In this document: positions 1-64,000 of the stretch, one piece after another
How positions within the stretch are numbered: the stretch's first letter is position 1
Layout: the number at the start of each line of letters is the position of its first letter
Source: a virus
DNA length: 64,000 nt
Virus record (IMG/VR): IMGVR_UViG_3300016482_000025
Location: 1-64,000 of that record
Reading direction: 5' to 3' (one strand)
Translations under genes and position numbers: made by a program
Notes under the pieces: model-generated
The model's input: the letters and a program-made list of their open reading frames with translations, nothing else
Told to the model about the DNA's origin: nothing
The model's database searches: none

Positions 1-202
1 TTCCATCATCTTCATAATACTTTTCACGGGACGTTTCCCATGCAAAATCAACAGCCTGTTCACTTTCCAGAACGACAATACGCGCCGCAATCGTTTCCTT
101 GGTAACAGGACCACCAAAACGCTCAACATCACTGGCAGTAGCCTTGCCACCATTGCACAGATGATGATACATACGACGCAGAGCAGGAAGACTATCGCGC
201 AT
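1..202 (-). CDS. hypothetical protein, N-terminal part (ORF runs off the window)
   Basis: ATG at 202-200 with GGAG upstream; frame open to nt 1; sigma70-like promoter 229-257 directly upstream. Confidence 0.4.
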   Translation of the reverse strand, partial: MRDSLPALRRMYHHLCNGGKATASDVERFGGPVTKETIAARIVVLESEQAVDFAWETSREKYYEDDG

Positions 203-228
203 TGTCATTCTCCATCGTTGATAAAGCA

Positions 229-257
229 TTTATACACTTATCGGGCAGGATTGTCAA
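229..257 (-). promoter_or_regulatory. sigma70-type early promoter
   Basis: Minus strand TTGACA, 17 nt, TATAAA. Confidence 0.6.
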
Positions 258-591
258 CAGTCTTCTTGCGCTTTTGTCCAACAATACGCGCTGCATCAGA
301 AGGATGCACGGGCATAAAAGTAAAATACATGGAATTCTTACCAAGCCAACCGGTTCCAATTAAAACAGAGCCATCATCACACATACCAACTTCATCAGCC
401 AAAGCTTGTGCAGCTTCACGATGGTTGTTAAATAGACTCTTCTTGGGATTATAAACAATCTTCTTGATCGCTCCATTCGTATTTGCTACAATACAAGCGG
501 GATTTTTGAATGTCGCGCGCGACAATTTCGTTCTAATTAATGAAGGGAAATGCTTCTGGTTGAACATTGTAGCCATTGCTTTAATCCTCAA
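238..591 (-). CDS. hypothetical protein
   Basis: 117-aa ORF in a packed co-oriented minus-strand array; no motif recognised. Confidence 0.45.
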   Translation of the reverse strand: MRIKAMATMFNQKHFPSLIRTKLSRATFKNPACIVANTNGAIKKIVYNPKKSLFNNHREAAQALADEVGMCDDGSVLIGTGWLGKNSMYFTFMPVHPSDAARIVGQKRKKTVDNPAR

Positions 592-841
592 TCACATCTT
601 CTTGCATATTACCAAGACCATATTTTTCTGTCAACATCTTATGGCCTTCGATAGCCTCAGACAAAGAAAAATAAGTCCCTACAACTTCATTATCGGTAGG
701 AGTGAAGATGCACGATTCATAAAGCCAGGGAGTAAGACGAATGCCACGAATGGAAGGCATTTCCGTTGTGCAAAGCTTGATAGTCTCACGAAAGAACAGA
801 CCACCATTATCAGAAGTCATCTGGAAACGCAGCATGTTCAA
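581..841 (-). CDS. hypothetical protein
   Basis: 86-aa ORF, packed co-oriented array. Confidence 0.45.
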   Translation of the reverse strand: MNMLRFQMTSDNGGLFFRETIKLCTTEMPSIRGIRLTPWLYESCIFTPTDNEVVGTYFSLSEAIEGHKMLTEKYGLGNMQEDVIED

Positions 842-865
842 TCTCCCTCTTACACAACCTTTATA

Positions 866-1114
866 TCACCAGAAGCAAACCGAGTCAAGGTATTTTTCTA
901 GCTCAGATTTTGCTTGATAGTAATATTCCCATTTGATATACTTGGTGCGATCAATCATAATTTCAATTAGAGATTCTTTAAATGCTTCATGATCTTGCGT
1001 TCTACAATATGTTCCCCAATCGTAAGAAGATTGCTTGTCTTCACCTTGTTTAATACCATCCTTAAACAATTCAAATAATTGTTCTAAGGTTAAATTACAT
1101 TCCATACTTTTCAT
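866..1114 (-). CDS. hypothetical protein
   Basis: 82-aa ORF, packed co-oriented array. Confidence 0.45.
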   Translation of the reverse strand: MKSMECNLTLEQLFELFKDGIKQGEDKQSSYDWGTYCRTQDHEAFKESLIEIMIDRTKYIKWEYYYQAKSELEKYLDSVCFW

Positions 1115-1391
1115 CCATCATACGTAGAAACTCTTTCATTTTATTATGCAATTCATCACTCGGCATCTGATAAGTCAAACGCAGAATCGCACGATGAATA
1201 ACATCAATTGGATCAATACCGTTATCAATACCTGTCCAAATAGAATCCATAATTGAATTGATAATAACAGAGCTACCGTCACCACCCTTTTCAATTACAA
1301 CGGAATACAAATCATTATCAGTAGCACGATAATTCGCGTTGTCCACAATTTCATTTGCAATTTCCTTTGCCTTCTTCAAATTATCAGACAT
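1095..1391 (-). CDS. hypothetical protein
   Basis: Start moved to ATG 1391 (MSDNLKK), which overlaps the stop of the upstream HD gene (ATGTCTGA). Confidence 0.5.
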   Translation of the reverse strand: MSDNLKKAKEIANEIVDNANYRATDNDLYSVVIEKGGDGSSVIINSIMDSIWTGIDNGIDPIDVIHRAILRLTYQMPSDELHNKMKEFLRMMDEKYGM

Positions 1392-1833
1392 TTTTAAGCC
1401 TCGCTTCAATTTCCAAATAAAATTGATGATACTTCACCATGCGGGCAATATCCTTGTCAGACACACCCTTAAGGCGCCTTACATCGGTATTGTGGCGTAG
1501 ATCAGCCATCTTGACCAGCATAGCATCCCGGTTAGCGAAAACGCCTTCCTTGTATTCCTCTAGCGTTTGGCCGGGAAGCTTGGTGAGCGCACGAATACCA
1601 GCAATCACCCTCTCAGAAATACCAGCCTCGCGAAGATCAACATAGGTAGTCTTGGTATCTTCAATTACATCATGACCAACGGCAATGCATTGAATTTCTT
1701 CATCATCACTCTTAGTATAATGCATCACCTTAAGAGCATGGAGAATATAAGGCATTCCACCCTTATCAAATTGCCCGGCATGGGCATTGGTGGCGATAAG
1801 GATCATCTTGGAGAGCATTTCACCCTTTTTCAT
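1384..1833 (-). CDS. HD-domain phosphohydrolase, SpoT/Mesh1-type (p)ppGpp hydrolase-like
   Basis: HAGQFDKGG..PYILH..VGHDVIEDT..ADLRHN motif series typical of the RelA/SpoT HD hydrolase domain; 149 aa, no synthetase domain. Confidence 0.65.
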   Translation of the reverse strand: MKKGEMLSKMILIATNAHAGQFDKGGMPYILHALKVMHYTKSDDEEIQCIAVGHDVIEDTKTTYVDLREAGISERVIAGIRALTKLPGQTLEEYKEGVFANRDAMLVKMADLRHNTDVRRLKGVSDKDIARMVKYHQFYLEIEARLKNV

Positions 1834-1897
1834 AACAAATTCCTTTCGCTCTAGAAGAATACCTTACCACCACCAAATTATTATGTCAATAGAAAAA

Positions 1898-2128
1898 TTA
1901 GTCTCTTGTGACAGACCACTCAGGAATTACATAATCAATTCCATTCCTTTCCGCAAAAAGAGTAATGTCACGATAAAGAGGATACGTGTTTCCCAATCCA
2001 CAATCCTTCTCAAAGTCTTCCGTGATAAGACCAATAGCAGCAATGATTGCTTGAAAATCAGCCACGGAAACTTCAAGAGTAACAGTCTGACCAATCTCGC
2101 TTTCACGATTAATCGTTACGTTGCTCAT
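1898..2128 (-). CDS. hypothetical protein
   Basis: 76-aa ORF, packed array. Confidence 0.45.
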   Translation of the reverse strand: MSNVTINRESEIGQTVTLEVSVADFQAIIAAIGLITEDFEKDCGLGNTYPLYRDITLFAERNGIDYVIPEWSVTRD

Positions 2129-2129
2129 T

Positions 2130-2387
2130 TTACATTCCTCTCAGGGTTTCAATTGCGTCAGAAGTCTTGTCAATTTCTACATCATTTTCGCGTGCTTCAA
2201 CAGCAACCCTTTCGGCTTCCATGTTATATGCATCACGAACAGAACTATACTCAGCCTTCCTAGCCTTGTCAAGCAAAACATCATATTGACGCCAAAGAAT
2301 TTCTTCCCTAGACTTATGATGTGCAAGCTTCTCATTTAAAAGCTTGATAGCCATATAAAACGCTTCAACCTTATCCATTACGATCAC
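2130..2387 (-). CDS. hypothetical protein
   Basis: 85-aa ORF, coiled-coil-like, packed array. Confidence 0.45.
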   Translation of the reverse strand: MIVMDKVEAFYMAIKLLNEKLAHHKSREEILWRQYDVLLDKARKAEYSSVRDAYNMEAERVAVEARENDVEIDKTSDAIETLRGM

Positions 2388-2553
2388 TCATATCATTCAG
2401 AGAAAGATGCTCAACAACAGCATCCCTCATATTGTGAAAGGAAAGACGATCACGAATAGAATAAAAAGCCTGTTCAAAATTCTTCGCTTCAACGTCCATA
2501 TACATTCGAATATCATTGAAGATAATAATGGCAGAATACTTACGATTCATCAT
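2371..2553 (-). CDS. hypothetical protein
   Basis: 60-aa ORF, packed array. Confidence 0.4.
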   Translation of the reverse strand: MMNRKYSAIIIFNDIRMYMDVEAKNFEQAFYSIRDRLSFHNMRDAVVEHLSLNDMSDRNG

Positions 2554-2821
2554 CCATATCCTTCATCTGTTCCTTGGTAACACGCTTATTATAGCGCCGA
2601 ATATCCTTATTGGCAAGCCTTTTTCCGTAAGACGCCGGAAAATCATCCCACTTATTAAACTTACCCTCAATTGCACTTCCACTCACGCTATTCTCAAAGA
2701 CGCCATCGGCACCCTTGCGAATACGTTCAGCCCGGCGCGGGCGGCTCTTGGAATTACGTTCTTCAATCCAATCAGCCCAATCATCCGCGCCGGGCGGCTT
2801 ATTCCTATACGTTTTCCCCAT
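2540..2821 (-). CDS. hypothetical basic protein (MGKTYR family)
   Basis: Starts MGKTYRNK; shares the MGKTYR N-terminus and basic character with the ORF at 10787-10951. Confidence 0.5.
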   Translation of the reverse strand: MGKTYRNKPPGADDWADWIEERNSKSRPRRAERIRKGADGVFENSVSGSAIEGKFNKWDDFPASYGKRLANKDIRRYNKRVTKEQMKDMDDES

Positions 2822-2970
2822 TACTTCCTCTTATAAACGGACATATCCTTGTAATCAACAGAAAAACCTTTATCCTGCCACTCTTCCAGAAAGATAAAAG
2901 CGGCATTTTGATCGTTGAAAGTTTCACGACGAATAAGCTTGCGACCATTGAACACGGAAACTTGGTGCAT
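2821..2970 (-). CDS. hypothetical protein
   Basis: Start moved to ATG 2970 (MHQVSVF) with GGAGA upstream, because promoter 2996-3024 lies inside the longer ORF. Confidence 0.4.
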   Translation of the reverse strand: MHQVSVFNGRKLIRRETFNDQNAAFIFLEEWQDKGFSVDYKDMSVYKRK

Positions 2971-2995
2971 TGTCTTTCTCCGCTCTATGAGAATG

Positions 2996-3024
2996 TTTAT
3001 ACCAGACCAAACAAGTCTTGTCAA
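2996..3024 (-). promoter_or_regulatory. sigma70-type early promoter
   Basis: Minus strand TTGACA, 17 nt, TATAAA. Confidence 0.6.
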
Positions 3025-3026
3025 CA

Positions 3027-3287
3027 CTAATAGTAATACTTATCCTTGAAAACCGCATTCGGGAAAATAGATTGAAGCGCAGTCTTGATATGGGCATCGG
3101 TAATATTCCGGTCCATATCATAAGCCTCTTTCGCAATTCCCGTTTGATGTGCTACAAGCCAAGCATCACTACCAGTCTTCACATCACCCAAAGAAAGCTT
3201 CTGAATAGGCCGCGCAGCAAGCCACGCAGCACACTTGATACGCCAACGGCTAACGGTATCCTTATCAATCTTCGCCATTGTCTTCAT
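3027..3287 (-). CDS. hypothetical protein
   Basis: 86-aa ORF downstream of promoter 3304-3331. Confidence 0.5.
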   Translation of the reverse strand: MKTMAKIDKDTVSRWRIKCAAWLAARPIQKLSLGDVKTGSDAWLVAHQTGIAKEAYDMDRNITDAHIKTALQSIFPNAVFKDKYYY

Positions 3288-3303
3288 CCCTCTTGATATG
3301 GCT

Positions 3304-3331
3304 ATTATACAGCATTAACCTAGAGTGTCAA
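3304..3331 (-). promoter_or_regulatory. sigma70-type early promoter
   Basis: Minus strand TTGACA, 16 nt, TATAAT. Confidence 0.6.
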
Positions 3332-3334
3332 CAA

Positions 3335-3583
3335 TTATTCCTTTGGCTTAGTAAGATTTTCAACACGTTCATGAAGGAAAGCGTTTTCAGACAGAAGACG
3401 CGCATTATTATCTTCAAGCTCGCCAATGCGCTTATAAAGATAATCAATTCGCTCTTGACAGGCAGTAAACATACCGGCAACAGCATGATGCGCCGGGTCA
3501 GGGGAATTAAAATAAGAACCCTTGACAGCCTCAATTAGAGAATCAAGATGCTGGCGCGGAGTGAAAACAGGCTTTTCAGACAT
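3335..3583 (-). CDS. hypothetical protein
   Basis: 82-aa ORF, packed array. Confidence 0.5.
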   Translation of the reverse strand: MSEKPVFTPRQHLDSLIEAVKGSYFNSPDPAHHAVAGMFTACQERIDYLYKRIGELEDNNARLLSENAFLHERVENLTKPKE

Positions 3584-3724
3584 TATTTTATTCCTCTAAG
3601 AACGAATTTTATGCAAAGTTTTTAATTCAAGAACCCTGCTAGAAAACTCTAGACGCACCCTTTTACTGGTTAGGCAATGATATCCCGTAAGCACCACTTA
3701 CGGGCCGGGGTTACACGTCAAAAC

Positions 3725-4000
3725 TCAATAATAAGAAACGCGAGACTTATCAGTATTAGCAAAGCGTTCCTCATAGGAAAGAAACTCGCCATCCTCACCA
3801 TAACGCACGCCAGGAAGATGCCCGGCAGGCACTTCATCAATCCCAAGATACCGAAAACCATTATAATTCCCGGTATCATGAAGAACATCGGAAAGAACCA
3901 TAGCCATCACTTCACGTTCCGCAGCGGAACAAGTAGAACGGGCAATCATGCCATTGATCTTGTTCTTAAGCGCATTCACTTCAAATGTCTTGCGAGCCAT
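3725..4000 (-). CDS. hypothetical protein
   Basis: 91-aa ORF downstream of promoter 4025-4053. Confidence 0.5.
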   Translation of the reverse strand: MARKTFEVNALKNKINGMIARSTCSAAEREVMAMVLSDVLHDTGNYNGFRYLGIDEVPAGHLPGVRYGEDGEFLSYEERFANTDKSRVSYY

Positions 4001-4024
4001 GGCTTTTCTCCTTGCTACAAGACC

Positions 4025-4053
4025 TTTATACGCTCAGTGACAGGATATGTCAA
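4025..4053 (-). promoter_or_regulatory. sigma70-type early promoter
   Basis: Minus strand TTGACA, 17 nt, TATAAA. Confidence 0.6.
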
Positions 4054-4062
4054 CAGATTTTT

Positions 4063-4323
4063 TTAGTCCTGTTCCAGAATGATTTGATATCCAGCATCTT
4101 CCTTAATCAAAGGATAAACGTCAGGATGATCATTATCAATAACAAGATTATCCTCTAGATTATAAAGGACATACCCAACAGCATTTGGAGTATTCATTTG
4201 ACAAACAATATAGTGTTGGCGATCAGCACCAATAGTGATATCACCAAGACGTGTCTTGTCAACCAATTCCTTCATATTTGAAATAACAATTCGCTTGTCT
4301 GCACCAGTAACCTTAATCTTCAT
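4063..4323 (-). CDS. hypothetical protein
   Basis: Start moved to ATG 4323 (MKIKVTG) with GAGGA upstream. Confidence 0.5.
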   Translation of the reverse strand: MKIKVTGADKRIVISNMKELVDKTRLGDITIGADRQHYIVCQMNTPNAVGYVLYNLEDNLVIDNDHPDVYPLIKEDAGYQIILEQD

Positions 4324-4334
4324 TTTATTATTCC

Positions 4335-4634
4335 TCAACAAACGTCAAAACGCTTCTTCAATTCTTCATACAATTGGCGATCACGTTGCAAACGCAAATC
4401 AGCATAATACTTTTCTTCATTCAACCTCTTAGTCATTTCTTCATCAGTTTCTTCACGATTAACAAAAAGCTTAAGAGTCTGTCCTTCATCGTAACGGTTG
4501 CTTACGAATTCAAAGAAAGCTTCCTCACCATATCGTGAAAGCCAATCGTTAATTTGAGACTTGACAGCAGCAAGATTCATGTATTCAAAATCAACGTAAT
4601 CAACTTCAACCTTGATCTTTTTACGTTCACTCAT
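4335..4634 (-). CDS. hypothetical protein
   Basis: 99-aa ORF; its ATG overlaps the stop of the upstream small ORF (TCATGA). Confidence 0.5.
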   Translation of the reverse strand: MSERKKIKVEVDYVDFEYMNLAAVKSQINDWLSRYGEEAFFEFVSNRYDEGQTLKLFVNREETDEEMTKRLNEEKYYADLRLQRDRQLYEELKKRFDVC

Positions 4635-4801
4635 GATACAGCCCTTCCGACAAACAACGCAATAAAATAAAACACAAGAATAAAAAGCATCACGATTGAA
4701 AGAGAATTAATCCCTTCATCACGCGAGCCATGGCTTATAATTAGAAGAGTAATCCAAATGAAAAACCAGAATACACCCCAACCAACCAGAAAACCGAACA
4801 T
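4631..4801 (-). CDS. small membrane protein (56 aa, two hydrophobic segments)
   Basis: MFGFLVGWGVFWFFIWITLLII...VMLFILVFYFIALFVG; below the ORF-track cutoff; ATGA overlap with the next gene. Confidence 0.4.
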   Translation of the reverse strand: MFGFLVGWGVFWFFIWITLLIISHGSRDEGINSLSIVMLFILVFYFIALFVGRAVS

Positions 4802-4813
4802 TGTTTTTTCCTT

Positions 4814-5308
4814 TCACATTCCAAGAGCAGCACGGGCAAGCGCATCCTGCCGTCCAAAAGCTTCCTGTTCCCAAGGAAGCGCGCGATAATCCTGATACGT
4901 CCTAGCAGGACCATAGATGCCGGGACGGGCATAATCCGTGCCATTCCAAAGACGCTGGCCCGTGGACATTCCAGGCTTCCATGTCATGCGACCTTGCTTA
5001 AACTGTTCCGCATGAACAAGCTCATGGGCAAGATACGTCACAACATTCAGCGTAGTGCTGCGCGGATCAACGAAAATCCTATTGGAATTGAGAAAGAAAA
5101 GACCATCGGTTTTACCACGAATAGGCTTGAAGATCATGATTTGATCTTGCGACACATCAAGCATAGACAGAAGACGATCAAACGCCTTCACGATAACAGG
5201 AAAATGCTTGAAAGTATGTTCCTTATAAAGCTTGTTATACACGGCGGCAGTAGTGCCGTGAATGTTACCAACAATCTGCACAGTCTGTTGATTGGACTTC
5301 TTATGCAT
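4814..5308 (-). CDS. putative zinc metallopeptidase (HExxH)
   Basis: YLAHELVHAEQF contains an HExxH motif; promoter 5334-5362 upstream. Confidence 0.45.
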   Translation of the reverse strand: MHKKSNQQTVQIVGNIHGTTAAVYNKLYKEHTFKHFPVIVKAFDRLLSMLDVSQDQIMIFKPIRGKTDGLFFLNSNRIFVDPRSTTLNVVTYLAHELVHAEQFKQGRMTWKPGMSTGQRLWNGTDYARPGIYGPARTYQDYRALPWEQEAFGRQDALARAALGM

Positions 5309-5333
5309 CTGTCAATCTCCGTTCTATGGGTAA

Positions 5334-5362
5334 ACTATACAGATTAACGGCTATTACGTCAA
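5334..5362 (-). promoter_or_regulatory. sigma70-type early promoter
   Basis: Minus strand TTGACG, 17 nt, TATAGT. Confidence 0.55.
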
Positions 5363-5367
5363 GTGTT

Positions 5368-5610
5368 TTAGCGCACGATTTCCAGGGAAATTACCGAATT
5401 CCGCAGGAAAGAACGCCATTCAGCCTTTTCCAAATCAAAAACCCGGACCTGTTCATTCGTATATGGCGTGCCGGTTCCAATCGGGAGATTGGAATTAGCC
5501 AGATATGCCATATCCTGCGTGCAACGCATCACACGTTCCGTGCCGTCCTTCTTAGTGAAGGTGACGATACAAACGCCATTCTTAAGCGCATCAAAATTAA
5601 AATCGGTCAT
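5368..5610 (-). CDS. hypothetical protein
   Basis: Start moved to ATG 5610 (MTDFNFD) with GGAGG upstream. Confidence 0.5.
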   Translation of the reverse strand: MTDFNFDALKNGVCIVTFTKKDGTERVMRCTQDMAYLANSNLPIGTGTPYTNEQVRVFDLEKAEWRSFLRNSVISLEIVR

Positions 5611-5611
5611 T

Positions 5612-5863
5612 TCACTTTCCTCCAAGGATTTCCATAATACGGCGGCGTTCACGAATCAAAAAGGTAACAAGTGACTTTTTATCGTAAGAATCAAAAGCCG
5701 ATACAACACTATCGCAGTCAACAAGATAAGTCAAGGCGTTTTCTACCTTGATCTTATTTTCATGGGCGATAGCCTGTTCCTCGGTTTGAAACAAAGAGCC
5801 ATCAACGGTTTGATACATTTCAACCTTAAGCATATGTTCTCTCCAAGGAACAGGATTGTTCAA
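5612..5863 (-). CDS. hypothetical protein
   Basis: 83-aa ORF, packed array. Confidence 0.45.
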   Translation of the reverse strand: MNNPVPWREHMLKVEMYQTVDGSLFQTEEQAIAHENKIKVENALTYLVDCDSVVSAFDSYDKKSLVTFLIRERRRIMEILGGK

Positions 5864-6097
5864 TTAAACATTGACAGTGAAAGACTCACCCGGCTTAAGA
5901 ACGCGAACGTTAAGCGGGCAATCCTTACCAAAACCGTCAATCTTACCCTCTGCCGTGATACAAACAATATCACCCTCATAAGAGCGAAAAACGATAGAAC
6001 CCTCATAACAATCCATCACTTCCGCAAACACACCCGGAGGCATGTCACGCATCTTCACAAATTCAACCGGAGCGCGGTTCACGGTAATAGTAGCCAT
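5864..6097 (-). CDS. hypothetical protein
   Basis: 77-aa ORF, packed array. Confidence 0.5.
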   Translation of the reverse strand: MATITVNRAPVEFVKMRDMPPGVFAEVMDCYEGSIVFRSYEGDIVCITAEGKIDGFGKDCPLNVRVLKPGESFTVNV

Positions 6098-6240
6098 GTC
6101 TTTTATCCTTTCTAGGTTATTAATAAAAAATATAAGCCGATCAAATCTCTATATGTTGCAAGGTCTAGTCGAGATTTACCTAGGGTCTAACCTTGCGCTG
6201 ACTATTAATAGCAACAGGCTTAACCACCGGCTTATTCGTA

Positions 6241-6462
6241 TTACTCATTAGTCTTATACAGCAGATTGATAGCCTCCGCAAGCAAAATCGCTTCCTCTTG
6301 CGTCATTACAATTCGATTAATACACTTGTTATCTTCATCGAATTGCTTGATTTCAACAAGACCAAGACCATCGGAATCAGGCCCAACATCAATATGTGTG
6401 CCATGATCATCATCCCAAATCTTGATCACCTTTTCAAGTGAAAAATTACGCTTCATCTTCAT
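6241..6462 (-). CDS. hypothetical protein
   Basis: Start moved to ATG 6462 (MKMKRNF), overlapping the end of the upstream ORF. Confidence 0.45.
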   Translation of the reverse strand: MKMKRNFSLEKVIKIWDDDHGTHIDVGPDSDGLGLVEIKQFDEDNKCINRIVMTQEEAILLAEAINLLYKTNE

Positions 6463-6799
6463 CACCCCATCCGTCTTCGGGAAGCCAGTCTTCATCACGA
6501 AGACCATCAGCATAAACTTCATTCTCATATTCGTCAAGCATTTTTTCTGCATCCTCTAGAGTTTCAATTGAAACATTCCAGAAACCATCATCAGACCAAG
6601 ACGCAACAAGCGCAAAGTCATCTTCATTTACAGAAACCATACCGGCGCTTTCATGGGGATGATAAACAGAACGATCAGCCCAATCGGCAATGATTGAACC
6701 AATATCACGTTCATGATAGGTTTCAATTAGATATTCCCAATCCGCGCGAGTCTTTGCTTCGGAACAAAGCTTTTCCATAGTCTCATATGAAACGTCCAT
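6446..6799 (-). CDS. hypothetical acidic protein
   Basis: 117-aa ORF with a D/E-rich C-terminus. Confidence 0.5.
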   Translation of the reverse strand: MDVSYETMEKLCSEAKTRADWEYLIETYHERDIGSIIADWADRSVYHPHESAGMVSVNEDDFALVASWSDDGFWNVSIETLEDAEKMLDEYENEVYADGLRDEDWLPEDGWGDEDEA

Positions 6800-6957
6800 T
6801 ATTCATCCTCACCAGCAAGTTTACGAAGAATTTTGTTTGAAAATGTGGCAGGATCGTTATCCCATCCACAATTCATATCGTTAAGAATATAGAAAAGCCA
6901 TGTAGCTTCCTCTACAGAAAGCTCTAGATTGATTACAGGCGGCTTAAGCTTCATCAT
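6799..6957 (-). CDS. hypothetical protein
   Basis: Start moved to ATG 6957 (MMKLKPP), overlapping the upstream stop. Confidence 0.35.
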   Translation of the reverse strand: MMKLKPPVINLELSVEEATWLFYILNDMNCGWDNDPATFSNKILRKLAGEDE

Positions 6958-7369
6958 CAAATCCTTCATCAAATTCATCTTCATCATAACCATCATCGTT
7001 GAGAGTGTCAATGACAATTACACCAAAATTCATCACACCATTGACATTGGTGCAAAGAGTTTCACTTGAAAATTCAACGATGCGGGAATCATCATAGACG
7101 CCAAACTTGGCAATCTCTACAGGAACCAGCCCAATAAGACCGGCATCAACGCCATAAGAGAAGCCGTTGTTATCCCTATACTCACCATCACCATAAGCCG
7201 TGTCAAACGCCATTACAGGCTTGCCACAAGCCATCCCAACAGGCTGAGAGAAGTAGTTACAGGAATGGAGAAGATCACTCCATTCATCGTCAGGAACAGC
7301 ATAGCAAGGATCACCAAGAACATACATTCCAGGCGGAACCAGCACGGTATTTTCATCAATGATCTTCAT
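6944..7369 (-). CDS. hypothetical protein
   Basis: 141-aa ORF with an acidic tail. Confidence 0.5.
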   Translation of the reverse strand: MKIIDENTVLVPPGMYVLGDPCYAVPDDEWSDLLHSCNYFSQPVGMACGKPVMAFDTAYGDGEYRDNNGFSYGVDAGLIGLVPVEIAKFGVYDDSRIVEFSSETLCTNVNGVMNFGVIVIDTLNDDGYDEDEFDEGFDDEA

Positions 7370-7381
7370 TTGCCTATTCCT

Positions 7382-7645
7382 TCAATTCGCACGAACGACA
7401 ATAAACGGATCAATACCAAACTTCAAGTAGATTTTTCCAAAATCATCGGGCTTGGAAAAGAAAATCAAAAAACCCATGGTCCCAACATAGGTAGGAGCAG
7501 AATGAGCATGATCTTCCGCAACCGAAAGGATAAACTTCTTCAATTCTTCCACGGTATATTTCAGATTATCTCGCGCAAAGGAATTGAACATATAGACAGC
7601 GCGAGCAGTATCATCTAGATTTTCATCTTCATATTCAAAGCGCAT
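7382..7645 (-). CDS. hypothetical protein
   Basis: 87-aa ORF downstream of promoter 7669-7697. Confidence 0.5.
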   Translation of the reverse strand: MRFEYEDENLDDTARAVYMFNSFARDNLKYTVEELKKFILSVAEDHAHSAPTYVGTMGFLIFFSKPDDFGKIYLKFGIDPFIVVRAN

Positions 7646-7668
7646 TGTCTTTCCCTTTCGATAGGCTC

Positions 7669-7697
7669 TTTATACAGCCTCACCATCCCATTGTCAA
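7669..7697 (-). promoter_or_regulatory. sigma70-type early promoter
   Basis: Minus strand TTGACA, 17 nt, TATAAA. Confidence 0.6.
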
Positions 7698-7775
7698 CCA
7701 GAAAATTAGGTCAATAATTTGAGACAGCGCGAAAATACCGAAAATAAGCCATAAAATTTTTGTATCCTCATTCAT
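7680..7775 (-). CDS. possible small membrane protein (31 aa)
   Basis: MNEDTKILWLIFGIFALSQIIDLIFWLTMGW; AGAGA upstream of the ATG; overlaps promoter 7669-7697. Confidence 0.3.
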   Translation of the reverse strand: MNEDTKILWLIFGIFALSQIIDLIFWLTMGW

Positions 7776-7782
7776 TTTTCTC

Positions 7783-7811
7783 TTGACACCTGTTTTTGGG
7801 GTTGTTATAAT
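7783..7811 (+). promoter_or_regulatory. consensus sigma70 promoter reading antisense into gene 7865-8095
   Basis: TTGACA, 17 nt, TATAAT; 35 of 40 nt identical to the uvsY-upstream promoter (61931-61970, minus strand). Confidence 0.55.
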
Positions 7812-7825
7812 AAGCTGTGCTTAAA

Positions 7826-7866
7826 AGAGAGATATTAGATTAATTCAAATTCTATGATATCTCTCT
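7826..7866 (-). terminator. 10-bp hairpin after gene 7865-8095
   Basis: AGAGAGATAT-21 nt-ATATCTCTCT; weak T tract on the minus strand. Confidence 0.35.
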
Positions 7867-8095
7867 AAAGCATTTGAACACTATCAATAGTAGCATTACC
7901 GTAATATGTTCCAATCCAAGCCACCACCTTTTTACTATCAAAATTGGTAATAGCATATGCAAGAGAGGAATCCGGCGCCGTGCGACATGTCCAGCCATCA
8001 ACCTTTACCAGATACCTAGGATTACCGTTCTTGGAAGACGGAAGGCGCTTAATGACTTCAAGCTTTCCTCTATGAATGGTGACGTTCTTCATCAT
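7865..8095 (-). CDS. hypothetical protein
   Basis: Start moved to ATG 8095 (MMKNVTIH), because promoter 8117-8145 lies inside the longer ORF. Confidence 0.5.
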   Translation of the reverse strand: MMKNVTIHRGKLEVIKRLPSSKNGNPRYLVKVDGWTCRTAPDSSLAYAITNFDSKKVVAWIGTYYGNATIDSVQML

Positions 8096-8116
8096 AATCC
8101 CCTTGGTTACAGCAAC

Positions 8117-8145
8117 AACATACACCAAACCTTTTTGAATGTCAA
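8117..8145 (-). promoter_or_regulatory. sigma70-type early promoter
   Basis: Minus strand TTGACA, 17 nt, TATGTT. Confidence 0.55.
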
Positions 8146-8158
8146 CGAAAAATAGTGC

Positions 8159-8186
8159 TTGACGGGAAGTTTTTTTCTGGTATAAA
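8159..8186 (+). promoter_or_regulatory. sigma70-type early promoter
   Basis: TTGACG, 16 nt, TATAAA; divergent from 8117-8145. Confidence 0.55.
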
Positions 8187-8208
8187 TGCGCTTCAACGAT
8201 GTGGAGAT

Positions 8209-8484
8209 ATGAAAATGTCTGATCTTCGGAAGTATATCAACATTCGCAAGTATCATTTTGGCAACATGATGCATGGCTATGGTGAGAAGAATGTTCCTTT
8301 GAAGATTGCCCGCATCTATTACAGCATTGCAACCAAGCGTGCCGATGATACGGTCAAGGTTTCGGCTATGGATAAGGAATGGGCTTGCATGGTTGCTGGT
8401 CGGGAATGTTCTATTCGCGAAATCCTTGAAATTAAGGATGATCTGAATAATTGGATTGACGGTAAGGAAAAGGAAGCGGCATAA
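8209..8484 (+). CDS. hypothetical protein
   Basis: ATG 8209 after GGAGA, downstream of promoter 8159-8186. Confidence 0.5.
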   Translation: MKMSDLRKYINIRKYHFGNMMHGYGEKNVPLKIARIYYSIATKRADDTVKVSAMDKEWACMVAGRECSIREILEIKDDLNNWIDGKEKEAA

Positions 8485-8849
8485 TGTCTGGTGATGATGA
8501 TATTCCAAATGTGTATATTCAGCACGGTTCTCATTCCGTAGATAATACTACGGTGCATATTGTTGTTGAATATCCAGAGCCGTCTTTTCTAATTGGAAGC
8601 ACCAAGGCTCTTCGTAATTTTGATACTCTTAACAATATCTTTTATGAAGAGAATGATTATCGTCTTGGTAGTGCAATTATTCGTCTAACTGAAAAGAATG
8701 ATCGTCTTTATATTGCAACAAGCACTAATGACTATGGTTATGATGTTTATGTGAATGGTGTTGAAAACGCCAAGATTGTTGCTGAGACTATTCGCAACAT
8801 TCGTGTTGCGATGAATAACAATAAGCGTATGTCTGCTAAGATCGTGTAA
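8484..8849 (+). CDS. hypothetical protein with N-terminal PNVYIQHGSH motif
   Basis: MSGDDDIPNVYIQHGSHSVD; the same decapeptide as in the ADP-ribosyltransferase island at 48.4-53.4 kb. Confidence 0.6.
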   Translation: MSGDDDIPNVYIQHGSHSVDNTTVHIVVEYPEPSFLIGSTKALRNFDTLNNIFYEENDYRLGSAIIRLTEKNDRLYIATSTNDYGYDVYVNGVENAKIVAETIRNIRVAMNNNKRMSAKIV

Positions 8850-8851
8850 CT

Positions 8852-9361
8852 TTGGACCCTAGGTTCTTAACTGAGCCTAGGGTATCCTCATTTAAAAGGA
8901 TTGTAACTTTGATCACACTTCAAAGGAATTATGAAGGACTTTACGTTTCAGAATTGATTGAAGATAGATACCAAATACTTCAATCTTCTGTAAACAAGGA
9001 ATTCTTCATTTATGACCATTCGAAAGAATCCAATATTGTTTCTAATACTGATTCTATTCTTTATTTTGATTCTATAGAAGCAGCAGAACGTTTTATTAAA
9101 AAGACACCGCCACCAAAAAAGGTGAAAACTTATATTAATAAAACTGTAACTAAGAAGCAATCGGTTCGTAAGGAAACCGCTCTATCTTTGATGCGTGATC
9201 TAATTTTGAATTCAGAATTGGATGATGAACAGATTGCACAGAAAATCCTTGAAACCTATCCGGCTTCCACGTATAATAAGAGCATGGTAAAATTTCAGCG
9301 CAAGAAACTTGTGCAGGAGAATGGTGATGGTGAGTGGTTTGAAGATAACGGAACAGTTTGA
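8852..9361 (+). CDS. hypothetical protein (start unresolved)
   Basis: 169-codon frame with no in-frame ATG in the first ~100 codons; canonical AAAGGAATTATG at 8931 is in another frame. Confidence 0.35.
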   Translation: MDPRFLTEPRVSSFKRIVTLITLQRNYEGLYVSELIEDRYQILQSSVNKEFFIYDHSKESNIVSNTDSILYFDSIEAAERFIKKTPPPKKVKTYINKTVTKKQSVRKETALSLMRDLILNSELDDEQIAQKILETYPASTYNKSMVKFQRKKLVQENGDGEWFEDNGTV

Positions 9362-9536
9362 ATTGAACGGAAACACTTGGATTTATCGCCTTTATCATGA
9401 TGGTGATATGATCGCATATGGTGATCGCAATCATACACAAAGGGATTGCCTACGTAATGCCATGCGTGCTAAGATCAATTATATTGCAATGATAGAGGAA
9501 CAGAAGAGTTATGTCGGATCGGGAACAGTTAATTGA
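9321..9536 (+). CDS. hypothetical protein
   Basis: ATG 9321 or 9327 after AGGAG. Confidence 0.4.
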   Translation: MVMVSGLKITEQFELNGNTWIYRLYHDGDMIAYGDRNHTQRDCLRNAMRAKINYIAMIEEQKSYVGSGTVN

Positions 9537-9717
9537 AATTCTTAAACGAAATGCGCCTGTTTTGTATGATGATTTGATCCGGGGTAATTCTTATGATCGA
9601 ATCTATGCAAAGCACATTAATGAAATGGTCGCTGAGATTGAGGATACTTATCGTCTTGACAGTTGTTATAGTTATGAAATGGTTATTCTGATCAACCATA
9701 TTTTGAAAGGAAAGTAA
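9511..9717 (+). CDS. hypothetical protein
   Basis: 68-aa ORF, packed array. Confidence 0.45.
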   Translation: MSDREQLIEILKRNAPVLYDDLIRGNSYDRIYAKHINEMVAEIEDTYRLDSCYSYEMVILINHILKGK

Positions 9718-9718
9718 A

Positions 9719-9931
9719 ATGCCACAGATTGATATTCCATTTGAAGCTCTTGACGCAATTGTGATTGGTGCACTCAAGGATCATATTGAGTGTCTTGAAA
9801 TTAATCAAAAGACCCTTCAAGATATTATTGATGCTGGTGGTGATCTTGAAGATTATCAGAAGGTTGATTATTATGACAACGCTGATATGATGCGAGCCAT
9901 GAACAAGATTATTGATTATTTTGGTGGTTAG
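9719..9931 (+). CDS. hypothetical protein
   Basis: 70-aa ORF, packed array. Confidence 0.45.
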   Translation: MPQIDIPFEALDAIVIGALKDHIECLEINQKTLQDIIDAGGDLEDYQKVDYYDNADMMRAMNKIIDYFGG

Positions 9932-9932
9932 T

Positions 9933-10292
9933 ATGAAACATAAAGATGAATTCTATTATGTAATGACTGGAATGCATAATGGAATGGTAGCAAAATTTGA
10001 ACCACAAAAAGATGGCTCATATCGCCCACAACATTATATCAAAATCCGTTCTGGTATTTTTTTGAATTGCGAGGGTGGATATGGTATTGATGAAGGTTTT
10101 GTTAAATGGGCGCGTGACAATTTTTATTTGAAGATTGTTCGTGTTCATTATGGATGGAGCAAGGCACGTGTTACCAAGGCCGAATTAACTGATCATGGAC
10201 GTGATTTTATTTTAAAAGAAATGAAGCGACGCAAAGAGACAGAAGGTGAATTGCGCTATTATCCTGCTGGATATCCCCTAGAAAGGCGTTGA
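9933..10292 (+). CDS. hypothetical protein
   Basis: Start moved to ATG 9933 (MKHKDEF). Confidence 0.5.
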   Translation: MKHKDEFYYVMTGMHNGMVAKFEPQKDGSYRPQHYIKIRSGIFLNCEGGYGIDEGFVKWARDNFYLKIVRVHYGWSKARVTKAELTDHGRDFILKEMKRRKETEGELRYYPAGYPLERR

Positions 10293-10317
10293 CAAGCTTT
10301 CGAAATAGCTATATATT
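10289..10317 (+). promoter_or_regulatory. sigma70-type early promoter
   Basis: TTGACA, 17 nt, TATATT. Confidence 0.6.
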
Positions 10318-10340
10318 GGCTTCAAGAAAGGGATAGAGCA

Positions 10341-10490
10341 ATGGAAAAGGTTAGTTTCACTGTTCAGCTTAAGAAGCCTCGCAATCCTCTCTACAAAGAG
10401 CTTGCAATGCTTGGTAAGCGTGTGGTAAAGTCTAAGAAGGGTCGCGGTTCTTATTCCCGTAAGGGCCGTGATCGCAACAATTCTTTTTAA
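10341..10490 (+). CDS. small basic protein (49 aa)
   Basis: MEKVSFTVQLKKPRNPLYKEL...; first ORF after promoter 10289-10317; below the ORF-track cutoff. Confidence 0.4.
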   Translation: MEKVSFTVQLKKPRNPLYKELAMLGKRVVKSKKGRGSYSRKGRDRNNSF

Positions 10491-10505
10491 AATAGAGGAA
10501 AGATC

Positions 10506-10781
10506 ATGCCTGTTAGTAATGATATCCGTCGCGATAATTCTTATTGGGTGAAGCGGCGTAATGAGTGGCGTAGCCGTTATAAGGCTCTTGCAAATGAGAT
10601 TGCGTATTACAAGCATGAGATTAGGCTTGCTGATATGCGTCAGCACTATGATCTTGTGCGTCAGATGCGCGTTGCTCTTTCTGCATTGCAGGATCGTGCG
10701 CGTTCTATGATGTTTGATCGTGAGTATATCATTTCTGGTATGCTTCGCGCTACTGCCTACCGTTATGAGGATATGGAGTAA
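10506..10781 (+). CDS. hypothetical protein (IRRxNS family, paralog A)
   Basis: Alignable along its whole length with the ORF at 11809-12066 (IRRDNSYWVKRRNEWRSRYKALANEI vs IRRENSKAIQRRDIWRLKYKKIANLI). Confidence 0.55.
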   Translation: MPVSNDIRRDNSYWVKRRNEWRSRYKALANEIAYYKHEIRLADMRQHYDLVRQMRVALSALQDRARSMMFDREYIISGMLRATAYRYEDME

Positions 10782-10786
10782 TCCAA

Positions 10787-10951
10787 ATGGGTAAGACTTA
10801 TCGTGCTGACAAGCGCAATTATTGGGATCGTGATGAATATTATGATCGCGATAAGAAGCGTGACAAGAAGATTACTAAACACGAAAAGCGTGTTTTTCTT
10901 TCGAAGAACATGAAGCGTCGAATTGAAGATGATCGTAGTGAGGATGATTGA
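10787..10951 (+). CDS. small basic protein (MGKTYR family, 54 aa)
   Basis: MGKTYRADKRNYWDRDEYYDRDKKRDKK; shares its N-terminus with the ORF at 2540-2821. Confidence 0.4.
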   Translation: MGKTYRADKRNYWDRDEYYDRDKKRDKKITKHEKRVFLSKNMKRRIEDDRSEDD

Positions 10952-10952
10952 A

Positions 10953-11297
10953 ATGGATGCAGAAGAAATGGGTAAGGTTTTTGCCCGCGTAATGATGTTT
11001 CTAATTTTGTTTCCTCTTGGTATCTACGTTCATGCTCTAACTATTTCCAAGCTTTGGGAGTGGTATGTTGTTTTCCAGTTTGGAGTTGCAACGCTTCCTC
11101 TTGTTGTGGCTTGGGGTCTTAGTATCTTTGTAAAGTTTATCTCCATGAATATCTCTGATTTTGAGATTCTTTACACTGATAATAAGAAGAGTGAAACCGG
11201 CATTGTTAAGTATGATTATCTTAACAAGATGGGTTTGGGTTTGTTCTTTTCCCTATTCACTCTTTTTCTTGGATGGGTTGGCACTTTCTTTCTGTAA
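10953..11297 (+). CDS. membrane protein
   Basis: Start moved to ATG 10953; three or four hydrophobic segments. Confidence 0.5.
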   Translation: MDAEEMGKVFARVMMFLILFPLGIYVHALTISKLWEWYVVFQFGVATLPLVVAWGLSIFVKFISMNISDFEILYTDNKKSETGIVKYDYLNKMGLGLFFSLFTLFLGWVGTFFL

Positions 11298-11312
11298 ATT
11301 TGGAGACAAACC

Positions 11313-11567
11313 ATGATGGTTCGTTATACACTTCGGGAAGGTGAGGATGGGAAATTCCTCACCAATCTTGTAACTAGACATTTTTCATATGATAAGCCAT
11401 ATGTAACTTTGCCTTCATTTGATGAAGCATATAATATGCGTCGTGAGATTGTCACTTATCGTAAGCAACAACAGGCTAATTATAGTGGTAATCTTCATTT
11501 TTATAATACAGATATTCGTATTGTCCGTGTTGAAACTACATGGGAAAATATGAGTATTGATGGTTGA
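11313..11567 (+). CDS. hypothetical protein
   Basis: 84-aa ORF with GGAGA upstream. Confidence 0.5.
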   Translation: MMVRYTLREGEDGKFLTNLVTRHFSYDKPYVTLPSFDEAYNMRREIVTYRKQQQANYSGNLHFYNTDIRIVRVETTWENMSIDG

Positions 11568-11592
11568 CAGCATCACATAACTTTGGTATCAT
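11564..11592 (+). promoter_or_regulatory. sigma70-type early promoter
   Basis: TTGACA, 17 nt, TATCAT. Confidence 0.55.
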
Positions 11593-11616
11593 ACACCCCT
11601 AACTTGGAGAATGAAC

Positions 11617-11784
11617 ATGTTTATCGTTATGATGACTGATAAGAACGGTTCCGTTGTTACCGAGAAGTTTAATAATCTTGATTGTGCACTGGCGTTTGCC
11701 GAGTCCCGTAAGAATGATTTTTCTTTTAGGATTCAGCCGCTTTCTGCCCATGCTTCGTGGTCGTTTAAGTCGGCGGCAAACTAA
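11617..11784 (+). CDS. small hypothetical protein (55 aa)
   Basis: First ORF after promoter 11564-11592; GGAGA upstream. Confidence 0.4.
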   Translation: MFIVMMTDKNGSVVTEKFNNLDCALAFAESRKNDFSFRIQPLSAHASWSFKSAAN

Positions 11785-11808
11785 ATAAAACCAATAGGAG
11801 ATTATAAA

Positions 11809-12066
11809 ATGCGTGCAAGTGAAGAGATTCGGCGGGAAAATTCTAAGGCCATTCAGCGGCGTGACATTTGGCGCCTCAAGTATAAGAAGATTGCTAATCT
11901 TATTAAGCTTTATAAGCAAGAGGTAAAGTATATTGAAAGCCGTGGTTGGTCGGCTGTTTCTCAGCGTGCTATTCTTCGCTCTCTCCAAGGTGATGCTTTT
12001 AGCCTTATGATTGAGCGTGAGTGGATTGCCGAGGATTTGAAGGCTACTGCATATCAATACGAATAA
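11809..12066 (+). CDS. hypothetical protein (IRRxNS family, paralog B)
   Basis: Paralog of the ORF at 10506-10781. Confidence 0.55.
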   Translation: MRASEEIRRENSKAIQRRDIWRLKYKKIANLIKLYKQEVKYIESRGWSAVSQRAILRSLQGDAFSLMIEREWIAEDLKATAYQYE

Positions 12067-12082
12067 TAAGAAAGAATAATAA

Positions 12083-13147
12083 ATGAGTAGATTAACTAAA
12101 GAAGATTGCATTGATGAATTACAGCGTGTCATGCTGGAATATCCAGATAAAACCATGACACGCAATCTTTTCAGAGAACATGCTGAAATTAGAGAATCAG
12201 ATTGGCTTAAGTTATTCGGGACATTTGAAGAATTTAAACGTCAGGCTGGTATTAATCCTTCGCGTCTAACAAAACAAATTGATAATCATGTAGCAAAACA
12301 TTCGTCAATTGATAATCTACGTTTGTTCAATAAACAAAAAATTGGTTATGAAGATAAGTATTTAAAACCAAGTGGTAGTAGATATCAAACAATCATTCAT
12401 GCAACAGATATTCATGATAGAAATTGTGATCCGTTTTGGGTTGAAGTGTTTCTTGATACATTGAATAGAGTTAAACCGGAGAAAATTATTCTTGGTGGTG
12501 ATCTATTTGACCTTCCAGAGTTTGGTAAATATTCAATTGATCCTAGAGAATGGGACGTTGTAGGAAGAATTAAATGGGTTCATGATTTTCTTCAAGATAT
12601 CAGAGCAGAAAGCCCAAATTCTGAATTAATCCTTGTTGAAGGTAATCACGAATATCGTCTTCTACGTCATTTATCAGAATCCTCTCAATCAATGAGAGTT
12701 ATTCTTTCAGATTTACATGGCTTTGATGTAGCAAAACTACTCGGCTTGGATGACTATGAAGTGAATTATATTTCAAGAACCAATCTGGCAACATTCACGC
12801 AACGTGATATTAAAGAAGAATTAAATAGAAATTATTACATTGCATATGATTGTTACCTAGCACATCACTTCCCTGCCGGTGAGAAGATGGGCCTTCCAGG
12901 CGCCCATGGACACCATCACAGGCACAAGGTATCACAGCACTACAGCCCGGTATTTGGCGCCTATGAGTGGCACCAGCTAGGAGCAGGACATAGGCGTATG
13001 GCGTCCTATTGTGCCGGTGAGCAATGGGGTATGGGCTTTTTGATAGCACATATTGATACAGTTAAGAAACATGTTGCCCATGAGTATGTTCAAATTAGAG
13101 ACGATTTTGCAATCGTAGGAGGAAAATTCTATGAGCGTAAAAGCTAG
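12083..13147 (+). CDS. calcineurin-like metallophosphoesterase
   Basis: ATDIHD, GGDLFD, EGNHEY and His-rich GHHHRH motifs in the order expected for the metallophosphatase fold. Confidence 0.6.
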   Translation: MSRLTKEDCIDELQRVMLEYPDKTMTRNLFREHAEIRESDWLKLFGTFEEFKRQAGINPSRLTKQIDNHVAKHSSIDNLRLFNKQKIGYEDKYLKPSGSRYQTIIHATDIHDRNCDPFWVEVFLDTLNRVKPEKIILGGDLFDLPEFGKYSIDPREWDVVGRIKWVHDFLQDIRAESPNSELILVEGNHEYRLLRHLSESSQSMRVILSDLHGFDVAKLLGLDDYEVNYISRTNLATFTQRDIKEELNRNYYIAYDCYLAHHFPAGEKMGLPGAHGHHHRHKVSQHYSPVFGAYEWHQLGAGHRRMASYCAGEQWGMGFLIAHIDTVKKHVAHEYVQIRDDFAIVGGKFYERKS

Positions 13148-13478
13148 AAACCCAAAACAAAAACCATGTCCAGAAGATTTTGATACATTTGATCATTTTA
13201 TTTTGTGTGCATATGATGCTCAAGAATGGTATGATGGATTGAGAAAATATACCAAGGCTGTTTTTAATCAAGACCGTCCACCAGAACAACATGAATTGAA
13301 CATCATTGCAGAGCAGCAAGCGCATTGGGATTTTTATAAGAAAATGCGTGAGGATTATTGGGAAAAAAGAAGAAAATATGAAGCAAGCATTCCTGTTTCT
13401 ATTGATACAACCAAATCATTTAGAGAAGTAGAATTGGGGTGTCGTTGTCAATGTCGTTGTCCTTGTCAGTGTGATTAA
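13131..13478 (+). CDS. hypothetical protein with Cys-rich tail
   Basis: 115 aa ending GCRCQCRCPCQCD. Confidence 0.45.
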   Translation: MSVKARNPKQKPCPEDFDTFDHFILCAYDAQEWYDGLRKYTKAVFNQDRPPEQHELNIIAEQQAHWDFYKKMREDYWEKRRKYEASIPVSIDTTKSFREVELGCRCQCRCPCQCD

Positions 13479-13577
13479 ATGAAATCATTTTTAAGATTGT
13501 GGGGGTTTCCTATTTTATATTGTATAGGACTTATTTACTATAGATGTAAAAAATTTATATCGGGTAAATAAATCTTA

Positions 13578-13605
13578 TTGACAAACAGTTTTGAATGTGT
13601 ATAAT
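13578..13605 (+). promoter_or_regulatory. sigma70-type early promoter followed by a 5' stem-loop
   Basis: TTGACA, 16 nt, TATAAT, then GGCCGC-ATATC-GCGGCC. Confidence 0.6.
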
Positions 13606-13643
13606 AGGCCGCATATCGCGGCCTTTATGTTATGAGGTTTATA

Positions 13644-14045
13644 ATGAACAGTCTTTCTTGGAGCATCTATGTTATTCAAATTTTGGGCAGCCTGGATATC
13701 TTTCTTTCTTGGCTTGCTGGATTTTTGTTTTTTACTGGTGGTGTAGCATTTGTAATTCGAATTGTTACAGCCGACGCAAAAGACGCCGATGCACAACAAA
13801 TTCATGCTAAGATGATGCGCTATGTTAAATGGGCAATTTCTTGTGGTTTTGTTGTAGCATTTATAAACGTTGTTGTTCCTGATAGGAATACCATGTTACT
13901 AATTGCCGCTTCCCAAATCGGTGAGCGCGTGGTATCATCAGAAGCAGTCCAGAATGTTGTTGATCCTTCTGTTGATCTTCTAAAGACTTGGATTGAAGAA
14001 CAGACTCGTTCTCTGCGTCGTGGTAGTGAAGGGAATATGCGATGA
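13644..14045 (+). CDS. membrane protein
   Basis: ATG 13644 after GAGG; hydrophobic segments; downstream of promoter 13578-13605. Confidence 0.5.
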   Translation: MNSLSWSIYVIQILGSLDIFLSWLAGFLFFTGGVAFVIRIVTADAKDADAQQIHAKMMRYVKWAISCGFVVAFINVVVPDRNTMLLIAASQIGERVVSSEAVQNVVDPSVDLLKTWIEEQTRSLRRGSEGNMR

Positions 14046-14923
14046 TTATTCATGATCTAGTAAAAGAAAAACTAATCTCCACCCCAAAGTGGTTGCCTGA
14101 TAATACCCATTACCTTACAGTGATGGGTTCCGAGGCTTATGGTGTGTCCAATCGTGGTAGTGATATTGACGTTTATGGTTTCTGTATTCCTCCCAAGAAT
14201 GTTGTGTTTCCTCATACCGCTGGTGTAATTAAGGGTTTTGGTGATCAGGGAGAAATCTTTGATCAATGGCAGCAACATCATATCAAGCGCAATGACAAGG
14301 AATTTGACTTTCAAATTTTCTCAATTGTAAAGTATTTTCAGCTTTGCATGGATAATAATCCTAATGCACTGGATTCTATTTTTACTTATAGAACGTGTGT
14401 AATTCATTCTACTCCAATTGCAGAGCATATGAGGGAAAACCGCCGTCTGTTTCTACATAAGGGAGCTTACCACAAGTTTAGGGGATATGCTTATTCTCAA
14501 TTGAGCAAGATCAAGAATAAGACGAATAGCTCTAATCCTAAGCGTGCTGCTGATATTGTTGAAAATGGGTATGATACCAAATTCGCTTATCATGTCGTGC
14601 GTTTGGCTTTACAGGCACAGCAAATCCTGCTAGCATGTGACATGGATATTATGGCTAACAGGGAAGTCTTGAAGTCTATTCGTGCTGGTGAGTGGACTCT
14701 TGAACGTCTTACATCTTGGTTTGATGAACAGGAAAAGGTTCTAGAAAGTCTATATGCATCTTCTACGTTGCGTCATGTTCCTGATGAAGCCGCTATCAAG
14801 CGTGTTCTGATGGAATGCCTTGAAATGCACTATGGTTCTCTTGATAGTATTATTTCCAAGAATTCAGAAGAAAATAATCTTCTTATGGATTTGCAACATC
14901 TTGTTATGAAATATAGGAGTTAA
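14042..14923 (+). CDS. Pol-beta-superfamily nucleotidyltransferase (RNA-repair-associated RlaP-like type)
   Basis: GSEAYGVSNRGSDIDVYGF matches the GS-x-YG...SD-x-D nucleotidyltransferase signature. Confidence 0.5.
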   Translation: MIIHDLVKEKLISTPKWLPDNTHYLTVMGSEAYGVSNRGSDIDVYGFCIPPKNVVFPHTAGVIKGFGDQGEIFDQWQQHHIKRNDKEFDFQIFSIVKYFQLCMDNNPNALDSIFTYRTCVIHSTPIAEHMRENRRLFLHKGAYHKFRGYAYSQLSKIKNKTNSSNPKRAADIVENGYDTKFAYHVVRLALQAQQILLACDMDIMANREVLKSIRAGEWTLERLTSWFDEQEKVLESLYASSTLRHVPDEAAIKRVLMECLEMHYGSLDSIISKNSEENNLLMDLQHLVMKYRS

Positions 14924-14925
14924 AA

Positions 14926-15021
14926 ATGGAATGTAATAGTGTTAATTGGCCCGGAGCCGTAGGATTGATTGCTTGTCTTTTATTCATTTTTTTCTTTGTA
15001 AAGATGCTTTTGAAGGATTGA
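14926..15021 (+). CDS. small membrane protein (31 aa)
   Basis: AGGAG, 5-nt spacer, then ATG; MECNSVNWPGAVGLIACLLFIFFFVKMLLKD. Confidence 0.35.
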   Translation: MECNSVNWPGAVGLIACLLFIFFFVKMLLKD

Positions 15022-15025
15022 GATA

Positions 15026-15400
15026 ATGGGCACTAAAATCATTGTTCCGTTCAATTATGTTTGTGTTGATGGTTATCAACATATTATTAATTTGACACAT
15101 ATTGCTAGCGTTTCTCTTAGAAATGAGAAGTATTGGGATAATAAGAATAAGTGTTATCTTACTGAATTCCGAGAAGAAAATAATTCATGGTGGCGTAAGC
15201 TTATTTCTGGTATGGATACTAGGACAATTTCAATTTCACATGAATATGTTGCTGTTCCTCCCGCTGTTATCATCGGTTTAAAAGATGGTAAGGAATTGAA
15301 GTTTACTTACGATTGTCGTCAAGATGCTATTGACGCAATGGCTTCTATTATGCTACAAATTCATGACCCTAAAGTTGGAGAGACAATTTTCTATGACTAA
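15026..15400 (+). CDS. hypothetical protein
   Basis: 124-aa ORF. Confidence 0.5.
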   Translation: MGTKIIVPFNYVCVDGYQHIINLTHIASVSLRNEKYWDNKNKCYLTEFREENNSWWRKLISGMDTRTISISHEYVAVPPAVIIGLKDGKELKFTYDCRQDAIDAMASIMLQIHDPKVGETIFYD

Positions 15401-15926
15401 TACTTGGTTTACATCGGATACCCATTTTGGGCACGCGAATATCATTCGTCTTTGTAAGCGTCCTCACAAGGACGTTACGGAAATGGATGAAGATTTGATT
15501 GAGAAGTGGAATTCTGTTGTCAAGAGTGGTGACACTGTTTATCATCTTGGTGATTTTGCTTTCCGTGGTAATGATGATAAGACTACTGAAATTTTCAATC
15601 GTCTTAACGGCAATAAGATTCTTATCAAGGGAAACCATGATGATAATCATACTACTCGTAATCTAAAGTGGCAGGCTGTTCATCAATATCTTGAAATCAA
15701 GGGATTTTCTGGTCTTGACAGGCTGGTGCTTTTTCATTATCCTATGCGTGAATGGAACGGGTGGTATCGTGGCGCCGTGCATCTTTATGGTCACTGTCAT
15801 GACACCCTTCCTCTCAAGAATAATTCTTGTGACGTTGGCGTTGACGCATGGGGGTTTCGTCCTGTAAACTACGATGAAATCGTTGCTGTTCTTGAACAAA
15901 ATCCTACAACCGAAAGGCCATTTTAA
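15393..15926 (+). CDS. metallophosphoesterase
   Basis: Start moved to MTNTWFTSDTHFGH; DxH, GDF, GNHD and GHCH motifs present. Confidence 0.65.
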   Translation: MTNTWFTSDTHFGHANIIRLCKRPHKDVTEMDEDLIEKWNSVVKSGDTVYHLGDFAFRGNDDKTTEIFNRLNGNKILIKGNHDDNHTTRNLKWQAVHQYLEIKGFSGLDRLVLFHYPMREWNGWYRGAVHLYGHCHDTLPLKNNSCDVGVDAWGFRPVNYDEIVAVLEQNPTTERPF

Positions 15927-15927
15927 A

Positions 15928-16200
15928 ATGAAGATCGTTATGAATAAGCCTGTTGAAGTTAATGTGTCTGTAATTTCAATTCATGCCAAGTGTTCTGATC
16001 GTTGTTTCACTTCTATTAAGAATGAAGATGGAGTGGTGATTCATGAGCAGGATGGGTATGTTCCGGGTTTCATGCCCGGAAACCATTACGGTGATTATAT
16101 CATTCTTGATATTGATGCTGAAACTGGTAGGATTCTGAATTGGAAGCGTCCTGATGAAGTGGTTGAAGGTATTCAAAATATGATTGAGCATGGTGATTAA
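15928..16200 (+). CDS. hypothetical protein
   Basis: Start moved to ATG 15928. Confidence 0.45.
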   Translation: MKIVMNKPVEVNVSVISIHAKCSDRCFTSIKNEDGVVIHEQDGYVPGFMPGNHYGDYIILDIDAETGRILNWKRPDEVVEGIQNMIEHGD

Positions 16201-16201
16201 T

Positions 16202-16423
16202 ATGAAGTGTTTTCTTAAGTGTGCTGGTGTTTGGTTAGCTGTTGTATTTGGATTTATGGTTTTTGCCATAATTCTTATTGCAATTCCTTATGCAATTGAA
16301 TCGTTTTGGGAAATGTTTTTTGATAAACAGTCATTTGCCTTTGCTCTTGCTGAGAATTCATCTGAAATTAATATTAGTGCCGATGATTTTTCTATTATTA
16401 AGAGGCATTATCCCGGTGTCTGA
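16202..16423 (+). CDS. membrane protein
   Basis: Start moved to ATG 16202; hydrophobic N-terminal half. Confidence 0.45.
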   Translation: MKCFLKCAGVWLAVVFGFMVFAIILIAIPYAIESFWEMFFDKQSFAFALAENSSEINISADDFSIIKRHYPGV

Positions 16424-16640
16424 GTTTCAACACTTCTTAAACAAAGACAAGTATGTTTCTTCTGTAGATTCAAATTGGAAGCGTTTTAGAATGTGTTCAA
16501 GAAAGAAAGTTTATACATTAAAAGCTGATGCGATTAATACATTACATAAACTTTATGGTATGCATCCAAAGCATATGCATGTTTATGAATGTTCTTTCTG
16601 TCACTTTTATCATCTAGGTCATAAGAAAAATGCAAGATAG
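16416..16640 (+). CDS. hypothetical protein, possible zinc ribbon (start uncertain)
   Basis: Candidate GTG 16416 overlaps the upstream stop; ECSFCHFYHLGH near the C-terminus. Confidence 0.3.
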   Translation: MSEFQHFLNKDKYVSSVDSNWKRFRMCSRKKVYTLKADAINTLHKLYGMHPKHMHVYECSFCHFYHLGHKKNAR

Positions 16641-16887
16641 TATAGCACAATTATATCTTCATACTAAAAATTCTCTAAGAATTCAAATAGAAACCTATCG
16701 TCGCTATGCAGATGAATGGCGTAAAGTTGAAGTATCTGAGAAAGCGCCGCATAATACACAAGAATATCGTGATAAGCACATTCAGTATTGGCTTTACAAG
16801 GCGGCAGAATTGGAGTATCTTATTGCCAAGGCTCCGGTAAAGATTATTGCTGTATATGAAGATGGAAAGGAACAGGTTTATGAATAA
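16630..16887 (+). CDS. hypothetical protein
   Basis: 85-aa ORF. Confidence 0.45.
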   Translation: MQDSIAQLYLHTKNSLRIQIETYRRYADEWRKVEVSEKAPHNTQEYRDKHIQYWLYKAAELEYLIAKAPVKIIAVYEDGKEQVYE

Positions 16888-17236
16888 GGGACATGTTATT
16901 AACGCAAAGATCGGTTACACTACTCTTGGTGTGGAAGATCATGGTATCATGACTTTCATGATTGGTATGGAATGGGATGGTTCTGGTCAAGGTATGGGTG
17001 GTTATGCTCTTGATTCTTGGAGTAAGGAACAAGACAAACGTGTTGGACATGCTGACTCTATCATGATGATTCGTGATATCATTGAGACTGTCGGTGTTGA
17101 TTCTTGGGAAAAGCTTAAGGGACAATATGTAAGGATTGTTCGTGAGTCTGATTCTTGGAGTGCACGAATCATTGGCATTGGACACATTGTTGAAGATAAG
17201 TGGTGCTTCCTTTCTGATTATTTTAAGAAGGATTAA
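16880..17236 (+). CDS. hypothetical protein
   Basis: Start moved to ATG 16880 (MNKGHVI). Confidence 0.45.
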   Translation: MNKGHVINAKIGYTTLGVEDHGIMTFMIGMEWDGSGQGMGGYALDSWSKEQDKRVGHADSIMMIRDIIETVGVDSWEKLKGQYVRIVRESDSWSARIIGIGHIVEDKWCFLSDYFKKD

Positions 17237-17240
17237 TAAA

Positions 17241-17480
17241 ATGAAGGTTTCTGAGCTTATTGAAATTCTTAAGTCTTGCAATCCTGATGATGTTGTGGTA
17301 ATGTCTAAGGATGGTGAGGGAAACCATTATTCTCGTCTTCACAGCGCAGAAATGTATTATCGTTTCAATGACGGTGAAATTGGTTTACGTGAGCTATCTG
17401 AGCTAGATCGTAGTCATGGTTATTCTGATGAAGATATTATGGAAGATGGAGTTGATTGCGTGGTTCTTTGGCCTCGCTAA
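17241..17480 (+). CDS. hypothetical protein
   Basis: Start moved to ATG 17241 (MKVSELI). Confidence 0.45.
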   Translation: MKVSELIEILKSCNPDDVVVMSKDGEGNHYSRLHSAEMYYRFNDGEIGLRELSELDRSHGYSDEDIMEDGVDCVVLWPR

Positions 17481-17495
17481 TTAAAGGAAAATAAA

Positions 17496-17891
17496 ATGTT
17501 CTATTGTTACGATTATGTGAATATTTCAGAATTGGTTGGTAAGACACTTACCGCCATTGAAACCGATGATTATGAATTCATTCTGTTCAAGTGTGAAGAT
17601 GGTTCAGAATATAAGATGTTTCATTCTCAAGATTGTTGTGAGTCAGTAACAATTGAAGATATTATTGGTGAATTTGATGATCTAATTGGCAATCCAATTC
17701 TGATTGCCGAGGAACGTTATGGTGAGCCACCAGAGCGGGTTCCAGATGAAAATGGATATGTTTACACTCCCGAAAGTGAAACATGGACGTTTTATGAGTT
17801 GGCAACCGTGAAAGGTTCTGTTACTATTCGCTGGTATGGCACTTCTAATGGATATTATTCCGAAGAAGTTAATTTCGCAAAGGTGGCATAA
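17496..17891 (+). CDS. hypothetical protein
   Basis: 131-aa ORF. Confidence 0.5.
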   Translation: MFYCYDYVNISELVGKTLTAIETDDYEFILFKCEDGSEYKMFHSQDCCESVTIEDIIGEFDDLIGNPILIAEERYGEPPERVPDENGYVYTPESETWTFYELATVKGSVTIRWYGTSNGYYSEEVNFAKVA

Positions 17892-18086
17892 GTGGATGAA
17901 ATTAATTTATCCTTACGATTGAAGGGTGATAGCTTAATTTTAAAACTTGGTGAAACAAGTAAAGAATTAATTGTTAAAAATGATTTTACAGATGAAGTAA
18001 CACAATTGGCAAAACTTCTTCTAGAACGCCGCAATGAAATTCTTGACAGGCGCCGTAGGGAAATGCTAAAAGAGTTTAAGAAGTGA
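17892..18086 (+). CDS. hypothetical protein
   Basis: 64-aa ORF with a GTG start. Confidence 0.35.
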   Translation: MDEINLSLRLKGDSLILKLGETSKELIVKNDFTDEVTQLAKLLLERRNEILDRRRREMLKEFKK

Positions 18087-18090
18087 GGAT

Positions 18091-18492
18091 ATGAATATGG
18101 ACCGAAAGCTTGCATCTATTCGTGTGATTGACGCCATTGATCCTATTCCGGGTGCCGATGCAATTGATGTTGCTACTATCGGTGGTTGGAAGGTTGTGGT
18201 CAAGAAGGGTGAATTCAATCCAGGCGACATGTGTGTATATTTTGAGATTGATTCTTGGATTCCCAAGGACGTTGCACCTTTTCTTTTCAAGGGTCGTGCT
18301 TATAATGGTGTCGAAGGTGAGCGTCTTCGCACGGTGAAGCTTAAGGGTGTTACATCACAAGGATTACTTTTACCATTATCAGTTTTAGGTGAAATTGTTG
18401 AAATCAAAGGAAAGAAATATATAAATATTCCTGATAGTAAATCTACGGGAATAGAAGATGATAATTTACAAAATACAGAACAAAATAACTAA
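18091..18492 (+). CDS. RNA ligase (DRB0094-like family), N-terminal fragment of a split gene
   Basis: KLASIRVIDAIDPIPGADAIDVATIGGWKVVVKKGEFNPGDMCVYFEIDSWIP...LKGVTSQGLLLPLS is the N-terminal module of this ligase family; the frame then runs into low-GC homing-endonuclease DNA and stops. Confidence 0.65.
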   Translation: MNMDRKLASIRVIDAIDPIPGADAIDVATIGGWKVVVKKGEFNPGDMCVYFEIDSWIPKDVAPFLFKGRAYNGVEGERLRTVKLKGVTSQGLLLPLSVLGEIVEIKGKKYINIPDSKSTGIEDDNLQNTEQNN

Positions 18493-19165
18493 TAAAATTT
18501 ATATAGGAAAGACTTCTAAATCATTAGAAATTAGATGGAAAAATCATTTAAAATGCGTAAATAAAAAAATCAATAGATGTTTATATGATTCAATAAACAA
18601 ATATGGTATTAATAATTTTATTATAGAAGAATTGTGTAAAGCAACAAAAGAAAATATTAATGATTTAGAAAAATTTTATATTAATGAATATAATAGTTTA
18701 TATCCTAATGGTTATAATATGACAAATGGTGGTGATGGTGGATATACACTAGAAAAATGGTCTAAAGAAGATAGAGAAAAATTATATAAAAAACAAGGCG
18801 AAAAAAGAAAAGGTAAAAGATCATCAGAATGGAGACAAGCAATTTCTTTAGGTTCTATAGAAAGAGAAAAAAATAAAACTATAGAACAAAAGAAAATAAT
18901 TGCTAATAAAATAAGTAAAACTTTAAAAGAAAAAAATATTAAACCACCGTTAAAAATTATGCTTGGTGAAGATAACCCAAATTATAATGATATACCTTTA
19001 GATTCTATTTTAAATATGATAAAAAATAATAAAAATTTAAAAGAAATAGCAAATTATTATTCAGTATCTAGAATAACTATTTCTAATAAACTCAAACCTA
19101 GTGAAAAAACATTTACACAATGGAGAAAATACTATGGCCTTATTGGAAATTATAGAAGGTCTTGA
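18458..19165 (+). CDS. GIY-YIG homing endonuclease inserted in the RNA ligase gene
   Basis: IYKIQNKITNKIYIGKT...YNMTNGGDGG (GIY-YIG core); Lys-rich NUMOD-like C-terminus; markedly lower GC than flanks; TATAAATA at 18420-18427. Confidence 0.8.
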   Translation: MIIYKIQNKITNKIYIGKTSKSLEIRWKNHLKCVNKKINRCLYDSINKYGINNFIIEELCKATKENINDLEKFYINEYNSLYPNGYNMTNGGDGGYTLEKWSKEDREKLYKKQGEKRKGKRSSEWRQAISLGSIEREKNKTIEQKKIIANKISKTLKEKNIKPPLKIMLGEDNPNYNDIPLDSILNMIKNNKNLKEIANYYSVSRITISNKLKPSEKTFTQWRKYYGLIGNYRRS

Positions 19166-19886
19166 TCTTACTGAAATGCTTGGTATTCAGAAGTATGAGA
19201 AGCCTCTACCGGGTTCTCTTGCTGGTAAGGTTCGCGGTAATTTTCCGTCTTTCATTCGCAAGACGGATCAGGAGCGCATTCAGAATCTAAAGAAGGAGCT
19301 TGGTTTTTGGGTATTTGGTGGCATTCGTTGGGAAGTCACTGAGAAGCTTGACGGGTCTTCCATGACTGTGTATCATCGTTCTTATACACAAGAAAGCGGT
19401 GTTGTTATTGATGTTGGGGTTTGTTCTCGCAATTTCGATCTTGCTCCACCGGAGTCAGAATTCTATCGTGAGAATGCTTTCTGGCAAGTAGAACGTAAGC
19501 TTGATATTGTCACTAATCTAATCAAGTATGGCATGAACATTGCTCTACAGGGTGAGCTTGTTGGTCCTGGCGTGCAGGGTAACAAGTATGGTCTAACCGA
19601 ACTTGATTTTTATGTCTTTGACATTTGGGATATTGACAAACAGTGTTATGTGTCACGTTCTGACCGTTACCATATCGTTGATCTTTTGGGCTTGAAGATG
19701 GTTCCAGTTATCAACACTGGTCTTGTTATTGATGAAGATTTTGCACACGGAATTATTAATTATGCAGATGGACAATCTATGATTGGCAATAAGTCTGCGC
19801 GTGAGGGATTGGTGTTCAAGTCTTCTTGTGGTCAATATTCTTTCAAGGCTATTTCCAACAAGTGGCTTCTTAAGAATGAGGATTAA
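19134..19886 (+). CDS. RNA ligase (DRB0094-like family), C-terminal catalytic fragment
   Basis: Own GGAG plus ATG 19134 lie inside the 3' end of the endonuclease ORF; LGIQKYEKPLP...FPSFIRKTDQERIQN...TEKLDGSS (KxDG nucleotidyl-transfer motif). Confidence 0.7.
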   Translation: MALLEIIEGLDLTEMLGIQKYEKPLPGSLAGKVRGNFPSFIRKTDQERIQNLKKELGFWVFGGIRWEVTEKLDGSSMTVYHRSYTQESGVVIDVGVCSRNFDLAPPESEFYRENAFWQVERKLDIVTNLIKYGMNIALQGELVGPGVQGNKYGLTELDFYVFDIWDIDKQCYVSRSDRYHIVDLLGLKMVPVINTGLVIDEDFAHGIINYADGQSMIGNKSAREGLVFKSSCGQYSFKAISNKWLLKNED

Positions 19887-19890
19887 TTAA

Positions 19891-20064
19891 ATGATTTGTG
19901 TTTTTTGTCACAAAGGTTTAAAGGACGGTTACACCCTTCATCGTATTAATGAGAAGGGTGTGCCTGGAATTTGGGCTTGTTGGGAACATAGATCACTTTC
20001 TGATAAACATTTTGATCCTGATTTAGATATGATTGTAAAGGTAATCGAAAATGCAACCAATTAG
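19891..20064 (+). CDS. small Cys-containing protein (57 aa)
   Basis: MICVFCHKGL...WACWEH; below the ORF-track cutoff. Confidence 0.35.
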   Translation: MICVFCHKGLKDGYTLHRINEKGVPGIWACWEHRSLSDKHFDPDLDMIVKVIENATN

Positions 20065-20065
20065 A

Positions 20066-20389
20066 ATGGATTCAATTGATAATGCAGTTAGGTTTCTTCG
20101 CGAAGCCTCAAAATATTTTAATGGTCGTCCTACCAATGGTGAGGATAGAGCATATTGGGCAAACGTTTATAATGCTGAAAACTGTGAAGAGATTGCCAAG
20201 CTTCTAGAGAAAGATGTAAATGAATTGATTGAATGTCTCAAGTGGTATATTCAGGAAGATGAAACTAATGAGGGGGATACTCCGCTTCCTGATCATGGTG
20301 GTTACACTTGGAATGAAATTAACGATTACTGGATTGATGGTAAGAAGCGTGCTATTGCTGCACTTGCAAAGTTTGGGGAGGAAGTGTAA
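20066..20389 (+). CDS. hypothetical protein
   Basis: Start moved to ATG 20066 (MDSIDNAV). Confidence 0.45.
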   Translation: MDSIDNAVRFLREASKYFNGRPTNGEDRAYWANVYNAENCEEIAKLLEKDVNELIECLKWYIQEDETNEGDTPLPDHGGYTWNEINDYWIDGKKRAIAALAKFGEEV

Positions 20390-20562
20390 TGGGTGTTTTT
20401 ATTGGAATGATCACTTTTATTCTAGGTGTTCTTGTTATTATTTCTCCCGCTTTTCCACCAGAATCAATTTGTGATATCATGACTACAAATGAAGCTATTG
20501 GTGTTGGTATTGTTGGTGCTATCATGTGTATTTCGGGAATCTTCAACATTGTCAGAACGTAG
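20389..20562 (+). CDS. small membrane protein (57 aa)
   Basis: TAATG overlap with the upstream gene; two hydrophobic segments. Confidence 0.4.
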   Translation: MGVFIGMITFILGVLVIISPAFPPESICDIMTTNEAIGVGIVGAIMCISGIFNIVRT

Positions 20563-20565
20563 ATA

Positions 20566-21222
20566 TCATAAAGATGGAACATTACCGGTTACATTTTTAC
20601 ATTTATCAAAATGATAACGTCGCATGTTTGTTCCACTACCAATTTTATTACAATGAGGACATTGTAAATTTTTAAATTTGTTTTTTAAACCTAAACTAAT
20701 ATTTTTACAATGTTCATCTGTTTTTTTATGAATTTTTATTGATTGACTTATTTTCATTTTTGTTTGCTCGGTGTGTTTTTTTCCAAACATAAAATGTTTC
20801 TCACCATAGTATTTTTTTATACTCTCAGAAATCTTTTGCTTTACTTCCTCTCTTTTTGATGGGTTTAATTCACCATATAAATCTTTTCTTTTTTTAGCTG
20901 ATTCGCTCATTTTTATTTTTGTTTCTTCTGTAATGTTATAAACTCTACCACCCAAACCACCACCGGTTTCAGGAATTAAATTCAAATATTCTTCTGATTC
21001 TACAATATTATTGATTTTAGAAAAATTTCTAGCAAAAATACATAAATCTTTTTTATTTTCTGATTCAAAAATTATATGAGTTGTAATATCATTACCATAT
21101 TTTTGTAAATGTTCTTTCCATATTTTTCCAGAACCTTTGTAATTAAATGGATTATTTTTAGTTATTCCAACATATTTTTTGTTTGTTAAGTTGTGAATTT
21201 TTAAATATAAGTAATAAACCAT
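20566..21222 (-). CDS. GIY-YIG homing endonuclease (Seg-like)
   Basis: VYYLYLKIHNLTNKKYVGIT...YKGSG, NUMOD3-like GKKHTEQTKMKIS, C-terminal CPHCNKIGSGTNMRRYHFDKC zinc finger; low GC; opposite strand to its neighbours. Confidence 0.8.
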   Translation of the reverse strand: MVYYLYLKIHNLTNKKYVGITKNNPFNYKGSGKIWKEHLQKYGNDITTHIIFESENKKDLCIFARNFSKINNIVESEEYLNLIPETGGGLGGRVYNITEETKIKMSESAKKRKDLYGELNPSKREEVKQKISESIKKYYGEKHFMFGKKHTEQTKMKISQSIKIHKKTDEHCKNISLGLKNKFKNLQCPHCNKIGSGTNMRRYHFDKCKNVTGNVPSL

Positions 21223-21275
21223 TTTTACCTCTAATTTAGCTGGATATATAATTTATATATAAAAAGGATTTTTTT

Positions 21276-21683
21276 ATGATAGAAAGACGTTACCATGTGG
21301 ACGGTAGCATTCCAAACAACGCTGTATGGGTCTTCGGGTCTAACCTTGCTGGTCGTCATGGAGCGGGAGCCGCCAAGGTCGCTGCAAACCGCTTTGGCGC
21401 CCGCTATGGTAAGGGTTATGGGTTCGCTGGTCAAAGCTTCGCTATTCCTACCAAGGATGAAAACTTGAAGGTTCTTCCTCTATATGCTATCATTGATCAT
21501 ATTGAAGGATTTGTAAGAGCCACACATCATCCTTTCAATTCAGAAGTAAACTGGTTTGTTACTCGCGTTGGGTGTGGTCTTGCTGGTTATAAAGATGAAC
21601 AAATAGCACCATATTTTAGAGACGCTATTAATTGTTCATTTGCAGAAGAATGGCGTCCTTATTTGGAGAATGAAAATGAATAA
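21276..21683 (+). CDS. conserved phage protein, possibly macro-like (unverified)
   Basis: VWVFGSNLAGRHGAGAAKVAANRFGARYGKGYGFAGQSFAIPTKD; I associate this pattern with a macro-like family, from memory only. Confidence 0.3.
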   Translation: MIERRYHVDGSIPNNAVWVFGSNLAGRHGAGAAKVAANRFGARYGKGYGFAGQSFAIPTKDENLKVLPLYAIIDHIEGFVRATHHPFNSEVNWFVTRVGCGLAGYKDEQIAPYFRDAINCSFAEEWRPYLENENE

Positions 21684-21870
21684 AGAATTAATTATTGCCA
21701 TACAAGAAGCACTTGACAATTCTATCAAGAACGGTTATGGTGATGAAGATGTAGCCATGACCGATGAAGAATTGGCTTATGATCTATTAAATAAAGATTC
21801 GTATGTAGAGCTTGTTCTAATGCGTATTTTAATTGAACATGTAAAGCATGTAAGAGAAATAAGGAATTAA
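21676..21870 (+). CDS. hypothetical protein
   Basis: Start moved to ATG 21676. Confidence 0.4.
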   Translation: MNKELIIAIQEALDNSIKNGYGDEDVAMTDEELAYDLLNKDSYVELVLMRILIEHVKHVREIRN

Positions 21871-21874
21871 AACC

Positions 21875-22237
21875 ATGCGTAATCGTCTCTGGAATGTAGG
21901 AAATCCGTATCAGGGTAATTTTAAGAGGGTGCTTTGCGTTTGCTCTGCTGGCCTTCTGCGTTCCCCTACTATCGCTTGGGTTCTGTCACAGGAGCCGTAT
22001 AATCGTAACACTCGCTCTGTTGGGGTTCATGATTATGCTTTGATTCCTCTTGACGTGGTTCATGTTGCTTGGTCACAGGAAATTGTGTGCGCCGAAAAGA
22101 GTCATGAAGATATTGTGCTTGCCTTTCTGGAAAAGGAAGGTTATGATCGTCCTGTTATCAACCTCGGCATTCCCGATGAATATGAATATCGTAATCCTAC
22201 TCTTGTTAATTTGATTAAGGAACGCTATACAGCATGA
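21875..22237 (+). CDS. low-molecular-weight phosphotyrosine phosphatase / ArsC-like phosphatase
   Basis: VLCVCSAGLLRSPT matches the C-x5-R-(S/T) P-loop signature. Confidence 0.6.
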   Translation: MRNRLWNVGNPYQGNFKRVLCVCSAGLLRSPTIAWVLSQEPYNRNTRSVGVHDYALIPLDVVHVAWSQEIVCAEKSHEDIVLAFLEKEGYDRPVINLGIPDEYEYRNPTLVNLIKERYTA

Positions 22238-22470
22238 TTAAATTGAAGTGGCACAACACTCTACCAGAAGTAATGTCTGCACTTGATCTTGCGGTTAAGG
22301 CAGATATTCAATGGAATCTTAGTGAAGTTAAGCATCCTTCCATGGTTATTTTTCATCATGTTTTTCTGAACAAGAATTACAACGGTCCTTGTGTTTTTGT
22401 TTGGGGTGATGAAAAGGATGATTATTTTCATTGTGAGTATGTAGAAACCCCGGAGTGGAAACATGCTTAA
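22234..22470 (+). CDS. hypothetical protein
   Basis: 78-aa ORF. Confidence 0.45.
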   Translation: MIKLKWHNTLPEVMSALDLAVKADIQWNLSEVKHPSMVIFHHVFLNKNYNGPCVFVWGDEKDDYFHCEYVETPEWKHA

Positions 22471-22612
22471 TGATCTTGTTGATGCTCTTTGTAATTACAT
22501 TTACAATACAGAACGGCGTGTTGGATGGATGCCAACACAAGAACAACGCCAAGAAATGCTAATTCAATTGGAAGAATGGAAAAGAAATGTCAGACACAAC
22601 GACAACGACTAA
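22463..22612 (+). CDS. small hypothetical protein (49 aa)
   Basis: Its ATG overlaps the upstream stop. Confidence 0.35.
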   Translation: MLNDLVDALCNYIYNTERRVGWMPTQEQRQEMLIQLEEWKRNVRHNDND

Positions 22613-22832
22613 ATTTTGTAAAGATTGTGTTTTTGCCAAGAGACATATTTCAGATTTTATCTTGTTTTGGGGTTCCTATCAATTTGCAAAATGCACACAC
22701 CCTAGCTCTCTAAAAGAAACTAGTGATTTTCATATTACAGGTAAAACTAGCCTAAGTGATTATTATTTTTGCTCTACTCAAAGAGCATATGAGTGTGGTA
22801 AACAAGCAAGACATTTTCAGTCAAAGGAATAA
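22587..22832 (+). CDS. hypothetical Cys-rich protein
   Basis: 81-aa ORF. Confidence 0.45.
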   Translation: MSDTTTTTKFCKDCVFAKRHISDFILFWGSYQFAKCTHPSSLKETSDFHITGKTSLSDYYFCSTQRAYECGKQARHFQSKE

Positions 22833-22837
22833 TTGAA

Positions 22838-23101
22838 ATGACTTATTATGATCAAGATGGTAATGAAATTTCTATTGACGAAATTCTTAATGAATGTCAT
22901 GATTGGGATATTGAAAAGGAATATGAGTCTCGCGGCTTAGGCAGTCCTGATAATAGTGTAGAGCTTGATCAAATTCTTTTTGATGTGCACGAATCCTATA
23001 TCGAATTGATGAAGGAGCTACATAATTCTGACAAGACGCATTTCAACGTCTTGGTTGGAAGAATGGAGAAACTTTTTGATGAGTATAGGTCAATTTATTA
23101 A
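22838..23101 (+). CDS. hypothetical protein
   Basis: 87-aa ORF. Confidence 0.45.
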   Translation: MTYYDQDGNEISIDEILNECHDWDIEKEYESRGLGSPDNSVELDQILFDVHESYIELMKELHNSDKTHFNVLVGRMEKLFDEYRSIY

Positions 23102-23399
23102 AAGTCCGTCATTAGGACATATCGGTTTATCATTGGTAATCATGTTACTAATTGGTATTCCAACCGCATTAATTACAGGTAGTGGTGTTTGGGCATCATT
23201 TGCTGGTGCCCAAGCCGCTTCTTGGTTTTATATCGCAAGAGAATTGGAACAGGCTCACCCTCATTGGGGTCTTAAAACATTTAAACCAGATTTTACAAAG
23301 AAAGAATTTGGCAGAGCAATAAGACAAGCCGGATATCCAATTATTGTTACACATTTAATTGTGTTGTCTTTTTGGTTTACATACGTCTATAATTACTAA
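23079..23399 (+). CDS. membrane protein
   Basis: Start moved to ATG 23079; hydrophobic segments. Confidence 0.45.
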   Translation: MSIGQFIKSPSLGHIGLSLVIMLLIGIPTALITGSGVWASFAGAQAASWFYIARELEQAHPHWGLKTFKPDFTKKEFGRAIRQAGYPIIVTHLIVLSFWFTYVYNY

Positions 23400-23424
23400 A
23401 CCAAAATATATTATGGAGTGAGTG

Positions 23425-23856
23425 ATGAAAATTACAATGTGTGATCCCCCGTCAGGGTGGAAATACGGATTTCCTAGAGCCATGCCGCATAATTCAAAGG
23501 ATGAAGACTTTGATGTTGTTGCATGGCTTATTTCTTGTGGATATCCAAAATCTCTTATTGACTCTTTCGGTAAAAGCTTCTATGTTAGGTATTGGGATGA
23601 AACCATTAAACTCACTGATCATATAGATTGTGGGGATGGTGCTGTTATGTCCATTCCATATTACAATCAAGAATCTGACAATGAAACTATTGGTTGGGTA
23701 TCCCGTTATGGTGATATTGAAGCAGCACGCTACGATGTTGCGATGATCCTTGATTCATATCGTTATTTAATTTCAGATGAAATTACAATGAAGGAAGCTA
23801 CTCGTAGATTGAGGCTTCTTCGCAAACGTTACAAGGACAATAAAAATGGTAAATAA
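23425..23856 (+). CDS. hypothetical protein
   Basis: ATG 23425 after GGAG. Confidence 0.5.
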   Translation: MKITMCDPPSGWKYGFPRAMPHNSKDEDFDVVAWLISCGYPKSLIDSFGKSFYVRYWDETIKLTDHIDCGDGAVMSIPYYNQESDNETIGWVSRYGDIEAARYDVAMILDSYRYLISDEITMKEATRRLRLLRKRYKDNKNGK

Positions 23857-24595
23857 TGATTGGCGCCGTGCATGGGATAATCCATATGAAAACACTTATG
23901 TTTATAAAGCACCAGAAATTTACACTGATACTGTAGGAAAATTCTATTTTAAAGAAGTATCAGGTAAGTGGCATGTATTAAATGAAAATACATGGGAAGA
24001 TACTCTTCCTCCAATGGCAGCATATGAGCCTCTTGCTTCAAGACCAAAACCAGAAAAAATTGAAAAACCATTGGTAGTTAATTTTTATGGTGGTCCCGGT
24101 TCTGGTAAATCAACAACCGCTGCTGGATTGTTTCATTATTTGAAAATGGCAGAAGTAAATGTAGAATTGGTTACTGAGTTTGCCAAGGATGAAACATGGA
24201 ATGGCTCGCTTCAAACCTTGTCCTACCAGCCTTACGTGTTCGGCCAGCAAGCATGGCGTATTGAACGCCTGAGAGGCAAGGTGGACGTTGTAGTGACGGA
24301 CTCCCCTATCATCCTGTCTAGCATATACGCCTCCAAAGACCTCCCTACAAGCTTTCATGACTATGTTCTTTGGGAACATCAACGCACGAATTCTCTTGAC
24401 TTTTTTCTGCGTCGTGTTAAAAAGTATAATTCTATTGGACGAAACCAAACGGAAGAAGAAGCAAAAGAAATTGATGAAAAGATTGTCAGAACATTAAATG
24501 GAATGGGTGTTGAATTTCATGAGTTTCTTACAGGCGACGGAACAGCTTCAATTAAAGCGTTTGGTCTTGTAATGAAATCCTTGGGGAAAGAATAA
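23846..24595 (+). CDS. P-loop NTPase (kinase-like)
   Basis: Walker A FYGGPGSGKST; Walker-B-like VVVTDSP. Confidence 0.55.
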   Translation: MVNNDWRRAWDNPYENTYVYKAPEIYTDTVGKFYFKEVSGKWHVLNENTWEDTLPPMAAYEPLASRPKPEKIEKPLVVNFYGGPGSGKSTTAAGLFHYLKMAEVNVELVTEFAKDETWNGSLQTLSYQPYVFGQQAWRIERLRGKVDVVVTDSPIILSSIYASKDLPTSFHDYVLWEHQRTNSLDFFLRRVKKYNSIGRNQTEEEAKEIDEKIVRTLNGMGVEFHEFLTGDGTASIKAFGLVMKSLGKE

Positions 24596-24596
24596 A

Positions 24597-24848
24597 ATGA
24601 ACGATGATGATAAAACTATTGTAATTGAATTACCAGATATTGTTTTAAATATTGAAGATTTTGAAAAGATTGATGAACGTGCATATAAAAAGTTTGTTAA
24701 AGCAAATTCTGGTGTTCGCGGTCAAACCATCACACATTTAAATGATCTTTCGTGGTATATTATGCAAGAGACAGTAGCATATATTAATGCCGCTGAATAT
24801 CTTGATAATGGTGAAAACGAAAAAGAATTGAAATTTACAATTCCATAA
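24597..24848 (+). CDS. hypothetical protein
   Basis: 83-aa ORF. Confidence 0.45.
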   Translation: MNDDDKTIVIELPDIVLNIEDFEKIDERAYKKFVKANSGVRGQTITHLNDLSWYIMQETVAYINAAEYLDNGENEKELKFTIP

Positions 24849-24857
24849 GGATTAATT

Positions 24858-25037
24858 ATGCCAAACTATTCTTTTTATAAGAAAAGAGAACATCTTTCTC
24901 TAAAACAGAGATTATCTTTTAGAAACTGTCTTAAAGGACAATTGGCAATGAGACATTGGGAAAGAATTAATTGGAACACTTGGGGTGGAGCGAATTCCTG
25001 GCATAGAAGGCCCCATCAATTTCATAATTTTTTTTGA
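24858..25037 (+). CDS. small basic protein (59 aa)
   Basis: AGGATTAATTATG translation-initiation region. Confidence 0.35.
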   Translation: MPNYSFYKKREHLSLKQRLSFRNCLKGQLAMRHWERINWNTWGGANSWHRRPHQFHNFF

Positions 25038-25058
25038 ACGCTCTTACGCTTTTAGCTG

Positions 25059-25086
25059 TTGACTTGTTAGCTAAAACCGCTATAAT
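25059..25086 (+). promoter_or_regulatory. sigma70-type early promoter
   Basis: TTGACT, 16 nt, TATAAT. Confidence 0.6.
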
Positions 25087-25118
25087 GCACCTATCAACAA
25101 CGAAGGAGTGACTACATC

Positions 25119-25964
25119 ATGCCGAAGGGTATTCCGAAGGCCGGTTTTCGTATGACTAAGAACCGCAAGCCGGTTCCGTTTGGTTCTCTTGCAGATGTTA
25201 TTGAGAATTTTGAGACTGATGAAGAGATTGATGCGCGTCTTCGCGAGCGTTTCGATATTCTGCGCGATCTTACTGTTGCCACTGTGCATGGTGAAAGTCG
25301 TTCTCTGATTGTGTCTGGTCCTCCGGGTCTTGGTAAGTCTTATACGGTGGAACAGGTGCTTTCTGAGCTTCCTGATGGACAGTATTCGATTGAACGTGGT
25401 TTTGTTCGCGCCACGGGTCTTTATCGTCTTCTGTATCAGCATCGTCTTCCGGGTCAAGTTGTTGTTATGGATGACGCTGATAGCGTGTTCTTTGATGATG
25501 CGGCGCTTTCTCTTATGAAGGCGGCGTGTGATACTACGGAAAACCGCACCATTTCTTGGCGTGCGGAGACTAAGATGCAGGATGAAGATGGTATTAACCT
25601 TCCTACTACCTTTGAGTTTGAAGGTTCTATGATCTTCATTACTAACTATGACATGGATCGCATGATTGATAGTCAGGCAAAGAACCATGAGCATATGGCC
25701 GCGATGATTTCGCGTTCGCACTATGTTGATCTAACTTTGAAGTCCAAGCGTGATTACTTCATTCGTATCAATCAGGTTATCTATGATGGTATGCTGAGTG
25801 ATGTTCTTACGCAGGACCAGATTATTCAGGTTCTTGACTTTATTGAGGATAATATTGATACTCTGCGCGAGCTTTCGCTTCGCATGGCTATCAAGGTTGC
25901 CAATGTGATGCGCGCCCATCCTGATAAGTGGGAACGTATTTGCCGGGTTACGTGCTGCCGCTAA
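25119..25964 (+). CDS. AAA+ ATPase
   Basis: Walker A SGPPGLGKS; Walker B VVVMDDAD; promoter 25059-25086 upstream. Confidence 0.65.
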   Translation: MPKGIPKAGFRMTKNRKPVPFGSLADVIENFETDEEIDARLRERFDILRDLTVATVHGESRSLIVSGPPGLGKSYTVEQVLSELPDGQYSIERGFVRATGLYRLLYQHRLPGQVVVMDDADSVFFDDAALSLMKAACDTTENRTISWRAETKMQDEDGINLPTTFEFEGSMIFITNYDMDRMIDSQAKNHEHMAAMISRSHYVDLTLKSKRDYFIRINQVIYDGMLSDVLTQDQIIQVLDFIEDNIDTLRELSLRMAIKVANVMRAHPDKWERICRVTCCR

Positions 25965-25998
25965 TGGCAGCACTTTCCTCTAACTTTGGATTGGAAAA

Positions 25999-26529
25999 AT
26001 GGACGAAAAGCTTCTAAAGGTTCTTAACTTGGCGTTTGATAAGAGCGCCAATGAAAATGAGGCTGTTGTTGCTTTTAAGGCTGCTAAGAGACTAATGGGT
26101 GACAAGCCCATTAGTTCTTTTTTCGGTAATGAGCGCATTGTTTATCGTGATCGTGGAAATAGAGATAGCAGTCAATCTTGGCAATTGAAGTTTCCCAAGC
26201 GGTTTCATCTATCTTTGATGAAGCATATTATGAACGATGTTTCCAAACTTGATCTTCAAATGAATGTAACTAATTTTGATTCAAATGATAATGGCACTTA
26301 CTTTTTTGATTTTGAAATCAAGGGGTCGCATTCAAGTGTAAAGACTTTTTCTGACTATCTTGATCATTATTATGATCAGATGAAGGATAGGGTTGACACC
26401 AAGCCAAAACAGACATATACTAAGCCTAAGAAGTCAGAACCACCACCGGCACCTAAGCCGGAAGACCGCCCAAAGACTACGGAAACAAAGAGTGGTTGGA
26501 AAGGATTTTTTAAGGGAATGTTCTCATGA
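25999..26529 (+). CDS. hypothetical protein
   Basis: 176-aa ORF with a Pro/Lys-rich C-terminus. Confidence 0.5.
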   Translation: MDEKLLKVLNLAFDKSANENEAVVAFKAAKRLMGDKPISSFFGNERIVYRDRGNRDSSQSWQLKFPKRFHLSLMKHIMNDVSKLDLQMNVTNFDSNDNGTYFFDFEIKGSHSSVKTFSDYLDHYYDQMKDRVDTKPKQTYTKPKKSEPPPAPKPEDRPKTTETKSGWKGFFKGMFS

Positions 26530-26723
26530 CAGAAGAATTTGAAAACTATCTTTCTCTCGCCAGTGAATATCAGGTTGTGGATTCTCGCGCTCTAACAGAG
26601 CTTTCCAGGGAAGAGCTTCTTGTTGAATTGGTCAAGGCAATGATTGCTATTGAAAAGCTTGATGATATTCAAACTTCTATTTCGGAAGTTATTAAGAATT
26701 GGCGGGATGATAAGCCGGTATGA
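26526..26723 (+). CDS. hypothetical protein
   Basis: 65-aa ORF, ATGA overlap. Confidence 0.45.
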   Translation: MTEEFENYLSLASEYQVVDSRALTELSREELLVELVKAMIAIEKLDDIQTSISEVIKNWRDDKPV

Positions 26724-26905
26724 AAGTTTATGTAGTGTATAAACATTATTATAATGGTCTTGAAGAGTGGTCGCATGTGGTTTCAATTCATATGTCAGAA
26801 GAAGGTGCTTATTTAAAAACTGAGTATCTTGAAGAGAAAGAGGGTTCTTCTGATCAATACCATGATTTAACTTTTTACTATGAAATGTGGGAAACAGAGG
26901 AATGA
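26720..26905 (+). CDS. hypothetical protein
   Basis: 61-aa ORF. Confidence 0.4.
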   Translation: MKVYVVYKHYYNGLEEWSHVVSIHMSEEGAYLKTEYLEEKEGSSDQYHDLTFYYEMWETEE

Positions 26906-27180
26906 ATAAAGAAATTGCAGAATGTCTTTTAAATTGGGATGAACACGAAGAAGAACAATTCTTTGAAGAAATTACCAATCCTGAGATTATTGGAAAAAGC
27001 CGTTGGTATCTTCAATACTCTCAAATTTTCCGTGATACACGCGATAGCTCTTATTGGGAAATTGTGTGGAGTCGTGGAGCAACAGAAAATCAGGATGAAG
27101 GACCGGAATCAATTAATGTGTTTCGTGTAGAACCTCAACAGGTTACAATAACCTCATTTGTTCGCGTAAAGGATAATTGA
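26902..27180 (+). CDS. hypothetical protein
   Basis: Start moved to ATG 26902 (ATGA overlap). Confidence 0.45.
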   Translation: MNKEIAECLLNWDEHEEEQFFEEITNPEIIGKSRWYLQYSQIFRDTRDSSYWEIVWSRGATENQDEGPESINVFRVEPQQVTITSFVRVKDN

Positions 27181-27181
27181 T

Positions 27182-27463
27182 ATGGAAACCGAACATTATA
27201 TTCCTTACACACGCTATGTCCTTCCTAATGGTCGTAAGGTCCATGAGACACTTCTTGTGTCTGCTGATACTTTTGATAAGGCCGCAGAGATTCTTAATAG
27301 TGGTCTTGTTTTTGAGGCTGAGATTCTTACTACTGGTGAGGTTTCTTTTACAATTGTTGATCCGGTTGAAGAGATTGATTTGGATATTCTTGTTGCAGCA
27401 AATGATGAAAATCTTCTTCCAAAGGTAGAAGAAATGATTCGTAATTTTAAGGTAGAACAATAA
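27182..27463 (+). CDS. hypothetical protein
   Basis: 93-aa ORF. Confidence 0.45.
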   Translation: METEHYIPYTRYVLPNGRKVHETLLVSADTFDKAAEILNSGLVFEAEILTTGEVSFTIVDPVEEIDLDILVAANDENLLPKVEEMIRNFKVEQ

Positions 27464-27912
27464 TGAAAAAGGTTATTTCTGCTGGTTATCAGCTTACAGT
27501 CACGTCATGGGAAAATGACGCCGATTGTTATATGACTAAGAGTATTGATGGTCTTAACCAAGACATGGTTCAATTTTATGTTGACATGTGTAAGCTTCTG
27601 GAAAGCCGTAATTCAGCTAATCGTGGTTTCGGAAACATGTATGATCCTTCCGAGACAGAGATTGACAAGTATTATGAAGCGTTGTATAATGTGTATATGA
27701 AGCATAAGAGCAATGTTATTTGGCCCGCATCTTGGGAAATTGAAAGCGTGGATGAAACCAATGTAAATGAAATTGGTGATATGTGCCACGAAATGCTTCT
27801 AGAATTGTTTGGATATGGAGCAGAAGGTTTTTATACTCGCGTTCTTGAAAAGTATGAAGTCCTTTATTTTCCAATTGACATTTATGCAGATGATGTAACG
27901 GAGAAGTTTTAA
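27463..27912 (+). CDS. hypothetical protein
   Basis: 149-aa ORF. Confidence 0.5.
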   Translation: MKKVISAGYQLTVTSWENDADCYMTKSIDGLNQDMVQFYVDMCKLLESRNSANRGFGNMYDPSETEIDKYYEALYNVYMKHKSNVIWPASWEIESVDETNVNEIGDMCHEMLLELFGYGAEGFYTRVLEKYEVLYFPIDIYADDVTEKF

Positions 27913-28073
27913 TGAAAAAGATTGATTGGGAAAGTCGAGCCAACCACCTTGCATATGCAATTTATCAATTAATTGAGGGTGATGATCCTGAATATGCTGC
28001 AAAGCTTCTTGAGGATTATGGCTATACAGACAAGGAAACCGGTGAGTGGATTTACGCCGAGGATGATGAATGA
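27912..28073 (+). CDS. small hypothetical protein (53 aa)
   Basis: TAATG overlap with the upstream gene. Confidence 0.35.
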   Translation: MKKIDWESRANHLAYAIYQLIEGDDPEYAAKLLEDYGYTDKETGEWIYAEDDE

Positions 28074-28261
28074 AGATTTATATTTTATATAAGTCTTATG
28101 CTTGCGCCGATGAAAATGAAAGATATCAATACATCTATTCTATTTTTGATTCGCTTGAAAAAGCTCAAGAAGTTTTAAATGAATTGAATAGAGAAAATAA
28201 ATCAAGTGTTGTTATCTATTACATAAAAGAAGAATTTGTGGTTATCACAAAAAACGCTTGA
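28070..28261 (+). CDS. hypothetical protein
   Basis: 63-aa ORF, ATGA overlap. Confidence 0.4.
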   Translation: MKIYILYKSYACADENERYQYIYSIFDSLEKAQEVLNELNRENKSSVVIYYIKEEFVVITKNA

Positions 28262-28286
28262 CAGATAGCACGAATACCAGTATATT
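28258..28286 (+). promoter_or_regulatory. sigma70-type early promoter
   Basis: TTGACA, 17 nt, TATATT. Confidence 0.6.
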
Positions 28287-28313
28287 GCCTTCATAGAGCA
28301 AAGGAAAGGTAAC

Positions 28314-28484
28314 ATGATTAGGATTCAGATCGAAGATGGTAGCCACAATTGGGTTACGGTTTCTCAGTGTAACGATGGTGATACCGATCTTGTTCCGTTT
28401 TATATGAAGGACGTTAAGGATCGGTATCCTGACAAGCGTGTTCGTGCTATTAACAACAAGGGTTCTCTTGTTGACATGATGTGA
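28314..28484 (+). CDS. small hypothetical protein (56 aa)
   Basis: First ORF after promoter 28258-28286. Confidence 0.4.
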   Translation: MIRIQIEDGSHNWVTVSQCNDGDTDLVPFYMKDVKDRYPDKRVRAINNKGSLVDMM

Positions 28485-28499
28485 GTATTGAGATATATA
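28471..28499 (+). promoter_or_regulatory. sigma70-type promoter for tRNA-Leu(CAA)
   Basis: TTGACA, 17 nt, TATATA; the tRNA starts 10 nt downstream. Confidence 0.6.
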
Positions 28500-28509
28500 C
28501 TCACTACAA

Positions 28510-28596
28510 GCCCGAATGGCGGAATGGCAGACGCGGCGCGCTCAAAACGCGCTCCCTTCGTGGGTGGGGGTGGGGGTTCAAGTCCCTCTTCGGGCA
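28510..28596 (+). tRNA. tRNA-Leu (anticodon CAA), class II
   Basis: Acceptor GCCCGAA/TTCGGGC; anticodon arm GCGCG-CTCAAAA-CGCGC; long variable arm; T loop TTCAAGT; CCA encoded at 28597-28599; own promoter 28471-28499. Confidence 0.85.
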
Positions 28597-29093
28597 CCAT
28601 TTCTTGAACAATAAGTATCTGTTTGTGAGTGACAATTAGGACACAAATAACGGAGATTTGTTATTCTATTATCCGTATTGATACCATTGATATGATCAAT
28701 ATGTAAAGTTAATTTTTTATTATTCCAATATTCTGTAAGCCCACATTCTTTACATTGTTTTTTTAAACCATATTCATCTAATAATCTATTTAAAGCAGTA
28801 GATGTTAAATGAACATCTTCTTTTAAAGATGAATGAATTGTATGTTTTGTGTTTTTTATTGATTGATTTTTTATAATTTTTGATGTTTGTTTGGTCAACC
28901 CTTTAGACCAACCTTGACCTGAAAAATGTGAAACATCTAATTCATATTCAATTATTTTATTTTTAATTGTTTTAAAATTACCACCTTTTAAAACTAAGTT
29001 TAAATGTCGTAAAACATCTGATATACTTTTTGATTGTTGTATTAAAGGCTGTAATAATTCTTTTGTATAATTATTTTTCTTTGGCATACACAT
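28578..29093 (-). CDS. HNH homing endonuclease
   Basis: HIDHINGINTDNRITNLRYLCPNCHSQTD; low GC; start taken at ATG 29093 (MCMPKK) after AAGGA; the 3' end overlaps tRNA-Leu(CAA) on the other strand. Confidence 0.8.
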   Translation of the reverse strand: MCMPKKNNYTKELLQPLIQQSKSISDVLRHLNLVLKGGNFKTIKNKIIEYELDVSHFSGQGWSKGLTKQTSKIIKNQSIKNTKHTIHSSLKEDVHLTSTALNRLLDEYGLKKQCKECGLTEYWNNKKLTLHIDHINGINTDNRITNLRYLCPNCHSQTDTYCSRNGARRGT

Positions 29094-29098
29094 ATTCC

Positions 29099-29127
29099 TT
29101 GACAATAAATGTGTTTACCTATATAGT
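29099..29127 (+). promoter_or_regulatory. sigma70-type promoter for the tRNA operon
   Basis: TTGACA, 17 nt, TATAGT; the tRNA starts 8 nt downstream. Confidence 0.6.
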
Positions 29128-29135
29128 TATAGTAT

Positions 29136-29210
29136 GGCCGTTTAGTCCAATCGGTAGGAGACAAGGCACTTAAAATGCTAACAGTATCAGTTCGAATCTG
29201 ATAACGGCTA
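29136..29210 (+). tRNA. tRNA with anticodon UAA (Leu codon family) but class I architecture
   Basis: Acceptor GGCCGTT/AACGGCT (G1-U72); anticodon loop CTTAAAA; 5-nt variable loop; T arm ATCAG-TTCGAAT-CTGAT; CCA encoded; promoter 29099-29127. Confidence 0.65.
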
Positions 29211-29221
29211 CCATTTTTTTT

Positions 29222-29304
29222 GTGGGTATGGCGTAATTGGCAGCCGCGCTAGACTTAGAATCTAGTGGTTAACAGCCGTGGGGGTTCAAGTCCCTCTACC
29301 CACA
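29222..29304 (+). tRNA. tRNA-Leu (anticodon UAG), class II
   Basis: Acceptor GTGGGTA/TACCCAC; anticodon arm CTAGA-CTTAGAA-TCTAG; long variable arm; T loop TTCAAGT; CCA encoded. Confidence 0.85.
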
Positions 29305-29370
29305 CCATTAAAAATCTACTACCATCGCATGGTTCTTACAGCGTCTTAAGAGAGACGAATAAAGTAGAGA

Positions 29371-29404
29371 GAAGCACTTAAAGGGGTGACGTGCTTCATT
29401 TTAT
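29371..29404 (+). terminator. hairpin followed by a T-rich tract
   Basis: GAAGCAC-13 nt-GTGCTTC followed by ATTTTAT. Confidence 0.35.
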
Positions 29405-29454
29405 AAAGGGATAGAAATGTCTTTTAATATTAATCTGGATAAATTTAAGTAAGT

Positions 29455-29832
29455 ATGAGCAAAGCTGATGTGAATTGGAATGTAGATATGCGTATTAAGG
29501 CAGAACGCGAGGAAGCGGAACGCAAGCGTAAGCTTGCAGAACAAAATGCAGAAGCCGACCGTCGCCGTCAGCAAGACAATACTGATAATATGATGGGTCT
29601 AGCGGTAGGTATTGCAACTGGTATTCCAATTAACATTACTCCGGGTGCAATTGTTGGTGCTGCTATTCATCATAGCAATCACACACCTTCCCCGACGCCT
29701 GCAACAGAGACTTATGAAAGCCCAAAGCCTTCATATGATTCAGGTTCTTCTTCATATGATTCAGGTTCTTCTTCATATGATTCAGGAAGTAGCAGCGGTG
29801 GTGGAAGTTTTGACACTGGTGGTAGCTTCTAA
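29455..29832 (+). CDS. membrane protein with glycine-zipper segment and SYDSGSS repeats
   Basis: GLAVGIATGIPINITPGAIVGAAI; C-terminal SYDSGSS x3 then SGGGSFDTGGSF. Confidence 0.5.
   Translation: MSKADVNWNVDMRIKAEREEAERKRKLAEQNAEADRRRQQDNTDNMMGLAVGIATGIPINITPGAIVGAAIHHSNHTPSPTPATETYESPKPSYDSGSSSYDSGSSSYDSGSSSGGGSFDTGGSF
29731..29793 (+). repeat. 3 x 21-bp in-frame tandem repeat
   Basis: TCATATGATTCAGGTTCTTCT appears twice exactly, and the third copy diverges at its end. Confidence 0.9.
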
Positions 29833-30010
29833 GAGACGTGCCGTTATCCAACGGCTAGTGTTCCTCGCATGACGAGAAGCGGCTTGGATAGCCGTAGAGG
29901 GGTTTCCGGTTAGGTGAACCGGCGCTGGCAGCGCGAGAGTCTTGTAGCGGGCAGCGGAGAGGGTTTCCCCGAGAGGGGTAGCCTTAAAAGCGGGTTATGG
30001 GAAGCACTTA
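29833..30010 (+). ncRNA. GC-rich multi-hairpin spacer, candidate structured RNA
   Basis: No ORF; consecutive hairpins GCCGTT-ATCC-AACGGC, CGGCT-TGGAT-AGCCG, CCGGTT-AGGTG-AACCGG, CCCC-GAGA-GGGG; abuts tRNA-Gln. Confidence 0.3.
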
Positions 30011-30083
30011 TGGAGGGTCGTCTAACTGGCAGGACACGAGACTTTGAATCTCGGTAATATAGGTTCGAATCCTATCCCTCCAA
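30011..30083 (+). tRNA. tRNA-Gln (anticodon UUG)
   Basis: Acceptor TGGAGGG/CCCTCCA; anticodon arm CGAGA-CTTTGAA-TCTCG; T arm ATAGG-TTCGAAT-CCTAT; CCA encoded. Confidence 0.85.
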
Positions 30084-30097
30084 CCAGTTTTAATTGT

Positions 30098-30190
30098 GTC
30101 GGGTGAGTCTAGGGGTCTAGAGAGAATCCATAGGAATTGCGATGGGGGATTCCATAAGCAATCATTGCCGTTCAAATCGGCAACCCGGCT
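30098..30190 (+). ncRNA. 93-nt tRNA-like RNA with no identifiable anticodon arm
   Basis: Acceptor GTCGGGT/ACCCGGC; T arm TGCCG-TTCAAAT-CGGCA; CCA encoded; the interior folds as TCTA-GGGGTC-TAGA and GAATCC-17 nt-GGATTC instead of D and anticodon arms. Confidence 0.45.
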
Positions 30191-30208
30191 CCATTTTAGG
30201 ATTATATT

Positions 30209-30484
30209 ATGAGATATAATAATGGGCATGTTGATACAGGTAAAAGAATACAAACTAATTTAAAATGTTGGAATTGTGGTTCTTCTGAATATTATCAAAC
30301 TGTTTCAATTGAACATTGTCCATCATGTGGTATTCGTTGTGACTATTGTGGTTCTGGTGTTAATGAAAAATATGAATCTGCTTCAAATGCAAAACATCAG
30401 AGAGAAGAATACGAAAGAGAAGAGCGTTTAAGAAAAGAGCTTGAACAAGAAAGAGAATGGTTTTATTATGATGAATGTGATTGA
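30209..30484 (+). CDS. zinc-ribbon protein
   Basis: CWNCGS...CPSCG...CDYCGS. Confidence 0.5.
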   Translation: MRYNNGHVDTGKRIQTNLKCWNCGSSEYYQTVSIEHCPSCGIRCDYCGSGVNEKYESASNAKHQREEYEREERLRKELEQEREWFYYDECD

Positions 30485-30683
30485 GATTATCAATAATTCA
30501 GAGAAAGAAAAGCTTGACTTCCTCTTTGATCTTTGGTATAAGATAGAAGACAAACAAGAGAAAGATAAGCTTCAAGCTGTAATAGTTATAGTGAAAGAGT
30601 TTTATCAAAATAAACGTTTGATATTCCAAGCCATGGAATGTAATAAAAAGTTACAGCATAAACCAAATTATGATGAAATGTGA
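30468..30683 (+). CDS. hypothetical protein
   Basis: Start moved to ATG 30468. Confidence 0.4.
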   Translation: MMNVIEIINNSEKEKLDFLFDLWYKIEDKQEKDKLQAVIVIVKEFYQNKRLIFQAMECNKKLQHKPNYDEM

Positions 30684-30696
30684 AAGGATTTATATT

Positions 30697-31119
30697 ATGA
30701 AGATGTCAGTTCTTACTCGCCGTTGGATTGATGCGCTGCGTTCTGGAAATTATAAGCAAACTTCCGGTTGTCTTAAGAATGATGACGGTTTTTGTTGCCT
30801 TGGTGTTGCAGCCGATGTAATGGCACCTTCTGAGTGGCGTAAGACTGTTGATTCTGATGGATATTATTCTTTCCGTAAGATGGGCGATGTTGGTTTGCTT
30901 AAACACGATGATTTTCTTCGCCTTGTTCCTAATTACGTTCAAGATCGTCTTGATTTTTCTATTTCTGCTGATGATCTTGCTGAATTGAATGATAGTTACG
31001 ATTTTACTTTCCCTATGATTGCAGATGTGGTAGAGTCTTGGTGGAGTAAGAATCCTCTTGATCCTAATGACGCTCATGACCGCAAGACTATTCAGCGCAA
31101 GCATGGTGTAATTAAGTAA
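30697..31119 (+). CDS. hypothetical protein
   Basis: AAAGGATTTATATTATG initiation region; WIDALRSGNYKQ...CCLGV. Confidence 0.5.
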   Translation: MKMSVLTRRWIDALRSGNYKQTSGCLKNDDGFCCLGVAADVMAPSEWRKTVDSDGYYSFRKMGDVGLLKHDDFLRLVPNYVQDRLDFSISADDLAELNDSYDFTFPMIADVVESWWSKNPLDPNDAHDRKTIQRKHGVIK

Positions 31120-31132
31120 TATATACAGTCAA

Positions 31133-31222
31133 GGAAGGTTGGCAGAGTCCGGCTTATTGCGCTCGCCTTGAAAGCGAGAGAAGGTTAATAGCCTTCCGTG
31201 GGTTCAAATCCTACACCTTCCG
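31133..31222 (+). tRNA. tRNA-Ser (anticodon UGA), class II
   Basis: Acceptor GGAAGGT/ACCTTCC; anticodon arm CTCGC-CTTGAAA-GCGAG; long variable arm; T loop TTCAAAT; CCA encoded. Confidence 0.85.
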
Positions 31223-31228
31223 CCAGTT

Positions 31229-31341
31229 TGTGGTAAGGAAAGTCTTATAATTCTAGACGTATAAGAGCAGACTGATCATCTGTAAACGGAGAATGGGCAA
31301 CCGATGCGCTTGAACGCTAGGTGGATACCTCACCGGCCACA
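31229..31341 (+). ncRNA. 113-nt RNA candidate with acceptor-like terminal helix and adjacent 3' hairpin
   Basis: TGTGGT (31229-31234) pairs with GCCACA (31336-31341); GGTG-GATACCT-CACC hairpin just before the 3' strand; TTTT follows. Confidence 0.3.
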
Positions 31342-31533
31342 TTTTGATCTTTAAATTTAAGAGTTTAGTGTTCCCGAAAGGGGTTTAGTAAATAACAATA
31401 GTGGTAGATATCGGTCGTAAGGCTATCTGAGTTATTGAAAGGCGTGTGAAGCGACAGGGGGTGGCTCGGGTAGCAAGCCTGGAAGGTGGTTCGATTCCAA
31501 CACATAACACTAAAATTTTGAAAGGATTATGTT

Positions 31534-31734
31534 ATGGAACAAGTGACATATATTACATATAATGTGATAGTTAGAAAGAATGATTCTTTTCTTGGTGAAA
31601 ATAAATTCACTGATTTAGAAGATGTAAAAATATTTGTAAATTATCTAAAGTGTAATAAACAAATTGTATGTAAAGTTTTTCGTGTAACAAATTGGCGTCC
31701 TGTTCATGAAGAAATTAATTTGGATGATTTTTAA
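31534..31734 (+). CDS. hypothetical protein
   Basis: GAAAGGATTATGTTATG initiation region. Confidence 0.45.
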   Translation: MEQVTYITYNVIVRKNDSFLGENKFTDLEDVKIFVNYLKCNKQIVCKVFRVTNWRPVHEEINLDDF

Positions 31735-31740
31735 GATTGA

Positions 31741-31833
31741 TGGCGTGTAGCTCAATTGGCAGAGCGGTGGCCTTATACTCCACGTATGCACTAGATTGGT
31801 GCGCGGTTGCAGGTTCAAGTCCTGCCACGCCAA
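31741..31833 (+). tRNA. tRNA with anticodon UAU (Ile AUA) and a 25-nt variable region
   Basis: Acceptor TGGCGTG/CACGCCA; D arm GCTC-AATTGGCA-GAGC; anticodon loop CTTATAC on a 4-bp stem plus a C-U mismatch; T arm GCAGG-TTCAAGT-CCTGC; CCA encoded; 93 nt. Confidence 0.6.
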
Positions 31834-31838
31834 CCATT

Positions 31839-32027
31839 ATGGAAAAGAAAATGACTATCATTTATTTCATATTAGCATTCACAATTATAAATGTTACTGA
31901 TAGTCGTAATTGGGAAGAAGGAACAGTTATTGCTCGCTCTTGTGCAGAAGCAATTTCTTATGTTCAAAATGGTTTAAGAGAAAACCAGAGATTAATTGTT
32001 GATGGGTGTATAGAATTGGCTCGATAA
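31839..32027 (+). CDS. small secreted or membrane protein (62 aa)
   Basis: Start moved to ATG 31839 because the longer ORF overlaps the tRNA; hydrophobic N-terminus. Confidence 0.4.
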   Translation: MEKKMTIIYFILAFTIINVTDSRNWEEGTVIARSCAEAISYVQNGLRENQRLIVDGCIELAR

Positions 32028-32032
32028 ATAGC

Positions 32033-32061
32033 TTGACAGAATACCCTCTTTAGTGTAGGGT
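32033..32061 (+). promoter_or_regulatory. sigma70-type promoter for sRNA candidate 32066-32188
   Basis: TTGACA, 17 nt, TAGGGT. Confidence 0.45.
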
Positions 32062-32065
32062 AACA

Positions 32066-32188
32066 TAGTAGGGACTAAGAAAGAGTAACCGAGACAACTT
32101 TCTGAATGGATAGACAAGTGTTGATGCTGGCAGCCGTTAAATGACCTTCTCAGGTCTTGCATCATCGTCCAAGTCCCTGCCTTTTTTT
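32066..32188 (+). ncRNA. about 120-nt small RNA candidate with its own promoter and a T7 run
   Basis: Promoter 32033-32061; TAGGGAC (32069-32075) pairs with GTCCCTG (32173-32179), followed by CC and TTTTTTT; no ORF. Confidence 0.4.
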
Positions 32189-32199
32189 AGGATTTAATA

Positions 32200-32325
32200 A
32201 TGTTTGATATGTTAATGGAGCAAATTCTAATTGATATTGGTGGTATTATTCTTGTTCTTATTTTAATTGGTGTTGGTATTGGTTATTTTGTAAGATCAAG
32301 GGTGAATATCAAAAAGGATTCCTGA
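32200..32325 (+). CDS. small membrane protein (41 aa)
   Basis: AGGATTTAATAATG; IGGIILVLILIGVGIGYFV. Confidence 0.4.
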   Translation: MFDMLMEQILIDIGGIILVLILIGVGIGYFVRSRVNIKKDS

Positions 32326-32460
32326 AACAGATTGAGTAGCTAACAATCATGTCAGGCAGGGGATAATTTATAAACTATAACAGGTTGCCACCCATGGAAG
32401 AGTGGTTGTAAAACGAATAATTCCTGATGTTTTTAAAAATCCCCGTAAGAATACCGCGCT

Positions 32461-32548
32461 TGGCCCGTCGCGGGATATAAGTCTTCGGGGTGAGGGTTGA
32501 CACCACAGGTCCAATCTGTTATATGTCAGCAGTAAGCTAACGGGCCAG
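32461..32548 (+). ncRNA. 88-nt tRNA-like candidate inside a 229-nt GC-rich spacer
   Basis: TGGCCCG pairs with CGGGCCA, followed by G, CCA and GTTTT exactly as after bona fide tRNAs here; an ACAG-GTCCAAT-CTGT hairpin looks like an anticodon arm but D and T arms are aberrant. Confidence 0.3.
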
Positions 32549-32566
32549 CCAGTTTTGGAGTTTGTC

Positions 32567-32935
32567 ATGGAAAATATTAGTGAATTGAATACTTCTGAGC
32601 TTAAACGTAAGTATCGTGAAGCACAAGAGCTTTCCAAGAAAATTGAACAAGAAGTAAACAAGCGTCATGAAGAAGAGCTTGTTGAAAGTAACCGTGTAAT
32701 TACAGAACAACCTATTGCTCAATTTGCAATTAAGCTTCATAATAAGTTTTGTAAGTGGAATCATACTGATGGTTGCTCTTGGCATTATGAAATGGTAAAT
32801 CGTGAGCATGATTGGTCGCGTGATGAACATCGTAGATGGATGAATAAAGCTATTAATTTGGATATGCGTCTAAAAAATGGTGTAACGATTAATAGCGAAA
32901 ACTACTTCGATATTGTTGACAAGCTGATGCCATAG
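32567..32935 (+). CDS. hypothetical protein
   Basis: Start moved to ATG 32567 after GGAG. Confidence 0.5.
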   Translation: MENISELNTSELKRKYREAQELSKKIEQEVNKRHEEELVESNRVITEQPIAQFAIKLHNKFCKWNHTDGCSWHYEMVNREHDWSRDEHRRWMNKAINLDMRLKNGVTINSENYFDIVDKLMP

Positions 32936-32944
32936 TGCTATAAG
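32916..32944 (+). promoter_or_regulatory. sigma70-type promoter for the 118-nt tRNA-like RNAs
   Basis: TTGACA, 17 nt, TATAAG; the RNA 5' end (32954) lies 9 nt downstream. Confidence 0.55.
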
Positions 32945-32953
32945 GATATACAT

Positions 32954-33071
32954 GGGGAGGGCGAGGTTAGCGGCGACGGCTGCTTTCGAGGAAGACGTTT
33001 CTCTTGCTGGTTTGGTGAAGCCTCTGGCCCTGTATGGAGCCAGGACGGGGGTTCAAGTCCCACCCTCCCCA
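32954..33071 (+). ncRNA. 118-nt tRNA-like RNA (acceptor stem plus T arm only), copy 1
   Basis: GGGGAGG/CCTCCCC 7-bp terminal helix; GGACGGGGGTTCAAGTCCCAC T arm; starts about 10 nt after the -10 box of promoter 32916-32944; no cloverleaf interior; no encoded CCA. Confidence 0.5.
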
Positions 33072-33080
33072 ACAATTTTT

Positions 33081-33198
33081 GGGTATGATGCTAGAGTGTT
33101 CGATTCACTCAAAATTCCCTTGTGGAATTTCCTGGGCGGTATAAAAGCTACGGTAACAAGGCTCGCGACCTTACTTGGTTCAATTCCAAGCATACCCA
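33081..33198 (+). ncRNA. 118-nt tRNA-like RNA (acceptor stem plus T arm only), copy 2
   Basis: GGGTATG/CATACCC 7-bp helix; T arm CTTGG-TTCAATT-CCAAG; CCA encoded; interior has a second T-arm-like hairpin GAGTG-TTCGATT-CACTC and a 7-bp hairpin AAATTCC-CTTGT-GGAATTT. Confidence 0.5.
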
Positions 33199-33220
33199 CC
33201 ATTTTTGAAGGAATTATATT

Positions 33221-33688
33221 ATGGAAAACGCGACCAAAATTTATATTGATTATTCTTCTTATACTACCGTAACAAATTCTGCCGATCCTGATGACGAATG
33301 GGATCGTGATGATACTTCAACGGATTATTACGTTAATGGTTTAACTTTAGAACCTAACGGTTCTTTTGAGTATTGTTATTATCCAGGCGAAGTGAAGGAA
33401 GGTGATAAGATTTATCTAGTTTATGCAGTCTATTCTACTGGTGATAGTTTTCATCGTGACGAAAGAGGTTGTATTGACTTTGTTGGAGTTTACAAGGATA
33501 AGGCTACTGCCGATTTAGTGGCTCATGTTCTTGAAAAGCATTCTACAGAAGATAACATGTATGGTGAAGCCAAGTGGACAGCTAAGATTGTTCTTGACAA
33601 TGGCACCGAATATGACTATCATGTTGGATGGGTTGGTTATTTTGAACACCTTGATTACATTAGTGTTGAGGAATTTATTGTTCGATGA
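33221..33688 (+). CDS. hypothetical protein
   Basis: GAAGGAATTATATTATG initiation region; 155 aa. Confidence 0.5.
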   Translation: MENATKIYIDYSSYTTVTNSADPDDEWDRDDTSTDYYVNGLTLEPNGSFEYCYYPGEVKEGDKIYLVYAVYSTGDSFHRDERGCIDFVGVYKDKATADLVAHVLEKHSTEDNMYGEAKWTAKIVLDNGTEYDYHVGWVGYFEHLDYISVEEFIVR

Positions 33689-33876
33689 ATATCATTTGGA
33701 CCGAAGAACAAGTAAAGATGTTAAATGAACGTCAGGCACGTAATGATTTACACCCATATACGTGTCCTGGTGATCATAAAGAGTGTGAAAATAATAGAGA
33801 ATTAATTGCCACAATTTATGGATGGCGTTGTGTTTGTGGTAAATACACACAAAATTGGTCACATGAAACCAGATAA
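33685..33876 (+). CDS. small Cys-containing protein
   Basis: 63-aa ORF, ATGA overlap. Confidence 0.45.
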   Translation: MNIIWTEEQVKMLNERQARNDLHPYTCPGDHKECENNRELIATIYGWRCVCGKYTQNWSHETR

Positions 33877-34109
33877 TGATGAATATATACCATTTTGCTA
33901 TTGACATTGGACAATGGGATTGTGATAATTGGGTTGCTGTTGCTGATGATATAGAAATTGCAAAAGAAAAGGTCATTCATACTTGGAAACAAAGATATGG
34001 TGGACCAATTCAAGAAAATGTTGATAGGTTTGTCAATCAGTTAAATAATGCGTCAGTAGAGATTATTGATATTGACGGTGCCGCAAATGTGTGGCAATCT
34101 TTTGATTAA
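33876..34109 (+). CDS. hypothetical protein
   Basis: 77-aa ORF. Confidence 0.45.
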   Translation: MMNIYHFAIDIGQWDCDNWVAVADDIEIAKEKVIHTWKQRYGGPIQENVDRFVNQLNNASVEIIDIDGAANVWQSFD

Positions 34110-34110
34110 C

Positions 34111-34156
34111 GGGGAAGCCGCTAAGATGGTGGATTAGCACCGGATTTCAAAACCGC
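34111..34156 (+). pseudogene. tRNA 5' half remnant with a UCA anticodon loop
   Basis: GGGGAAG-CC-GCTA-AGATGGTGGAT-TAGC-A-CCGGA-TTTCAAA-ACCGC; no T arm or 3' acceptor strand follows; the HNH gene starts 33 nt downstream. Confidence 0.4.
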
Positions 34157-34162
34157 TTTTGT

Positions 34163-34188
34163 CTAAATACTTTAAAAAAGGTGTTTAG
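34163..34188 (+). promoter_or_regulatory. hairpin abutting the HNH start codon, with late-promoter-like CTAAATAC in its 5' arm
   Basis: CTAAATAC (34163-34170) pairs with GTGTTTAG (34181-34188); ATG at 34189. Confidence 0.4.
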
Positions 34189-34614
34189 ATGAAACAAAGA
34201 CATAACAATTTTACAGATGAAGAATTAATAGAAGCATATAATGAATTAAAACATTTGGGGAAAATAGCACATAAATTTAAGGTTCCTCATATACAAATTT
34301 GGCGTAAATGTCAAAAATTAAATTTACATTTTAAAAATGGTGGTAATAACGAAAAAATTAATCTAAATGAAATTTTAGAAGGTTTTCATGGTTATTATCC
34401 AACAAATAAATTAAGAAAACGAATAATAAAAGAAAAAATATTACCTTACGAATGTGCGAAATGTGGTATTCACAAATGGAATGGTTGTGATATAGTGCTT
34501 CAATTAGATCATATAAATGGTGAATCAACAGACCATAGGTTAGAAAATTTGAGATTGTTGTGTCCTAATTGTCATTCTCAAACTGATACATGGTGTGGAA
34601 AAAATAAGGGCTAG
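34189..34614 (+). CDS. HNH homing endonuclease
   Basis: QLDHINGESTDHRLENLRLLCPNCHSQTD; low GC; paralog of the gene at 28578-29093; last 7 nt overlap tRNA-Tyr. Confidence 0.8.
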   Translation: MKQRHNNFTDEELIEAYNELKHLGKIAHKFKVPHIQIWRKCQKLNLHFKNGGNNEKINLNEILEGFHGYYPTNKLRKRIIKEKILPYECAKCGIHKWNGCDIVLQLDHINGESTDHRLENLRLLCPNCHSQTDTWCGKNKG

Positions 34615-34690
34615 TAGTCCGTTAAAGACGCGGGAGTGACTGTAAATCACTTGCTTAATTGCTGGCGTGGCGCGATACCACGATAGCCCA
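34608..34690 (+). tRNA. tRNA-Tyr (anticodon GUA), class II, non-canonical T loop
   Basis: Acceptor GGGCTAG/ATAGCCC (6 bp plus a mismatch); anticodon arm AGTGA-CTGTAAA-TCACT; T arm CGTGG-CGCGATA-CCACG lacks TTC; CCA encoded. Confidence 0.55.
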
Positions 34691-34702
34691 CCAGTTTTTA
34701 TT

Positions 34703-34948
34703 ATGGAGATAAGAATGTCTAAGACAGAAAAGCCTGTTGTCGAGAAGCAAGCCGTAGAAGTTGATTTGAAGGTTGTGGTTGTTGAAATTTTTGATAGTAG
34801 TGGAGATAATGTAATTACATTGCGTTATCCTGTTGGAAAGAATCAAGCACCAATGGTTCCGGCGTGTGTTTCTTCTATGTTACTCTCAGATAATCCGCCT
34901 GTCATCAATATTTCTGTTGACTATGTTAAGGGAATTGAGTATATATAA
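34703..34948 (+). CDS. hypothetical protein
   Basis: ATG 34703 or 34715 directly after the tRNA-Tyr trailer. Confidence 0.45.
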   Translation: MEIRMSKTEKPVVEKQAVEVDLKVVVVEIFDSSGDNVITLRYPVGKNQAPMVPACVSSMLLSDNPPVINISVDYVKGIEYI

Positions 34949-34955
34949 GGAATGC

Positions 34956-35039
34956 GCGGGTGTAGCTCAGTGGTTTAGAGCGTCGGTCTTCCAAACCGAA
35001 GGCGAATAGGTTCCGTGGGTTCGAATCCCACCATCCGCT
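34956..35039 (+). tRNA. tRNA-Gly (anticodon UCC) with a 15-nt variable region
   Basis: Acceptor GCGGGTG/CATCCGC; D arm GCTC-AGTGGTTTA-GAGC; anticodon arm TCGGT-CTTCCAA-ACCGA; T arm GTGGG-TTCGAAT-CCCAC; CCA encoded; 84 nt. Confidence 0.7.
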
Positions 35040-35048
35040 CCATTGTTT

Positions 35049-35122
35049 GTCTCTGTAGCTCAATTGTAAAGAGCGTTGGCCTACGAAGCCGAAGGTTACA
35101 GGTTAGAGTCCTGTCAGGGACT
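35049..35122 (+). tRNA. tRNA-Arg (anticodon ACG)
   Basis: Acceptor GTCTCTG/CAGGGAC; anticodon loop CTACGAA; T arm ACAGG-TTAGAGT-CCTGT; CCA encoded. Confidence 0.8.
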
Positions 35123-35134
35123 CCATTTTATTAT

Positions 35135-35207
35135 GGCGCGTTAGATTACTGGCTAGATCGTCGGGCTTTCATCCCGAAGGAAGGGGTTCGATCTCCCCTA
35201 CGCGCTA
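35135..35207 (+). tRNA. tRNA-Glu (anticodon UUC)
   Basis: Acceptor GGCGCGT/ACGCGCT (G1-U72); anticodon arm TCGGG-CTTTCAT-CCCGA; GGTTCGATC T region; CCA encoded. Confidence 0.8.
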
Positions 35208-35226
35208 CCAGTTTTGAGGATTTATA

Positions 35227-35445
35227 ATGAGAGACATTAATCAAATGAATCATCTTGAAACGCTTTTTCATATTAATGGATTTAAAATTCATGATCGTAT
35301 GAAAAGCCCGGTCGAAGAATATGATGGTGTTATTGTTACTGCTAGATATCATAAAGCTTCACGTTCAGATTATTCGTTGATTATGCAATATTTTGGTAAA
35401 GAAAATTTTGCATTCTATGAAGGTAAAAGATTTGCTGTATGGTGA
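35227..35445 (+). CDS. hypothetical protein
   Basis: GAGGATTTATAATG initiation region; the stop overlaps the tRNA-His 5' end. Confidence 0.45.
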   Translation: MRDINQMNHLETLFHINGFKIHDRMKSPVEEYDGVIVTARYHKASRSDYSLIMQYFGKENFAFYEGKRFAVW

Positions 35446-35515
35446 GTGTAGTTTAGTTGGTTAAAACGTCGGCCTGTGACTCCGAAGACCACGGGTTCAA
35501 ATCCCGTCACCCACC
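35441..35515 (+). tRNA. tRNA-His (anticodon GUG) with encoded G-1
   Basis: G-1 opposite C73; acceptor GTGAGTG/CACCCAC (one A-C mismatch); anticodon loop CTGTGAC; T arm ACGGG-TTCAAAT-CCCGT; CCA encoded. Confidence 0.8.
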
Positions 35516-35535
35516 CCATTTGAAGGAATTATATT

Positions 35536-35838
35536 ATGTTTAAGACAATTACATCAGAACAATTAGATTTGTTTTTTGAGCAACATTGTCATAATTTTCA
35601 TGGGTATGATGGGCGCGTAATTAAGAATGCCATTACTCGTGAATTTCTTATTCCTATGACAGCCAATACCGCTGTTTATACACATAATATCCTCCATGAT
35701 TATATGTCACTTTCTCTTGTTCCTGATACTTTCTTGGAACAGATGGTTGAATACCATTGTAAGATTAAACATCTTGGTTATGATATGAAAGATAATATTT
35801 CAAATAAAAATGAAACATTGAAAGCAATTTTCACATGA
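35536..35838 (+). CDS. hypothetical protein
   Basis: GAAGGAATTATATTATG initiation region. Confidence 0.5.
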   Translation: MFKTITSEQLDLFFEQHCHNFHGYDGRVIKNAITREFLIPMTANTAVYTHNILHDYMSLSLVPDTFLEQMVEYHCKIKHLGYDMKDNISNKNETLKAIFT

Positions 35839-36086
35839 CAGAAGATTCTAGACTTGCAGAGTTATACAATAACACTATAGATGAATCGCGTATTACAGAG
35901 CTATACAAAAAGTTAAAAAGTAAAAACACAACACATTTTAGCGTGACATGGGGACCGGAAGGTGTTAAGCTTACTGAGGAAGAAAAGGCTGATTATCTTC
36001 TTAAATTGATGAATGGGATTGAGGATGGAACAATTGAACATACTATCCACGCAGACTTTCCAGAGTTACCTAGAAAGCAATCTTGA
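35835..36086 (+). CDS. hypothetical protein
   Basis: 83-aa ORF, ATGA overlap. Confidence 0.45.
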   Translation: MTEDSRLAELYNNTIDESRITELYKKLKSKNTTHFSVTWGPEGVKLTEEEKADYLLKLMNGIEDGTIEHTIHADFPELPRKQS

Positions 36087-36252
36087 TAAAGAGCTTTTTG
36101 AATTACAAGAAAATATTAAGTATGTAAGAGATTTTGGTAGTGGTCCAAAAGATAGATTTTCACCAGAATATTATGATTTTGAATTACACTACCAAGATAC
36201 AATTGTTGATATTATAACCAAATATGAAAAAATGTTTATGAGGTCGTTATGA
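36013..36252 (+). CDS. hypothetical protein (start uncertain)
   Basis: Overlaps the previous ORF by 74 nt; alternative ATG at 36025. Confidence 0.3.
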   Translation: MGLRMEQLNILSTQTFQSYLESNLDKELFELQENIKYVRDFGSGPKDRFSPEYYDFELHYQDTIVDIITKYEKMFMRSL

Positions 36253-36677
36253 TTGATAAGTTTTCTGGTGAATATCGTTGGCTATCCAATTTTGTGCCTT
36301 GTCCTGTTCTCCTAGATGGTGTAGAGTATCCTTCTGTTGAACATGCTTATCAGGCAGCCAAGACAGTTATCAAGGAAGAACGTGAAATCATTCTTCAAGC
36401 AAAGACTGCCGGTATTGCCAAGAAGCTAGGTAAGCTTGTTACAATGCGCCACAATTGGGATATGTGGAAGTGGAATATTATGTTTAATCTCTGTATGCAG
36501 AAGTTTCTAAAGGAACCATTTCGTTCTCAGCTTCTAGCTACAGGTGATCAAGAAATTATTGAAGGAAATACTTGGGGTGATACTTATTGGGGTATTTGCA
36601 ATAATATTGGGCAAAATAATCTAGGTAAGATCATCATGCATATTCGTCAAACTATTCGTGATGGTGAATATCACTGA
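36249..36677 (+). CDS. NADAR (YbiA/DUF1768) domain protein
   Basis: FSGEYRWLSNFVPCPVLLDGVEYPSVEHAYQAAKT...GNTWGDTYWG is the NADAR signature. Confidence 0.75.
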   Translation: MIDKFSGEYRWLSNFVPCPVLLDGVEYPSVEHAYQAAKTVIKEEREIILQAKTAGIAKKLGKLVTMRHNWDMWKWNIMFNLCMQKFLKEPFRSQLLATGDQEIIEGNTWGDTYWGICNNIGQNNLGKIIMHIRQTIRDGEYH

Positions 36678-36690
36678 TATATAATAAAAT

Positions 36691-36764
36691 GGGCCGGTAG
36701 CTCAGTTGGCTAGAGCGGGAGACTCTTAATCTCTAGGTCGTGGGTTCGAATCCCACCCGGCCCT
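36691..36764 (+). tRNA. tRNA-Lys (anticodon CUU)
   Basis: Acceptor GGGCCGG/CCGGCCC; anticodon loop CTCTTAA; T arm GTGGG-TTCGAAT-CCCAC; no encoded CCA. Confidence 0.85.
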
Positions 36765-36771
36765 CATAGAG

Positions 36772-36822
36772 CCTAGAAGTTATAAATAGCAATGGCAATA
36801 AGACTAATTTATAACTTCTAGG
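36772..36822 (+). promoter_or_regulatory. 16-bp perfect hairpin sequestering the endonuclease RBS, with TATAAATA in its 5' arm
   Basis: CCTAGAAGTTATAAAT (36772-36787) pairs with ATTTATAACTTCTAGG (36807-36822); TATAAATA at 36781-36788; AGGA at 36820-36823; TTG start at 36830. Confidence 0.6.
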
Positions 36823-36829
36823 ATTAATT

Positions 36830-37444
36830 TTGTATTACACAATCTATAAAATAACAAATAAAATTAACAATAAATTCTATATTGGAATGCATAAAACCAA
36901 AAATTTAAATGATGGTTATATGGGTTCTGGTAAACTCTTGAAACGTGCTATTAAAAAACACGGAATTGAAAACTTTATTAAAGAAATTCTATTCATTTTT
37001 GATAATGAACAGGATATGATTAATAAAGAAAAAGAATTAGTAGAAGTATCAGAGCAATCTTATAACCTTTGTGAAGGTGGTAAAGGTGGTTTTGGTTTTA
37101 TAAATGCTAATGGTCTTGGTGGAACACTTGGTTATAAATGGAGTGATTATTATAAAAATCATTTTAGAAAAAAAGCACAAGAACAATATGAAAAATGGAC
37201 TGATGAAGATTGGAATAATCATTCTTCACAAATAAAAAATGGAATAATAAACCGTAAACCATCATTTCTTGGTAAAAAACACACAGAAGAAACCAAACAA
37301 AAAATGAGAAAATCTAAAAATATTGGTATAAAAAATCCAAGTTTTGGTTCTATGTGGATTACTAATGGAATAGATAACAGGAAGATAAAAAAACTTGAAA
37401 CCATTCCTGATGGGTGGTATAAAGGAAGAAATAAGGGGTCTTAG
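36830..37444 (+). CDS. GIY-YIG homing endonuclease
   Basis: YYTIYKITNKINNKFYIGMHKT...GYMGSG; NUMOD3-like GKKHTEETKQKM; low GC; the last 10 nt overlap tRNA-Ala. Confidence 0.8.
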   Translation: MYYTIYKITNKINNKFYIGMHKTKNLNDGYMGSGKLLKRAIKKHGIENFIKEILFIFDNEQDMINKEKELVEVSEQSYNLCEGGKGGFGFINANGLGGTLGYKWSDYYKNHFRKKAQEQYEKWTDEDWNNHSSQIKNGIINRKPSFLGKKHTEETKQKMRKSKNIGIKNPSFGSMWITNGIDNRKIKKLETIPDGWYKGRNKGS

Positions 37445-37507
37445 CTCAGATGGGAGAGCGGTAGCTTTGCAAGCTATAGGTCATCGGTTCGATCCCGATA
37501 GGCTCCA
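37435..37507 (+). tRNA. tRNA-Ala (anticodon UGC)
   Basis: Acceptor GGGGTCT/AGGCTCC with G3-U70; anticodon loop TTTGCAA; T arm ATCGG-TTCGATC-CCGAT; CCA encoded. Confidence 0.85.
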
Positions 37508-37525
37508 CCAGTTTAGGATTATATT

Positions 37526-37753
37526 ATGAAATTTTTAATGAATGCTTATGGTAAAAAAGATTTACATGTTTTTGTTTTTCTAGAAGGTAAAAGGTATAAA
37601 AAAACTATAGGTAAATCTACTGTATATGATTATCGTGGTTTAGAAAGAATTCGCTTTACAAGAAATAGTGATAAGTCATGGAGATTGGATTTTTTTGGGC
37701 ATTGTTTAATTTGGAGTGATAAATTAAAGTATTTCAATTTAAACAAAATATAA
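37526..37753 (+). CDS. hypothetical protein
   Basis: TAGGATTATATTATG initiation region. Confidence 0.45.
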   Translation: MKFLMNAYGKKDLHVFVFLEGKRYKKTIGKSTVYDYRGLERIRFTRNSDKSWRLDFFGHCLIWSDKLKYFNLNKI

Positions 37754-37764
37754 AGGAAAAACAT

Positions 37765-37935
37765 ATGTGGTTAATCATTGTTTATATTTTAGTTAACGGT
37801 CAACCACAAATGTTTAATTATATTGAAGCGTTAGATGAAGATGAATGTCGTGAAGTAGCAGCACTTTCAAATAAAATGTTCCCTTCACGGGTTACAGTTT
37901 GTCAATTTGTTGAAGATGAAGGAACACCAATTTGA
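37765..37935 (+). CDS. small hypothetical protein (56 aa)
   Basis: AAGGAAAAACATATG. Confidence 0.35.
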   Translation: MWLIIVYILVNGQPQMFNYIEALDEDECREVAALSNKMFPSRVTVCQFVEDEGTPI

Positions 37936-38126
37936 AAAGTAAGGAAGAAATTTTAGACTTGCTTTTATCTATATGTTCTGATAATATACCTGTGAATTGG
38001 AATGATAAGACTTCAATAAAAAGTTTTAAAGAGAAATCTGATTCATACGCCAAATTCTTTAATAAACTAAATTATGAAGAGCAAGGTTGGATAACAGAAC
38101 AATTCAACAAGTTTTTAAAAGGGTAA
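37932..38126 (+). CDS. hypothetical protein
   Basis: 64-aa ORF with a TTG start overlapping the upstream stop. Confidence 0.35.
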   Translation: MKSKEEILDLLLSICSDNIPVNWNDKTSIKSFKEKSDSYAKFFNKLNYEEQGWITEQFNKFLKG

Positions 38127-38130
38127 TAAA

Positions 38131-38454
38131 ATGAATAATCCTTACGTTAAGCTTGATGATATGGAAGTGCGTGATGAAAATTGTAAGATTGCAATTACAG
38201 AGATTTACAAGGAAATTTTAAAGCTTGAATCTTCAATTGCTGCTGATGAAGAACAGCTAGAGCAATTGATTAGTGAAGTGGGTAAGGAAAAGGTTGTTTT
38301 CCTATATGGAAATTACATGGCTCAGAATTACTCTTATCTTTCTGCCATGAAGCATACATTTTACTTTTTGACTGGAATTCCTTCTTCGCGCATTCTTATT
38401 GACTTGACAGAAGAGGATAAGAAGAGTATATTCAGCTACGAGAAAGAGGAATAA
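38131..38454 (+). CDS. hypothetical protein
   Basis: 107-aa ORF. Confidence 0.45.
   Translation: MNNPYVKLDDMEVRDENCKIAITEIYKEILKLESSIAADEEQLEQLISEVGKEKVVFLYGNYMAQNYSYLSAMKHTFYFLTGIPSSRILIDLTEEDKKSIFSYEKEE
38404..38432 (+). promoter_or_regulatory. sigma70-type early promoter
   Basis: TTGACA, 17 nt, TATATT. Confidence 0.5.
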
Positions 38455-38484
38455 ATATTGACAACCAACTAAATAGGTGTCAAT

Positions 38485-38670
38485 ATGCAACCCAAGAAAC
38501 ATTTCTTTATTTCTCATTTTGGAGATAAGAGCGTCGTTCATCATACTGATGATGGTGGGCAATCGTTTAAACAACAACATTTCTATTCTAATAGAGTTTT
38601 GGATTTGAATAATTTTGCCAAGAGTCTTGAAAAGAATGGATATGAAGAAGTAAATCCTTGGTCTAGATAA
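38485..38670 (+). CDS. hypothetical protein
   Basis: 61-aa ORF downstream of promoter 38404-38432. Confidence 0.4.
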   Translation: MQPKKHFFISHFGDKSVVHHTDDGGQSFKQQHFYSNRVLDLNNFAKSLEKNGYEEVNPWSR

Positions 38671-38678
38671 AATATTAT

Positions 38679-38751
38679 CTGTGTGTAGCTCAGTTAGGAG
38701 AGTGCTGGTTTTGGAAACCAGAGGTCGTTGGGGCAGGACCAACCACGCAGA
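38679..38751 (+). tRNA. tRNA-Pro (anticodon UGG), non-canonical T loop
   Basis: Acceptor CTGTGTG/CACGCAG; anticodon arm CTGGT-TTTGGAA-ACCAG; T arm GTTGG-GGCAGGA-CCAAC lacks TTC; CCA encoded. Confidence 0.65.
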
Positions 38752-38759
38752 CCAGTTTA

Positions 38760-38870
38760 TTATACAGAGAGCAAATAGCCTGTTATACTCAAGACACTTC
38801 CGTAGGGTATAACTCACGTAAATAGAATGGGATTTGTCCGTTCGGGTTAGGGAAGTGCTGGCTGTATGAT
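38760..38870 (+). ncRNA. candidate structured RNA downstream of tRNA-Pro
   Basis: Nested long-range helices ATACAG (38762-38767)/CTGTAT (38862-38867) and CACTTCC (38795-38801)/GGAAGTG (38851-38857); no ORF. Confidence 0.3.
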
Positions 38871-38965
38871 ACCTATAATGTAAAACGTCCAATAAGTAAA
38901 TTCGTGAAAAACCTTTTTGATGGCGGCGCCGCTGGCTCTAAGGTCACATTATAGGATTCTTTCTT

Positions 38966-38989
38966 GGGGGCTTTTTAGCCCCCTTTTTT
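38966..38989 (+). terminator. rho-independent terminator closing the tRNA island
   Basis: GGGGGCT-TTTT-AGCCCCC followed by TTTTTT. Confidence 0.8.
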
Positions 38990-39023
38990 AATATATAGTG
39001 TTATATTCCGAAGGAGTAATAAC

Positions 39024-39449
39024 ATGGATAATAAATTAACAGACCGTGACGTGCAAAGATTAGCAAATGTGCATCCAGACCTTGTTTCTGTAGTAGTGCG
39101 CGCCAGAGAGCTATATGACTTCGCTGTGGTAGAGGGTCGTAGGACGGTTGAAAGACAGGCTCAGTTGGTCGCTAAAGGCGCCTCCAAGACCATGAATAGC
39201 CGACACATCACCGGCCATGCCGTTGACCTAGCACCGCTTGTGGAAGGTTCTATTCGTTGGGATTGGCCTTTGTTCTTCCCTCTTGCAGAAGCCGTAAAAC
39301 AGGCTGCATATGAAATGAATGTTCCTATCGTATGGGGTGGAACATGGAAAGATTTGTCTGAAACACCATTGCCAATTACAAGTAAAAATCTCAGTAAGAC
39401 TTTCCCCGATGGTCCTCATTTTGAATTAGACCGCAAAAAATACCCATAA
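39024..39449 (+). CDS. peptidase M15 (VanY / L-alanyl-D-glutamate endopeptidase-type) endolysin
   Basis: SRHITGHAVDLAP and FPDGPHFE match the H-x6-D...H zinc-site pattern. Confidence 0.7.
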   Translation: MDNKLTDRDVQRLANVHPDLVSVVVRARELYDFAVVEGRRTVERQAQLVAKGASKTMNSRHITGHAVDLAPLVEGSIRWDWPLFFPLAEAVKQAAYEMNVPIVWGGTWKDLSETPLPITSKNLSKTFPDGPHFELDRKKYP

Positions 39450-39455
39450 TAGTTG

Positions 39456-39483
39456 TTGACATATCCTCTTTTCGCTGTATAAT
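39456..39483 (+). promoter_or_regulatory. sigma70-type early promoter
   Basis: TTGACA, 16 nt, TATAAT. Confidence 0.6.
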
Positions 39484-39508
39484 ACGCACATCAAAGAGAG
39501 TTAAGACG

Positions 39509-39730
39509 ATGTATGATAGAAACGTGAATGAGGATATAAAGATGTTTAGCAAGGAAGAGATTGAAGCTTTAATCAGGGATTATATCGCTGAAAATCTATC
39601 CATTTCTGTTGAAGTATCAAGGGGTGGTTATTGGGATGATAGTCCTTCAATTAAGGTTAGTGTTTTTCTTGATGGTGAATTGGTAAGTGATTCTTCTGAT
39701 TCGCTTCCTAATCCAAAGATTTCTTATTGA
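39509..39730 (+). CDS. hypothetical protein
   Basis: Downstream of promoter 39456-39483. Confidence 0.4.
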   Translation: MYDRNVNEDIKMFSKEEIEALIRDYIAENLSISVEVSRGGYWDDSPSIKVSVFLDGELVSDSSDSLPNPKISY

Positions 39731-39747
39731 AAGGTGAATTTTATATT

Positions 39748-40818
39748 ATGACTTATTATGTGAAACACGGTAATATCTTTTCCGTAACAGATTCTCGCGC
39801 CGTTGATATTCGCGATTCTCTCCCTGCTGGTAATTACACTGTAAAGCAAAATCCAATGACCAAGGAATTCTTTCTTGAGCAGATTATGGATTTTGCTTAC
39901 AAGGGTAAGGTTTATGGTGATCTGGAAAAGAATGCCATTCGTATGTTGAATACGTATGAGGATCGTCCTAATTCTACCGGCATTCTTCTTGCTGGTGAAA
40001 AGGGTTCTGGTAAGACTATGCTTGCCCGTCTCATTGCCACCAAGGCAAATGATCGTGGTTATCCTTGCATTGTAATCAATACTGCCTTCACTGGTGATGA
40101 CTTCAACAAGTTTATTCAGACAATTGAGCAACCTACTGTAATTTTGTTTGATGAATTTGAAAAGGTCTATAAGGATGAAGATCAGGAAAAGATGCTAACT
40201 TTGCTTGATGGCGTCTATCCTGGCAAGAAGCTTTTCGTTCTAACTTGTAATGACAAGTGGCGAATTGATAAGCACATGCGTAATCGTCCTGGCCGTATTT
40301 ACTACATGCTTAACTTCAAGGGTCTAGAGGAAGATTTCATTCGCGAGTATTGCAATGATGTTCTTGTAAATAAGAATTACATTAACCAGATTTGCAATGT
40401 TTCTGCGCTGTTCTCTGAGTTTAACTTTGACATGCTTAAGGCTCTTTGTGAGGAAATGAACCGTTATGGTGAAAGTCCTGAGCAGGCTCTTAAGATGTTG
40501 AATGCAAAGCCTGAGAATGGTGAGAAGTCTCGCTATGCCATTACTCTGATTATTGAAGATCAGATGATGGAGCTTCCACACTCTGATACTTGGGAAGGCA
40601 ATCCGCTTTCTACTGGTAGCATCCGCGTAAACTATCGTAAGAAGTTTAAGGATGAAAATGGTGAGGATGATTGGGAATGGGGTGATTACAACGCTGTAAT
40701 TGGTGATCTAATCAGCATCAATCCTGAAAATCAGTCCTTTACATATGTGAATAAGGATGGTAAGCTTATCCTTACTCGCGTGAAGGAAAAGACGTGGGAT
40801 TATTCGAAGGTTCTATAA
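39748..40818 (+). CDS. AAA ATPase
   Basis: Start moved to ATG 39748 (AAAGGTGAATTTTATATTATG); Walker A AGEKGSGKT; Walker B ILFDEFE. Confidence 0.6.
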   Translation: MTYYVKHGNIFSVTDSRAVDIRDSLPAGNYTVKQNPMTKEFFLEQIMDFAYKGKVYGDLEKNAIRMLNTYEDRPNSTGILLAGEKGSGKTMLARLIATKANDRGYPCIVINTAFTGDDFNKFIQTIEQPTVILFDEFEKVYKDEDQEKMLTLLDGVYPGKKLFVLTCNDKWRIDKHMRNRPGRIYYMLNFKGLEEDFIREYCNDVLVNKNYINQICNVSALFSEFNFDMLKALCEEMNRYGESPEQALKMLNAKPENGEKSRYAITLIIEDQMMELPHSDTWEGNPLSTGSIRVNYRKKFKDENGEDDWEWGDYNAVIGDLISINPENQSFTYVNKDGKLILTRVKEKTWDYSKVL

Positions 40819-40833
40819 TATGGACATTCGAAA

Positions 40834-41571
40834 TTAGTTAGAAAGTAAAGGGATGGAAATTGCATCTTCATGTTTCCATCCCTTTCGTATTCTTGATTGA
40901 TACGTATCTTTTTTTAACCATTCGGGTAATATAATTATTTCACCATTTTTTCTTTTATAAATGTTTGGTGGTTGTTTTATATTACCAGAATTGATACGTC
41001 CTTTTTTCCAAATATTAAAATCATAATTTTGGATGTGTGATTTTAATATTTGTTTATCTATTTGACCATCGTTTATCCACATTTTAGGTAATTTATTGCG
41101 TTCTGATAAATCATTACGTTTCAACCCTAAAGTTGTTGAAACGTAACCATTTTTGAATTTATTTTTTCTGGTAATGGAAAGATTCTTTTTTTGTTCATCT
41201 GTCCACTTATTACCATAATTTGGATTTTTTTCACCAGATATATGACACGAATATGTTTTTCTAAAATAATCATATAACTTAGAATTATATCTCTGATGGT
41301 GTTTGTTCTTCATTTTAAACGAATGTAATGCAAAACACATATTTTTTATATTTTTTGAATCACTACACATTTTTGGTAGTAGAAGATGACAAATATAATG
41401 TTCTCTTGCTGTTAATAATACAAGATTTTGTTTTGAATTATTCCCACCAAGAGATTTAGGGATTATGTGGTGAGATTCATAATATTGACCATCTTTCTTA
41501 GAACGCACTTGACTCTTAGCTTTAGATATGATAGAGTAATACCACGATGAATATTTGTTTTGAAGAAACAT
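40834..41571 (-). CDS. HNH homing endonuclease (Mob-like)
   Basis: ESHHIIPKSLGGNNSKQNLVLLTAREHYICH; NUMOD-like GEKNPNYGNKWTDEQKKNLS; low GC; opposite strand to its neighbours. Confidence 0.75.
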   Translation of the reverse strand: MFLQNKYSSWYYSIISKAKSQVRSKKDGQYYESHHIIPKSLGGNNSKQNLVLLTAREHYICHLLLPKMCSDSKNIKNMCFALHSFKMKNKHHQRYNSKLYDYFRKTYSCHISGEKNPNYGNKWTDEQKKNLSITRKNKFKNGYVSTTLGLKRNDLSERNKLPKMWINDGQIDKQILKSHIQNYDFNIWKKGRINSGNIKQPPNIYKRKNGEIIILPEWLKKDTYQSRIRKGWKHEDAISIPLLSN

Positions 41572-41584
41572 AAAAGGGATTCCT

Positions 41585-42058
41585 ATGACTAGTAAAAGTA
41601 TTTATGAAAATGCTGTTTTATGTGACATTGATGGAACGGTGGCTGATTGCAGCCACCGACTCCATTGGATTAAAAACAAGCCGAAGAATTGGATGGCATT
41701 CTATGCAGGAATACCAAACGATCAACCTATTCAGCCTACAATTGATGTTGTGTGGTTGATTATGAAGAAGAATTTCTATCAACCTAGAGTGGTGTTCTGT
41801 TCTGGTCGTCCTGCTGAATATCATGATGTTACTCGTCAATGGTTTGAAAAGTATATGCCTTGGGCTAACAAGTGTCCTTTGTATATGCGTCCTACTAAGG
41901 ATAGCCGTCAGGATTACATTGTGAAGGAAGAATTGCTTGCCAAGATCAGAGAAGATGGTTATAATCCTGTTCTAGCTTTCGATGATAGGCAGCAAGTGGT
42001 TGATATGTGGCGCCGTAATGGTCTTACGTGCTTCCAAGTAGCGGAGGGCAACTTTTAG
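41585..42058 (+). CDS. polynucleotide 3'-phosphatase (stand-alone homolog of the T4 Pnk C-terminal HAD domain)
   Basis: DIDGTVAD (DxDxT) and AFDDRQQVVDMWRRNGLTCFQVAEGNF, compared with T4 Pnk [27 protein letters not shown] as I recall it. Confidence 0.8.
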   Translation: MTSKSIYENAVLCDIDGTVADCSHRLHWIKNKPKNWMAFYAGIPNDQPIQPTIDVVWLIMKKNFYQPRVVFCSGRPAEYHDVTRQWFEKYMPWANKCPLYMRPTKDSRQDYIVKEELLAKIREDGYNPVLAFDDRQQVVDMWRRNGLTCFQVAEGNF

Positions 42059-42061
42059 TTA

Positions 42062-42111
42062 AAAATCTCCTAAAGCTAAATACTATGTAAAATAATGCTT
42101 TAGGAGATTTT
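42062..42111 (+). promoter_or_regulatory. 15-bp hairpin sequestering the endonuclease RBS, with CTAAATAC at the arm/loop junction
   Basis: AAAATCTCCTAAAGC (42062-42076) pairs with GCTTTAGGAGATTTT (42097-42111); AGGAG at 42102-42106; ATG at 42114; CTAAATAC at 42076-42083. Confidence 0.55.
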
Positions 42112-42113
42112 TA

Positions 42114-42764
42114 ATGTTTTACATAGTATATAAAACTACAAATTTAATAAACCATAAAATTTATATTGGAACACATAAAACTAAAGATTTAAATGATGAT
42201 TATCTAGGATCGGGTGTTTTTTTAAAAAAAGCTATTAAAAAATATGGTAAAAACAACTTTAAAAAAGAAATAATAGCAGTATTTGACAACGCAGAAGACA
42301 TGATGAAAGAAGAAAGAAAAATAGTTAATAAAAATTTTATTCTTCGTAAAGACACATACAATTATGAATTAGGTGGTAAAGGTGGTAAGATATGGACTGA
42401 TGATTTGAGACAAAAAATGTCTGAATCAAAGAAAGGACATATACCGTGGAATAAAGGTTTAAAAACTGGAAATTTTATGACAGAAGAAGAAAAACAAAAA
42501 AGAAGTCAAAAAATGTCTGGTAAAAATAATCATATGTTTGGTATAAACGTTTCTTCTATTATCGATGAAGAAAAAGATAAAGAGCGAAGACGCAAAATTA
42601 GCGAATCGAATAAAAAACCCAAAACAAAAACAGACGGTTATAAAAAATATGCATCTAATCGTTTTTGGATAGTTGACATAGAAGGAAATTTATGTCATGC
42701 TTGTTCAGAAAATGATGAACGTCTTGTTTCAGGAAAATTTAAAAGAGGAAGAAAATGGAAGTAA
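42114..42764 (+). CDS. GIY-YIG homing endonuclease
   Basis: FYIVYKTTNLINHKIYIGTHKT...DYLGSG; NUMOD3-like repeats; low GC. Confidence 0.8.
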   Translation: MFYIVYKTTNLINHKIYIGTHKTKDLNDDYLGSGVFLKKAIKKYGKNNFKKEIIAVFDNAEDMMKEERKIVNKNFILRKDTYNYELGGKGGKIWTDDLRQKMSESKKGHIPWNKGLKTGNFMTEEEKQKRSQKMSGKNNHMFGINVSSIIDEEKDKERRRKISESNKKPKTKTDGYKKYASNRFWIVDIEGNLCHACSENDERLVSGKFKRGRKWK

Positions 42765-42789
42765 TATTAGTAGCGGAAGGGAATTTCTA

Positions 42790-43182
42790 ATGCAGAATGT
42801 TTCTATTCCCGTTCCTTATTACGTTGGATATAAGTTTTACGCTCCAAGAGTGTATGCTTCACATTCAAAGGAATATATTACAAACAACGGTTATGTTTAT
42901 TCCCGTGAGGTTGTAGAGTATATTCCTTTGATTAAATCTAAGATTATCACTGGAATTGAGATTTCTGTTAGTATGTTTGAGGAAGTATCTTATACCTTTC
43001 TTGTAAAGGATTATGATACTCTAAAGACAAGGTTGCAATTGCCTACTCATTATAAGAGTGGTTGTGTTAATTGTTTTCATGATTTTCAGTTTACAGAAAA
43101 AGAAATGGCGGAAGAATTCATCACCGAATGGATGAAGAACAACCCAAACAAGGAATATTTTGGAGGAAAACACGATGGATAA
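42790..43182 (+). CDS. hypothetical protein
   Basis: Start moved to ATG 42790 (MQNVSIPV). Confidence 0.45.
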   Translation: MQNVSIPVPYYVGYKFYAPRVYASHSKEYITNNGYVYSREVVEYIPLIKSKIITGIEISVSMFEEVSYTFLVKDYDTLKTRLQLPTHYKSGCVNCFHDFQFTEKEMAEEFITEWMKNNPNKEYFGGKHDG

Positions 43183-43597
43183 GAAGTCTGCTAAAAAGGT
43201 AAACCCCTCTGTTGAAAAGACAGTTTGGGTTATTATGCAACGTTCATATGAATATAATGATGAAACTTATGATATGCAGGAAGGTGGTAACGTTGTTGTC
43301 GCCTTTGATGATTACAATAAGGCTGTGGACGCACTAGAAGAAAAGATGATCAAGTCTGTGCGTAATGGTGAGTGCTATATGTATTATGGTTGGGAACCAT
43401 CTGCATATTTTAGTGATTCCGATGCATTCTCTGAAATGCTTGAAGGATATGGTTTTTCATTCAGTGAATTGGGGAATTATTCTTCATTCAATGAATTTGT
43501 TGAAAAGATGGAAAACGCAACAGATGATGAAATTAAGTTGTTCATTGAACATTTAAATGAACCTCTATATTATATCGAAAGCGTGAAGCTTGCATAA
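43175..43597 (+). CDS. hypothetical protein
   Basis: Start moved to ATG 43175 after GGAGG. Confidence 0.45.
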   Translation: MDKKSAKKVNPSVEKTVWVIMQRSYEYNDETYDMQEGGNVVVAFDDYNKAVDALEEKMIKSVRNGECYMYYGWEPSAYFSDSDAFSEMLEGYGFSFSELGNYSSFNEFVEKMENATDDEIKLFIEHLNEPLYYIESVKLA

Positions 43598-43607
43598 AAA
43601 AGGATAA

Positions 43608-44183
43608 CTATTTTTTATTATGAGGCTTCCATGCTTTTCTTCCTCTGATCCATCCTTCTAAAATTTTATTATGAAATTCTTCTGTTTCTGAATTATATTG
43701 TTTAGATATAGAAAAATCAGGGGAAGTAAGCCATACTAAATTTTTCTTTTTATCTCTAAGTTTTTGTCTATATTCTTCCGTTACATTAATAATACGTTTT
43801 TTATATCTTTCTTTATAAATTTCTGTATTATTAATGTAATGTTCTTTAATTGATTTTGATATTTTTTGTTTTGTTTCAGAAGATAACACAATTCCTTTTC
43901 TTAAGGAACCACCTTTACCACCTTGACATATGTTATATGTTGTTGATAAATTACAGAAGTCTTCATTGACTAATTCTTTTTCTTTATTAATCATATCTTG
44001 TTCATTATCAAATATAAACAATATTTCTTTAGTGAAATTATGAATACCATATTTTTTTATAGCACGCTTTAACATATTACCAGAACCAAGATATTCATCT
44101 TGGAGATTATTAGTCTTATGCATACCCACATAAATTTTTGAGTTGACTAAACATGTGGTTTGGTATATGGTATAATAAGTCAT
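43608..44183 (-). CDS. GIY-YIG homing endonuclease
   Basis: YYTIYQTTCLVNSKIYVGMHKT...EYLGSG; shares a near-identical block KEILFIFDNEQDMINKEKELV with the gene at 36830-37444; low GC; CTAAATAC at 44212-44219 on the minus strand. Confidence 0.8.
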   Translation of the reverse strand: MTYYTIYQTTCLVNSKIYVGMHKTNNLQDEYLGSGNMLKRAIKKYGIHNFTKEILFIFDNEQDMINKEKELVNEDFCNLSTTYNICQGGKGGSLRKGIVLSSETKQKISKSIKEHYINNTEIYKERYKKRIINVTEEYRQKLRDKKKNLVWLTSPDFSISKQYNSETEEFHNKILEGWIRGRKAWKPHNKK

Positions 44184-44239
44184 TGTTTAAACTCTGAAAA
44201 TGATTTCAGATGTATTTAGGAGTAAGTGTCATTAAGCCT

Positions 44240-44737
44240 ATGGTCCATGCGCGTATTAGCGCGAAGAAGTTTGGTGGTAAGGCAGAAGATTATCTTGCAA
44301 TCCATGATTTTATGGATTGCACAAAGATGGCTCTTCCTGATGTTCGCCATCGTATGGTTCTTCACAATTCTGTTGGTTGTTTTATTGCAGAACGTGTGTT
44401 TGGTCATACTATTGTCAATTCAGAAAACAAGACTGTTCATGTTCGTGATGTTGCCGAGGCTCATGTAATTGAAGACCTTGGTTTCATTCCTACACTTGAA
44501 AAGTGTTTTGCTGGAATGCCTATCGAAACTTGGATGGGTGGTAAGGTTTCCGCCTATAAGGAAGAGTCCAAGCCACAACCTGTTCTTCTACAGGAAGACA
44601 CTACAGCCGCTCCTACGCCTGTTCTACCACCAGTGACTACAGGAACACCGCTTGGTCCTCTTCCTACCACAATCTCTGGTGCAGATATTTTTATTGATGG
44701 TATGGCTAGCCGACTACGTAACGAAACAATTGGATAA
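44240..44737 (+). CDS. hypothetical protein
   Basis: MVHARISAKKFGGKAEDYLAIHDFMD...; Pro/Thr-rich C-terminal part; start uncertain (44210 or 44240). Confidence 0.45.
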   Translation: MVHARISAKKFGGKAEDYLAIHDFMDCTKMALPDVRHRMVLHNSVGCFIAERVFGHTIVNSENKTVHVRDVAEAHVIEDLGFIPTLEKCFAGMPIETWMGGKVSAYKEESKPQPVLLQEDTTAAPTPVLPPVTTGTPLGPLPTTISGADIFIDGMASRLRNETIG

Positions 44738-44748
44738 GGAAATATAAA

Positions 44749-45234
44749 ATGAATGAATTTACCAAGGCTTCTGAGTCTGTTGATGCTGTTATCAACGAAT
44801 ATGAAGAACTGATGAATAAGACACGTGAAATCCTCAAGGAAAAGATGAATGTTCTTTTCAAGGCTTTCTTTGATACGTATCCACAAGTGAAGACCATTTA
44901 TTGGTCACAATACACACCTTATTTTAATGATGGTGATGAATGCGTTTTCTCGGTAAATGATATTTACTTCACTACTTTTGATTGGGAAGACGTTGATTCG
45001 CCTTGGGGTGAAGATGATGGTGTAATTTCCCCGCATGGTGAGTGGAATTCAAAAAAGCGTTGTTTTGAACCTAACACCAAGGTTTCTCAATCTCTTATTA
45101 ATGACATGAAGAAGTTTTCTTCTATTCTCATGTCAGAAGCAAATGAGGCTGTGATGCTTGCCATGTTTGATAATCATGTGTGGGTTCGCGCGCATCGTGG
45201 TGGGTTTGAGGTTGATGAATATTCCCACGACTAA
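44749..45234 (+). CDS. hypothetical protein
   Basis: 161-aa ORF. Confidence 0.5.
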   Translation: MNEFTKASESVDAVINEYEELMNKTREILKEKMNVLFKAFFDTYPQVKTIYWSQYTPYFNDGDECVFSVNDIYFTTFDWEDVDSPWGEDDGVISPHGEWNSKKRCFEPNTKVSQSLINDMKKFSSILMSEANEAVMLAMFDNHVWVRAHRGGFEVDEYSHD

Positions 45235-45313
45235 TAAAACAATTTTGGTTTTCGGTAATGAGGATGCGTTTTCTACGCTCCTTGTTACCGATTTTCGAAT
45301 TAATAAAAAAAGT

Positions 45314-45655
45314 ATGCAAGGTTGGGTAATAAATGGTGCATACTGGTTCAAATGGTTTGATAATAATACAGCTATTTGTTGTGATGTAACACAAACAGAA
45401 ATTAAAGATAAAAATTCTTGGTCTGGATATAAAACAGTATTTAAACCAGATTGGAAAAATCCTGTTGGTGGTATTATTGAAAATGTTCCAAAACCAACAA
45501 TAGTTAAGATTTATTATCCCGGTTCTAGTGATTTTCATTATCAAGAAATAATAAATGAAGCTAGAAAAAAATTTCTTGACCCCATGAATTATATTCCTAT
45601 TATGAACAAGAAAGACTTGACGCCAACAGAGAGGGATGATAATATCCCTTTCTAA
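45314..45655 (+). CDS. hypothetical protein (start unresolved)
   Basis: The frame is open from 45158 but the first in-frame ATG after the upstream stop is 45314; low-GC segment. Confidence 0.3.
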   Translation: MQGWVINGAYWFKWFDNNTAICCDVTQTEIKDKNSWSGYKTVFKPDWKNPVGGIIENVPKPTIVKIYYPGSSDFHYQEIINEARKKFLDPMNYIPIMNKKDLTPTERDDNIPF

Positions 45656-45669
45656 GACGGAGTATTATC

Positions 45670-46854
45670 ATGAACTACGAATTTCCTCACATCACGCATA
45701 TTGATCAGGTTCGTGCGGCCATTGCTGGCCGTAAGGAATTCATTGAGGCAGAGCGCGATGACTACATTGTTTTCAATTACATTGTGAACATGGGTGATAC
45801 CTTTCCAGAAATTGAGACTGTTGACCATGCTATTCTACGTGAGTGTCGCGGTCTTATTTTCGATAAGGATGGTAATGTTCTGTCGCGTCGTCTTCACAAG
45901 TTTTTCAATGTAAACGAAACTTCCGAAACTCGCCTGGAAAATGTTGATCTTTCCAAGCCTCATGTTATTCTTGAAAAGCTTGACGGTTCCATGATTACTC
46001 CAATTAAGATTGGGGATCATTACCGTTGGGGAACCAAGATGGGTATTACGGAAGTTGCAATGAATGCGGAAGCGTTTGTTGCAAAGCATCCTCAATATGA
46101 GAAGTTTGCTCGCGCCTGTTACTACTGTGGTCTTACTCCTATCTTTGAGTGGTGTTCTCGTAAGAACCAAATCGTAATTGATTATCCAGAGGATCGCCTT
46201 GTTCTAATTGCAATGCGAGTGATGGAATCTGGTGAATATGTCAATTATGAGCGTCTTTGTGAAAATGGAAAGTATTATGGAATTGAGGTTGTAAAGCAAT
46301 ATCCTGGCACTGTTTCTTCAATGGAACATCTTGTGCAGGAAACTCGTGACCTTAAGGATGCAGAGGGGTGGATCATTCGTTTTGATGACGGGCATATGCT
46401 TAAGATCAAGGCTGATGATTATGTCATGATGCATCGTGCCAAGGATATGATTCGTATTGAAAAGAACGTTCTTCTGGTTGTAGCAGAGGATAAAGCGGAT
46501 GATCTTCTGCCTATTCTGAATGAGGTTGACCGGAATGACTTAATTCAATACCGCAAGGCTGTTGATCAAAGCATTGCTGAAAAGGCTGATGTTGTTGCTC
46601 ATGGTCTTATACAGGGACGGGATATGGACCGTAAGACTTTTGCGGTAACTCTTGTTCCTAACTTTGATCAGTCTATTCATTCTATTATGTTCGCTCTTTA
46701 CGATCAGCGTCACTCTAACTTTGATGATCTTGTTCTAAAGGCACGTGAATTGATTGTAGAGAAGATTCGCAAGTCTTGTGGCACTATAGTTGGTGTTAAC
46801 AAGGTTCGTTGGATCATTGGTAATGTTCGTTGGAAGGATCAGAACGATGAATGA
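45670..46854 (+). CDS. rnlA: RNA ligase 1 (T4 RnlA-like tRNA ligase)
   Basis: ECRGLIFDKDGNVLSRRLHKFFNVNE, EKLDGSM (KxDGS) and EGWIIRFDDGHMLKIKADDY parallel the T4 RnlA blocks ECRGIMF, KEDGSL and EGYV..DGSHFKIKSDWY. Confidence 0.85.
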   Translation: MNYEFPHITHIDQVRAAIAGRKEFIEAERDDYIVFNYIVNMGDTFPEIETVDHAILRECRGLIFDKDGNVLSRRLHKFFNVNETSETRLENVDLSKPHVILEKLDGSMITPIKIGDHYRWGTKMGITEVAMNAEAFVAKHPQYEKFARACYYCGLTPIFEWCSRKNQIVIDYPEDRLVLIAMRVMESGEYVNYERLCENGKYYGIEVVKQYPGTVSSMEHLVQETRDLKDAEGWIIRFDDGHMLKIKADDYVMMHRAKDMIRIEKNVLLVVAEDKADDLLPILNEVDRNDLIQYRKAVDQSIAEKADVVAHGLIQGRDMDRKTFAVTLVPNFDQSIHSIMFALYDQRHSNFDDLVLKARELIVEKIRKSCGTIVGVNKVRWIIGNVRWKDQNDE

Positions 46855-47176
46855 AGAAGATAGAAAGTGGCCTTTTGAGAGATTGGATAAAATGACAATC
46901 TCTCAAATTTACGATTTGGTTGCCACACTTGATACTGTTATTGCTGAAACCGCAAATGAATTGGGGTGTGAGGCTGATAACGAAGCAATTCTTGAAGCAA
47001 TCTATAAGCTAAAAAATAAAAAAGTAAAAGCGGAAGCTGTTGTTAAGGCTTTTGATAATGGTTATAATGCTGGATATGCAGCAGGAAAGAATGCTGGTGA
47101 GCTTTCAACCTTGACAGACATTCGTGATAAGGTTAATATGGCTATAGAAAACGCAATTCTTGATAGGGGTGGTTAA
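46847..47176 (+). CDS. hypothetical protein
   Basis: Start moved to ATG 46847 (MNEEDRK). Confidence 0.45.
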   Translation: MNEEDRKWPFERLDKMTISQIYDLVATLDTVIAETANELGCEADNEAILEAIYKLKNKKVKAEAVVKAFDNGYNAGYAAGKNAGELSTLTDIRDKVNMAIENAILDRGG

Positions 47177-47670
47177 TGAGTAATCCTGTTGTTTTTATGC
47201 TTATTGGGGTTCCTGGCTCTGGTAAGTCCACGTATGCAAAGCAATTTCTTGAATTGTATCCTAACTTTGTTTACATTTCCACGGATCATTATGTTCAGAA
47301 GTATGCATACGAGAATGCTACTACGTATGATGCTGTCTGGTCTAACATGATCGGTGAAGCTGAAACTTTCATGAATACTCTTCTGGAAGAGTCCATTCGT
47401 GATGGTAAGAATATCATTTGGGATCAAACTAATCTTTCCGTGAAGAACCGTGCCAAGAAGCTTTCCAAGTTTCCTGACAATTACAGGAAGGTTGCTGTTT
47501 TCTTTGAGGTTCCTTCTAAGGAAAACCACAAGTTTTTTCTTTATTCTTCGGAACGTGCTGGTAAGAATATTCCTGAGAATGTGGTTGAAAATATGATCAA
47601 TTCCATTCAGCGTCCTACACGCGAAGAAGGTTTTGATGATATCTTCACCTATTCAATTGAAAATAAATAA
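47176..47670 (+). CDS. polynucleotide 5'-kinase (stand-alone homolog of the T4 Pnk N-terminal domain)
   Basis: P-loop LIGVPGSGKSTYAKQF; later IWDQTNLSVKNR, compared with T4 IISDTNLNPERR as I recall it; 164 aa with no phosphatase domain. Confidence 0.65.
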   Translation: MSNPVVFMLIGVPGSGKSTYAKQFLELYPNFVYISTDHYVQKYAYENATTYDAVWSNMIGEAETFMNTLLEESIRDGKNIIWDQTNLSVKNRAKKLSKFPDNYRKVAVFFEVPSKENHKFFLYSSERAGKNIPENVVENMINSIQRPTREEGFDDIFTYSIENK

Positions 47671-47678
47671 GTCGGTGT

Positions 47679-47719
47679 TGCCCGAACGCCATTAGTTAGC
47701 CTTGTGCATCGGGCATTTT
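47679..47719 (+). terminator. hairpin plus T-run
   Basis: TGCCCGA-23 nt-TCGGGCA followed by TTTT. Confidence 0.4.
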
Positions 47720-47733
47720 GAAAGGATTATATC

Positions 47734-48012
47734 ATGTCTTTCGTTCTGTTTATTCTTTTTGTTATTGGTGGTTTTATCATGGGTGGTATTGCCATCGGTA
47801 GATGTATTTCTGAGACACAACCATTTTCAAATAACAGAACGACAATGCTTCTAAAAGACGTGCAGTTTGATATTTACATTGCTGCATTCTTTTGTATTGT
47901 ATTTTATGGTTCTCATGAATATTTAATTGCTTATCTCACTTCCAAGTTTGTAACAATTCTTTGGAATTATGATGAAGACATTGAAGATTATGAATTGTTT
48001 GATAGAAACTAA
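47734..48012 (+). CDS. membrane protein
   Basis: GAAAGGATTATATCATG initiation region; hydrophobic segments. Confidence 0.5.
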   Translation: MSFVLFILFVIGGFIMGGIAIGRCISETQPFSNNRTTMLLKDVQFDIYIAAFFCIVFYGSHEYLIAYLTSKFVTILWNYDEDIEDYELFDRN

Positions 48013-48335
48013 GTCTTAACTTTGAGTCCTCGTAACTTTGGTGAGACATACAACCAAGTTGTTTCTCTTCTCTCTTTTTCAACCGGACAGTTTTCGTTAT
48101 GGTATTTGTCTATCTTTAGTTTTTGAGACGTAAATCCACAATAGATACAGGTTGCTTTTACACCAAAATTATTGAGTCCTTCGGCTACGCGGCGTTGTTG
48201 CGTGGCCTTTCTTTTTTCATTCTCTTCTGGTTTACGCACGTATAATCCACGCCAATTAGGACGATTCTTTATTTCCTCTTGACGTTTCCTGTCTTCGGCT
48301 ACCGCTTGTTTAAGTTGTTCTATTGATTTGACCAT
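48009..48335 (-). pseudogene. probable remnant of a Seg-like homing endonuclease (C-terminal zinc-finger part only)
   Basis: TCIYCGFTSQKLKIDKYHNENCP resembles CPHCNKIGSGTNMRRYHFDKC of the gene at 20566-21222; no GIY-YIG core; only minus-strand ORF in this stretch. Confidence 0.35.
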
Positions 48336-48433
48336 ATAAATATATAGATAACCATTCGGGATAGGGAACGGTGGCTGAATTGGATTTTTGGCTGCATCCA
48401 ATCTATAAATAATACAATTATAGAGGTTTATAG

Positions 48434-49273
48434 ATGAAGACTTTTGCTGATTTTGCCATGCGGAAATTAAACGCAGTCAAATATAAAATACCGGCTGTTG
48501 TTATTACTCATGGCGCACATGCCAATAGACAAGAAATACCTAATTTATACATTCAACATGGCTCCCATTCAGAAGGAAGTCTTAGAGAAGAATATGAAAC
48601 ATTTAGAAGTTTTGAAAGAGGTAAGCACCCTAACCAACATTTAGGTGCAGCTATTTCAGAAGCCGGTATGCATTTGGAAGACCTTCATGCTGACGTGAAA
48701 ATGTCAAACAATGAAATTAGAGCCATTCGTCAATACACAAATACTTCATATGGTTTGAATAGCTCTTTACATCAACACAATGGCGATCTTTCAAGAATTG
48801 CTATTGAACACCAAGACCAAGTAAAATATCTGGATAGTGCAATTAAGAAACATACACTCCCAAAGATGATTTTATTGTCTGGTATTAAAAAAGACCCTAG
48901 AGAACTTACAGAAAATACAAACGGTGTTTTAAAGTCACCAGCTTATGTTTCTACAACAATTCATCCTAGCATCGCTTATTTCTTTGCAAATGATGTGCAC
49001 AGCAAGTATAATGCCGATCCTAAACAACCAGAACAACATATTCTTAAAATCCATGTAAATGAAGGTGAACATGGATTGTATGTTGGGAACAGAAACGTAG
49101 GTTTTAGAAAACTAACCAATTCAACAGAACATGAGGTTCTTCTTCCAAGGGATCATCATTTTAAAATCACAGGAAAAACTACCTATGATGACGCTGGATC
49201 ATTGGTGCATGTCTGGAATACTCATATAATTCCAAGAAAAGAAAATCCTTATACATGGAAGCCAGGAAGATAA
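48434..49273 (+). CDS. Alt-like ADP-ribosyltransferase paralog 1
   Basis: IRQYTNTSYGLNSSL, PAYVSTTI and EHEVLLPR parallel T4 Alt IASYTGSGYRDINDYL, FVSTSL and EAEVILPR; N-terminus MKTFADFAM; IPNLYIQHGSH at aa 35-45. Confidence 0.75.
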   Translation: MKTFADFAMRKLNAVKYKIPAVVITHGAHANRQEIPNLYIQHGSHSEGSLREEYETFRSFERGKHPNQHLGAAISEAGMHLEDLHADVKMSNNEIRAIRQYTNTSYGLNSSLHQHNGDLSRIAIEHQDQVKYLDSAIKKHTLPKMILLSGIKKDPRELTENTNGVLKSPAYVSTTIHPSIAYFFANDVHSKYNADPKQPEQHILKIHVNEGEHGLYVGNRNVGFRKLTNSTEHEVLLPRDHHFKITGKTTYDDAGSLVHVWNTHIIPRKENPYTWKPGR

Positions 49274-49274
49274 A

Positions 49275-50006
49275 ATGTCATTCCTTGATAGATTTAAATC
49301 AACACCAACACCCATTCAATATACAGCAAAGAAACATTATACCAATTTTCTTTATCATAATGCCAATGATCATATTGGTAAAGAAATTTGGGACGTAGAT
49401 AAGAAGCTAAGGGAACATCATCCTTTCGGTCAACTACACGCCAATGAACGTGGTGCGCTTCAATCATACTCAATTGGTTCTTCTGCCTTATCCGATGAAT
49501 TGTTACAAAGCCATAAAGCAAATAGAGAACCAAAACAGAAAGTTGGATATGTGCATCTACCATCCTTGGATAATGCTACAACAAAATTTACTGTTCCTAA
49601 GATGACTGTTTTTTCTGGTGTAAAATTTGATCCGGGTGCCACAACAAAACACTCAAACGGAATCATGTATTCACCATCGTTTATTTCTTCTTCAATTGAT
49701 CCTTCTGTAGCAGATGAATTTGCTGCAACCACAGGTAATGCACACATCATGAGAATACATCTTCATGAAGGACACCCAGGATTATATCTTGGAAATGATC
49801 TAAATAGATCAGCAATGCCTTCCGAGCATGAATTGTTGCTGCCTAGAGGAATTCATTTTAAGATTAATCCAACACCTACTGTGTTTTCACATAATAGTCC
49901 TACAGCTACTAAGCATGTTTGGGATGCTCATGTTATACCAAAGGGTGTAGATATTCACACTTGGCAACCACCAAAAACACCATCCAGAGATTTTACTAAG
50001 GGATAA
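49275..50006 (+). CDS. Alt-like ADP-ribosyltransferase paralog 2
   Basis: LQSYSIGSSALSDEL, PSFISSSI and EHELLLPR; N-terminus MSFLDRFKS; HGSH motif degenerate. Confidence 0.7.
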   Translation: MSFLDRFKSTPTPIQYTAKKHYTNFLYHNANDHIGKEIWDVDKKLREHHPFGQLHANERGALQSYSIGSSALSDELLQSHKANREPKQKVGYVHLPSLDNATTKFTVPKMTVFSGVKFDPGATTKHSNGIMYSPSFISSSIDPSVADEFAATTGNAHIMRIHLHEGHPGLYLGNDLNRSAMPSEHELLLPRGIHFKINPTPTVFSHNSPTATKHVWDAHVIPKGVDIHTWQPPKTPSRDFTKG

Positions 50007-50009
50007 AAA

Positions 50010-52529
50010 ATGAAAAAGTTTAGAGATTTTGTTAGTAAGGTTATTCCAAATCTTTACATTCAACATGGAAGTCATGCATTCCCTAAGAATGACAAAGACC
50101 TTCCAAACGTCTATATTCCCCATGGAAGTCATTCTATACCTCCAAATGACAAAGACCTTCCAAACGTCTATATTCAACATGGAAGTCATGCATTCCCTAA
50201 GAATGACAAAGACCTTCCAAACGTCTATATTCCCCATGGAAGTCATTCTATACCTCCAAAAAAGGTTTCAGAATCAACAGCGGTTGGTGGTATTCACGTA
50301 ACTTTGAAAGAAGAAAAGTTATTTGAATCAATTGCAAACTCTGATGAAATTCATAAAATTCTGGATGGTCATGATAGTTACCAAAAAGAAATTGCATTTT
50401 CAAGCCCACATGTAACACCAGAACATATTCATAAAGCTTTGGATGATGAAAATGAATATGTGCGTGCGTCAGCTATTTCTCACCCAAAAGCAAGTCATGA
50501 AAATATTTCTAAAGCTTTGGATGATGAATCATTCTATATTCGTCGCAGAGCTATTCGTCACGAAAATGTAACACCAGAGCATCTTGATAAAGCAATTCAA
50601 AGGGATAATCCAGAAGACCTTAGAGAAGTAGCTATGAGTCCAAAGGTGCAATCTCACCATCTTGATAAATTATTAGATCATCCAGAAACTTATGTGTCTT
50701 CAAGAGCAGCATCAAGCCCAAACATTCAACCACATCACATTGACAAAATTCTAGATGGAAACAACCATTCCGCTAAAAATTCTGTTCTTCTAAGTGATAA
50801 GCTAACAACAAATCATATTCATAAAATTCTTGATGGTGATGATACAGACGCCAAATCTAGAGTATTGATGAATCCAAATGTCAAAACAGAACATATTGAC
50901 AAAGCCATTAATGATCCTTCTTCTCATGTAAGAAAAAGAGCTATTGTTTCTCCTGCCGCACAATCACACCACATTGACAAAGCATTAAAAGATGAAGATT
51001 GGGGTGTAAGAACAGCAGCATTACAAAGTGATCATCTTCAATCACATCACATTGATGAAATTTTAAGTAATAAATTAAATAGTGTATCTAACTCATCAAA
51101 TGCAATGAGCGTTCTACACCATCCGAATGTTCAACCACATCATTTGGATATGGCATTAAACCATGATGATTGGAGAGTAAGAAGAGAAGTATTTTCTTAT
51201 TACAAAACACCAGTTACACCAGACCATATTACAAAGGGATTGGATGATACACGTCCAGAAGTTAGAGCAGCGGCAGCAGGACACTCAGCGGCAACAGACG
51301 CCCATCTTGACAAAGCTCTAGATGATGGTAATGAACATGTTGTTCATGCAGCAACATCAAATCCAAATCTAAAACCACATCATCTTGATAAAGCAGTTAT
51401 GTCAAGTTATGGTTCTGGTTTAGATCATCTTTCAAATAATAATAATCTTCAACCACATCATATTGATCATATTCTACAACATGGTTCATATGATGCAAAG
51501 TATAATGCTCTACAACATAAAAACTTTACATCAGAACATATCACAAAAGCTTTCAATAATCCAGAAACAGGTAGTGGAACACTTGGAGATATTTTGTCTT
51601 GGCATAAAGACAAAATTACACCAGAACACGTTACAACATTATTGAATCATCCTAATGCTGATAGTTGGGCAAAAGAAAAGGCTCTTTCTTCAAGAGGCGC
51701 AACAAGTGATCATATTCATCAAATATTAGATGATCCAAACGCACACGATTTACACGCCCACGTTGTAAATTACAGTGATAAGTTTGGGAAAGAACATCTT
51801 GACAAAGTTATGAATGGTAACTATAAAGATTGGGTTAAAGAATCTGCAAATAAGAAAGTATTCTTTATGCATGATAACACCCATTTAGGTGATTCTGTTG
51901 GTGATGTTGGAAAACATCTTCAAGAAAGACAAGAAACACATGGGAAAATTCCAATCAGTAAAATTCCAGATGAACACAAATATGCAATTAAAAATTACAC
52001 AGATGGTTCATATGGAATCAATAGTCATTTGATTCATGACGGTCATGATGAAGAAGCTGTAAAGAATGGTCCATATGCAAACCAAGTTAAAAACATGGAT
52101 GCTGCCATTGATTCACACCCTCTACCAAAAATGACTGTGTATTCAGGTATTAAGTTTCATCCACATCAAAAAACAACACCAGATGGTTTATTAAAAACAA
52201 CAGCATATATTTCAACATCAATCAATCCTCAAACATCACATGGATTTACAAGTGATGTATCTCATGGTGGTGAACGTGCAAAACACATTCTTAGAATTCA
52301 CGTTCCAGAAGGACACCCAGGATTCTTTACCGGTAATGACAATGAATTTACAAACCATAATGAACATGAAGTAATTCTTCCAAGAAACACTCGATATAAA
52401 ATTTCTGATGCACCATCAAAATCTTATGCAGATGGATATGGAGATAAAATTCATATGTGGGATACACACATTGTTCCACAACATGTAGAAAATTCTCATG
52501 AATGGGAACCACCAAAGGTTGAGAAATAA
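50010..52529 (+). CDS. Alt-like ADP-ribosyltransferase paralog 3 with four HGSH motifs and a helical-repeat central domain
   Basis: 839 aa; MKKFRDFVSKV then 4 x PN(L/V)YI(Q/P)HGSH; about 19 repeats of about 26 aa; C-terminal IKNYTDGSYGINSHL, AYISTSI and EHEVILPR (52362-52385). Confidence 0.75.
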   Translation: MKKFRDFVSKVIPNLYIQHGSHAFPKNDKDLPNVYIPHGSHSIPPNDKDLPNVYIQHGSHAFPKNDKDLPNVYIPHGSHSIPPKKVSESTAVGGIHVTLKEEKLFESIANSDEIHKILDGHDSYQKEIAFSSPHVTPEHIHKALDDENEYVRASAISHPKASHENISKALDDESFYIRRRAIRHENVTPEHLDKAIQRDNPEDLREVAMSPKVQSHHLDKLLDHPETYVSSRAASSPNIQPHHIDKILDGNNHSAKNSVLLSDKLTTNHIHKILDGDDTDAKSRVLMNPNVKTEHIDKAINDPSSHVRKRAIVSPAAQSHHIDKALKDEDWGVRTAALQSDHLQSHHIDEILSNKLNSVSNSSNAMSVLHHPNVQPHHLDMALNHDDWRVRREVFSYYKTPVTPDHITKGLDDTRPEVRAAAAGHSAATDAHLDKALDDGNEHVVHAATSNPNLKPHHLDKAVMSSYGSGLDHLSNNNNLQPHHIDHILQHGSYDAKYNALQHKNFTSEHITKAFNNPETGSGTLGDILSWHKDKITPEHVTTLLNHPNADSWAKEKALSSRGATSDHIHQILDDPNAHDLHAHVVNYSDKFGKEHLDKVMNGNYKDWVKESANKKVFFMHDNTHLGDSVGDVGKHLQERQETHGKIPISKIPDEHKYAIKNYTDGSYGINSHLIHDGHDEEAVKNGPYANQVKNMDAAIDSHPLPKMTVYSGIKFHPHQKTTPDGLLKTTAYISTSINPQTSHGFTSDVSHGGERAKHILRIHVPEGHPGFFTGNDNEFTNHNEHEVILPRNTRYKISDAPSKSYADGYGDKIHMWDTHIVPQHVENSHEWEPPKVEK
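50061..50262 (+). repeat. 114-bp in-frame tandem direct repeat (about 1.8 copies, exact)
   Basis: Sequence from 50061 recurs identically from 50175; each unit encodes two 19-aa sub-repeats. Confidence 0.9.
50341..51830 (+). repeat. about 19 degenerate coding repeats (about 26-33 aa) of LRV/HEAT-like helical type
   Basis: Recurring xPxVxxEH(I/L)(D/H)KALDDxxxxVRxxAxxxP; counted from 19 H(I/L)xK(A/I)L cores. Confidence 0.7.
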
Positions 52530-53386
52530 TGAAAAGTTTTAAATCATATCTTAAAGCCATGCCTTGGGTTATACCAAATTTGTATATCCAGCATGGCTCA
52601 CACGCCTTCACAGAGGAAGATAAGCAAGAGACGCAAGCGGTTCAAGGGGTATCACAAGTTACCACAGAAGCCTTAAAACCAAAAGTATATAACTTAAATC
52701 ATGATTATTACATGATTAATCATAATTCACATCTTGGTCCTACCATTGATGATGTTGGTAATCATCTTCATGCTTTGCAAGATCAAAAAGAATCAATTCA
52801 TGATATGCCAGAACATGAAAAAAAGGCTGTATTGTCATACGCAGAAAGCTCAAAGGATATTAACAAAGCTTTAATTCATCATGAAGATTTTAATAAAGCA
52901 CATGAAGAAGTAAAACAACATATAAACCTTGAACATTTTGATAGTGCTGTAAATAAACATACTCTACCAAAGATGGTTCTTCATTCTGGTGTTGGTTGGA
53001 ATCCAAGAAAAGAATCAGCAATGTCCAATGGTGTTTTTAGAACATCAGCATATACTTCATCTTCAATTGATTCAGGAACAGCAGACTTTTTTGCTAAAGC
53101 CCATTGGGATCATAAGCTTGGTGATTTTGAAAGACATGTTCTGAGAATTCATGTGCCGGAAGGTCATAAAGGATTGTTTGTTGGAAATGAATATAACGGC
53201 AGCCCATTAACTCATATGGCAGAACATGAGGTTATTCTTCCTCGTAATACAACCTATAAACTAGCTCGTAGCACACCTTCTGCGACTTACTATAAGAGTG
53301 GTGATAGCGTTGCTACACATGTTTGGGATGCTCATATTGTTCCACATGAGGAAGACCCCCATACATGGACACCCCCTAAAAAGTAA
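52529..53386 (+). CDS. Alt-like ADP-ribosyltransferase paralog 4
   Basis: VLSYAESSKDINKAL, SAYTSSSI and EHEVILPR; N-terminus MKSFKSYLKAM; IPNLYIQHGSH at aa 15-25. Confidence 0.75.
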   Translation: MKSFKSYLKAMPWVIPNLYIQHGSHAFTEEDKQETQAVQGVSQVTTEALKPKVYNLNHDYYMINHNSHLGPTIDDVGNHLHALQDQKESIHDMPEHEKKAVLSYAESSKDINKALIHHEDFNKAHEEVKQHINLEHFDSAVNKHTLPKMVLHSGVGWNPRKESAMSNGVFRTSAYTSSSIDSGTADFFAKAHWDHKLGDFERHVLRIHVPEGHKGLFVGNEYNGSPLTHMAEHEVILPRNTTYKLARSTPSATYYKSGDSVATHVWDAHIVPHEEDPHTWTPPKK

Positions 53387-53405
53387 AAGGCCCATTCGGG
53401 CCTTT
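53386..53405. terminator. bidirectional terminator hairpin between convergent genes
   Basis: AAAGGCCC-ATTC-GGGCCTTT. Confidence 0.6.
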
Positions 53406-53721
53406 ACCTTGGTTGATAATTCTGATAATAGAAATGTAAAGCCCAGAATCTACAATATAATTCATGTAAATCCTTATCTTTTACAGTTTCCTTGAAATTT
53501 GAATAATCAATATTATCAATTGATTCAGACATTATATTCTTAAATTCTTCCTTGGAGCAGTATGTTCTATACATGTAATCCGCATTCCAAAGCTCTGTAA
53601 TTTCTCGGTCTGGAAACAACCGTTGAAGAATTTCTTTGCGACGTGCCCGAACAACAAGCTCATTAAAATTCAACTTATCCTTAACTACAGAAATAAAACC
53701 ATCACTCAAACACACCCACAT
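53404..53721 (-). CDS. hypothetical protein
   Basis: 105-aa ORF. Confidence 0.5.
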   Translation of the reverse strand: MWVCLSDGFISVVKDKLNFNELVVRARRKEILQRLFPDREITELWNADYMYRTYCSKEEFKNIMSESIDNIDYSNFKETVKDKDLHELYCRFWALHFYYQNYQPR

Positions 53722-53722
53722 A

Positions 53723-54424
53723 TTATTCTCCTAATAATTTATTCCTTCTCTCTGAGAAATTCTTAAATAATTCTTCATGATTAGAAAGGCCACTGTTTTT
53801 AAATAATCCTTGAACATGATTCATATCCATGTTCCTTACTGCTTCAAGACCATGTTTTTCAGCACCGGGATTTTGTTGAAACACAGTTTTAAATACATGA
53901 GTAGAAGCATTTTCTGGTCTAGAAATTAACGAATGTTTTTCATCAATATCAGGACCATAATCCTTATGTCCACCTTGGGCACGAAAATGGAAAGCACCAC
54001 CAGAGTCAACAGAGTGTAATTCACCTGTCTCTTTATGGCGCTCAATGTTATCATGTTCCAAACCAACAATATCCCAATTCTTGGTTAGAATAGCTGCATG
54101 ATACATTTTACCAATCGTATGTTGTTGATCAGTATTCAAATGAGCAAAATCAGAAGGATGCATTCTTTCTAATTTGTCATTCCAAGGTGTAACAACAGAA
54201 TGCTTACCATTTACCACAGAATAAGACGGTTGTAAAGTCTTAATTCCCATGTGTTCGTGAATTTTTCCTGTTAAATCTTCAACCTTGGCTTGATCAGCAT
54301 TTTGGTAATGTTTAACATAAAACTTTTTACCTGATTCACTGTCAACATGAACGCCGCCCGGATTAGAACCTAGACGGTCGCCCATTTTTTGTAATTCTTC
54401 TTGTAATTGTTTAAATGATTTCAT
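53723..54424 (-). CDS. atypical kinase-like protein with capsid-targeting-like N-terminus
   Basis: MKSFKQLQEEL; LGSNPGGVHVDSESGKKFYVKHY (Gly-rich loop plus Lys); TKNWDIVGLEHDNI (catalytic-loop-like D..N); SVDSGGAF (DFG-like). Confidence 0.45.
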   Translation of the reverse strand: MKSFKQLQEELQKMGDRLGSNPGGVHVDSESGKKFYVKHYQNADQAKVEDLTGKIHEHMGIKTLQPSYSVVNGKHSVVTPWNDKLERMHPSDFAHLNTDQQHTIGKMYHAAILTKNWDIVGLEHDNIERHKETGELHSVDSGGAFHFRAQGGHKDYGPDIDEKHSLISRPENASTHVFKTVFQQNPGAEKHGLEAVRNMDMNHVQGLFKNSGLSNHEELFKNFSERRNKLLGE

Positions 54425-54445
54425 GAGACACCTTTTTTATTGTAT

Positions 54446-55018
54446 TTATGGCGCCTCTGCTACTTCAACCATATCGCTTGGGTTTCTATAGAAACGATGA
54501 TTTCCAATTACAACCGTTCTTGTAAAATTCCTAAAATCCCTAGGAACGGTTCTACCTGAATGGAAGTAGCGACTTCTATCAGTCACGTCCAACAGGATTT
54601 CACGGTCATACAAGGCGATCCAAGCAAGGACTAGGCTTCTATCCCAAACCTCACCAGAAGGCATCCTATGGCGCCTGGAAGTCCACGAAAACTGTCCTGG
54701 CCTGAATACCTCACGGCAGATGTTTTGCCTGTCTTGTGCGCGATTCATTGTTACATTAACAACGGCGATTTGTCCTAACATACGTTCGCCTCGCGCTTCA
54801 TGGTAGATGTTTTGTGCCAAACACACAAGGTTCCTTTCGTTAAAGGCGTTTCTAGGTAGAATGGCAATATGAGCATTAACTAGATGCTCCATAAATCTTT
54901 CGTAGTTAGATTCTGTCTCCCATGGATGAAAAGTATTCGCTACCGCTTGAGACGTAGGCACTACCAATGTTAGAAACGCCATCGTCAGTAGCAGAGCTAC
55001 CTTCTTTAGCTTCTTCAT
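54446..55018 (-). CDS. SleB-like cell wall hydrolase with signal peptide
   Basis: MKKLKKVALLLTMAFLTLVVPTSQA; LAQNIYHEARGE...GQIAVVNVTMNR...PGQFSW. Confidence 0.7.
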   Translation of the reverse strand: MKKLKKVALLLTMAFLTLVVPTSQAVANTFHPWETESNYERFMEHLVNAHIAILPRNAFNERNLVCLAQNIYHEARGERMLGQIAVVNVTMNRAQDRQNICREVFRPGQFSWTSRRHRMPSGEVWDRSLVLAWIALYDREILLDVTDRSRYFHSGRTVPRDFRNFTRTVVIGNHRFYRNPSDMVEVAEAP

Positions 55019-55241
55019 TTTTGTTTTCCAATACGTTGTTTAAATATCGTTGAAGATACCAAATAGCCTTCTCGATATCTTCCTTGGGTGTATCATGCTT
55101 CTTATCAGCACGCAAGATATATTTCAGAACATTTCCTAGATGGAACCCAAGTTGATAATGTTCAATGATATTTATAACCTCATAAACACCTGGGTTATAG
55201 TGTTCCGGGTGGTTTACTTTTTCTTCTTTTCCTGTAGCCAT
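54906..55241 (-). CDS. DUF3310-family protein
   Basis: VNHPEHYNPG..YEVINIIEHY...GNVLKYILRA...AIWYLQRYL. Confidence 0.65.
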   Translation of the reverse strand: MATGKEEKVNHPEHYNPGVYEVINIIEHYQLGFHLGNVLKYILRADKKHDTPKEDIEKAIWYLQRYLNNVLENKNEEAKEGSSATDDGVSNIGSAYVSSGSEYFSSMGDRI

Positions 55242-55594
55242 TGTTCTAATCCTGTAAAGTCAATATTTTTAATCACATCTGCAATATGGTTGTCAATTAA
55301 TTGTCTTGTTAGTGCAATCTTTTCTGGCACTTCCATATGGTCATAATTATGAAACTTTATAAATGTTCGTGGGTCTTTCATTTCCACTACGATAGCAGAT
55401 TCAAATGTTGAAGGACTATCATAGAAAGAAACTCTTCTTTTTCCTTCAAACACTGGTCCGAAGATTTTCCAAGTCTTGGCTTTTTCTTCCTCATACTTTG
55501 TTTTTAATTCATCACACTTAAAACGCAATGCGCGAATTTCATCTTGCATTGCTTCATAGGAATCTAATGATAAAGATACTGTTCCGTCAGCCAT
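55214..55594 (-). CDS. hypothetical protein
   Basis: 126-aa ORF. Confidence 0.5.
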   Translation of the reverse strand: MADGTVSLSLDSYEAMQDEIRALRFKCDELKTKYEEEKAKTWKIFGPVFEGKRRVSFYDSPSTFESAIVVEMKDPRTFIKFHNYDHMEVPEKIALTRQLIDNHIADVIKNIDFTGLEQWLQEKKKK

Positions 55595-56093
55595 TTGTAA
55601 CTCTCTTCAATTTGCGTTCAATATTCTTCCAATCTTTAAGAGCCTTGTTTCTATTAAAGAAATTAGCATCGTCCCAAAAATAGGTTCCGTTGATGTGTGT
55701 CATTTCGTGTTGAAATAAGCGAGCGGTTCCACCTTCAAGATTTGCAGTTTGGACAGCGCCGGTTATATCATTATATCGCACACGAATCTTGAATGGGCGC
55801 GTAATCTTAACAGAAAGACCGGGAAATGAGATATCTGTTTCTGTGCCCAAAGCCATTTCTGATGACTCATAAACAATCTTCGGATTGAGATATACTGAAT
55901 AAGATTCCCAATTTCGAATAATAAACATAGCAGCATCATAACCAAGCTGGTTAGATGAGAGGCTAACCGCATCATAACGCTTTGCTACTTCAACCATTTC
56001 TGTAGCAACAGCGGCAGCAAGAGCCAAGTCTGTTACCTTTTCTAAGGGTGTTTCTAGATAAGGGGATTTACCCACAATAACTTTTGGTTCCAT
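55587..56093 (-). CDS. peptide deformylase-like protein (divergent)
   Basis: QHEMTHINGTYF retains HExxH; VSLSSNQ aligns to the GIGLAAxQ motif; ETDIS aligns to EGCLS with Cys replaced by Asp. Confidence 0.55.
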   Translation of the reverse strand: MEPKVIVGKSPYLETPLEKVTDLALAAAVATEMVEVAKRYDAVSLSSNQLGYDAAMFIIRNWESYSVYLNPKIVYESSEMALGTETDISFPGLSVKITRPFKIRVRYNDITGAVQTANLEGGTARLFQHEMTHINGTYFWDDANFFNRNKALKDWKNIERKLKRVTNG

Positions 56094-56094
56094 A

Positions 56095-57804
56095 TTATGT
56101 TTCTCTCACACTGAAATTTTTCTCTTTTTTGAAACGGATTACGTTGCTGAATTTATCAATGGTATCCGTATTGTGACTGATAATAAACGTATTTGTTCCC
56201 TTTGTCAAGTCATTAATGATCTTTAGAAAATCATTTATTCCTTGTTCATCCAATGAACCATCTAAAGTTTCATCAAAGAAAAGAAGATTTGTTACATTAC
56301 CACTTCTCATTTTCGCTACGCTACGCCATGTGAATAAGAGAGCAAGATCAATACGTTGTTTCTCACCTTCACTGAATGAGGAATAGCTAAATGCATCCCT
56401 ATGTCTAGACTTGATTGTTTCTTCAAAATTTTCATTAATCTCAAAGTTTACAAACAAATCCATGATACCAAGATATTTGTTAATCTCAGAATTGATCTTT
56501 GGAATATATTTCTTGATCATTCTTGATTTGATACCAGTATCCTTCAACAGAATGGCAACAATATCAAACACATTCTTTTCATCAATCAATTCTTGCTTCT
56601 GTGTTTCTAACTTTGAAAGGTCTTCTTGTAATTTTAAAACAACATTGTCATCTGTTTCCTGTTCTTTCTCAGCAAGTTGTTTTTCAATCTCTTGGTTATA
56701 ACGAGTTATCATTTTATTTTGTAATGTAATATCGTTATTGACGCTGGAAAGCTTTCTCTCCAATTGATTAATTTCAGCAAGCAATGCCGTTACTTCTGTG
56801 TATTTTTTATTGAATTTTTCTCTTTTCTTTTTCAATTCATCAATTGTGCCTGTAACTTCAACCAATGTCTTGTTTTTTTCTTCAACAGTTTCACATTTGA
56901 AATGAGTATCAATTGGCTGTTTGCATGTAGGACAATTATCGTTTTCCTCAAAGAAAGAGATATCTTTTTCTAACTTTGAAACGCGATCACGTAACTTTGA
57001 TTCGATATTAGTTACCTCATTAATCAATTCTTTTAGTTTCTTTTCGTCAGGAAGGTCTTTTCTCTTCTCTGCTATTTTTGTTTCAATTTCCTGTAGATCA
57101 CATTGTAAATCAGCCAACACACCTTGACATACTTCAATATTTTCTTTCAAATCCTTGATGATATCACCACGGTTCTTTTTTAACTTCTCAATGTGTTCTT
57201 GTTCAAGACGAATTTTTTCCTTGAGGATAGTAATATCTCTTTCAACATTAGACATTGTATTCTTGTTAGCTGAAATATCAGTCTTCAAAATATTATTCAT
57301 TACAGAAAACACTTCAATGTCAAGAAGGTTTTCGATAAACTCTCTACGTTTCGGTGCAGTAAGTTTCATAAATGGTGTGTAGTCTGTCTTACCAATAACA
57401 ACAATCTGCCTAAAGGTTTTTTTGTTCATCTTTAGGATTTGTGTTTCCAAAGCATTTTGATGATCCAATGCTTTACCATCTTGATCTAGTAATGAATCAT
57501 TCTTATAAATTTCAAAGATATCTGGTTTTATACCGCGACGAATTTTATATTCGTCAGAGCCAACAAAAAATTCCAATTCAACAACCATCTGTTTCTTATT
57601 AATCGAATTGATGATTTGTGCCTTATTGATATCTCTATAACATTCACCATATAATGAATAAAAGATAGCATCAATTACTGTTGACTTACCAGCACCATTT
57701 GTGCCTATGATAAGTGTTTGTGGATTGGTATCCAATTCTATTTCAGTAAATGTGTTACCACTTGATAGGAAATTCTTGTATCTGATTGTTTTAAAGACTA
57801 TCAT
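56095..57804 (-). CDS. gp46: recombination endonuclease subunit gp46 (Rad50/SbcC-like)
   Basis: Walker A GTNGAGKST; long coiled coil with CPTC zinc hook; C-terminal SFSEGEKQR signature and LLFFDE Walker B. Confidence 0.9.
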   Translation of the reverse strand: MIVFKTIRYKNFLSSGNTFTEIELDTNPQTLIIGTNGAGKSTVIDAIFYSLYGECYRDINKAQIINSINKKQMVVELEFFVGSDEYKIRRGIKPDIFEIYKNDSLLDQDGKALDHQNALETQILKMNKKTFRQIVVIGKTDYTPFMKLTAPKRREFIENLLDIEVFSVMNNILKTDISANKNTMSNVERDITILKEKIRLEQEHIEKLKKNRGDIIKDLKENIEVCQGVLADLQCDLQEIETKIAEKRKDLPDEKKLKELINEVTNIESKLRDRVSKLEKDISFFEENDNCPTCKQPIDTHFKCETVEEKNKTLVEVTGTIDELKKKREKFNKKYTEVTALLAEINQLERKLSSVNNDITLQNKMITRYNQEIEKQLAEKEQETDDNVVLKLQEDLSKLETQKQELIDEKNVFDIVAILLKDTGIKSRMIKKYIPKINSEINKYLGIMDLFVNFEINENFEETIKSRHRDAFSYSSFSEGEKQRIDLALLFTWRSVAKMRSGNVTNLLFFDETLDGSLDEQGINDFLKIINDLTKGTNTFIISHNTDTIDKFSNVIRFKKEKNFSVRET

Positions 57805-58871
57805 ATTTCTACTTTACTCGCAATATTATACAATTCAATGAGTTTGTTTTTGATTTTTTCTTTGTCAATTTTAGTGTCAATAGAATCAACGCAAGCTGAA
57901 ATCACAGTCTTTGTATCATCCTGTTCTTCTTCTGTCAATTCAACATTTTTATCAACAACAAAATCAATGGATTCATCAATGATTTGTAGATCAATAGGAT
58001 TTACTTCCTGAATTTTTTGAATTAAAGAGTCAAGAATGATTGCATTCTCGGTATTATTCACGATCAACCTAACGTATTTTTCTTGAAGATAGGAGTAATC
58101 AGTATCAAGAAGAAGGCTAGCATCTGCATTGGTGCCATCAAAATAAAGCTTATGAAAAATGCTGTTCTTGTTCTGTATGAATTCTAACTTACCACTATCC
58201 AAATCCAGAATATGAAAACCGCGTGGATCATTATAATCCGACCAAATCATTTCATATGGTGCACCAAGATATTCAATATTACCTACAGATGATTTGTGGT
58301 GAAAATGTCCTGTGAATACAGTATCAAATTTCTTGAATAAATTACTTTCCATACCATGAGTGCAGACGTTACCTTTGTGCATCTGAAACCCAACCAATTC
58401 AAGGTGTCCGAAAACATATCTTGCTGGTGATTGGTTTAGAATAGTTAGCGTGTCTGTAATGTTTTCTTTATTGATCCAAGGTAGAAATACACACGGATTA
58501 CCACCAACAACCATTTCTACTGGATTTTTATAAATTTTAATATACTGGTAATTACCATACAATTCTTCAATGGCATTTACATCATTCGTATTCTTAAATG
58601 GAATATCATGATTGCCAACAAGAATATCCAAATGAATACCACGATTCATACATGGATTGATAAAATTTTTTCTTAGCTCATTTGCAGTCTTGAATGAAAT
58701 TTGTTTGCGTTTATCAACCAAATCTCCAAGATGAATGACATGACGGATTTTATGCTTATCAAGAATAGGAAAAAAATCATTCTTCATAAAGTCATTAAAA
58801 TGATTGTAGAGCGCGGGATTGTCGCCTCGCGCTCCATAGTGTGTATCAGTAATTAAAGCAACCTTAGTCAT
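57801..58871 (-). CDS. gp47: recombination endonuclease subunit gp47 (Mre11/SbcD-like)
   Basis: Start moved to MTKVALITDTHYG; GDLVD, GNHD and GHFH phosphoesterase motifs; ATGA overlap with gp46. Confidence 0.9.
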   Translation of the reverse strand: MTKVALITDTHYGARGDNPALYNHFNDFMKNDFFPILDKHKIRHVIHLGDLVDKRKQISFKTANELRKNFINPCMNRGIHLDILVGNHDIPFKNTNDVNAIEELYGNYQYIKIYKNPVEMVVGGNPCVFLPWINKENITDTLTILNQSPARYVFGHLELVGFQMHKGNVCTHGMESNLFKKFDTVFTGHFHHKSSVGNIEYLGAPYEMIWSDYNDPRGFHILDLDSGKLEFIQNKNSIFHKLYFDGTNADASLLLDTDYSYLQEKYVRLIVNNTENAIILDSLIQKIQEVNPIDLQIIDESIDFVVDKNVELTEEEQDDTKTVISACVDSIDTKIDKEKIKNKLIELYNIASKVEI

Positions 58872-59127
58872 CGTATGAATATGCTGCTCTAATCTTTGAC
58901 TTACGGTTTGTGTCTCGCATAGCCGTTTCCACAGAATTACGATCAAACTTACGAATAGCTTCATTACATACAGAAATGATAGCTTCTAGATTGTCACGAT
59001 AATTCTTGCGAATATTCACATTCACGGTATCATCAAACATACCACGGATTTGATTTTCAATCACTGGCGGAATATTTGCCTTCACAAAAGATGTAGCCTT
59101 TGTAATCTTATCCTCATTCGTCAACAT
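58864..59127 (-). CDS. hypothetical protein
   Basis: 87-aa ORF between gp55 and gp47. Confidence 0.45.
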   Translation of the reverse strand: MLTNEDKITKATSFVKANIPPVIENQIRGMFDDTVNVNIRKNYRDNLEAIISVCNEAIRKFDRNSVETAMRDTNRKSKIRAAYSYDD

Positions 59128-59689
59128 AATCTAACTCCTGTTTCTTACGTCTCTTTATCTTACTATTCTCTTTCTTGACTGTCAACTTGGATTCGAAGTC
59201 ATCAACAAAGTTTGTTATAAAATCATTATCAATTTTCATGTTGCTGATAACAGATTCATCTTCATCCTTGAAGTCAGCAACACCCATATGAAGAATCTCA
59301 CGTTCTAGGACTTTATGCTTAATATAAAGTTGCTTTTTCTCTTTCTGAATACGACGCAGAAAGGCATACCAAATAATTTGTGTAAAGTAAGCAAACGGAT
59401 TACTATACTTTTCTTTATCAAAATTGTTTAAATACACAAGACAATTTTCAATACCGTCACCAACCATTTCTTCACGGAAAGGATAATTTGCAAAGTTATG
59501 TTTATATGATAATCGTGTGGCGATATTATAAAGACATTCACCTATGTAATCAGGAACACGCGGCTGTTGTTTACCAGCAGATTCATATTCTTTACATTTC
59601 TCTTGATAGTCACTAAGAGCCTTCAAGAAGTCTGCATTGTTTACATAGTGTTGTGTTTTTTTAGTGGATTTGTCCGGTGTATTCTTCAT
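59114..59689 (-). CDS. gp55: late-transcription sigma factor gp55
   Basis: RVPDYIGECLYNIATRLSYKHNFANY...NPFAYFTQIIWYAFLRRI matches my recollection of T4 gp55; size about 190 aa; position next to gp47. Confidence 0.8.
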   Translation of the reverse strand: MKNTPDKSTKKTQHYVNNADFLKALSDYQEKCKEYESAGKQQPRVPDYIGECLYNIATRLSYKHNFANYPFREEMVGDGIENCLVYLNNFDKEKYSNPFAYFTQIIWYAFLRRIQKEKKQLYIKHKVLEREILHMGVADFKDEDESVISNMKIDNDFITNFVDDFESKLTVKKENSKIKRRKKQELDYVDE

Positions 59690-59990
59690 CTTGTAGCAAT
59701 TCTTCCTCACTATCCATTTTAATTATAGACTGATAATAATCAAAAAAATCTTCTGTAGGTGGATTATACGATATAATGTGGTTTTTGTCAATAGGAATTT
59801 CAACCCCTTCTGTATAAGGCATCCACCTATCAAGCTGAAAAGATAGTTTGTTTTCCCTTAAAATCTTCACAACATAATAGGGATTATGAAGTATAACAAC
59901 ACCGTTCTTTTCAGTGATCTTTTCAGCAAGAATTTCTTCCCCCGTGCTAATTTTTATCAGCAATGGCTTCTCTTGAAAGCTGGATATCAT
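59661..59990 (-). CDS. hypothetical protein (UvsW.1 position)
   Basis: Small ORF immediately after uvsW; overlaps both neighbours. Confidence 0.4.
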   Translation of the reverse strand: MISSFQEKPLLIKISTGEEILAEKITEKNGVVILHNPYYVVKILRENKLSFQLDRWMPYTEGVEIPIDKNHIISYNPPTEDFFDYYQSIIKMDSEEELLQDEEYTGQIH

Positions 59991-61428
59991 AGATTTTATA
60001 AACAAACTTTTCGTCATTATAATTTTTCACTCTCTCAAAAAGATGGTTTAACGTATGATTTTTCTTTTTCTTGAAGGTAAGATCATCTGCAATGTCAAAA
60101 ACAGTAACAGAAGTCTTTTCTTCGGAACGTCTCAAACCTCTACCGATTGTTTGTAGAATTCTGATTTTTGATTTTGTTGGGCTAGCACAAATTACATTGT
60201 TTAACTTTACAATGTTAGTGCCGGTTGACATGGTTCCATAAGATGCGATGATAATAGAATTTTCGTTTTGCTCTACGATCTTTCTTATTTCATCCCTTTC
60301 TTCACCATCAACCCCACCGTGAACAAAGAAACAAGGTATTCCCGCATTCTTGATGGAATCATACAACTCTTTACCATGCTTGTCAACATACTGGTATAGA
60401 ACAAGAGTGTTACCTTTTAGTGACAGAATTAAATTCTTAATAAATTTGTTTCTATTTTCATTCCTAACAAGAAAATCCATTTCATCGTGGTAACTTTGAT
60501 TGAACATTTTCTGTCTTGAATCATCATCGTGTTTAAGAACAAGGATTTTGATATTAAGATCAGCCAATTGTTTTCTGTTTATCAATTCAGCGGTTGAAAT
60601 AATCTTTTTTGTCGGTCCTGTCAATCCTTCAATAATAAGCTTATGACACTCTATGTTATCTAGTGTTCCAGTAAAACCAAATCTGTATTTACAATCCACT
60701 AACTTTGTCATGATTTTCTTAAATGAATTGGCTTTGGCTTGGTGAGCTTCATCCACAACAACAGCCTTGAATTGCTTGAACCAAGGACGCTCTAGATTGA
60801 CAATGGACTGCCATGTAGTAATAACGATTTGCTTATCTGTAACCTTTGTCTCACCCGCAGTAATACGATGAATGGTATCTGGATCAGCACCATAATCAAT
60901 AAAGTCTTTTGCCATCTGATGGACAAGAGAAACAGTAGGAACAATAACCAAGAATTTTCTATTTGATTGACTGTTGATTGTATAAAGACGTGAAAGAAGA
61001 TAGATCGTAAATGACTTACCAGAACCGGTAGGCATCAACGTTAATGCTCTATGGTTTCTTACGCAGTTAACAAACGCTTCAATTTGATAATCACGTGGTA
61101 TTTTATTTGGCTTGATATAGTTAATAAATTTCTCTGCATCAACCACCGAAAATTCAATGGATGAAAAATCAGAAAGATATTCTATCTTAATATCACGTTC
61201 TTTACAAAACAACTTAACATAGTTTAAAAGACCAGCATATAGAAGCTTTGTATTCATGGAATAAAGAAAGATGTTTCCATTCCATCTTCTTCCACCCGGA
61301 CCTTTAGGCATAAATTTAGCCGTTGCAACTTCAAATTTAAAGAAGTCTGATAGCTCTTGCTCTACATGTGGTTCACTTGTAATACGAACATACACATCGT
61401 TTATTTTTTTAATTCTTAGAATATCCAT
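59947..61428 (-). CDS. uvsW: UvsW RNA-DNA/DNA-DNA helicase (SF2)
   Basis: PTGSGKS, VVDEAH, TGT and QTIGRGLR helicase motifs; position after uvsY. Confidence 0.85.
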   Translation of the reverse strand: MDILRIKKINDVYVRITSEPHVEQELSDFFKFEVATAKFMPKGPGGRRWNGNIFLYSMNTKLLYAGLLNYVKLFCKERDIKIEYLSDFSSIEFSVVDAEKFINYIKPNKIPRDYQIEAFVNCVRNHRALTLMPTGSGKSFTIYLLSRLYTINSQSNRKFLVIVPTVSLVHQMAKDFIDYGADPDTIHRITAGETKVTDKQIVITTWQSIVNLERPWFKQFKAVVVDEAHQAKANSFKKIMTKLVDCKYRFGFTGTLDNIECHKLIIEGLTGPTKKIISTAELINRKQLADLNIKILVLKHDDDSRQKMFNQSYHDEMDFLVRNENRNKFIKNLILSLKGNTLVLYQYVDKHGKELYDSIKNAGIPCFFVHGGVDGEERDEIRKIVEQNENSIIIASYGTMSTGTNIVKLNNVICASPTKSKIRILQTIGRGLRRSEEKTSVTVFDIADDLTFKKKKNHTLNHLFERVKNYNDEKFVYKIYDIQLSREAIADKN

Positions 61429-61880
61429 TAGATAGCACCCACTTGAAACTTTTCAAAATCAATATAGTTTTTAAGGGTGTAACTACGCATGGAAATACTT
61501 CTTAGAATTGATTCAAGCGCAGTAGTCTTTTCTTTTTGAACAGCAATCTTAGCATCCAATGTTTGTAGATCAACATCGCTATCCATGTAAACATCAATAT
61601 CATTCTTGAGAATCTTAAGGCGCATTGGCTGCCAGCCTTTTTCATCAAGAGTTTCTTTATCCAGATTTCCTAGATAATATTCCCACTTCAATTTGAATAA
61701 TGTGCGTCTATCATTCTCTAACTTTTTCAGTAACAGAGATTCATGAGACATAATTTTTAAGTATTTGTGGTGTAATTCGGGAACCTTCAAGCATTCACTT
61801 GAGATATCTGTTCTATCAATTTTAGAATCTTTTTCCCATATATTCAGTATTTCATCCAATGTCATTATCATATCACCCAT
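61428..61880 (-). CDS. uvsY: UvsY recombination mediator
   Basis: About 140-150 aa; LHHKYLKIMSHESLLLKKLENDRRTLFKLKWEYYLG parallels the T4 UvsY central helix; lies between gp3 and uvsW. Confidence 0.7.
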   Translation of the reverse strand: MGDMIMTLDEILNIWEKDSKIDRTDISSECLKVPELHHKYLKIMSHESLLLKKLENDRRTLFKLKWEYYLGNLDKETLDEKGWQPMRLKILKNDIDVYMDSDVDLQTLDAKIAVQKEKTTALESILRSISMRSYTLKNYIDFEKFQVGAI

Positions 61881-61941
61881 ATATTCTATATCACTATATG
61901 AGTTATTTAGGTATCAAATTTCACCTTTCAAAGCACAGCTT

Positions 61942-61970
61942 ATTATAACAACCCTTTAAACACCTGTCAA
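61942..61970 (-). promoter_or_regulatory. consensus sigma70 promoter upstream of uvsY
   Basis: Minus strand TTGACA, 17 nt, TATAAT, inside the 3' end of gp3. Confidence 0.6.
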
Positions 61971-62486
61971 GCGTTTAATTTGCATTTTCGCGTATTTAAA
62001 TACAACTGTGGCTTCAACGAATTCAATTTTTGAATCACGCGAATCAAACACCAAATCAGAGATAGCGTGTGGAAACATATCTGTGAATACGATTTCCATT
62101 GACGGATTACGTGAGCTACTGTATATGAGTAATGTGCCATCAGAATAAACACCCTCACCAGACATTGCAGGAGCCGCTACAAGGCGTCTGTGTTGCTCAT
62201 ATGAGTCAGGGAAGCCAATGCCATTCATCCAGTTATAAATCTCGATATAGTTTTGAAAATCTTCATCCACCTTGAATGTGATGGTGAAGTCATTATATTC
62301 TAGATGATCACCAGCGATGGGTAGTTTTTTAAATGGATTAGGTAATGGAGCGAACCCTAGTTTTCTTCCAGGCACATTCACCGATTGGACGAAAAAATTT
62401 GTGTTTGGTAACTTTTTAATACCAAATTTAAACCCCACGCGGGAAAGAAAATTCTTATTAATGGGTTGACTTAGCTTACTACTCAT
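61956..62486 (-). CDS. gp3: gp3 tail tube terminator / sheath stabiliser
   Basis: 176 aa, the same length as T4 gp3 as I recall it; tail-tube-family-like NFFVQSVNVPG...DFTITFKVDEDF; sits directly after gp23, the position I recall for gp3 in marine T4-like phages. Confidence 0.6.
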   Translation of the reverse strand: MSSKLSQPINKNFLSRVGFKFGIKKLPNTNFFVQSVNVPGRKLGFAPLPNPFKKLPIAGDHLEYNDFTITFKVDEDFQNYIEIYNWMNGIGFPDSYEQHRRLVAAPAMSGEGVYSDGTLLIYSSSRNPSMEIVFTDMFPHAISDLVFDSRDSKIEFVEATVVFKYAKMQIKRLTGV

Positions 62487-62504
62487 GATACATTCTCCAT
62501 ATCA

Positions 62505-62512
62505 GTATTTAG
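62505..62512 (-). promoter_or_regulatory. late-promoter-like motif upstream of gp3
   Basis: Minus strand CTAAATAC, with 18 nt between the motif and the ATG. Confidence 0.45.
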
Positions 62513-62523
62513 GAGTTACAAAT

Positions 62524-62551
62524 AAAAAAAGGGAGGCACGAATGCCTCCCC
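62524..62551 (-). terminator. rho-independent terminator after gp23
   Basis: Minus strand GGGAGGCA-TTCG-TGCCTCCC followed by TTTTTTT. Confidence 0.8.
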
Positions 62552-62577
62552 TAGTATAGTCGCTTTACGCGATCTTA

Positions 62578-63909
62578 TTACATTAGGTTTGAAACCAATA
62601 CTCTACGATAGAACACGTTTGAGTTTTGTTCTAGTGTAGCGTTTGAGTCAGCTTCGGTTGCACCCTTGGCGAATGGATTTGGTGCCATGCCGTAACGTGT
62701 CTTGAAGCCGATACGTGGTTGGAAGTTATCTTCACCAACCGCACGAACCATTTGTAGTGGAACGTATGGGCAGTAGAATAGACCAGCATCGAATGCGCTT
62801 GCACCCTTATATCCAACAGTCATGTAGTTACCTGATGTTGCATATGGATCAATGTAAACACGCATACGACCGTTTAGAACACCGGCAAAGGTATTGCCTG
62901 TATCGTCAACTTGTAGGTTGTTTGAATTTAGAGCGGGAGCGTAGTCTAGAACACCAGCCATTTGAAGAGCAGAAGCTACGTCAGATGAACAGATTAGAAT
63001 GTTACCCTTACCTCTACGTGTATCACGTGCGATTTGGTTAGATTCACGTTCGATCTGGAACATTAGACCCTTAAACTTTTCAACCATCCAACGTCCGTTT
63101 GAATCAACGTCAAGGTCGAATGTGCCTTGTGTTGTAACGTTTGTGTTAGCACCACGGACAGCAGTTAGGTTAACAGTTCTTACGATTTCACGGTTGATTT
63201 CAGCCATGATTTCAGTTGAAAGAATGTTGGCTAGCTCTGTTTCAGCATCTAGACCATGGATAGCCTTCAAGTCTTGTGCTAGTTCTAGAGTGTATTCAGC
63301 CTTTAGTGCACGTGCCTTAGCAGTTACAGTGACCTTTTCGATTGAGAAAGCCATTTCGTTGAAGGCAGTATTACCAGAGGCACCTAGTTGTTCTGACTTA
63401 GCAGTAGATGTTCCACCACCGAAGTTGAATGTTTCTGAGTTACCTGTTGGTGCACCAGCGTTACCAACGTTACCATTGGCTAGACCAAGGTTTGTGTTAG
63501 CAGCGCCAAAGTAAGCAGAACCAGAGAAACCAGTGTTGGCTTCGTTGTAGAAGGCTTCTGTTCCTGATTGGTTGCCATAACGTGAGCGCATTGCGAAGAT
63601 CAAGCCTGTTGGGCCTGTCATTGGCTGCACACCACAAATGTCATAAGCAATTAGGTTAGGTGCTGTTCTACGGACTAGGCTGATAAGAACGGGATCGTAG
63701 TTATCAATGTTTGAGCCGGTTTGGTTAGCAGGAACACCAGCTTCCAAAAGAGAAGTAGGAGCATAGCCGCGTGTTTCGCGAAGAGCTTTCTCTGTGTTCT
63801 CCAATAGAACGGCGGTTACACCGCGACGATGTGAGTCAGCAATCTTTGGTAGAGCTTCATGCTCTAGGATTGGCTTCCACTTGTTTAATACTTCTTCATT
63901 TAGATACAT
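62578..63909 (-). CDS. gp23: major capsid protein gp23
   Basis: LNKWKPILE, VRRTAPNLIAYDICGVQPM, LAQDLKAIHGLDAE, FQPRIGFKTRYG and FYRRVLV blocks are collinear with T4 gp23. Confidence 0.97.
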   Translation of the reverse strand: MYLNEEVLNKWKPILEHEALPKIADSHRRGVTAVLLENTEKALRETRGYAPTSLLEAGVPANQTGSNIDNYDPVLISLVRRTAPNLIAYDICGVQPMTGPTGLIFAMRSRYGNQSGTEAFYNEANTGFSGSAYFGAANTNLGLANGNVGNAGAPTGNSETFNFGGGTSTAKSEQLGASGNTAFNEMAFSIEKVTVTAKARALKAEYTLELAQDLKAIHGLDAETELANILSTEIMAEINREIVRTVNLTAVRGANTNVTTQGTFDLDVDSNGRWMVEKFKGLMFQIERESNQIARDTRRGKGNILICSSDVASALQMAGVLDYAPALNSNNLQVDDTGNTFAGVLNGRMRVYIDPYATSGNYMTVGYKGASAFDAGLFYCPYVPLQMVRAVGEDNFQPRIGFKTRYGMAPNPFAKGATEADSNATLEQNSNVFYRRVLVSNLM

Positions 63910-63937
63910 TTAACTAAATCTCCTTTAGATTTAAACT

Positions 63938-63945
63938 TATTTATA
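63938..63945 (-). promoter_or_regulatory. T4-type late promoter upstream of gp23
   Basis: Minus strand TATAAATA, with 28 nt between the motif and the ATG; AAGGAG RBS between them. Confidence 0.65.
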
Positions 63946-64000
63946 ACTTATAGTTTTTTGACTGTTCTGCTAATAGCAGTAGCGTAAACTGCCATAGGAC

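Follow-up and report, generated by a model that had tools for sequence, protein, structure and literature searches.

Bacteriophage T4 counters the PrrC anticodon nuclease by repairing the cut tRNAs with Pnkp (PseT) and the RNA ligase Rnl1 (RnlA). T4 Pnkp is a homotetramer of a protein in which kinase and phosphatase are fused. A different fusion, of an N-terminal HD phosphoesterase and a C-terminal 5'-kinase, is found in RM378 PNK and in bacterial HD-Pnk (Runella slithyformis, Deinococcus radiodurans). The closest homologues from cultured phages are in the roseobacter and Rhodobacter phages DSS3P8, vB_RpoS-V10, MD18, DSS3_MAL1, RcXuper and RpAliso. The loci of DSS3P8, RcXuper and DSS3_MAL1 contain a stand-alone phosphatase gene, a few small genes, Rnl1 and an overlapping kinase gene in that order, with zero endonucleases in the GenBank annotation; the annotation of RcXuper labels both the phosphatase and the kinase gene 'polynucleotide kinase'.

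The window analysed here is a 64-kb stretch from an uncultured, T4-like phage with a complete genome of 162,015 bp. We consider it likely that a gene block at 39.5–48.2 kb encodes an RNA heal-and-seal pathway made up of three separate proteins, in which the split between kinase and phosphatase was inherited and the homing endonucleases came later. All open reading frames named in an earlier sequence-only reading of the window were found at their positions. The stand-alone HAD (DxDxT) phosphatase of 157 aa (41585..42058, + strand), a putative polynucleotide 2',3'/3'-phosphatase, belongs to the same family as that of T4 and covers positions 2-143/143 of the HAD_PNKP profile (PF25109, E 1.6e-34); among solved structures it is closest to the T4 Pnk phosphatase domain and to Pnkp1 (E about 1e-14). 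It holds the DIDGT motif and the C-terminal motif that the sequence-only reading had quoted. D14, D16, T18, R25, S73, R75, D110, K114, D133 and D134 align to T4 D165, D167, T169, R176, S211, R213, D254, K258, D277 and D278, so that all checked catalytic residues are kept; the T4 roles of D165, D167, S211, K258 and D278 have been described (PMC3592404). The ATP-dependent RNA ligase of 394 aa (45670..46854, + strand) is of the Rnl1 type (T4 RnlA family; RNA_lig_T4_1 PF09511 E 3.9e-31, TIGR02308 E 7.7e-37, T4 Rnl1 structures E 3e-24) and has the nucleotidyl-transferase motifs of the T4 enzyme aligned (motif I K103 in KLDG, motif IV EGW 232-234, motif V KIK 245-247). The third gene encodes a stand-alone P-loop protein of 164 aa, a candidate 5'-OH polynucleotide kinase (47176..47670, + strand; AAA_33 PF13671 E 3e-19).

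Between the phosphatase stop and the kinase start lie 5.1 kb, which include the ligase gene (phosphatase…ligase…kinase), whereas in T4 kinase and phosphatase are one protein. Profile searches of the whole 162,015-bp genome gave a single hit to HAD_PNKP and a single full hit to AAA_33, and therefore the complete genome contains no fused Pnk. Neither an HD-domain protein nor a second Pnk-like gene was found in the whole-genome search; unlike HD-Pnk, the phage has a separate T4-type HAD phosphatase for 3' healing. The sequence-only reading thus proved right that the two healing activities lie in separate genes around an RnlA-type ligase, and its proposal of a complete heal-and-seal set agrees with the presence of homologues of all three T4 activities. 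Its suggested profile searches pointed the same way, with Pnk structures leading for both healing proteins.

By homology with the T4 end-healing and sealing enzymes, the set would work as follows. A nuclease would cut RNA, most plausibly in the tRNA anticodon loop, leaving a 2',3'-cyclic phosphate and a 5'-OH. The HAD phosphatase would strip the cyclic or 3' phosphate, forming an aspartyl-phosphate on D14 with D16 as general acid-base, and the P-loop kinase would phosphorylate the 5'-OH from the gamma position of an NTP; D37 would act as general base, and K17 and R127 would hold the NTP. The Rnl1 ligase, adenylylated on K103, would then close the break. What the present analysis shows directly are the homologies, the conserved residues, the linkage of the genes, the survey of architectures and the insertion site of the second GIY-YIG endonuclease; what the enzymes do, on which RNA they act and a role in counter-defence we infer by analogy with the known systems.

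The enzymes could also heal and seal ends in earnest and yet have a normal job other than undoing host anticodon nucleases, such as other RNA repair, the processing of phage tRNAs or tRNA-like RNAs, or DNA-end healing, which seems rather unlikely to us. In favour of another job, T4 Pnkp and RM378 PNK act on DNA ends too (PMC2831316, PMC1997131), the genome, like that of T4, encodes an Rnl2-type RNA ligase besides Rnl1 (19326..19850, + strand; PF09414 E 7.7e-30), and the repair set is mostly absent from the nearest cultured relatives by capsid and hence dispensable. Against it, the only in vivo role established for T4 Pnkp and Rnl1 is the repair of PrrC-cut tRNA (PMC3592404, PMC2610378), counter-defence genes typically show such a patchy distribution, and the repair genes adjoin a tRNA cluster upstream (28510..38751, + strand). 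This cluster comprises 14 genes, 13 of them detected by ARAGORN and one (38679-38751) by Rfam only, fewer than the at least 16 tRNAs of the sequence-only reading.

The assignment of the kinase also has to be weighed against the possibility, which we regard as improbable, that the substrate of the 164-aa protein is a small molecule or a protein and not a polynucleotide (the enzyme being, for example, a zeta-toxin-like, nucleotide or NAD-pathway kinase), so that 5' healing would be done by another activity or Rnl1 and the phosphatase would be used otherwise. The protein matches Zeta_toxin (PF06414, E 3e-9), but its top PDB and NCBIfam sequence matches are all polynucleotide kinases, with Pnkp1 (1.8e-8) and the T4 Pnk kinase domain (7.7e-7) leading among solved structures and bacterial Pnkp ranked first in NCBIfam. 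Adenylate and guanylate kinases match only weakly, for the most part over the P-loop alone. A search with the AF2 model (pLDDT 93) was led by polynucleotide kinases (mammalian PNKP, CthPnk with TM 0.73, T4 Pnk, Pnkp1 and the fungal Trl1 kinase); the fold is common to zeta toxins (TM 0.76) and PSTK as well, and the substrate is therefore predicted from relatives and gene linkage. Among characterised enzymes the kinase domain of RM378 PNK is closest (27% identity, E 7e-11); a Campylobacter phage HD-kinase is 37% identical (E 5e-24), and the T4 kinase only about 25%. K17, S18, D37, D83 and R127 correspond to T4 K15, S16, D35, D85 and R126, five of the six residues listed as essential in T4 (PMC2831316). 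The sixth, Arg38, is replaced by V40, which would fit a different substrate, but the residue at this position is hydrophobic in all HD-Pnk enzymes compared, including RM378 PNK and the Campylobacter homologue; RM378 PNK has demonstrated 5'-kinase activity (PMC1997131), and mammalian PNKP likewise lacks an equivalent of Arg38 (PMC2831316).

Gene linkage bears on the same question. Among the kinase-anchored loci, 50 had at least 5 kb of flank on either side; within a radius of 10 kb, Rnl1 was found in 25 of these and the phosphatase in 17, always on the same strand. Neither was found in 23/50, so that the association of this kinase clade with ligase or phosphatase is not strict, and NAD-salvage genes follow a few genes further downstream in the roseobacter phages; both observations favour a substrate other than a polynucleotide. 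Conversely, the kinase gene overlaps or abuts the ligase gene in many phages and was present in 55/80 ligase-anchored loci. Where all three genes occur, ligase-kinase-phosphatase was the commonest order (12 loci among 80 kinase-anchored loci). Kinases of this kind are also known as fusions to HAD_PNKP and HD phosphoesterases: AAA_33 and HAD_PNKP fusions were found in both domain orders, and in one of them (P0240) the HAD phosphatase is joined to a kinase 32% identical to that of the window. The HD-Pnk enzymes show comparable linkage, with Rnl1 in Campylobacter phages and with an adjacent ligase-like gene in Runella.

A 109-aa ORF (46847..47176, + strand) lies between ligase and kinase. The ORF begins with an ATG that overlaps the ligase stop (ATGAATGA) and ends with a stop that overlaps the start of the kinase gene (TAATG), so that ligase, 109-aa ORF and kinase are translationally coupled; the ORF had zero family matches and zero homologues among the fetched loci. 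Upstream of the ligase, a DUF6915 gene and a 161-aa gene (phrog_9564; together 44210..45234, + strand, PF21866 E 1.2e-38) are conserved neighbours, syntenic in two related loci (L057 and L059) and also near the kinase in phiN3. An AAA ATPase gene (39727..40818, + strand; PF00004 E 3.9e-13, phrog_2376 E 4e-95) lies at the other end of the block. Relatives of it stand beside kinase, ligase or phosphatase genes in seven loci of a biased set but in only 3/22 ATPase-anchored loci, and its tie to the repair genes is doubtful. By pattern match only, a sigma-70-type promoter-like site (TTGACA-16-TATAAT, 39456..39483, + strand, 12/12 consensus positions) lies 5' of the gene block. The block ends at a strong terminator-like hairpin of the intrinsic type (48183..48207, + strand; 11-bp stem with 7 G-C pairs, then a T run; likewise a pattern match only).

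The three homing endonucleases reported around the phosphatase gene were confirmed as one HNH and two GIY-YIG enzymes. The HNH gene (40834..41571, - strand; phrog_655 E 1.4e-38, HNH PF01844 E 4.6e-5, NUMOD3) occupies the gap between ATPase and phosphatase on the opposite strand. GIY-YIG no. 1 (42114..42764, + strand; phrog_314 E 1.8e-37, NUMOD3, SegE_GIY-YIG) starts 55 nt 3' of the phosphatase stop codon, and no. 2 (43608..44183, - strand; phrog_314 E 3.2e-36) lies further downstream. Their GIY-YIG and NUMOD3 architecture and their intergenic place beside a conserved gene are those of the free-standing seg-type endonucleases of T4 (e.g. segB) and of a Seg-like gene of Morganella phage MP1, which is 39% identical to no. 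1 (E 3e-44) and 54% to no. 2. The MP1 gene stands behind a fused pseT at a position equivalent to that of no. 1, with a similar spacing of about 56 nt from the end of the phosphatase-coding part; a search with the shared junction sequence matched MP1 only. As in the seg-type genes, the ribosome-binding site of no. 1 is hidden by a hairpin (19 bp, 42058..42115, + strand, -24.1 kcal/mol, z -8.1; an equally stable fold in 0/200 shuffles). The genes flanking no. 2 (a 145-aa ORF and DUF6915) are directly adjacent in L057 and L059, and the L057 synteny shows that no. 2 is an intergenic insertion. Because of this synteny, the MP1 Seg-like gene and the hairpin, the three endonucleases look like later insertions.

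The sequence-only reading had suggested that endonuclease-driven fission of a T4-type Pnk split the genes. In the kinase-domain tree the window kinase groups with other stand-alone kinases (SH-aLRT 97), and their clade joins the HD-kinase fusions of RM378 and Campylobacter phages (SH-aLRT 96), with T4-type domains apart. On this tree the clade is separate and diverse, and the window kinase is not a fragment of a T4-type Pnk. The survey of relatives that this reading had called for found the split to be the rule, since a fused ORF occurred in 0/80 ligase-anchored and 0/80 kinase-anchored viral loci and the three fused controls were detected. The roseobacter and Rhodobacter phages (phosphatase 41-50%, kinase 36-46% identity) have other, G+C-rich hosts, and their block differs in a cell-wall hydrolase gene before the ligase, in a direct ligase-kinase overlap without the 109-aa ORF and in the lack of annotated homing endonucleases; in DSS3P8, RcXuper and DSS3_MAL1 the order of the split genes is the same. 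Among the 150 cluster representatives nearest to the phosphatase, 107 are of 175 aa or less; the phosphatase tree does not resolve, and for that domain the direction of fusion or fission can therefore not be read. The roseobacter order, the 0/160 fused loci, the short phosphatases and the kinase tree together indicate that the split is ancestral. That an ancestral bifunctional pseT was split here by endonuclease insertion or endonuclease-induced rearrangement is thus largely refuted and very improbable: three endonuclease genes surround the phosphatase, a locus with a comparable HNH(-)-phosphatase-GIY(-) layout (L115) likewise has a stand-alone phosphatase, a Seg-like gene adjoins pseT in MP1 and the phosphatase tree is compatible with several fission events, but the order phosphatase…ligase…kinase is the reverse of the T4 kinase-phosphatase domain order and therefore could not be produced by insertion, and the MP1 endonuclease stands behind an intact fused gene.

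Among environmental phages the split layout is thus old and common, and the nearby endonucleases are not its cause. The kinase would belong to an old and widespread stand-alone clade whose relatives are the kinase domains of RM378 PNK and other HD-Pnk enzymes, and the phage would have inherited its combination with a T4-type HAD phosphatase. The HNH and the two Seg-like GIY-YIG genes would be selfish elements that inserted later between the repair genes, at least one of them with a T4-style hairpin over its ribosome-binding site. We propose that the locus carries a mix-and-match version of an already known repair system.

The virus record is a complete genome of 162,015 bp with terminal repeats, and the window covers its first 64 kb. 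The match of the Gp23 capsid protein to PF07068 (E 1.5e-154) marks the phage as T4-like. By capsid, the closest cultured phages are Stenotrophomonas phage DLP6 (74%), the Melnitz phages of Methylophilales, Sinorhizobium phages phiM12 and phiN3 and Pelagibacter phage HTVC008M. Neither megablast against phages nor a single-protein kinase scan of viral contigs returned a close relative, and the best homologues are about 50-57% identical. The phosphatase, ligase, kinase and three endonuclease ORFs named in the sequence-only reading are all present where it placed them. Against its count of at least 16 tRNAs, we count 14 tRNA genes; Rfam calls a tRNA at 38679-38751 that ARAGORN missed, and the tRNA-Tyr called by ARAGORN at 34608-34693 is absent from the Rfam gathering-threshold list. 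By pattern match only, the gene block has a sigma-70-type consensus promoter-like site at its 5' edge (39456-39483) and a strong terminator-like hairpin at its 3' edge (48183-48207).

The kinase and phosphatase genes are separate ORFs that lie 5.1 kb apart with the ligase gene between them, as had been claimed. There is no fused Pnk elsewhere in the genome, where HAD_PNKP has a single match and AAA_33 a single full match, in different ORFs. The phosphatase ORF (41585-42058, plus strand) matches the HAD_PNKP profile PF25109 over positions 2-143 of 143 (E 1.6e-34, 119.5 bits against a cut-off of 27.6), and its top solved-structure matches are the phosphatase domain of T4 Pnk and Pnkp1. Residues D14, D16, T18, R25 and S73 align with T4 D165, D167, T169, R176 and S211, and R75, D110, K114, D133 and D134 align with T4 R213, D254, K258, D277 and D278. 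In T4, D165 is the Asp nucleophile, D167 the Asp acid-base and S211, K258 and D278 are phosphate or Mg2+ ligands (PMC3592404). All five of these catalytic positions are filled (D14, D16, S73, K114, D134). The gene encodes a full-length HAD_PNKP domain of the DxDxT acylphosphatase type, with predicted 3'- and 2',3'-cyclic phosphatase activity on RNA ends.

The second healing gene (47176-47670, plus strand) encodes an AAA_33 P-loop kinase of 164 aa that consists of the kinase domain alone. Among solved structures, its sequence is matched best by Pnkp1 and T4 Pnk. The T4 kinase has six essential residues, Lys15, Ser16, Asp35, Arg38, Asp85 and Arg126 (PMC2831316), and five of them have counterparts here (K17, S18, D37, D83 and R127). 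The sixth, Arg38, is replaced by Val40, at a position where all 29 aligned family members have a hydrophobic residue and where RM378 PNK has Met and the Campylobacter homologue Leu. This loss does not disqualify the ORF as a kinase, since RM378 PNK is an active 5'-kinase, as stated in the passage of PMC1997131 that cites Blondal et al. (2005), and since mammalian PNKP has no counterpart of Arg38 either, an absence held to account for the longer acceptors that it needs (PMC2831316). The AlphaFold model (pLDDT 93) matches mammalian PNKP, CthPnk (TM 0.73), T4 Pnk, Pnkp1 and the fungal tRNA-ligase kinase. Zeta toxin and PSTK are matched as well, and therefore the substrate cannot be read from the fold alone. 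From its relatives, fold and gene linkage together we infer that 47176-47670 is a candidate 5'-OH polynucleotide kinase.

The relatives of this kinase are not those of the T4 enzyme. BLASTP finds RM378 at E 7e-11 and the Campylobacter homologue at E 5e-24, and the top PHROG match is to the C-terminal half of phrog_6931, a family that includes Campylobacter phage proteins annotated as similar to the RM378 'polyA polymerase' and built of an HD domain followed by an AAA_33 kinase. The kinase-domain tree places the window kinase within a clade of 19 stand-alone kinases (SH-aLRT 97), which joins three HD-kinase fusions and one fusion of kinase then phosphatase, the protein P0240 (SH-aLRT 96). This clade is apart from the kinase domains of T4-type kinase-phosphatase fusions and from those of proteins with the reverse order, which form their own clade (SH-aLRT 100). 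The window kinase domain thus belongs to the RM378/HD-Pnk kinase clade, and by this placement it is not a piece of a T4-type Pnk. No HD domain was found in the kinase ORF or anywhere in the genome, and a search for longer, fused forms of the kinase gave only two weak matches. In one related locus (L095, 7009-7592) two adjacent frames share the kinase homologue, possibly through a frameshift or a sequencing error.

The ligase ORF (45670-46854, plus strand) matches PF09511 (E 3.9e-31, 109 bits against a cut-off of 28.3) and T4 Rnl1 structures (E 3e-24), and its motif I K103 (KLDG), motif IV EGW 232-234 and motif V KIK 245-247 align with T4 Rnl1. Its score of 127 lies under the NCBIfam equivalog cut-off of 242, and it is therefore a member of the Rnl1 family rather than a close orthologue. 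A weak match (E 0.0058, 17.4 bits for a cut-off of 27) was obtained to PF20819, the T4-like C-terminal domain to which T4 Rnl1 owes its tRNA specificity. A 109-aa ORF (46847-47176) connects ligase and kinase: its ATG overlaps the ligase stop (ATGAATGA) and its own stop overlaps the kinase ATG (TAATG), so that it is predicted to be translationally coupled to both. No family matches it, about 180 related loci contain no homologue, and the related locus L057 has two small, unrelated ORFs in its place. The genome also encodes an Rnl2-type ligase at 19326-19850 (PF09414, E 7.7e-30), which gives the phage two RNA ligases, like T4.

How common separate healing genes are was surveyed in relatives. At least 503 viral stretches encode relatives of the kinase; 80 loci were fetched, 50 of them with at least 5 kb on both sides. 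Within 10 kb of the kinase, 15 of these 50 had both Rnl1 and the phosphatase, 10 Rnl1 alone, 2 the phosphatase alone and 23 neither. With L, K and P for ligase, kinase and phosphatase, the three-gene orders over the 80 fetched loci were L-K-P (12), P-K-L (4), P-L-K (4) and K-P-L (1). Another 80 loci, anchored on the ligase, had a stand-alone kinase in 55 cases and a stand-alone phosphatase in 26; a fused ORF was found in none of them, and the positive controls for fused genes (phages nt-1, MP1 and Beuffert) were all detected. Among the 150 nearest phosphatase cluster representatives, 107 have at most 175 aa, 19 have 176-250 aa and 24 are longer, and the longer ones comprise 18 in the reverse P-K order and 6 in the K-P order of T4. 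The reverse-order class, with an N-terminal HAD_PNKP and a C-terminal AAA_33 kinase (P0126, P0137, P0138, P0147, P0216 and P0233), is mostly 300-340 aa long. Mammalian PNKP has the same domain order. The module is patchy and accessory: none of the five nearest cultured relatives by capsid has HAD_PNKP, and only phiN3 and Cr30 among them have the kinase with Rnl1. The phiN3 kinase gene is close to that of a metallophosphoesterase, identified by a weak match, and the phosphoesterase partner varies across the kinase clade.

The separate genes had been read as a possible record of gene fission driven by the endonucleases. Three free-standing homing endonucleases do surround the phosphatase gene, an HNH gene (40834-41571, minus strand) and two Seg-like GIY-YIG genes (42114-42764, plus strand, and 43608-44183, minus strand). 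They match phrog_655 (HNH) and phrog_314 (GIY-YIG) at E of about 1e-37, with NUMOD3; their Pfam catalytic-domain scores are near or under the cut-offs, with the HNH gene passing, and DNA cleavage is predicted. The first GIY-YIG gene starts 55 nt 3' of the phosphatase stop codon, and its leader forms a perfect 19-bp hairpin (-24.1 kcal/mol, z -8.1) with the GGAG ribosome-binding site hidden inside, a lock of the T4 seg type. Its closest counterpart among the fetched loci is a Seg-like gene of Morganella phage MP1 (39% identity, E 3e-44), which occupies the same position behind a fused pseT with similar spacing, and the similarity runs past the stop codon. A pattern search for this junction matched MP1 only, and we dropped the idea of a widespread homing cassette. 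In another locus (L115) a stand-alone phosphatase is flanked by an HNH gene on one side and a GIY-YIG gene on the other. The second GIY-YIG gene separates a 145-aa ORF from a DUF6915 gene, and in the syntenic loci L057 and L059 these two are direct neighbours. The DUF6915 protein shares 87% identity with the copy in these loci, against 34-51% for the neighbouring genes. Together with a 161-aa phrog_9564 protein it also occurs near the kinase in phiN3; the stretches concerned are 44210-45234 in the window, 6429-7778 in L057 and 4748-5785 in L008.

Among cultured phages, the nearest homologues of both healing genes are found in roseobacter and Rhodobacter phages of about 147 kb (DSS3P8, vB_RpoS-V10, MD18, DSS3_MAL1, RcXuper and RpAliso). 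The three such phages inspected have the phosphatase, a few small genes, a cell-wall hydrolase, Rnl1 and a kinase overlapping the ligase, and no endonuclease is annotated in these three blocks. Endonuclease-driven fission was rejected as unsupported on account of the kinase tree, these relatives and the survey of architectures; the split is ancestral and common. The phosphatase tree, in which the nearest neighbours of the window phosphatase are all stand-alone, was dropped as a guide to the direction of fusion or fission because only 4 of its 70 inner branches have good support and the architectures are mixed throughout it. The endonucleases tend to settle next to the conserved phosphatase gene, be it fused or stand-alone, and the gene neighbourhoods together indicate that they follow this gene and did not make the split.

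An AAA ATPase (39727-40818, phrog_2376) was considered as a regular fourth repair component. In several phages a homologue has genes for RNA repair or tRNAs beside it: in Pumpernickel it sits within a tRNA array close to RtcB, in Mel-JY01 directly upstream of an RNA ligase, and in Ochrobactrum phage vB_OspM_OC near the repair genes. Ligase, kinase or phosphatase accompany it in only 3 of 22 ATPase-anchored loci and tRNAs in 5 of 22, and the proposal was rejected. The Ochrobactrum phage, a cultured member of the Kyanoviridae, has another split end-healing layout, with a stand-alone HAD phosphatase, a cREC receiver domain for cyclic-phosphate processing (PF20274, E 5e-22) and then Rnl1 (L176, 7900-8882); the window phage genome has no cREC domain.

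Phage tRNA repair is a textbook counter to anticodon-nuclease defences. To our knowledge, its biochemistry has been worked out almost entirely on the fused T4 Pnkp. The heal-and-seal interpretation of the three genes is well supported by homology and gene linkage, with their function a prediction, and the set amounts to a mix-and-match version of a repair system already known. A comparative study of jumbo phages reports that ATP-grasp RNA ligases come with kinases and phosphoesterases, and describes the PNK-type HAD phosphatase as 'usually fused' to the kinase (PMC7824862). Described HD-Pnk enzymes include those of RM378, Deinococcus and Runella (PMC1997131, PMC6097658). The literature that we searched, which did not include the most relevant survey (Burroughs and Aravind, 2016), gave no description or biochemistry of an RM378-type kinase and a T4-type HAD phosphatase combined as separate proteins. 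We tentatively put forward a reading of four parts, which we consider rather doubtful as a whole. Firstly, Rnl1, the RM378-type stand-alone kinase and the T4-type stand-alone HAD phosphatase would be a separate type of phage RNA-repair cassette, widespread and biochemically uncharacterised, with the compact order L-K-P. Secondly, as it lacks the Arg38 contact, the kinase may need a longer or structured acceptor, like mammalian PNKP, and would then be tRNA-selective. Thirdly, the separately encoded enzymes may assemble as a complex. Lastly, Seg-type endonucleases that home beside the conserved 3' end of the phosphatase gene may shift the phosphatase module between fused and split contexts.

This three-protein version, with a T4-type phosphatase and a kinase of the RM378/HD-Pnk lineage, is used by many environmental and some cultured phages. 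It has a bearing on annotation: the kinase is commonly entered as 'ATPase', 'zeta toxin', 'polyA polymerase' or 'hypothetical', and 'polynucleotide kinase' is a common label of the stand-alone phosphatase. The understanding of the tRNA-repair pathway is unchanged by it, and it provides new end-healing enzymes to characterise, of which the small stand-alone kinase without Arg38 may differ from that of T4 in acceptor preference.

Follow-up and report, generated by a model that had tools for sequence, protein, structure and literature searches.

Island organization

The locus described here raises the question of whether a T4-like phage may load its head with a set of enzymes. Phage T4 packages the ADP-ribosyltransferase (ART) Alt, at about 40 copies per head, and the N-terminal peptide of Alt is cut off by the prohead protease gp21. 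The DNA analysed, called the window below, is a stretch of 64,000 nucleotides (positions 1 to 64,000 of the IMG/VR record IMGVR_UViG_3300016482_000025). Its island at 48434-54424 consists of a plus-strand tandem of four ART genes followed by a convergent minus-strand pair, a 105-aa open reading frame (ORF) and a kinase gene. From sequence evidence, it appears probable that the island encodes phage-head cargo, namely ARTs and a kinase that would be targeted by a leader, trimmed, and injected.

An earlier note had described four plus-strand proteins of 279, 243, 839, and 285 aa and one minus-strand protein of 233 aa, and all five ORFs are present exactly in that form. ART paralog 1 (48434-49273, plus strand; 279 aa) carries its ART domain at aa 89-251. 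The start codon of paralog 2 (49275-50006, plus strand; 243 aa) lies 2 nt past the paralog 1 stop. Paralog 3 (50010-52529, plus strand; 839 aa) contains a HEAT-like region of ~27-aa repeats at about 50322-51809 and an ART domain at aa 651-802 (51960-52415), and paralog 4 occupies 52529-53386 (plus strand; 285 aa). The stem-loop reported between the convergent units was found at 53386-53405 (AAAGGCCCGAATGGGCCTTT); it is a GC-rich palindrome of 8 pairs, 5 of them GC, and is terminator-like in sequence. The conserved, leaderless 105-aa ORF (53404-53721, minus strand) is located 1 nt downstream of the kinase gene (53723-54424, minus strand; 233 aa), with which it is probably co-transcribed. This ORF had been overlooked in the note, as had the late-promoter motifs. 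A homing-endonuclease remnant proposed at 48009-48335 was dropped because the ORF there (48009-48401, minus strand) has no significant family match in Pfam, PHROGs, or NCBIfam. The gene for the major capsid protein gp23 (62578-63909, minus strand), used here as a reference for late promoters and for the LLE↓A maturation site, belongs to a head module that extends past the window.

An ART domain without the catalytic arginine

The claim that the four plus-strand proteins share a C-terminal ART domain is borne out by profile searches, as all four match Pfam PF03496 (42.9-63.4 bits; cutoff 23.4) and PHROG 802, "Alt-like." The suggested comparison with Alt, C3, and VIP2 points the same way. The AlphaFold model of paralog 4, the only paralog modelled, has a pLDDT of 86.6 and matches C3, VIP2, CDTa, iota Ia, and Plx2A with a probability of 1.0. 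Its TM scores against the ~200-residue C3/Plx2A chains are 0.6-0.7 when normalised to the target (TMt) and 0.43-0.51 when normalised to the query (TMq), and profile alignment with T4 Alt (hhalign) gave a probability of 94%. As modelled, paralog 4 has an ART fold of the C3/VIP2/Alt type. The T4 Alt strings that had been quoted for comparison are inexact; T4 Alt reads REYVGSGYVDINNAL, FVSTSL, and EMEVILPR.

The first Ser of the STS motif and both Glu residues of the ExE motif are invariant across 40 diverse family sequences, and in the window paralogs the ExE region reads EHE(V/L)(I/L)LPR. Strand 1 does not end in the catalytic Arg that gives the R-S-E triad its R; every member examined has Ser or His there, a change that the earlier note had overlooked. 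In the alignments, the Arg of both C3 (IMLFR-G) and T4 Alt (LYRS) falls on an invariant Ser-Gly; paralog 4 has Ser153 at this position together with SSS and EHE. R-S-E is the defining feature of the Alt/VIP2 clade (PMC5512222), and the "Alt-like" label, judging from these alignments, hides the absence of the defining catalytic residue. Because this Arg is missing, ART activity is not assured. The family has ~3,300 members; neither megablast nor tblastn with paralog 4 found close relatives in cultured phages.

A leader resembling the T4 capsid-targeting sequence

In the T4 capsid-targeting sequence (CTS), experiments have assigned targeting to residues 4 and 7 and processing to residues 8 and 10 (PMC9026906). 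Of the 643 ORFs in the window that start with ATG and have 50 aa or more, 4 begin with MK[TSK][FY], and each of these lies within the island. The T4-CTS-like leaders are those of paralog 1 (MKTFADFAMR), paralog 3 (MKKFRDFVSK), paralog 4 (MKSFKSYLKA), and the kinase (MKSFKQLQEE). At the T4 targeting positions, the ARTs have F4 with F7 or Y7, and the kinase has F4 and L7. The earlier note had quoted the N-termini correctly and had seen a T4-like leader on all five proteins, which holds for these four but not for paralog 2 (MSFLDRFKS). A CTS leader on paralog 2 was rejected. The N-terminus of this protein lies close to N.N.H(L/I)G, the conserved sequence with which the mature domain begins, and the orthologs P0004 and P0135 also have no leader.

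The leader is shared with the head module. Two proteins encoded between the portal and the S77 protease of the same phage begin with MKSFKQFITE and MKTYKQLVSE, and a contig with identical gp23 and paralog 4 (L003) encodes Peptidase_S77, T4_CASP, Portal_T4, and Gp23. Position 4 is F or Y in 30 of 31 ART leaders and 31 of 33 kinase leaders, position 7 is aromatic in all ART leaders (31/31), and position 10 is Glu in 28 of 33 kinase leaders. A hydrophobic-x-E tripeptide is present in the kinase leader (L7-Q8-E9-E10, with L7-Q8-E9 at 54398-54406) and in the head-module leaders (ITE and VSE), and kinase residues 1-16 lie outside the predicted fold (pLDDT <50). The three window ART leaders do not have the position-10 Glu, and LRE, LKE, or FTE sites are found downstream instead; ART processing, if any, is therefore expected further downstream.

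A repeated peptide and predicted protease sites

Two further elements of the ART N-termini had been overlooked. The first is a repeated peptide, (I/V)P-x-Φ-x-x-x-HG-x-H(S/A), which follows the leader in one to four copies and takes the form IPN(L/V)YIQHGSH in the island. Paralog 1 has a variant copy (IPAVVITHGAHA, 48488-48523) and a canonical IPNLYIQHGSH (48536-48568), paralog 3 has four copies (50046-50246), paralog 4 has one IPNLYIQHGSH (52571-52603), and paralog 2 has no HG.H motif. Only the internal copies of paralog 3 represent a recent duplication, a 114-nt tandem repeat at 50044-50260 (plus strand; 1.9 copies, 96% identical, two motif copies per unit). A near-identical phage contig (L001) has one 114-nt unit fewer, and its protein is 801 aa instead of 839 aa. 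The motif copies of separate genes have diverged at synonymous sites, so selection acts on the peptide, and a role of the motif as a DNA element was rejected for the same reason. Scans for the motif gave no matches in public viral contigs and four in metagenomes, all out of frame or in unrelated ORFs, and were thus uninformative.

The motif is nearly specific to ART proteins, being present in 36 of 39 ART ORFs compared to 10 of 2576 other ORFs. In a search of non-ART proteins covering 74 viral loci, no convincing carrier was found except a 121-aa window protein (orf8484; 8484-8849, plus strand; starting MSGDDDIPNVYIQHGSH) and its 57%-identical homolog, in which the motif is kept; orf8484 is the sole non-ART carrier found, and a general cargo tag was rejected. 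The motif has a pLDDT of 72-89 in the paralog 4 model, suggesting that it packs on the ART domain. Residues 24-33 of T4 Alt (KIPQIFSVHV) loosely resemble the motif.

The second element is a family-wide protease-type site, [LI]-K-E, after the last motif copy. An [LIM]-x-E tripeptide lies within 25 aa past the last motif in 27 of 36 family members compared to a background of 12.6% (p about 1e-17); of the nine members without it, seven carry V or F in the first position. In the window, the L-x-E tripeptides are located where they had been reported, LQE at aa 7-9 of the kinase, LRE at aa 50-52 of paralog 1 (48581-48589), and LKE at aa 99-101 of paralog 3 (50304-50312); paralog 4 has only FTE (aa 27-29), not a canonical L/I-x-E. 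The gp23 propeptide of this phage ends with LLE↓A, and its T4 counterpart with LTE↓A. Some family members are polyproteins in which up to 10 ART units follow one another with L-x-E↓A sites in between. At the unit ends, [LIMV]-x-E-[ALMTSV] comes next in 38 of 45 cases compared to a background of 6.8%; of the seven exceptions, five are the C-terminal ends of the proteins themselves and two are boundaries within them.

Late-promoter motifs

A T4-type late-promoter motif, TATAAATA, is found at 48404-48411 (plus strand), ending 22 nt before the paralog 1 ATG with a GAGG in between, and a second copy is present at 48335-48342 (plus strand). The kinase ATG is preceded at 18 nt by the late-promoter-like CATAAATA (54443-54450, minus strand), and gp23 has the same motif as TATAAATA at 63938-63945 (minus strand), 28 nt before its ATG. 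Thus, (T/C)ATAAATA lies 18-28 nt ahead of the ATGs of paralog 1, the kinase, and gp23, an observation that concerns motif placement alone. As TATAAATA occurs six times in the window compared to 6.8 expected by chance, only this placement is informative.

The kinase and its small partner

The 233-aa protein, which had been called kinase-like, has no sequence match in Pfam, PHROGs, NCBIfam, or PDB sequences. Its predicted structure (pLDDT 90) does have a kinase fold and matches CtkA and HipT most closely (Foldseek probability 1.0, TM 0.55-0.60). Across 40 homologs, no variation is seen in the glycine-rich loop GSNPGG, the Lys of YVK, an E, HDN, and DxGG. The protein models as a CtkA/HipT/HipA-like Ser/Thr-kinase-like enzyme. 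An ORF of ~101 aa, corresponding to the 105-aa ORF of the window, is adjacent to the kinase in 26 of 35 evaluable loci and is strongly conserved. Searches of the 105-aa ORF in Pfam, PHROGs, NCBIfam, and PDB profiles gave only a sub-threshold similarity to Hsp33, and similarity to HipS, HipB, or another known family was not detectable.

An obligate kinase-ART cassette is not supported, as only 12 of the 35 evaluable loci have an ART next to the kinase. The two domains are joined in proteins of 543-2146 aa among the relatives. For example, the kinase is fused to a C-terminal ART in two giant proteins, one of 1213 aa in the cultured Pseudomonas phage Jeremy and one of 2146 aa in Yersinia phage fHe-Yen8-01, the latter annotated as "phage particle associated protein"; fHe-Yen8-01 is a cultured phage that is not T4-like, and its annotation concerns a fusion protein. 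In BFVD, the kinase fold is found within proteins annotated as ART or portal.

Probable packaged cargo and alternative explanations

The analysis bears directly on genes, folds, motifs, conservation, and statistics, and the course of events favoured here would be as follows. Both convergent units would be transcribed late from T4-type late promoters. The leader M-K-(S/T/K)-F-x-x-(F/Y/L) of three ARTs and the kinase would be the equivalent of the T4 internal-protein CTS and would bring these proteins into the prohead scaffolding core. A gp21-type prohead protease (S77 family) would trim the kinase directly after the leader, at L-Q-E (residues 7-9), and would cut the ARTs further in, at [LIMVF]-x-E past the one to four motif copies, so that the motif peptide would be part of a removable pro-region that probably packs against the ART domain. 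The mature enzymes would remain in the head until the DNA is delivered and would enter the newly infected cell together with it. Different host targets may then be modified by the four diverged ARTs, of which one has a HEAT-like repeat arm, and by the Ser/Thr-kinase-like enzyme. The 105-aa partner, which has no leader, would not leave the cell that made it, where it probably regulates the kinase. The head-loading and injection idea of the earlier note is thus upheld in part. It is favoured by the leader shared with head-module proteins, the conserved positions 4 and 7, the protease-type sites, the late-promoter motifs, and the particle-associated fusion, but the leader is on only four of the five proteins.

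The strongest alternative, though an unlikely one, is that the ARTs and kinase are made after infection and work inside the cell as ordinary take-over enzymes, like T4 ModA/ModB or the T7 kinase, without being packaged; their N-terminal region would then be no capsid-targeting tag but a regulatory or pro-domain, e.g., an autoinhibitory peptide docking on the ART. T4 has such tandem non-packaged ARTs in modA and modB (cited in PMC5512222), and the genes of the island close a long plus-strand block of mostly non-structural genes, the rest of which looks early or middle. The near ART-specificity of the motif, its apparent packing on the ART domain, and the ART leaders without the position-10 Glu also fit this explanation. 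However, an intracellular role would leave aside that the same leader is found on two head-module proteins and on an unrelated kinase and fits the T4 targeting positions, that protease-type sites are strongly enriched at fixed positions, that late-promoter motifs are placed like that of gp23, and that a kinase-ART fusion is annotated as particle-associated.

It is considerably less probable that the ART domains are pseudoenzymes serving as abundant basic internal head proteins, i.e., as filler like the T4 internal proteins (IPs), in DNA binding, or against restriction. The replacement of the R-S-E Arg in every member examined would agree with this, given the R-S-E definition of the Alt/VIP2 clade (PMC5512222), as would the Lys-rich pro-regions. 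On the other hand, an ExE Glu pair and a first STS Ser that are invariant in 40 members, in a domain found in ~3,300 proteins, form the pattern of a selected active site, and the loop preceding ExE is where the paralogs differ most, which would suit enzymes that act on different targets. Furthermore, some members have Y-H-G at the Arg position, which we take to resemble the His-Gly of diphtheria-toxin/PARP-type ARTs. Least probable, by a little, is a toxin-antitoxin-like or exclusion module of kinase, small ORF, and ART acting in the producing cell (e.g., against competing phages) by analogy to HipA/HipT with small partners; the CtkA- and HipT/HipA-like fold and the strongly conserved leaderless partner in 26 of 35 loci are set against a kinase with a CTS-like leader, a conserved Glu, and a late-promoter-like motif, a partner without detectable similarity to HipS, HipB, or other known families, and the recurrence of the kinase domain in giant proteins annotated as virion, portal, or ART.

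Comparison with known systems

The island ARTs share several features with T4 Alt. They have a C3/VIP2/Alt-type fold with STS and ExE (FVSTSL and EMEVILPR in Alt; YTSSSI and EHEVILPR in the island), a T4-like myovirus genome with gp21- and gp22-type head machinery, and a propeptide predicted at the N-terminus, with an (L/I)-x-E-type site at its end. They differ in having Ser or His for the catalytic Arg, in size (243-285 aa, save the 839-aa HEAT-like paralog, compared to 682 aa), in a leader of the IPII/IPIII type (MK(T/S)F..F, compared to MELITE), in the added HG.H(S/A) repeat pro-region, and in number, with four tandem paralogs here and up to 10 units per polyprotein in relatives. As in T4 IPI-IPIII (CTS MKTYQEFIAE), a 10-residue N-terminal leader with aromatics at 4 and 7 is common to diverse putative cargo, and hydrophobic-x-E is found at residues 8-10 or 7-9 in the kinase and head-module proteins. 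However, IPI-IPIII are small basic proteins and the predicted island cargo consists of enzymes, and the ART leaders, without the position-10 Glu, have a predicted cut 30-100 residues in.

The idea that ARTs and kinases travel inside the capsid and act at an early stage is shared with the polyvalent proteins and the MuF- or portal-fused effectors of phages (Iyer et al. 2017, 2022); proteins with multiple ART copies there reach 12 domains, and relatives of the island kinase sit in giant ART-containing or portal-annotated proteins. Unlike these, the window domains are separate genes, with leaders of their own except in paralog 2, and not several effector domains per polypeptide, the ART is of the Alt/VIP2/C3 and not the H-Y-D sequence type, and polyprotein units are divided by prohead-protease-type L-x-E↓A sites in place of embedded peptidase domains. 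The kinase shares its predicted fold and kinase-type invariant residues with HipA/HipT/CtkA but has no sequence-family match, a CTS-like leader, a phage late-gene context, and a partner not detectably related to HipB/HipS. Finally, in the ejection proteins of the giant phages phiKZ and SPN3US (gp53/gp54), diverged paralogs keep a conserved N-terminal propeptide with several Glu-ending protease motifs and an inferred role in prohead targeting (PMC5694885). They belong to another phage group with an A/S-x-E cleavage motif and with cargo other than ARTs or kinases, and their propeptide processing was demonstrated by mass spectrometry.

Implications

The earlier view that such an arsenal exceeds anything described for T4-like phages was an overreach, as the literature already covers the head packaging of ARTs as a general myovirus theme, the use of the CTS as a tag for cargo in general, and proteins in which the number of ART domains reaches 12 (PMC9503650, PMC9026906, PMC5512222). 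A broader idea, tentative and on balance doubtful, is that the leader, the HG-x-H(S/A) repeats, and the [LI]KE site form a modular "pro-cargo" code for an expandable battery of head-loaded enzymes in a large uncultured T4-like branch, from single ARTs to 10-unit polyproteins cut apart in the capsid by the prohead protease, with a previously unrecognised Arg-less (Ser/His-S-E) ART chemistry directed at new substrate classes and an injected HipA-like kinase checked by an unpackaged partner.

The results yield concrete sequence rules, open to testing, for how phages other than T4 may load and process head cargo, and the leader and pro-region could serve for engineered protein delivery by phage heads. 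A large ART subfamily with STS and ExE but without the canonical Arg poses a question for ART enzymology, and the convergent gene pair suggests that a HipA/CtkA-like kinase with its own small partner may be delivered by phages. If packaging does take place, the injected repertoire of T4-like phages would extend beyond a single enzyme (Alt), and these phages could bring a diversified and quickly adjustable protein-modifying set into the host at DNA entry; such adjustability is suggested by the copy-number change between near-identical genomes, by two compared to four ART genes at one locus, and by polyproteins of up to 10 units.

Island layout and source phage

An earlier note on this DNA described an island at 48434-54424, and its observations proved largely right and its interpretation partly supported. 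The five open reading frames (ORFs) have exactly the coordinates and lengths claimed, namely four plus-strand genes (paralogs 1 to 4, of 279, 243, 839 and 285 aa) and a convergent minus-strand gene for a 233-aa kinase-like protein. The proposed stem-loop between the convergent units was found at 53386-53405, and the supposed homing-endonuclease remnant (ORF 48009-48401, minus strand) had no supporting match in family searches. The identity of the four plus-strand proteins as ADP-ribosyltransferases (ARTs) was borne out by Pfam PF03496 (ADP-ribosyltransferase exoenzyme), which scored 42.9-63.4 bits in all four against a cutoff of 23.4 bits, and by their common match to a PHROG family annotated 'Alt-like RNA polymerase ADP-ribosyltransferase'. 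On the plus strand at 48001-54000, the GC skew of the ART genes is negative (-0.06 to -0.09) and their AT skew positive, which sets them apart from the window's remaining plus-strand genes (GC skew +0.09 to +0.27); their high content of His, Pro, Ser, Thr, Asn and Lys may account for this, or a separate origin may. A phage peptide deformylase gene (55587-56093, minus strand) adjoins the island, and a cell-wall hydrolase encoded at 54446-55018 (minus strand), matching Pfam Hydrolase_2 and an endolysin PHROG, carries a hydrophobic, signal-like stretch, MKKLKKVALLLTMAFLTLVVPTSQAVA, at its N-terminus.

The source phage is a distant, uncultured T4-like myovirus. No near-identical record was present among 50,697 phage genomes, and the gp46 homolog shares about 43% identity with its counterparts in Caulobacter Cr30, Sinorhizobium phiM12, Stenotrophomonas DLP6 and cyanomyoviruses; one window protein was also found on a 162-kb contig. 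The window ends within the gp23 gene, and identical copies of paralog 4 and gp23 are present on contigs from public assemblies, which run on into a T4-type head module with portal, Peptidase_S77 (gp21), gp22-type scaffold and gp23. In this phage the gp23 propeptide has LLE↓A at its end, the T4 equivalent being LTE↓A.

The late-promoter-type motif TATAAATA occurs six times in the window, as expected by chance, and as judged from the sequence it is placement, not count, that is informative. Copies end 28 nt upstream of the gp23 ATG and 22 nt upstream of that of paralog 1, and upstream of the kinase ATG CATAAATA ends at a distance of 18 nt. The same motifs precede a GIY-YIG group-I-intron-type endonuclease gene (18458-19165, plus strand; TIGR01453, E 1.5e-20; TATAAATA) and a gene with a weak HNH-type match (40834-41571, minus strand; E 8e-4, below cutoff; CATAAATA), both of which are probably late-expressed homing endonucleases.

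A T4-like leader on island and head proteins

Among the 643 ATG-started window ORFs of at least 50 aa, four begin MK[TSK][FY], and all four lie inside the island. The earlier note had assigned a leader resembling the T4 capsid-targeting sequence (CTS) to all five proteins; it is present on paralogs 1, 3 and 4 and on the kinase, and is missing from paralog 2 and its orthologs. In T4 IpII, the first ten residues, MKTYQEFIAE, are annotated as removed from the precursor (GenBank X04567). Two proteins of the same phage's head module, outside the window, begin similarly: MKSFKQFITE (L003, a compared contig, 6832-7158, 108 aa) and MKTYKQLVSE (L003 7160-8029, 289 aa). They lie between portal and the S77 prohead protease, which occupies L003 8225-8932, and gave no family match; T4 gp67 and gp68 occupy the same position but have no CTS-like leader.

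Mutational work on the T4 CTS assigned targeting mainly to residues 4 and 7 and processing to residues 8 and 10 (PMC9026906). Position 4 is F or Y in 30/31 ART-family and 31/33 kinase-family leaders, and position 7 is aromatic in 31/31 ART leaders and F, L, Y or I in 32/33 kinase leaders. Glu at position 10 is found in 28/33 kinase leaders but in only 11/31 ART leaders. The kinase leader falls outside the predicted fold (residues 1-16, pLDDT below 50). On another contig, L015, a 162-aa protein starting MKSFKTFCES (1400-1888) is, by its sequence, a candidate for another leader-bearing cargo; it lies directly upstream of P0127 (1949-8980), a 2343-aa poly-ART of 10 units, and a SegE-type GIY-YIG gene lies downstream.

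An ART-specific motif and protease-type sites

Missing from the earlier account was a further N-terminal element, the peptide IPN(L/V)YI(Q/P)HGSH. Paralog 4 has one copy, paralog 1 one canonical copy and one variant (IPAVVITHGAHA), and paralog 3 four copies, which arose from a 114-nt tandem duplication (50044-50260, plus strand; 96% identity); the near-identical contig L001 (7596-10001) has one unit fewer, giving 801 aa vs 839 aa. The copies of different genes vary at synonymous sites, and therefore the peptide is what is conserved. The 89 distinct instances give the consensus K-x-(I/V)-P-x-Φ-x-(P/I)-(S/V)-H-G-x-H-(S/A), after which comes a Lys-rich stretch. The leader is present in 32 of 36 single-domain representatives, and in 30 of the 36 the first 110 residues contain [HQ]G.H[SA] one to three times. 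Across 74 viral loci the motif core was found in 36/39 ART ORFs vs only 10/2576 other ORFs, so that the motif is tied to the ART domain and is no general tag. The structure model of paralog 4 (pLDDT 72-89 for residues 1-30 and below 50 for linker 38-57) suggests that the motif segment packs on the ART domain. A 121-aa protein unrelated to the ARTs (8484-8849, plus strand), starting MSGDDDIPNVYIQHGSH, carries the motif at its N-terminus, with neither ART domain nor MKxF leader; in P0274, a 57%-identical homolog, the first 18 residues are almost unchanged. The 121-aa protein might act in trans by binding ART domains, or else be a cargo in its own right. Residues 14-33 of T4 Alt (…LPITNLYPKKKIPQIFSVHV…) loosely resemble the (I/V)P-x-Φ…H pattern, a likeness that may be coincidence, and part of the T4 Alt N-terminus is duplicated in alt.-1.

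The motif's ART specificity and the lack of Glu at position 10 lend some weight to the main rival to packaging, in which the enzymes act inside the cell without being packaged and their N-terminal region serves as a regulatory pro-domain; we consider this rather unlikely. In 27/36 members a tripeptide [LIM]-x-E lies no more than 25 residues past the last motif copy (median distance 8; background 12.6%, binomial p ~1e-17); the consensus is [LI]-K-E and then E or D, and of the nine misses seven have V or F as first residue. Two L-x-E tripeptides named in the earlier note belong to this conserved site, LRE at aa 50-52 of paralog 1 and LKE at aa 99-101 of paralog 3; paralog 4 has F-T-E. In six giant poly-ARTs, [LIMV]-x-E-[ALMTSV] lies within 16 residues downstream of 38/45 unit ends (W-x-V-x-P-H), against a background of 6.8%; the seven exceptions are five of the proteins' own C-termini and two internal unit boundaries. 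The C-termini of single-domain ARTs lack that site-bearing insertion; T4 Alt is also cut C-terminally (PMC9026906).

The ART enzymes

Paralog 4 was modelled over its full length with AlphaFold (pLDDT 86.6), and the model matched C3, VIP2, CDTa, iota toxin and Plx2A at a probability of 1.0. Profile alignment with the T4 Alt catalytic domain (94% probability) placed STS on STS and ExE on ExE; the T4 Alt strings quoted earlier were inexact, the actual ones being REYVGSGYVDINNAL, FVSTSL (as quoted) and EMEVILPR. The first catalytic residue is not kept: at the place of the R-S-E triad's Arg in C3 (IMLFR-G) and T4 Alt (LYRS), the island ARTs have an invariant Ser-Gly, and the wider family has Ser or His. 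Given this loss of the catalytic Arg, the ART domains might be pseudoenzymes, an unlikely reading against which stands the conservation of STS and ExE over thousands of members.

The family numbers 3,342 members in a profile search of 1.84 billion representative proteins, and its giant members hold up to 9-10 ART units. The island paralogs are old, diverged lineages, 37-44% identical among themselves, and paralogs 1, 2 and 4 each have a closer ortholog (65-71%) on other contigs. Paralog 3, with HEAT-like repeats of about 27 aa over some 500 residues, has its best match in P0142 (45%), which shares the long repeat-bearing architecture and is no closer in the ART domain.

The kinase and its linkage to ARTs

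The 233-aa minus-strand protein had no family match in Pfam, PHROG or NCBIfam. Its model (pLDDT 90) best matched Helicobacter CtkA and HipT/HipA-type kinases, and the glycine-rich loop, Lys, HDN and DxGG are invariant across 40 homologs. A 105-aa ORF (53404-53721, minus strand) lies 1 nt downstream; it has 35 invariant residues and no leader, and profile searches found no recognisable family. Such an ORF directly follows the stand-alone kinase in 26/35 evaluable viral loci, and an ART lies within 2.5 kb in 12/35, convergently in 11 of these 12. A related contig has at the same locus two ARTs vs four, then convergent 103-aa and 233-aa genes, and the trio of kinase, ~101-aa ORF and convergent ART recurs, in differing neighbourhoods, in two distant genomes of 177 and 153 kb.

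Among cultured phages, Yersinia phage fHe-Yen8-01 (2146 aa, annotated 'phage particle associated protein') and Pseudomonas phage Jeremy (1213 aa) encode the kinase domain within giant proteins that have PF03496 at the C-terminus. In a viral structure library the kinase fold (TM up to 0.79) occurs in proteins annotated ART or portal. Kinase-like domains also lie inside proteins of 389-1799 aa at L055, L057, L066 and about 25 other viral loci; three of these proteins hold an ART domain too and many have no recognised partner domains, and they are a pool of uncharacterised polyvalent-type proteins.

Relation to known systems and proposed route

Alt is packaged in T4, and the CTS is a portable tag with which T4-like phages may load a variety of proteins; CTS-like leaders also occur on other basic T-even phage proteins (PMC9026906). 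Myovirus ARTs are often head-packaged according to a survey of viral NAD+ systems (PMC9503650), polyvalent proteins are described that contain kinases and as many as 12 H-Y-D-type ART domains (PMC5512222), and giant phages have diverged ejection-protein paralogs with a common propeptide (PMC5694885). In the open-full-text literature no description was found of the composite pro-region (IP-type leader, ART-specific HG.H(S/A) repeats and [LI]KE site), of Arg-less Alt/VIP2-type ARTs, of poly-ART chains punctuated by L-x-E↓A sites, or of a leader-tagged CtkA/HipT-like kinase with a conserved partner.

The sequence features and their statistics are observed directly; from them we infer every functional step of a route that seems to us fairly probable. 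The ARTs and kinase would be expressed late, and the leader would carry them into the prohead core. There the S77 protease would trim the cargo, cutting the kinase directly after the leader, the ARTs past the motif-bearing pro-region and the poly-ARTs of relatives at each unit boundary, and the products would be kept in the head and injected with the DNA.
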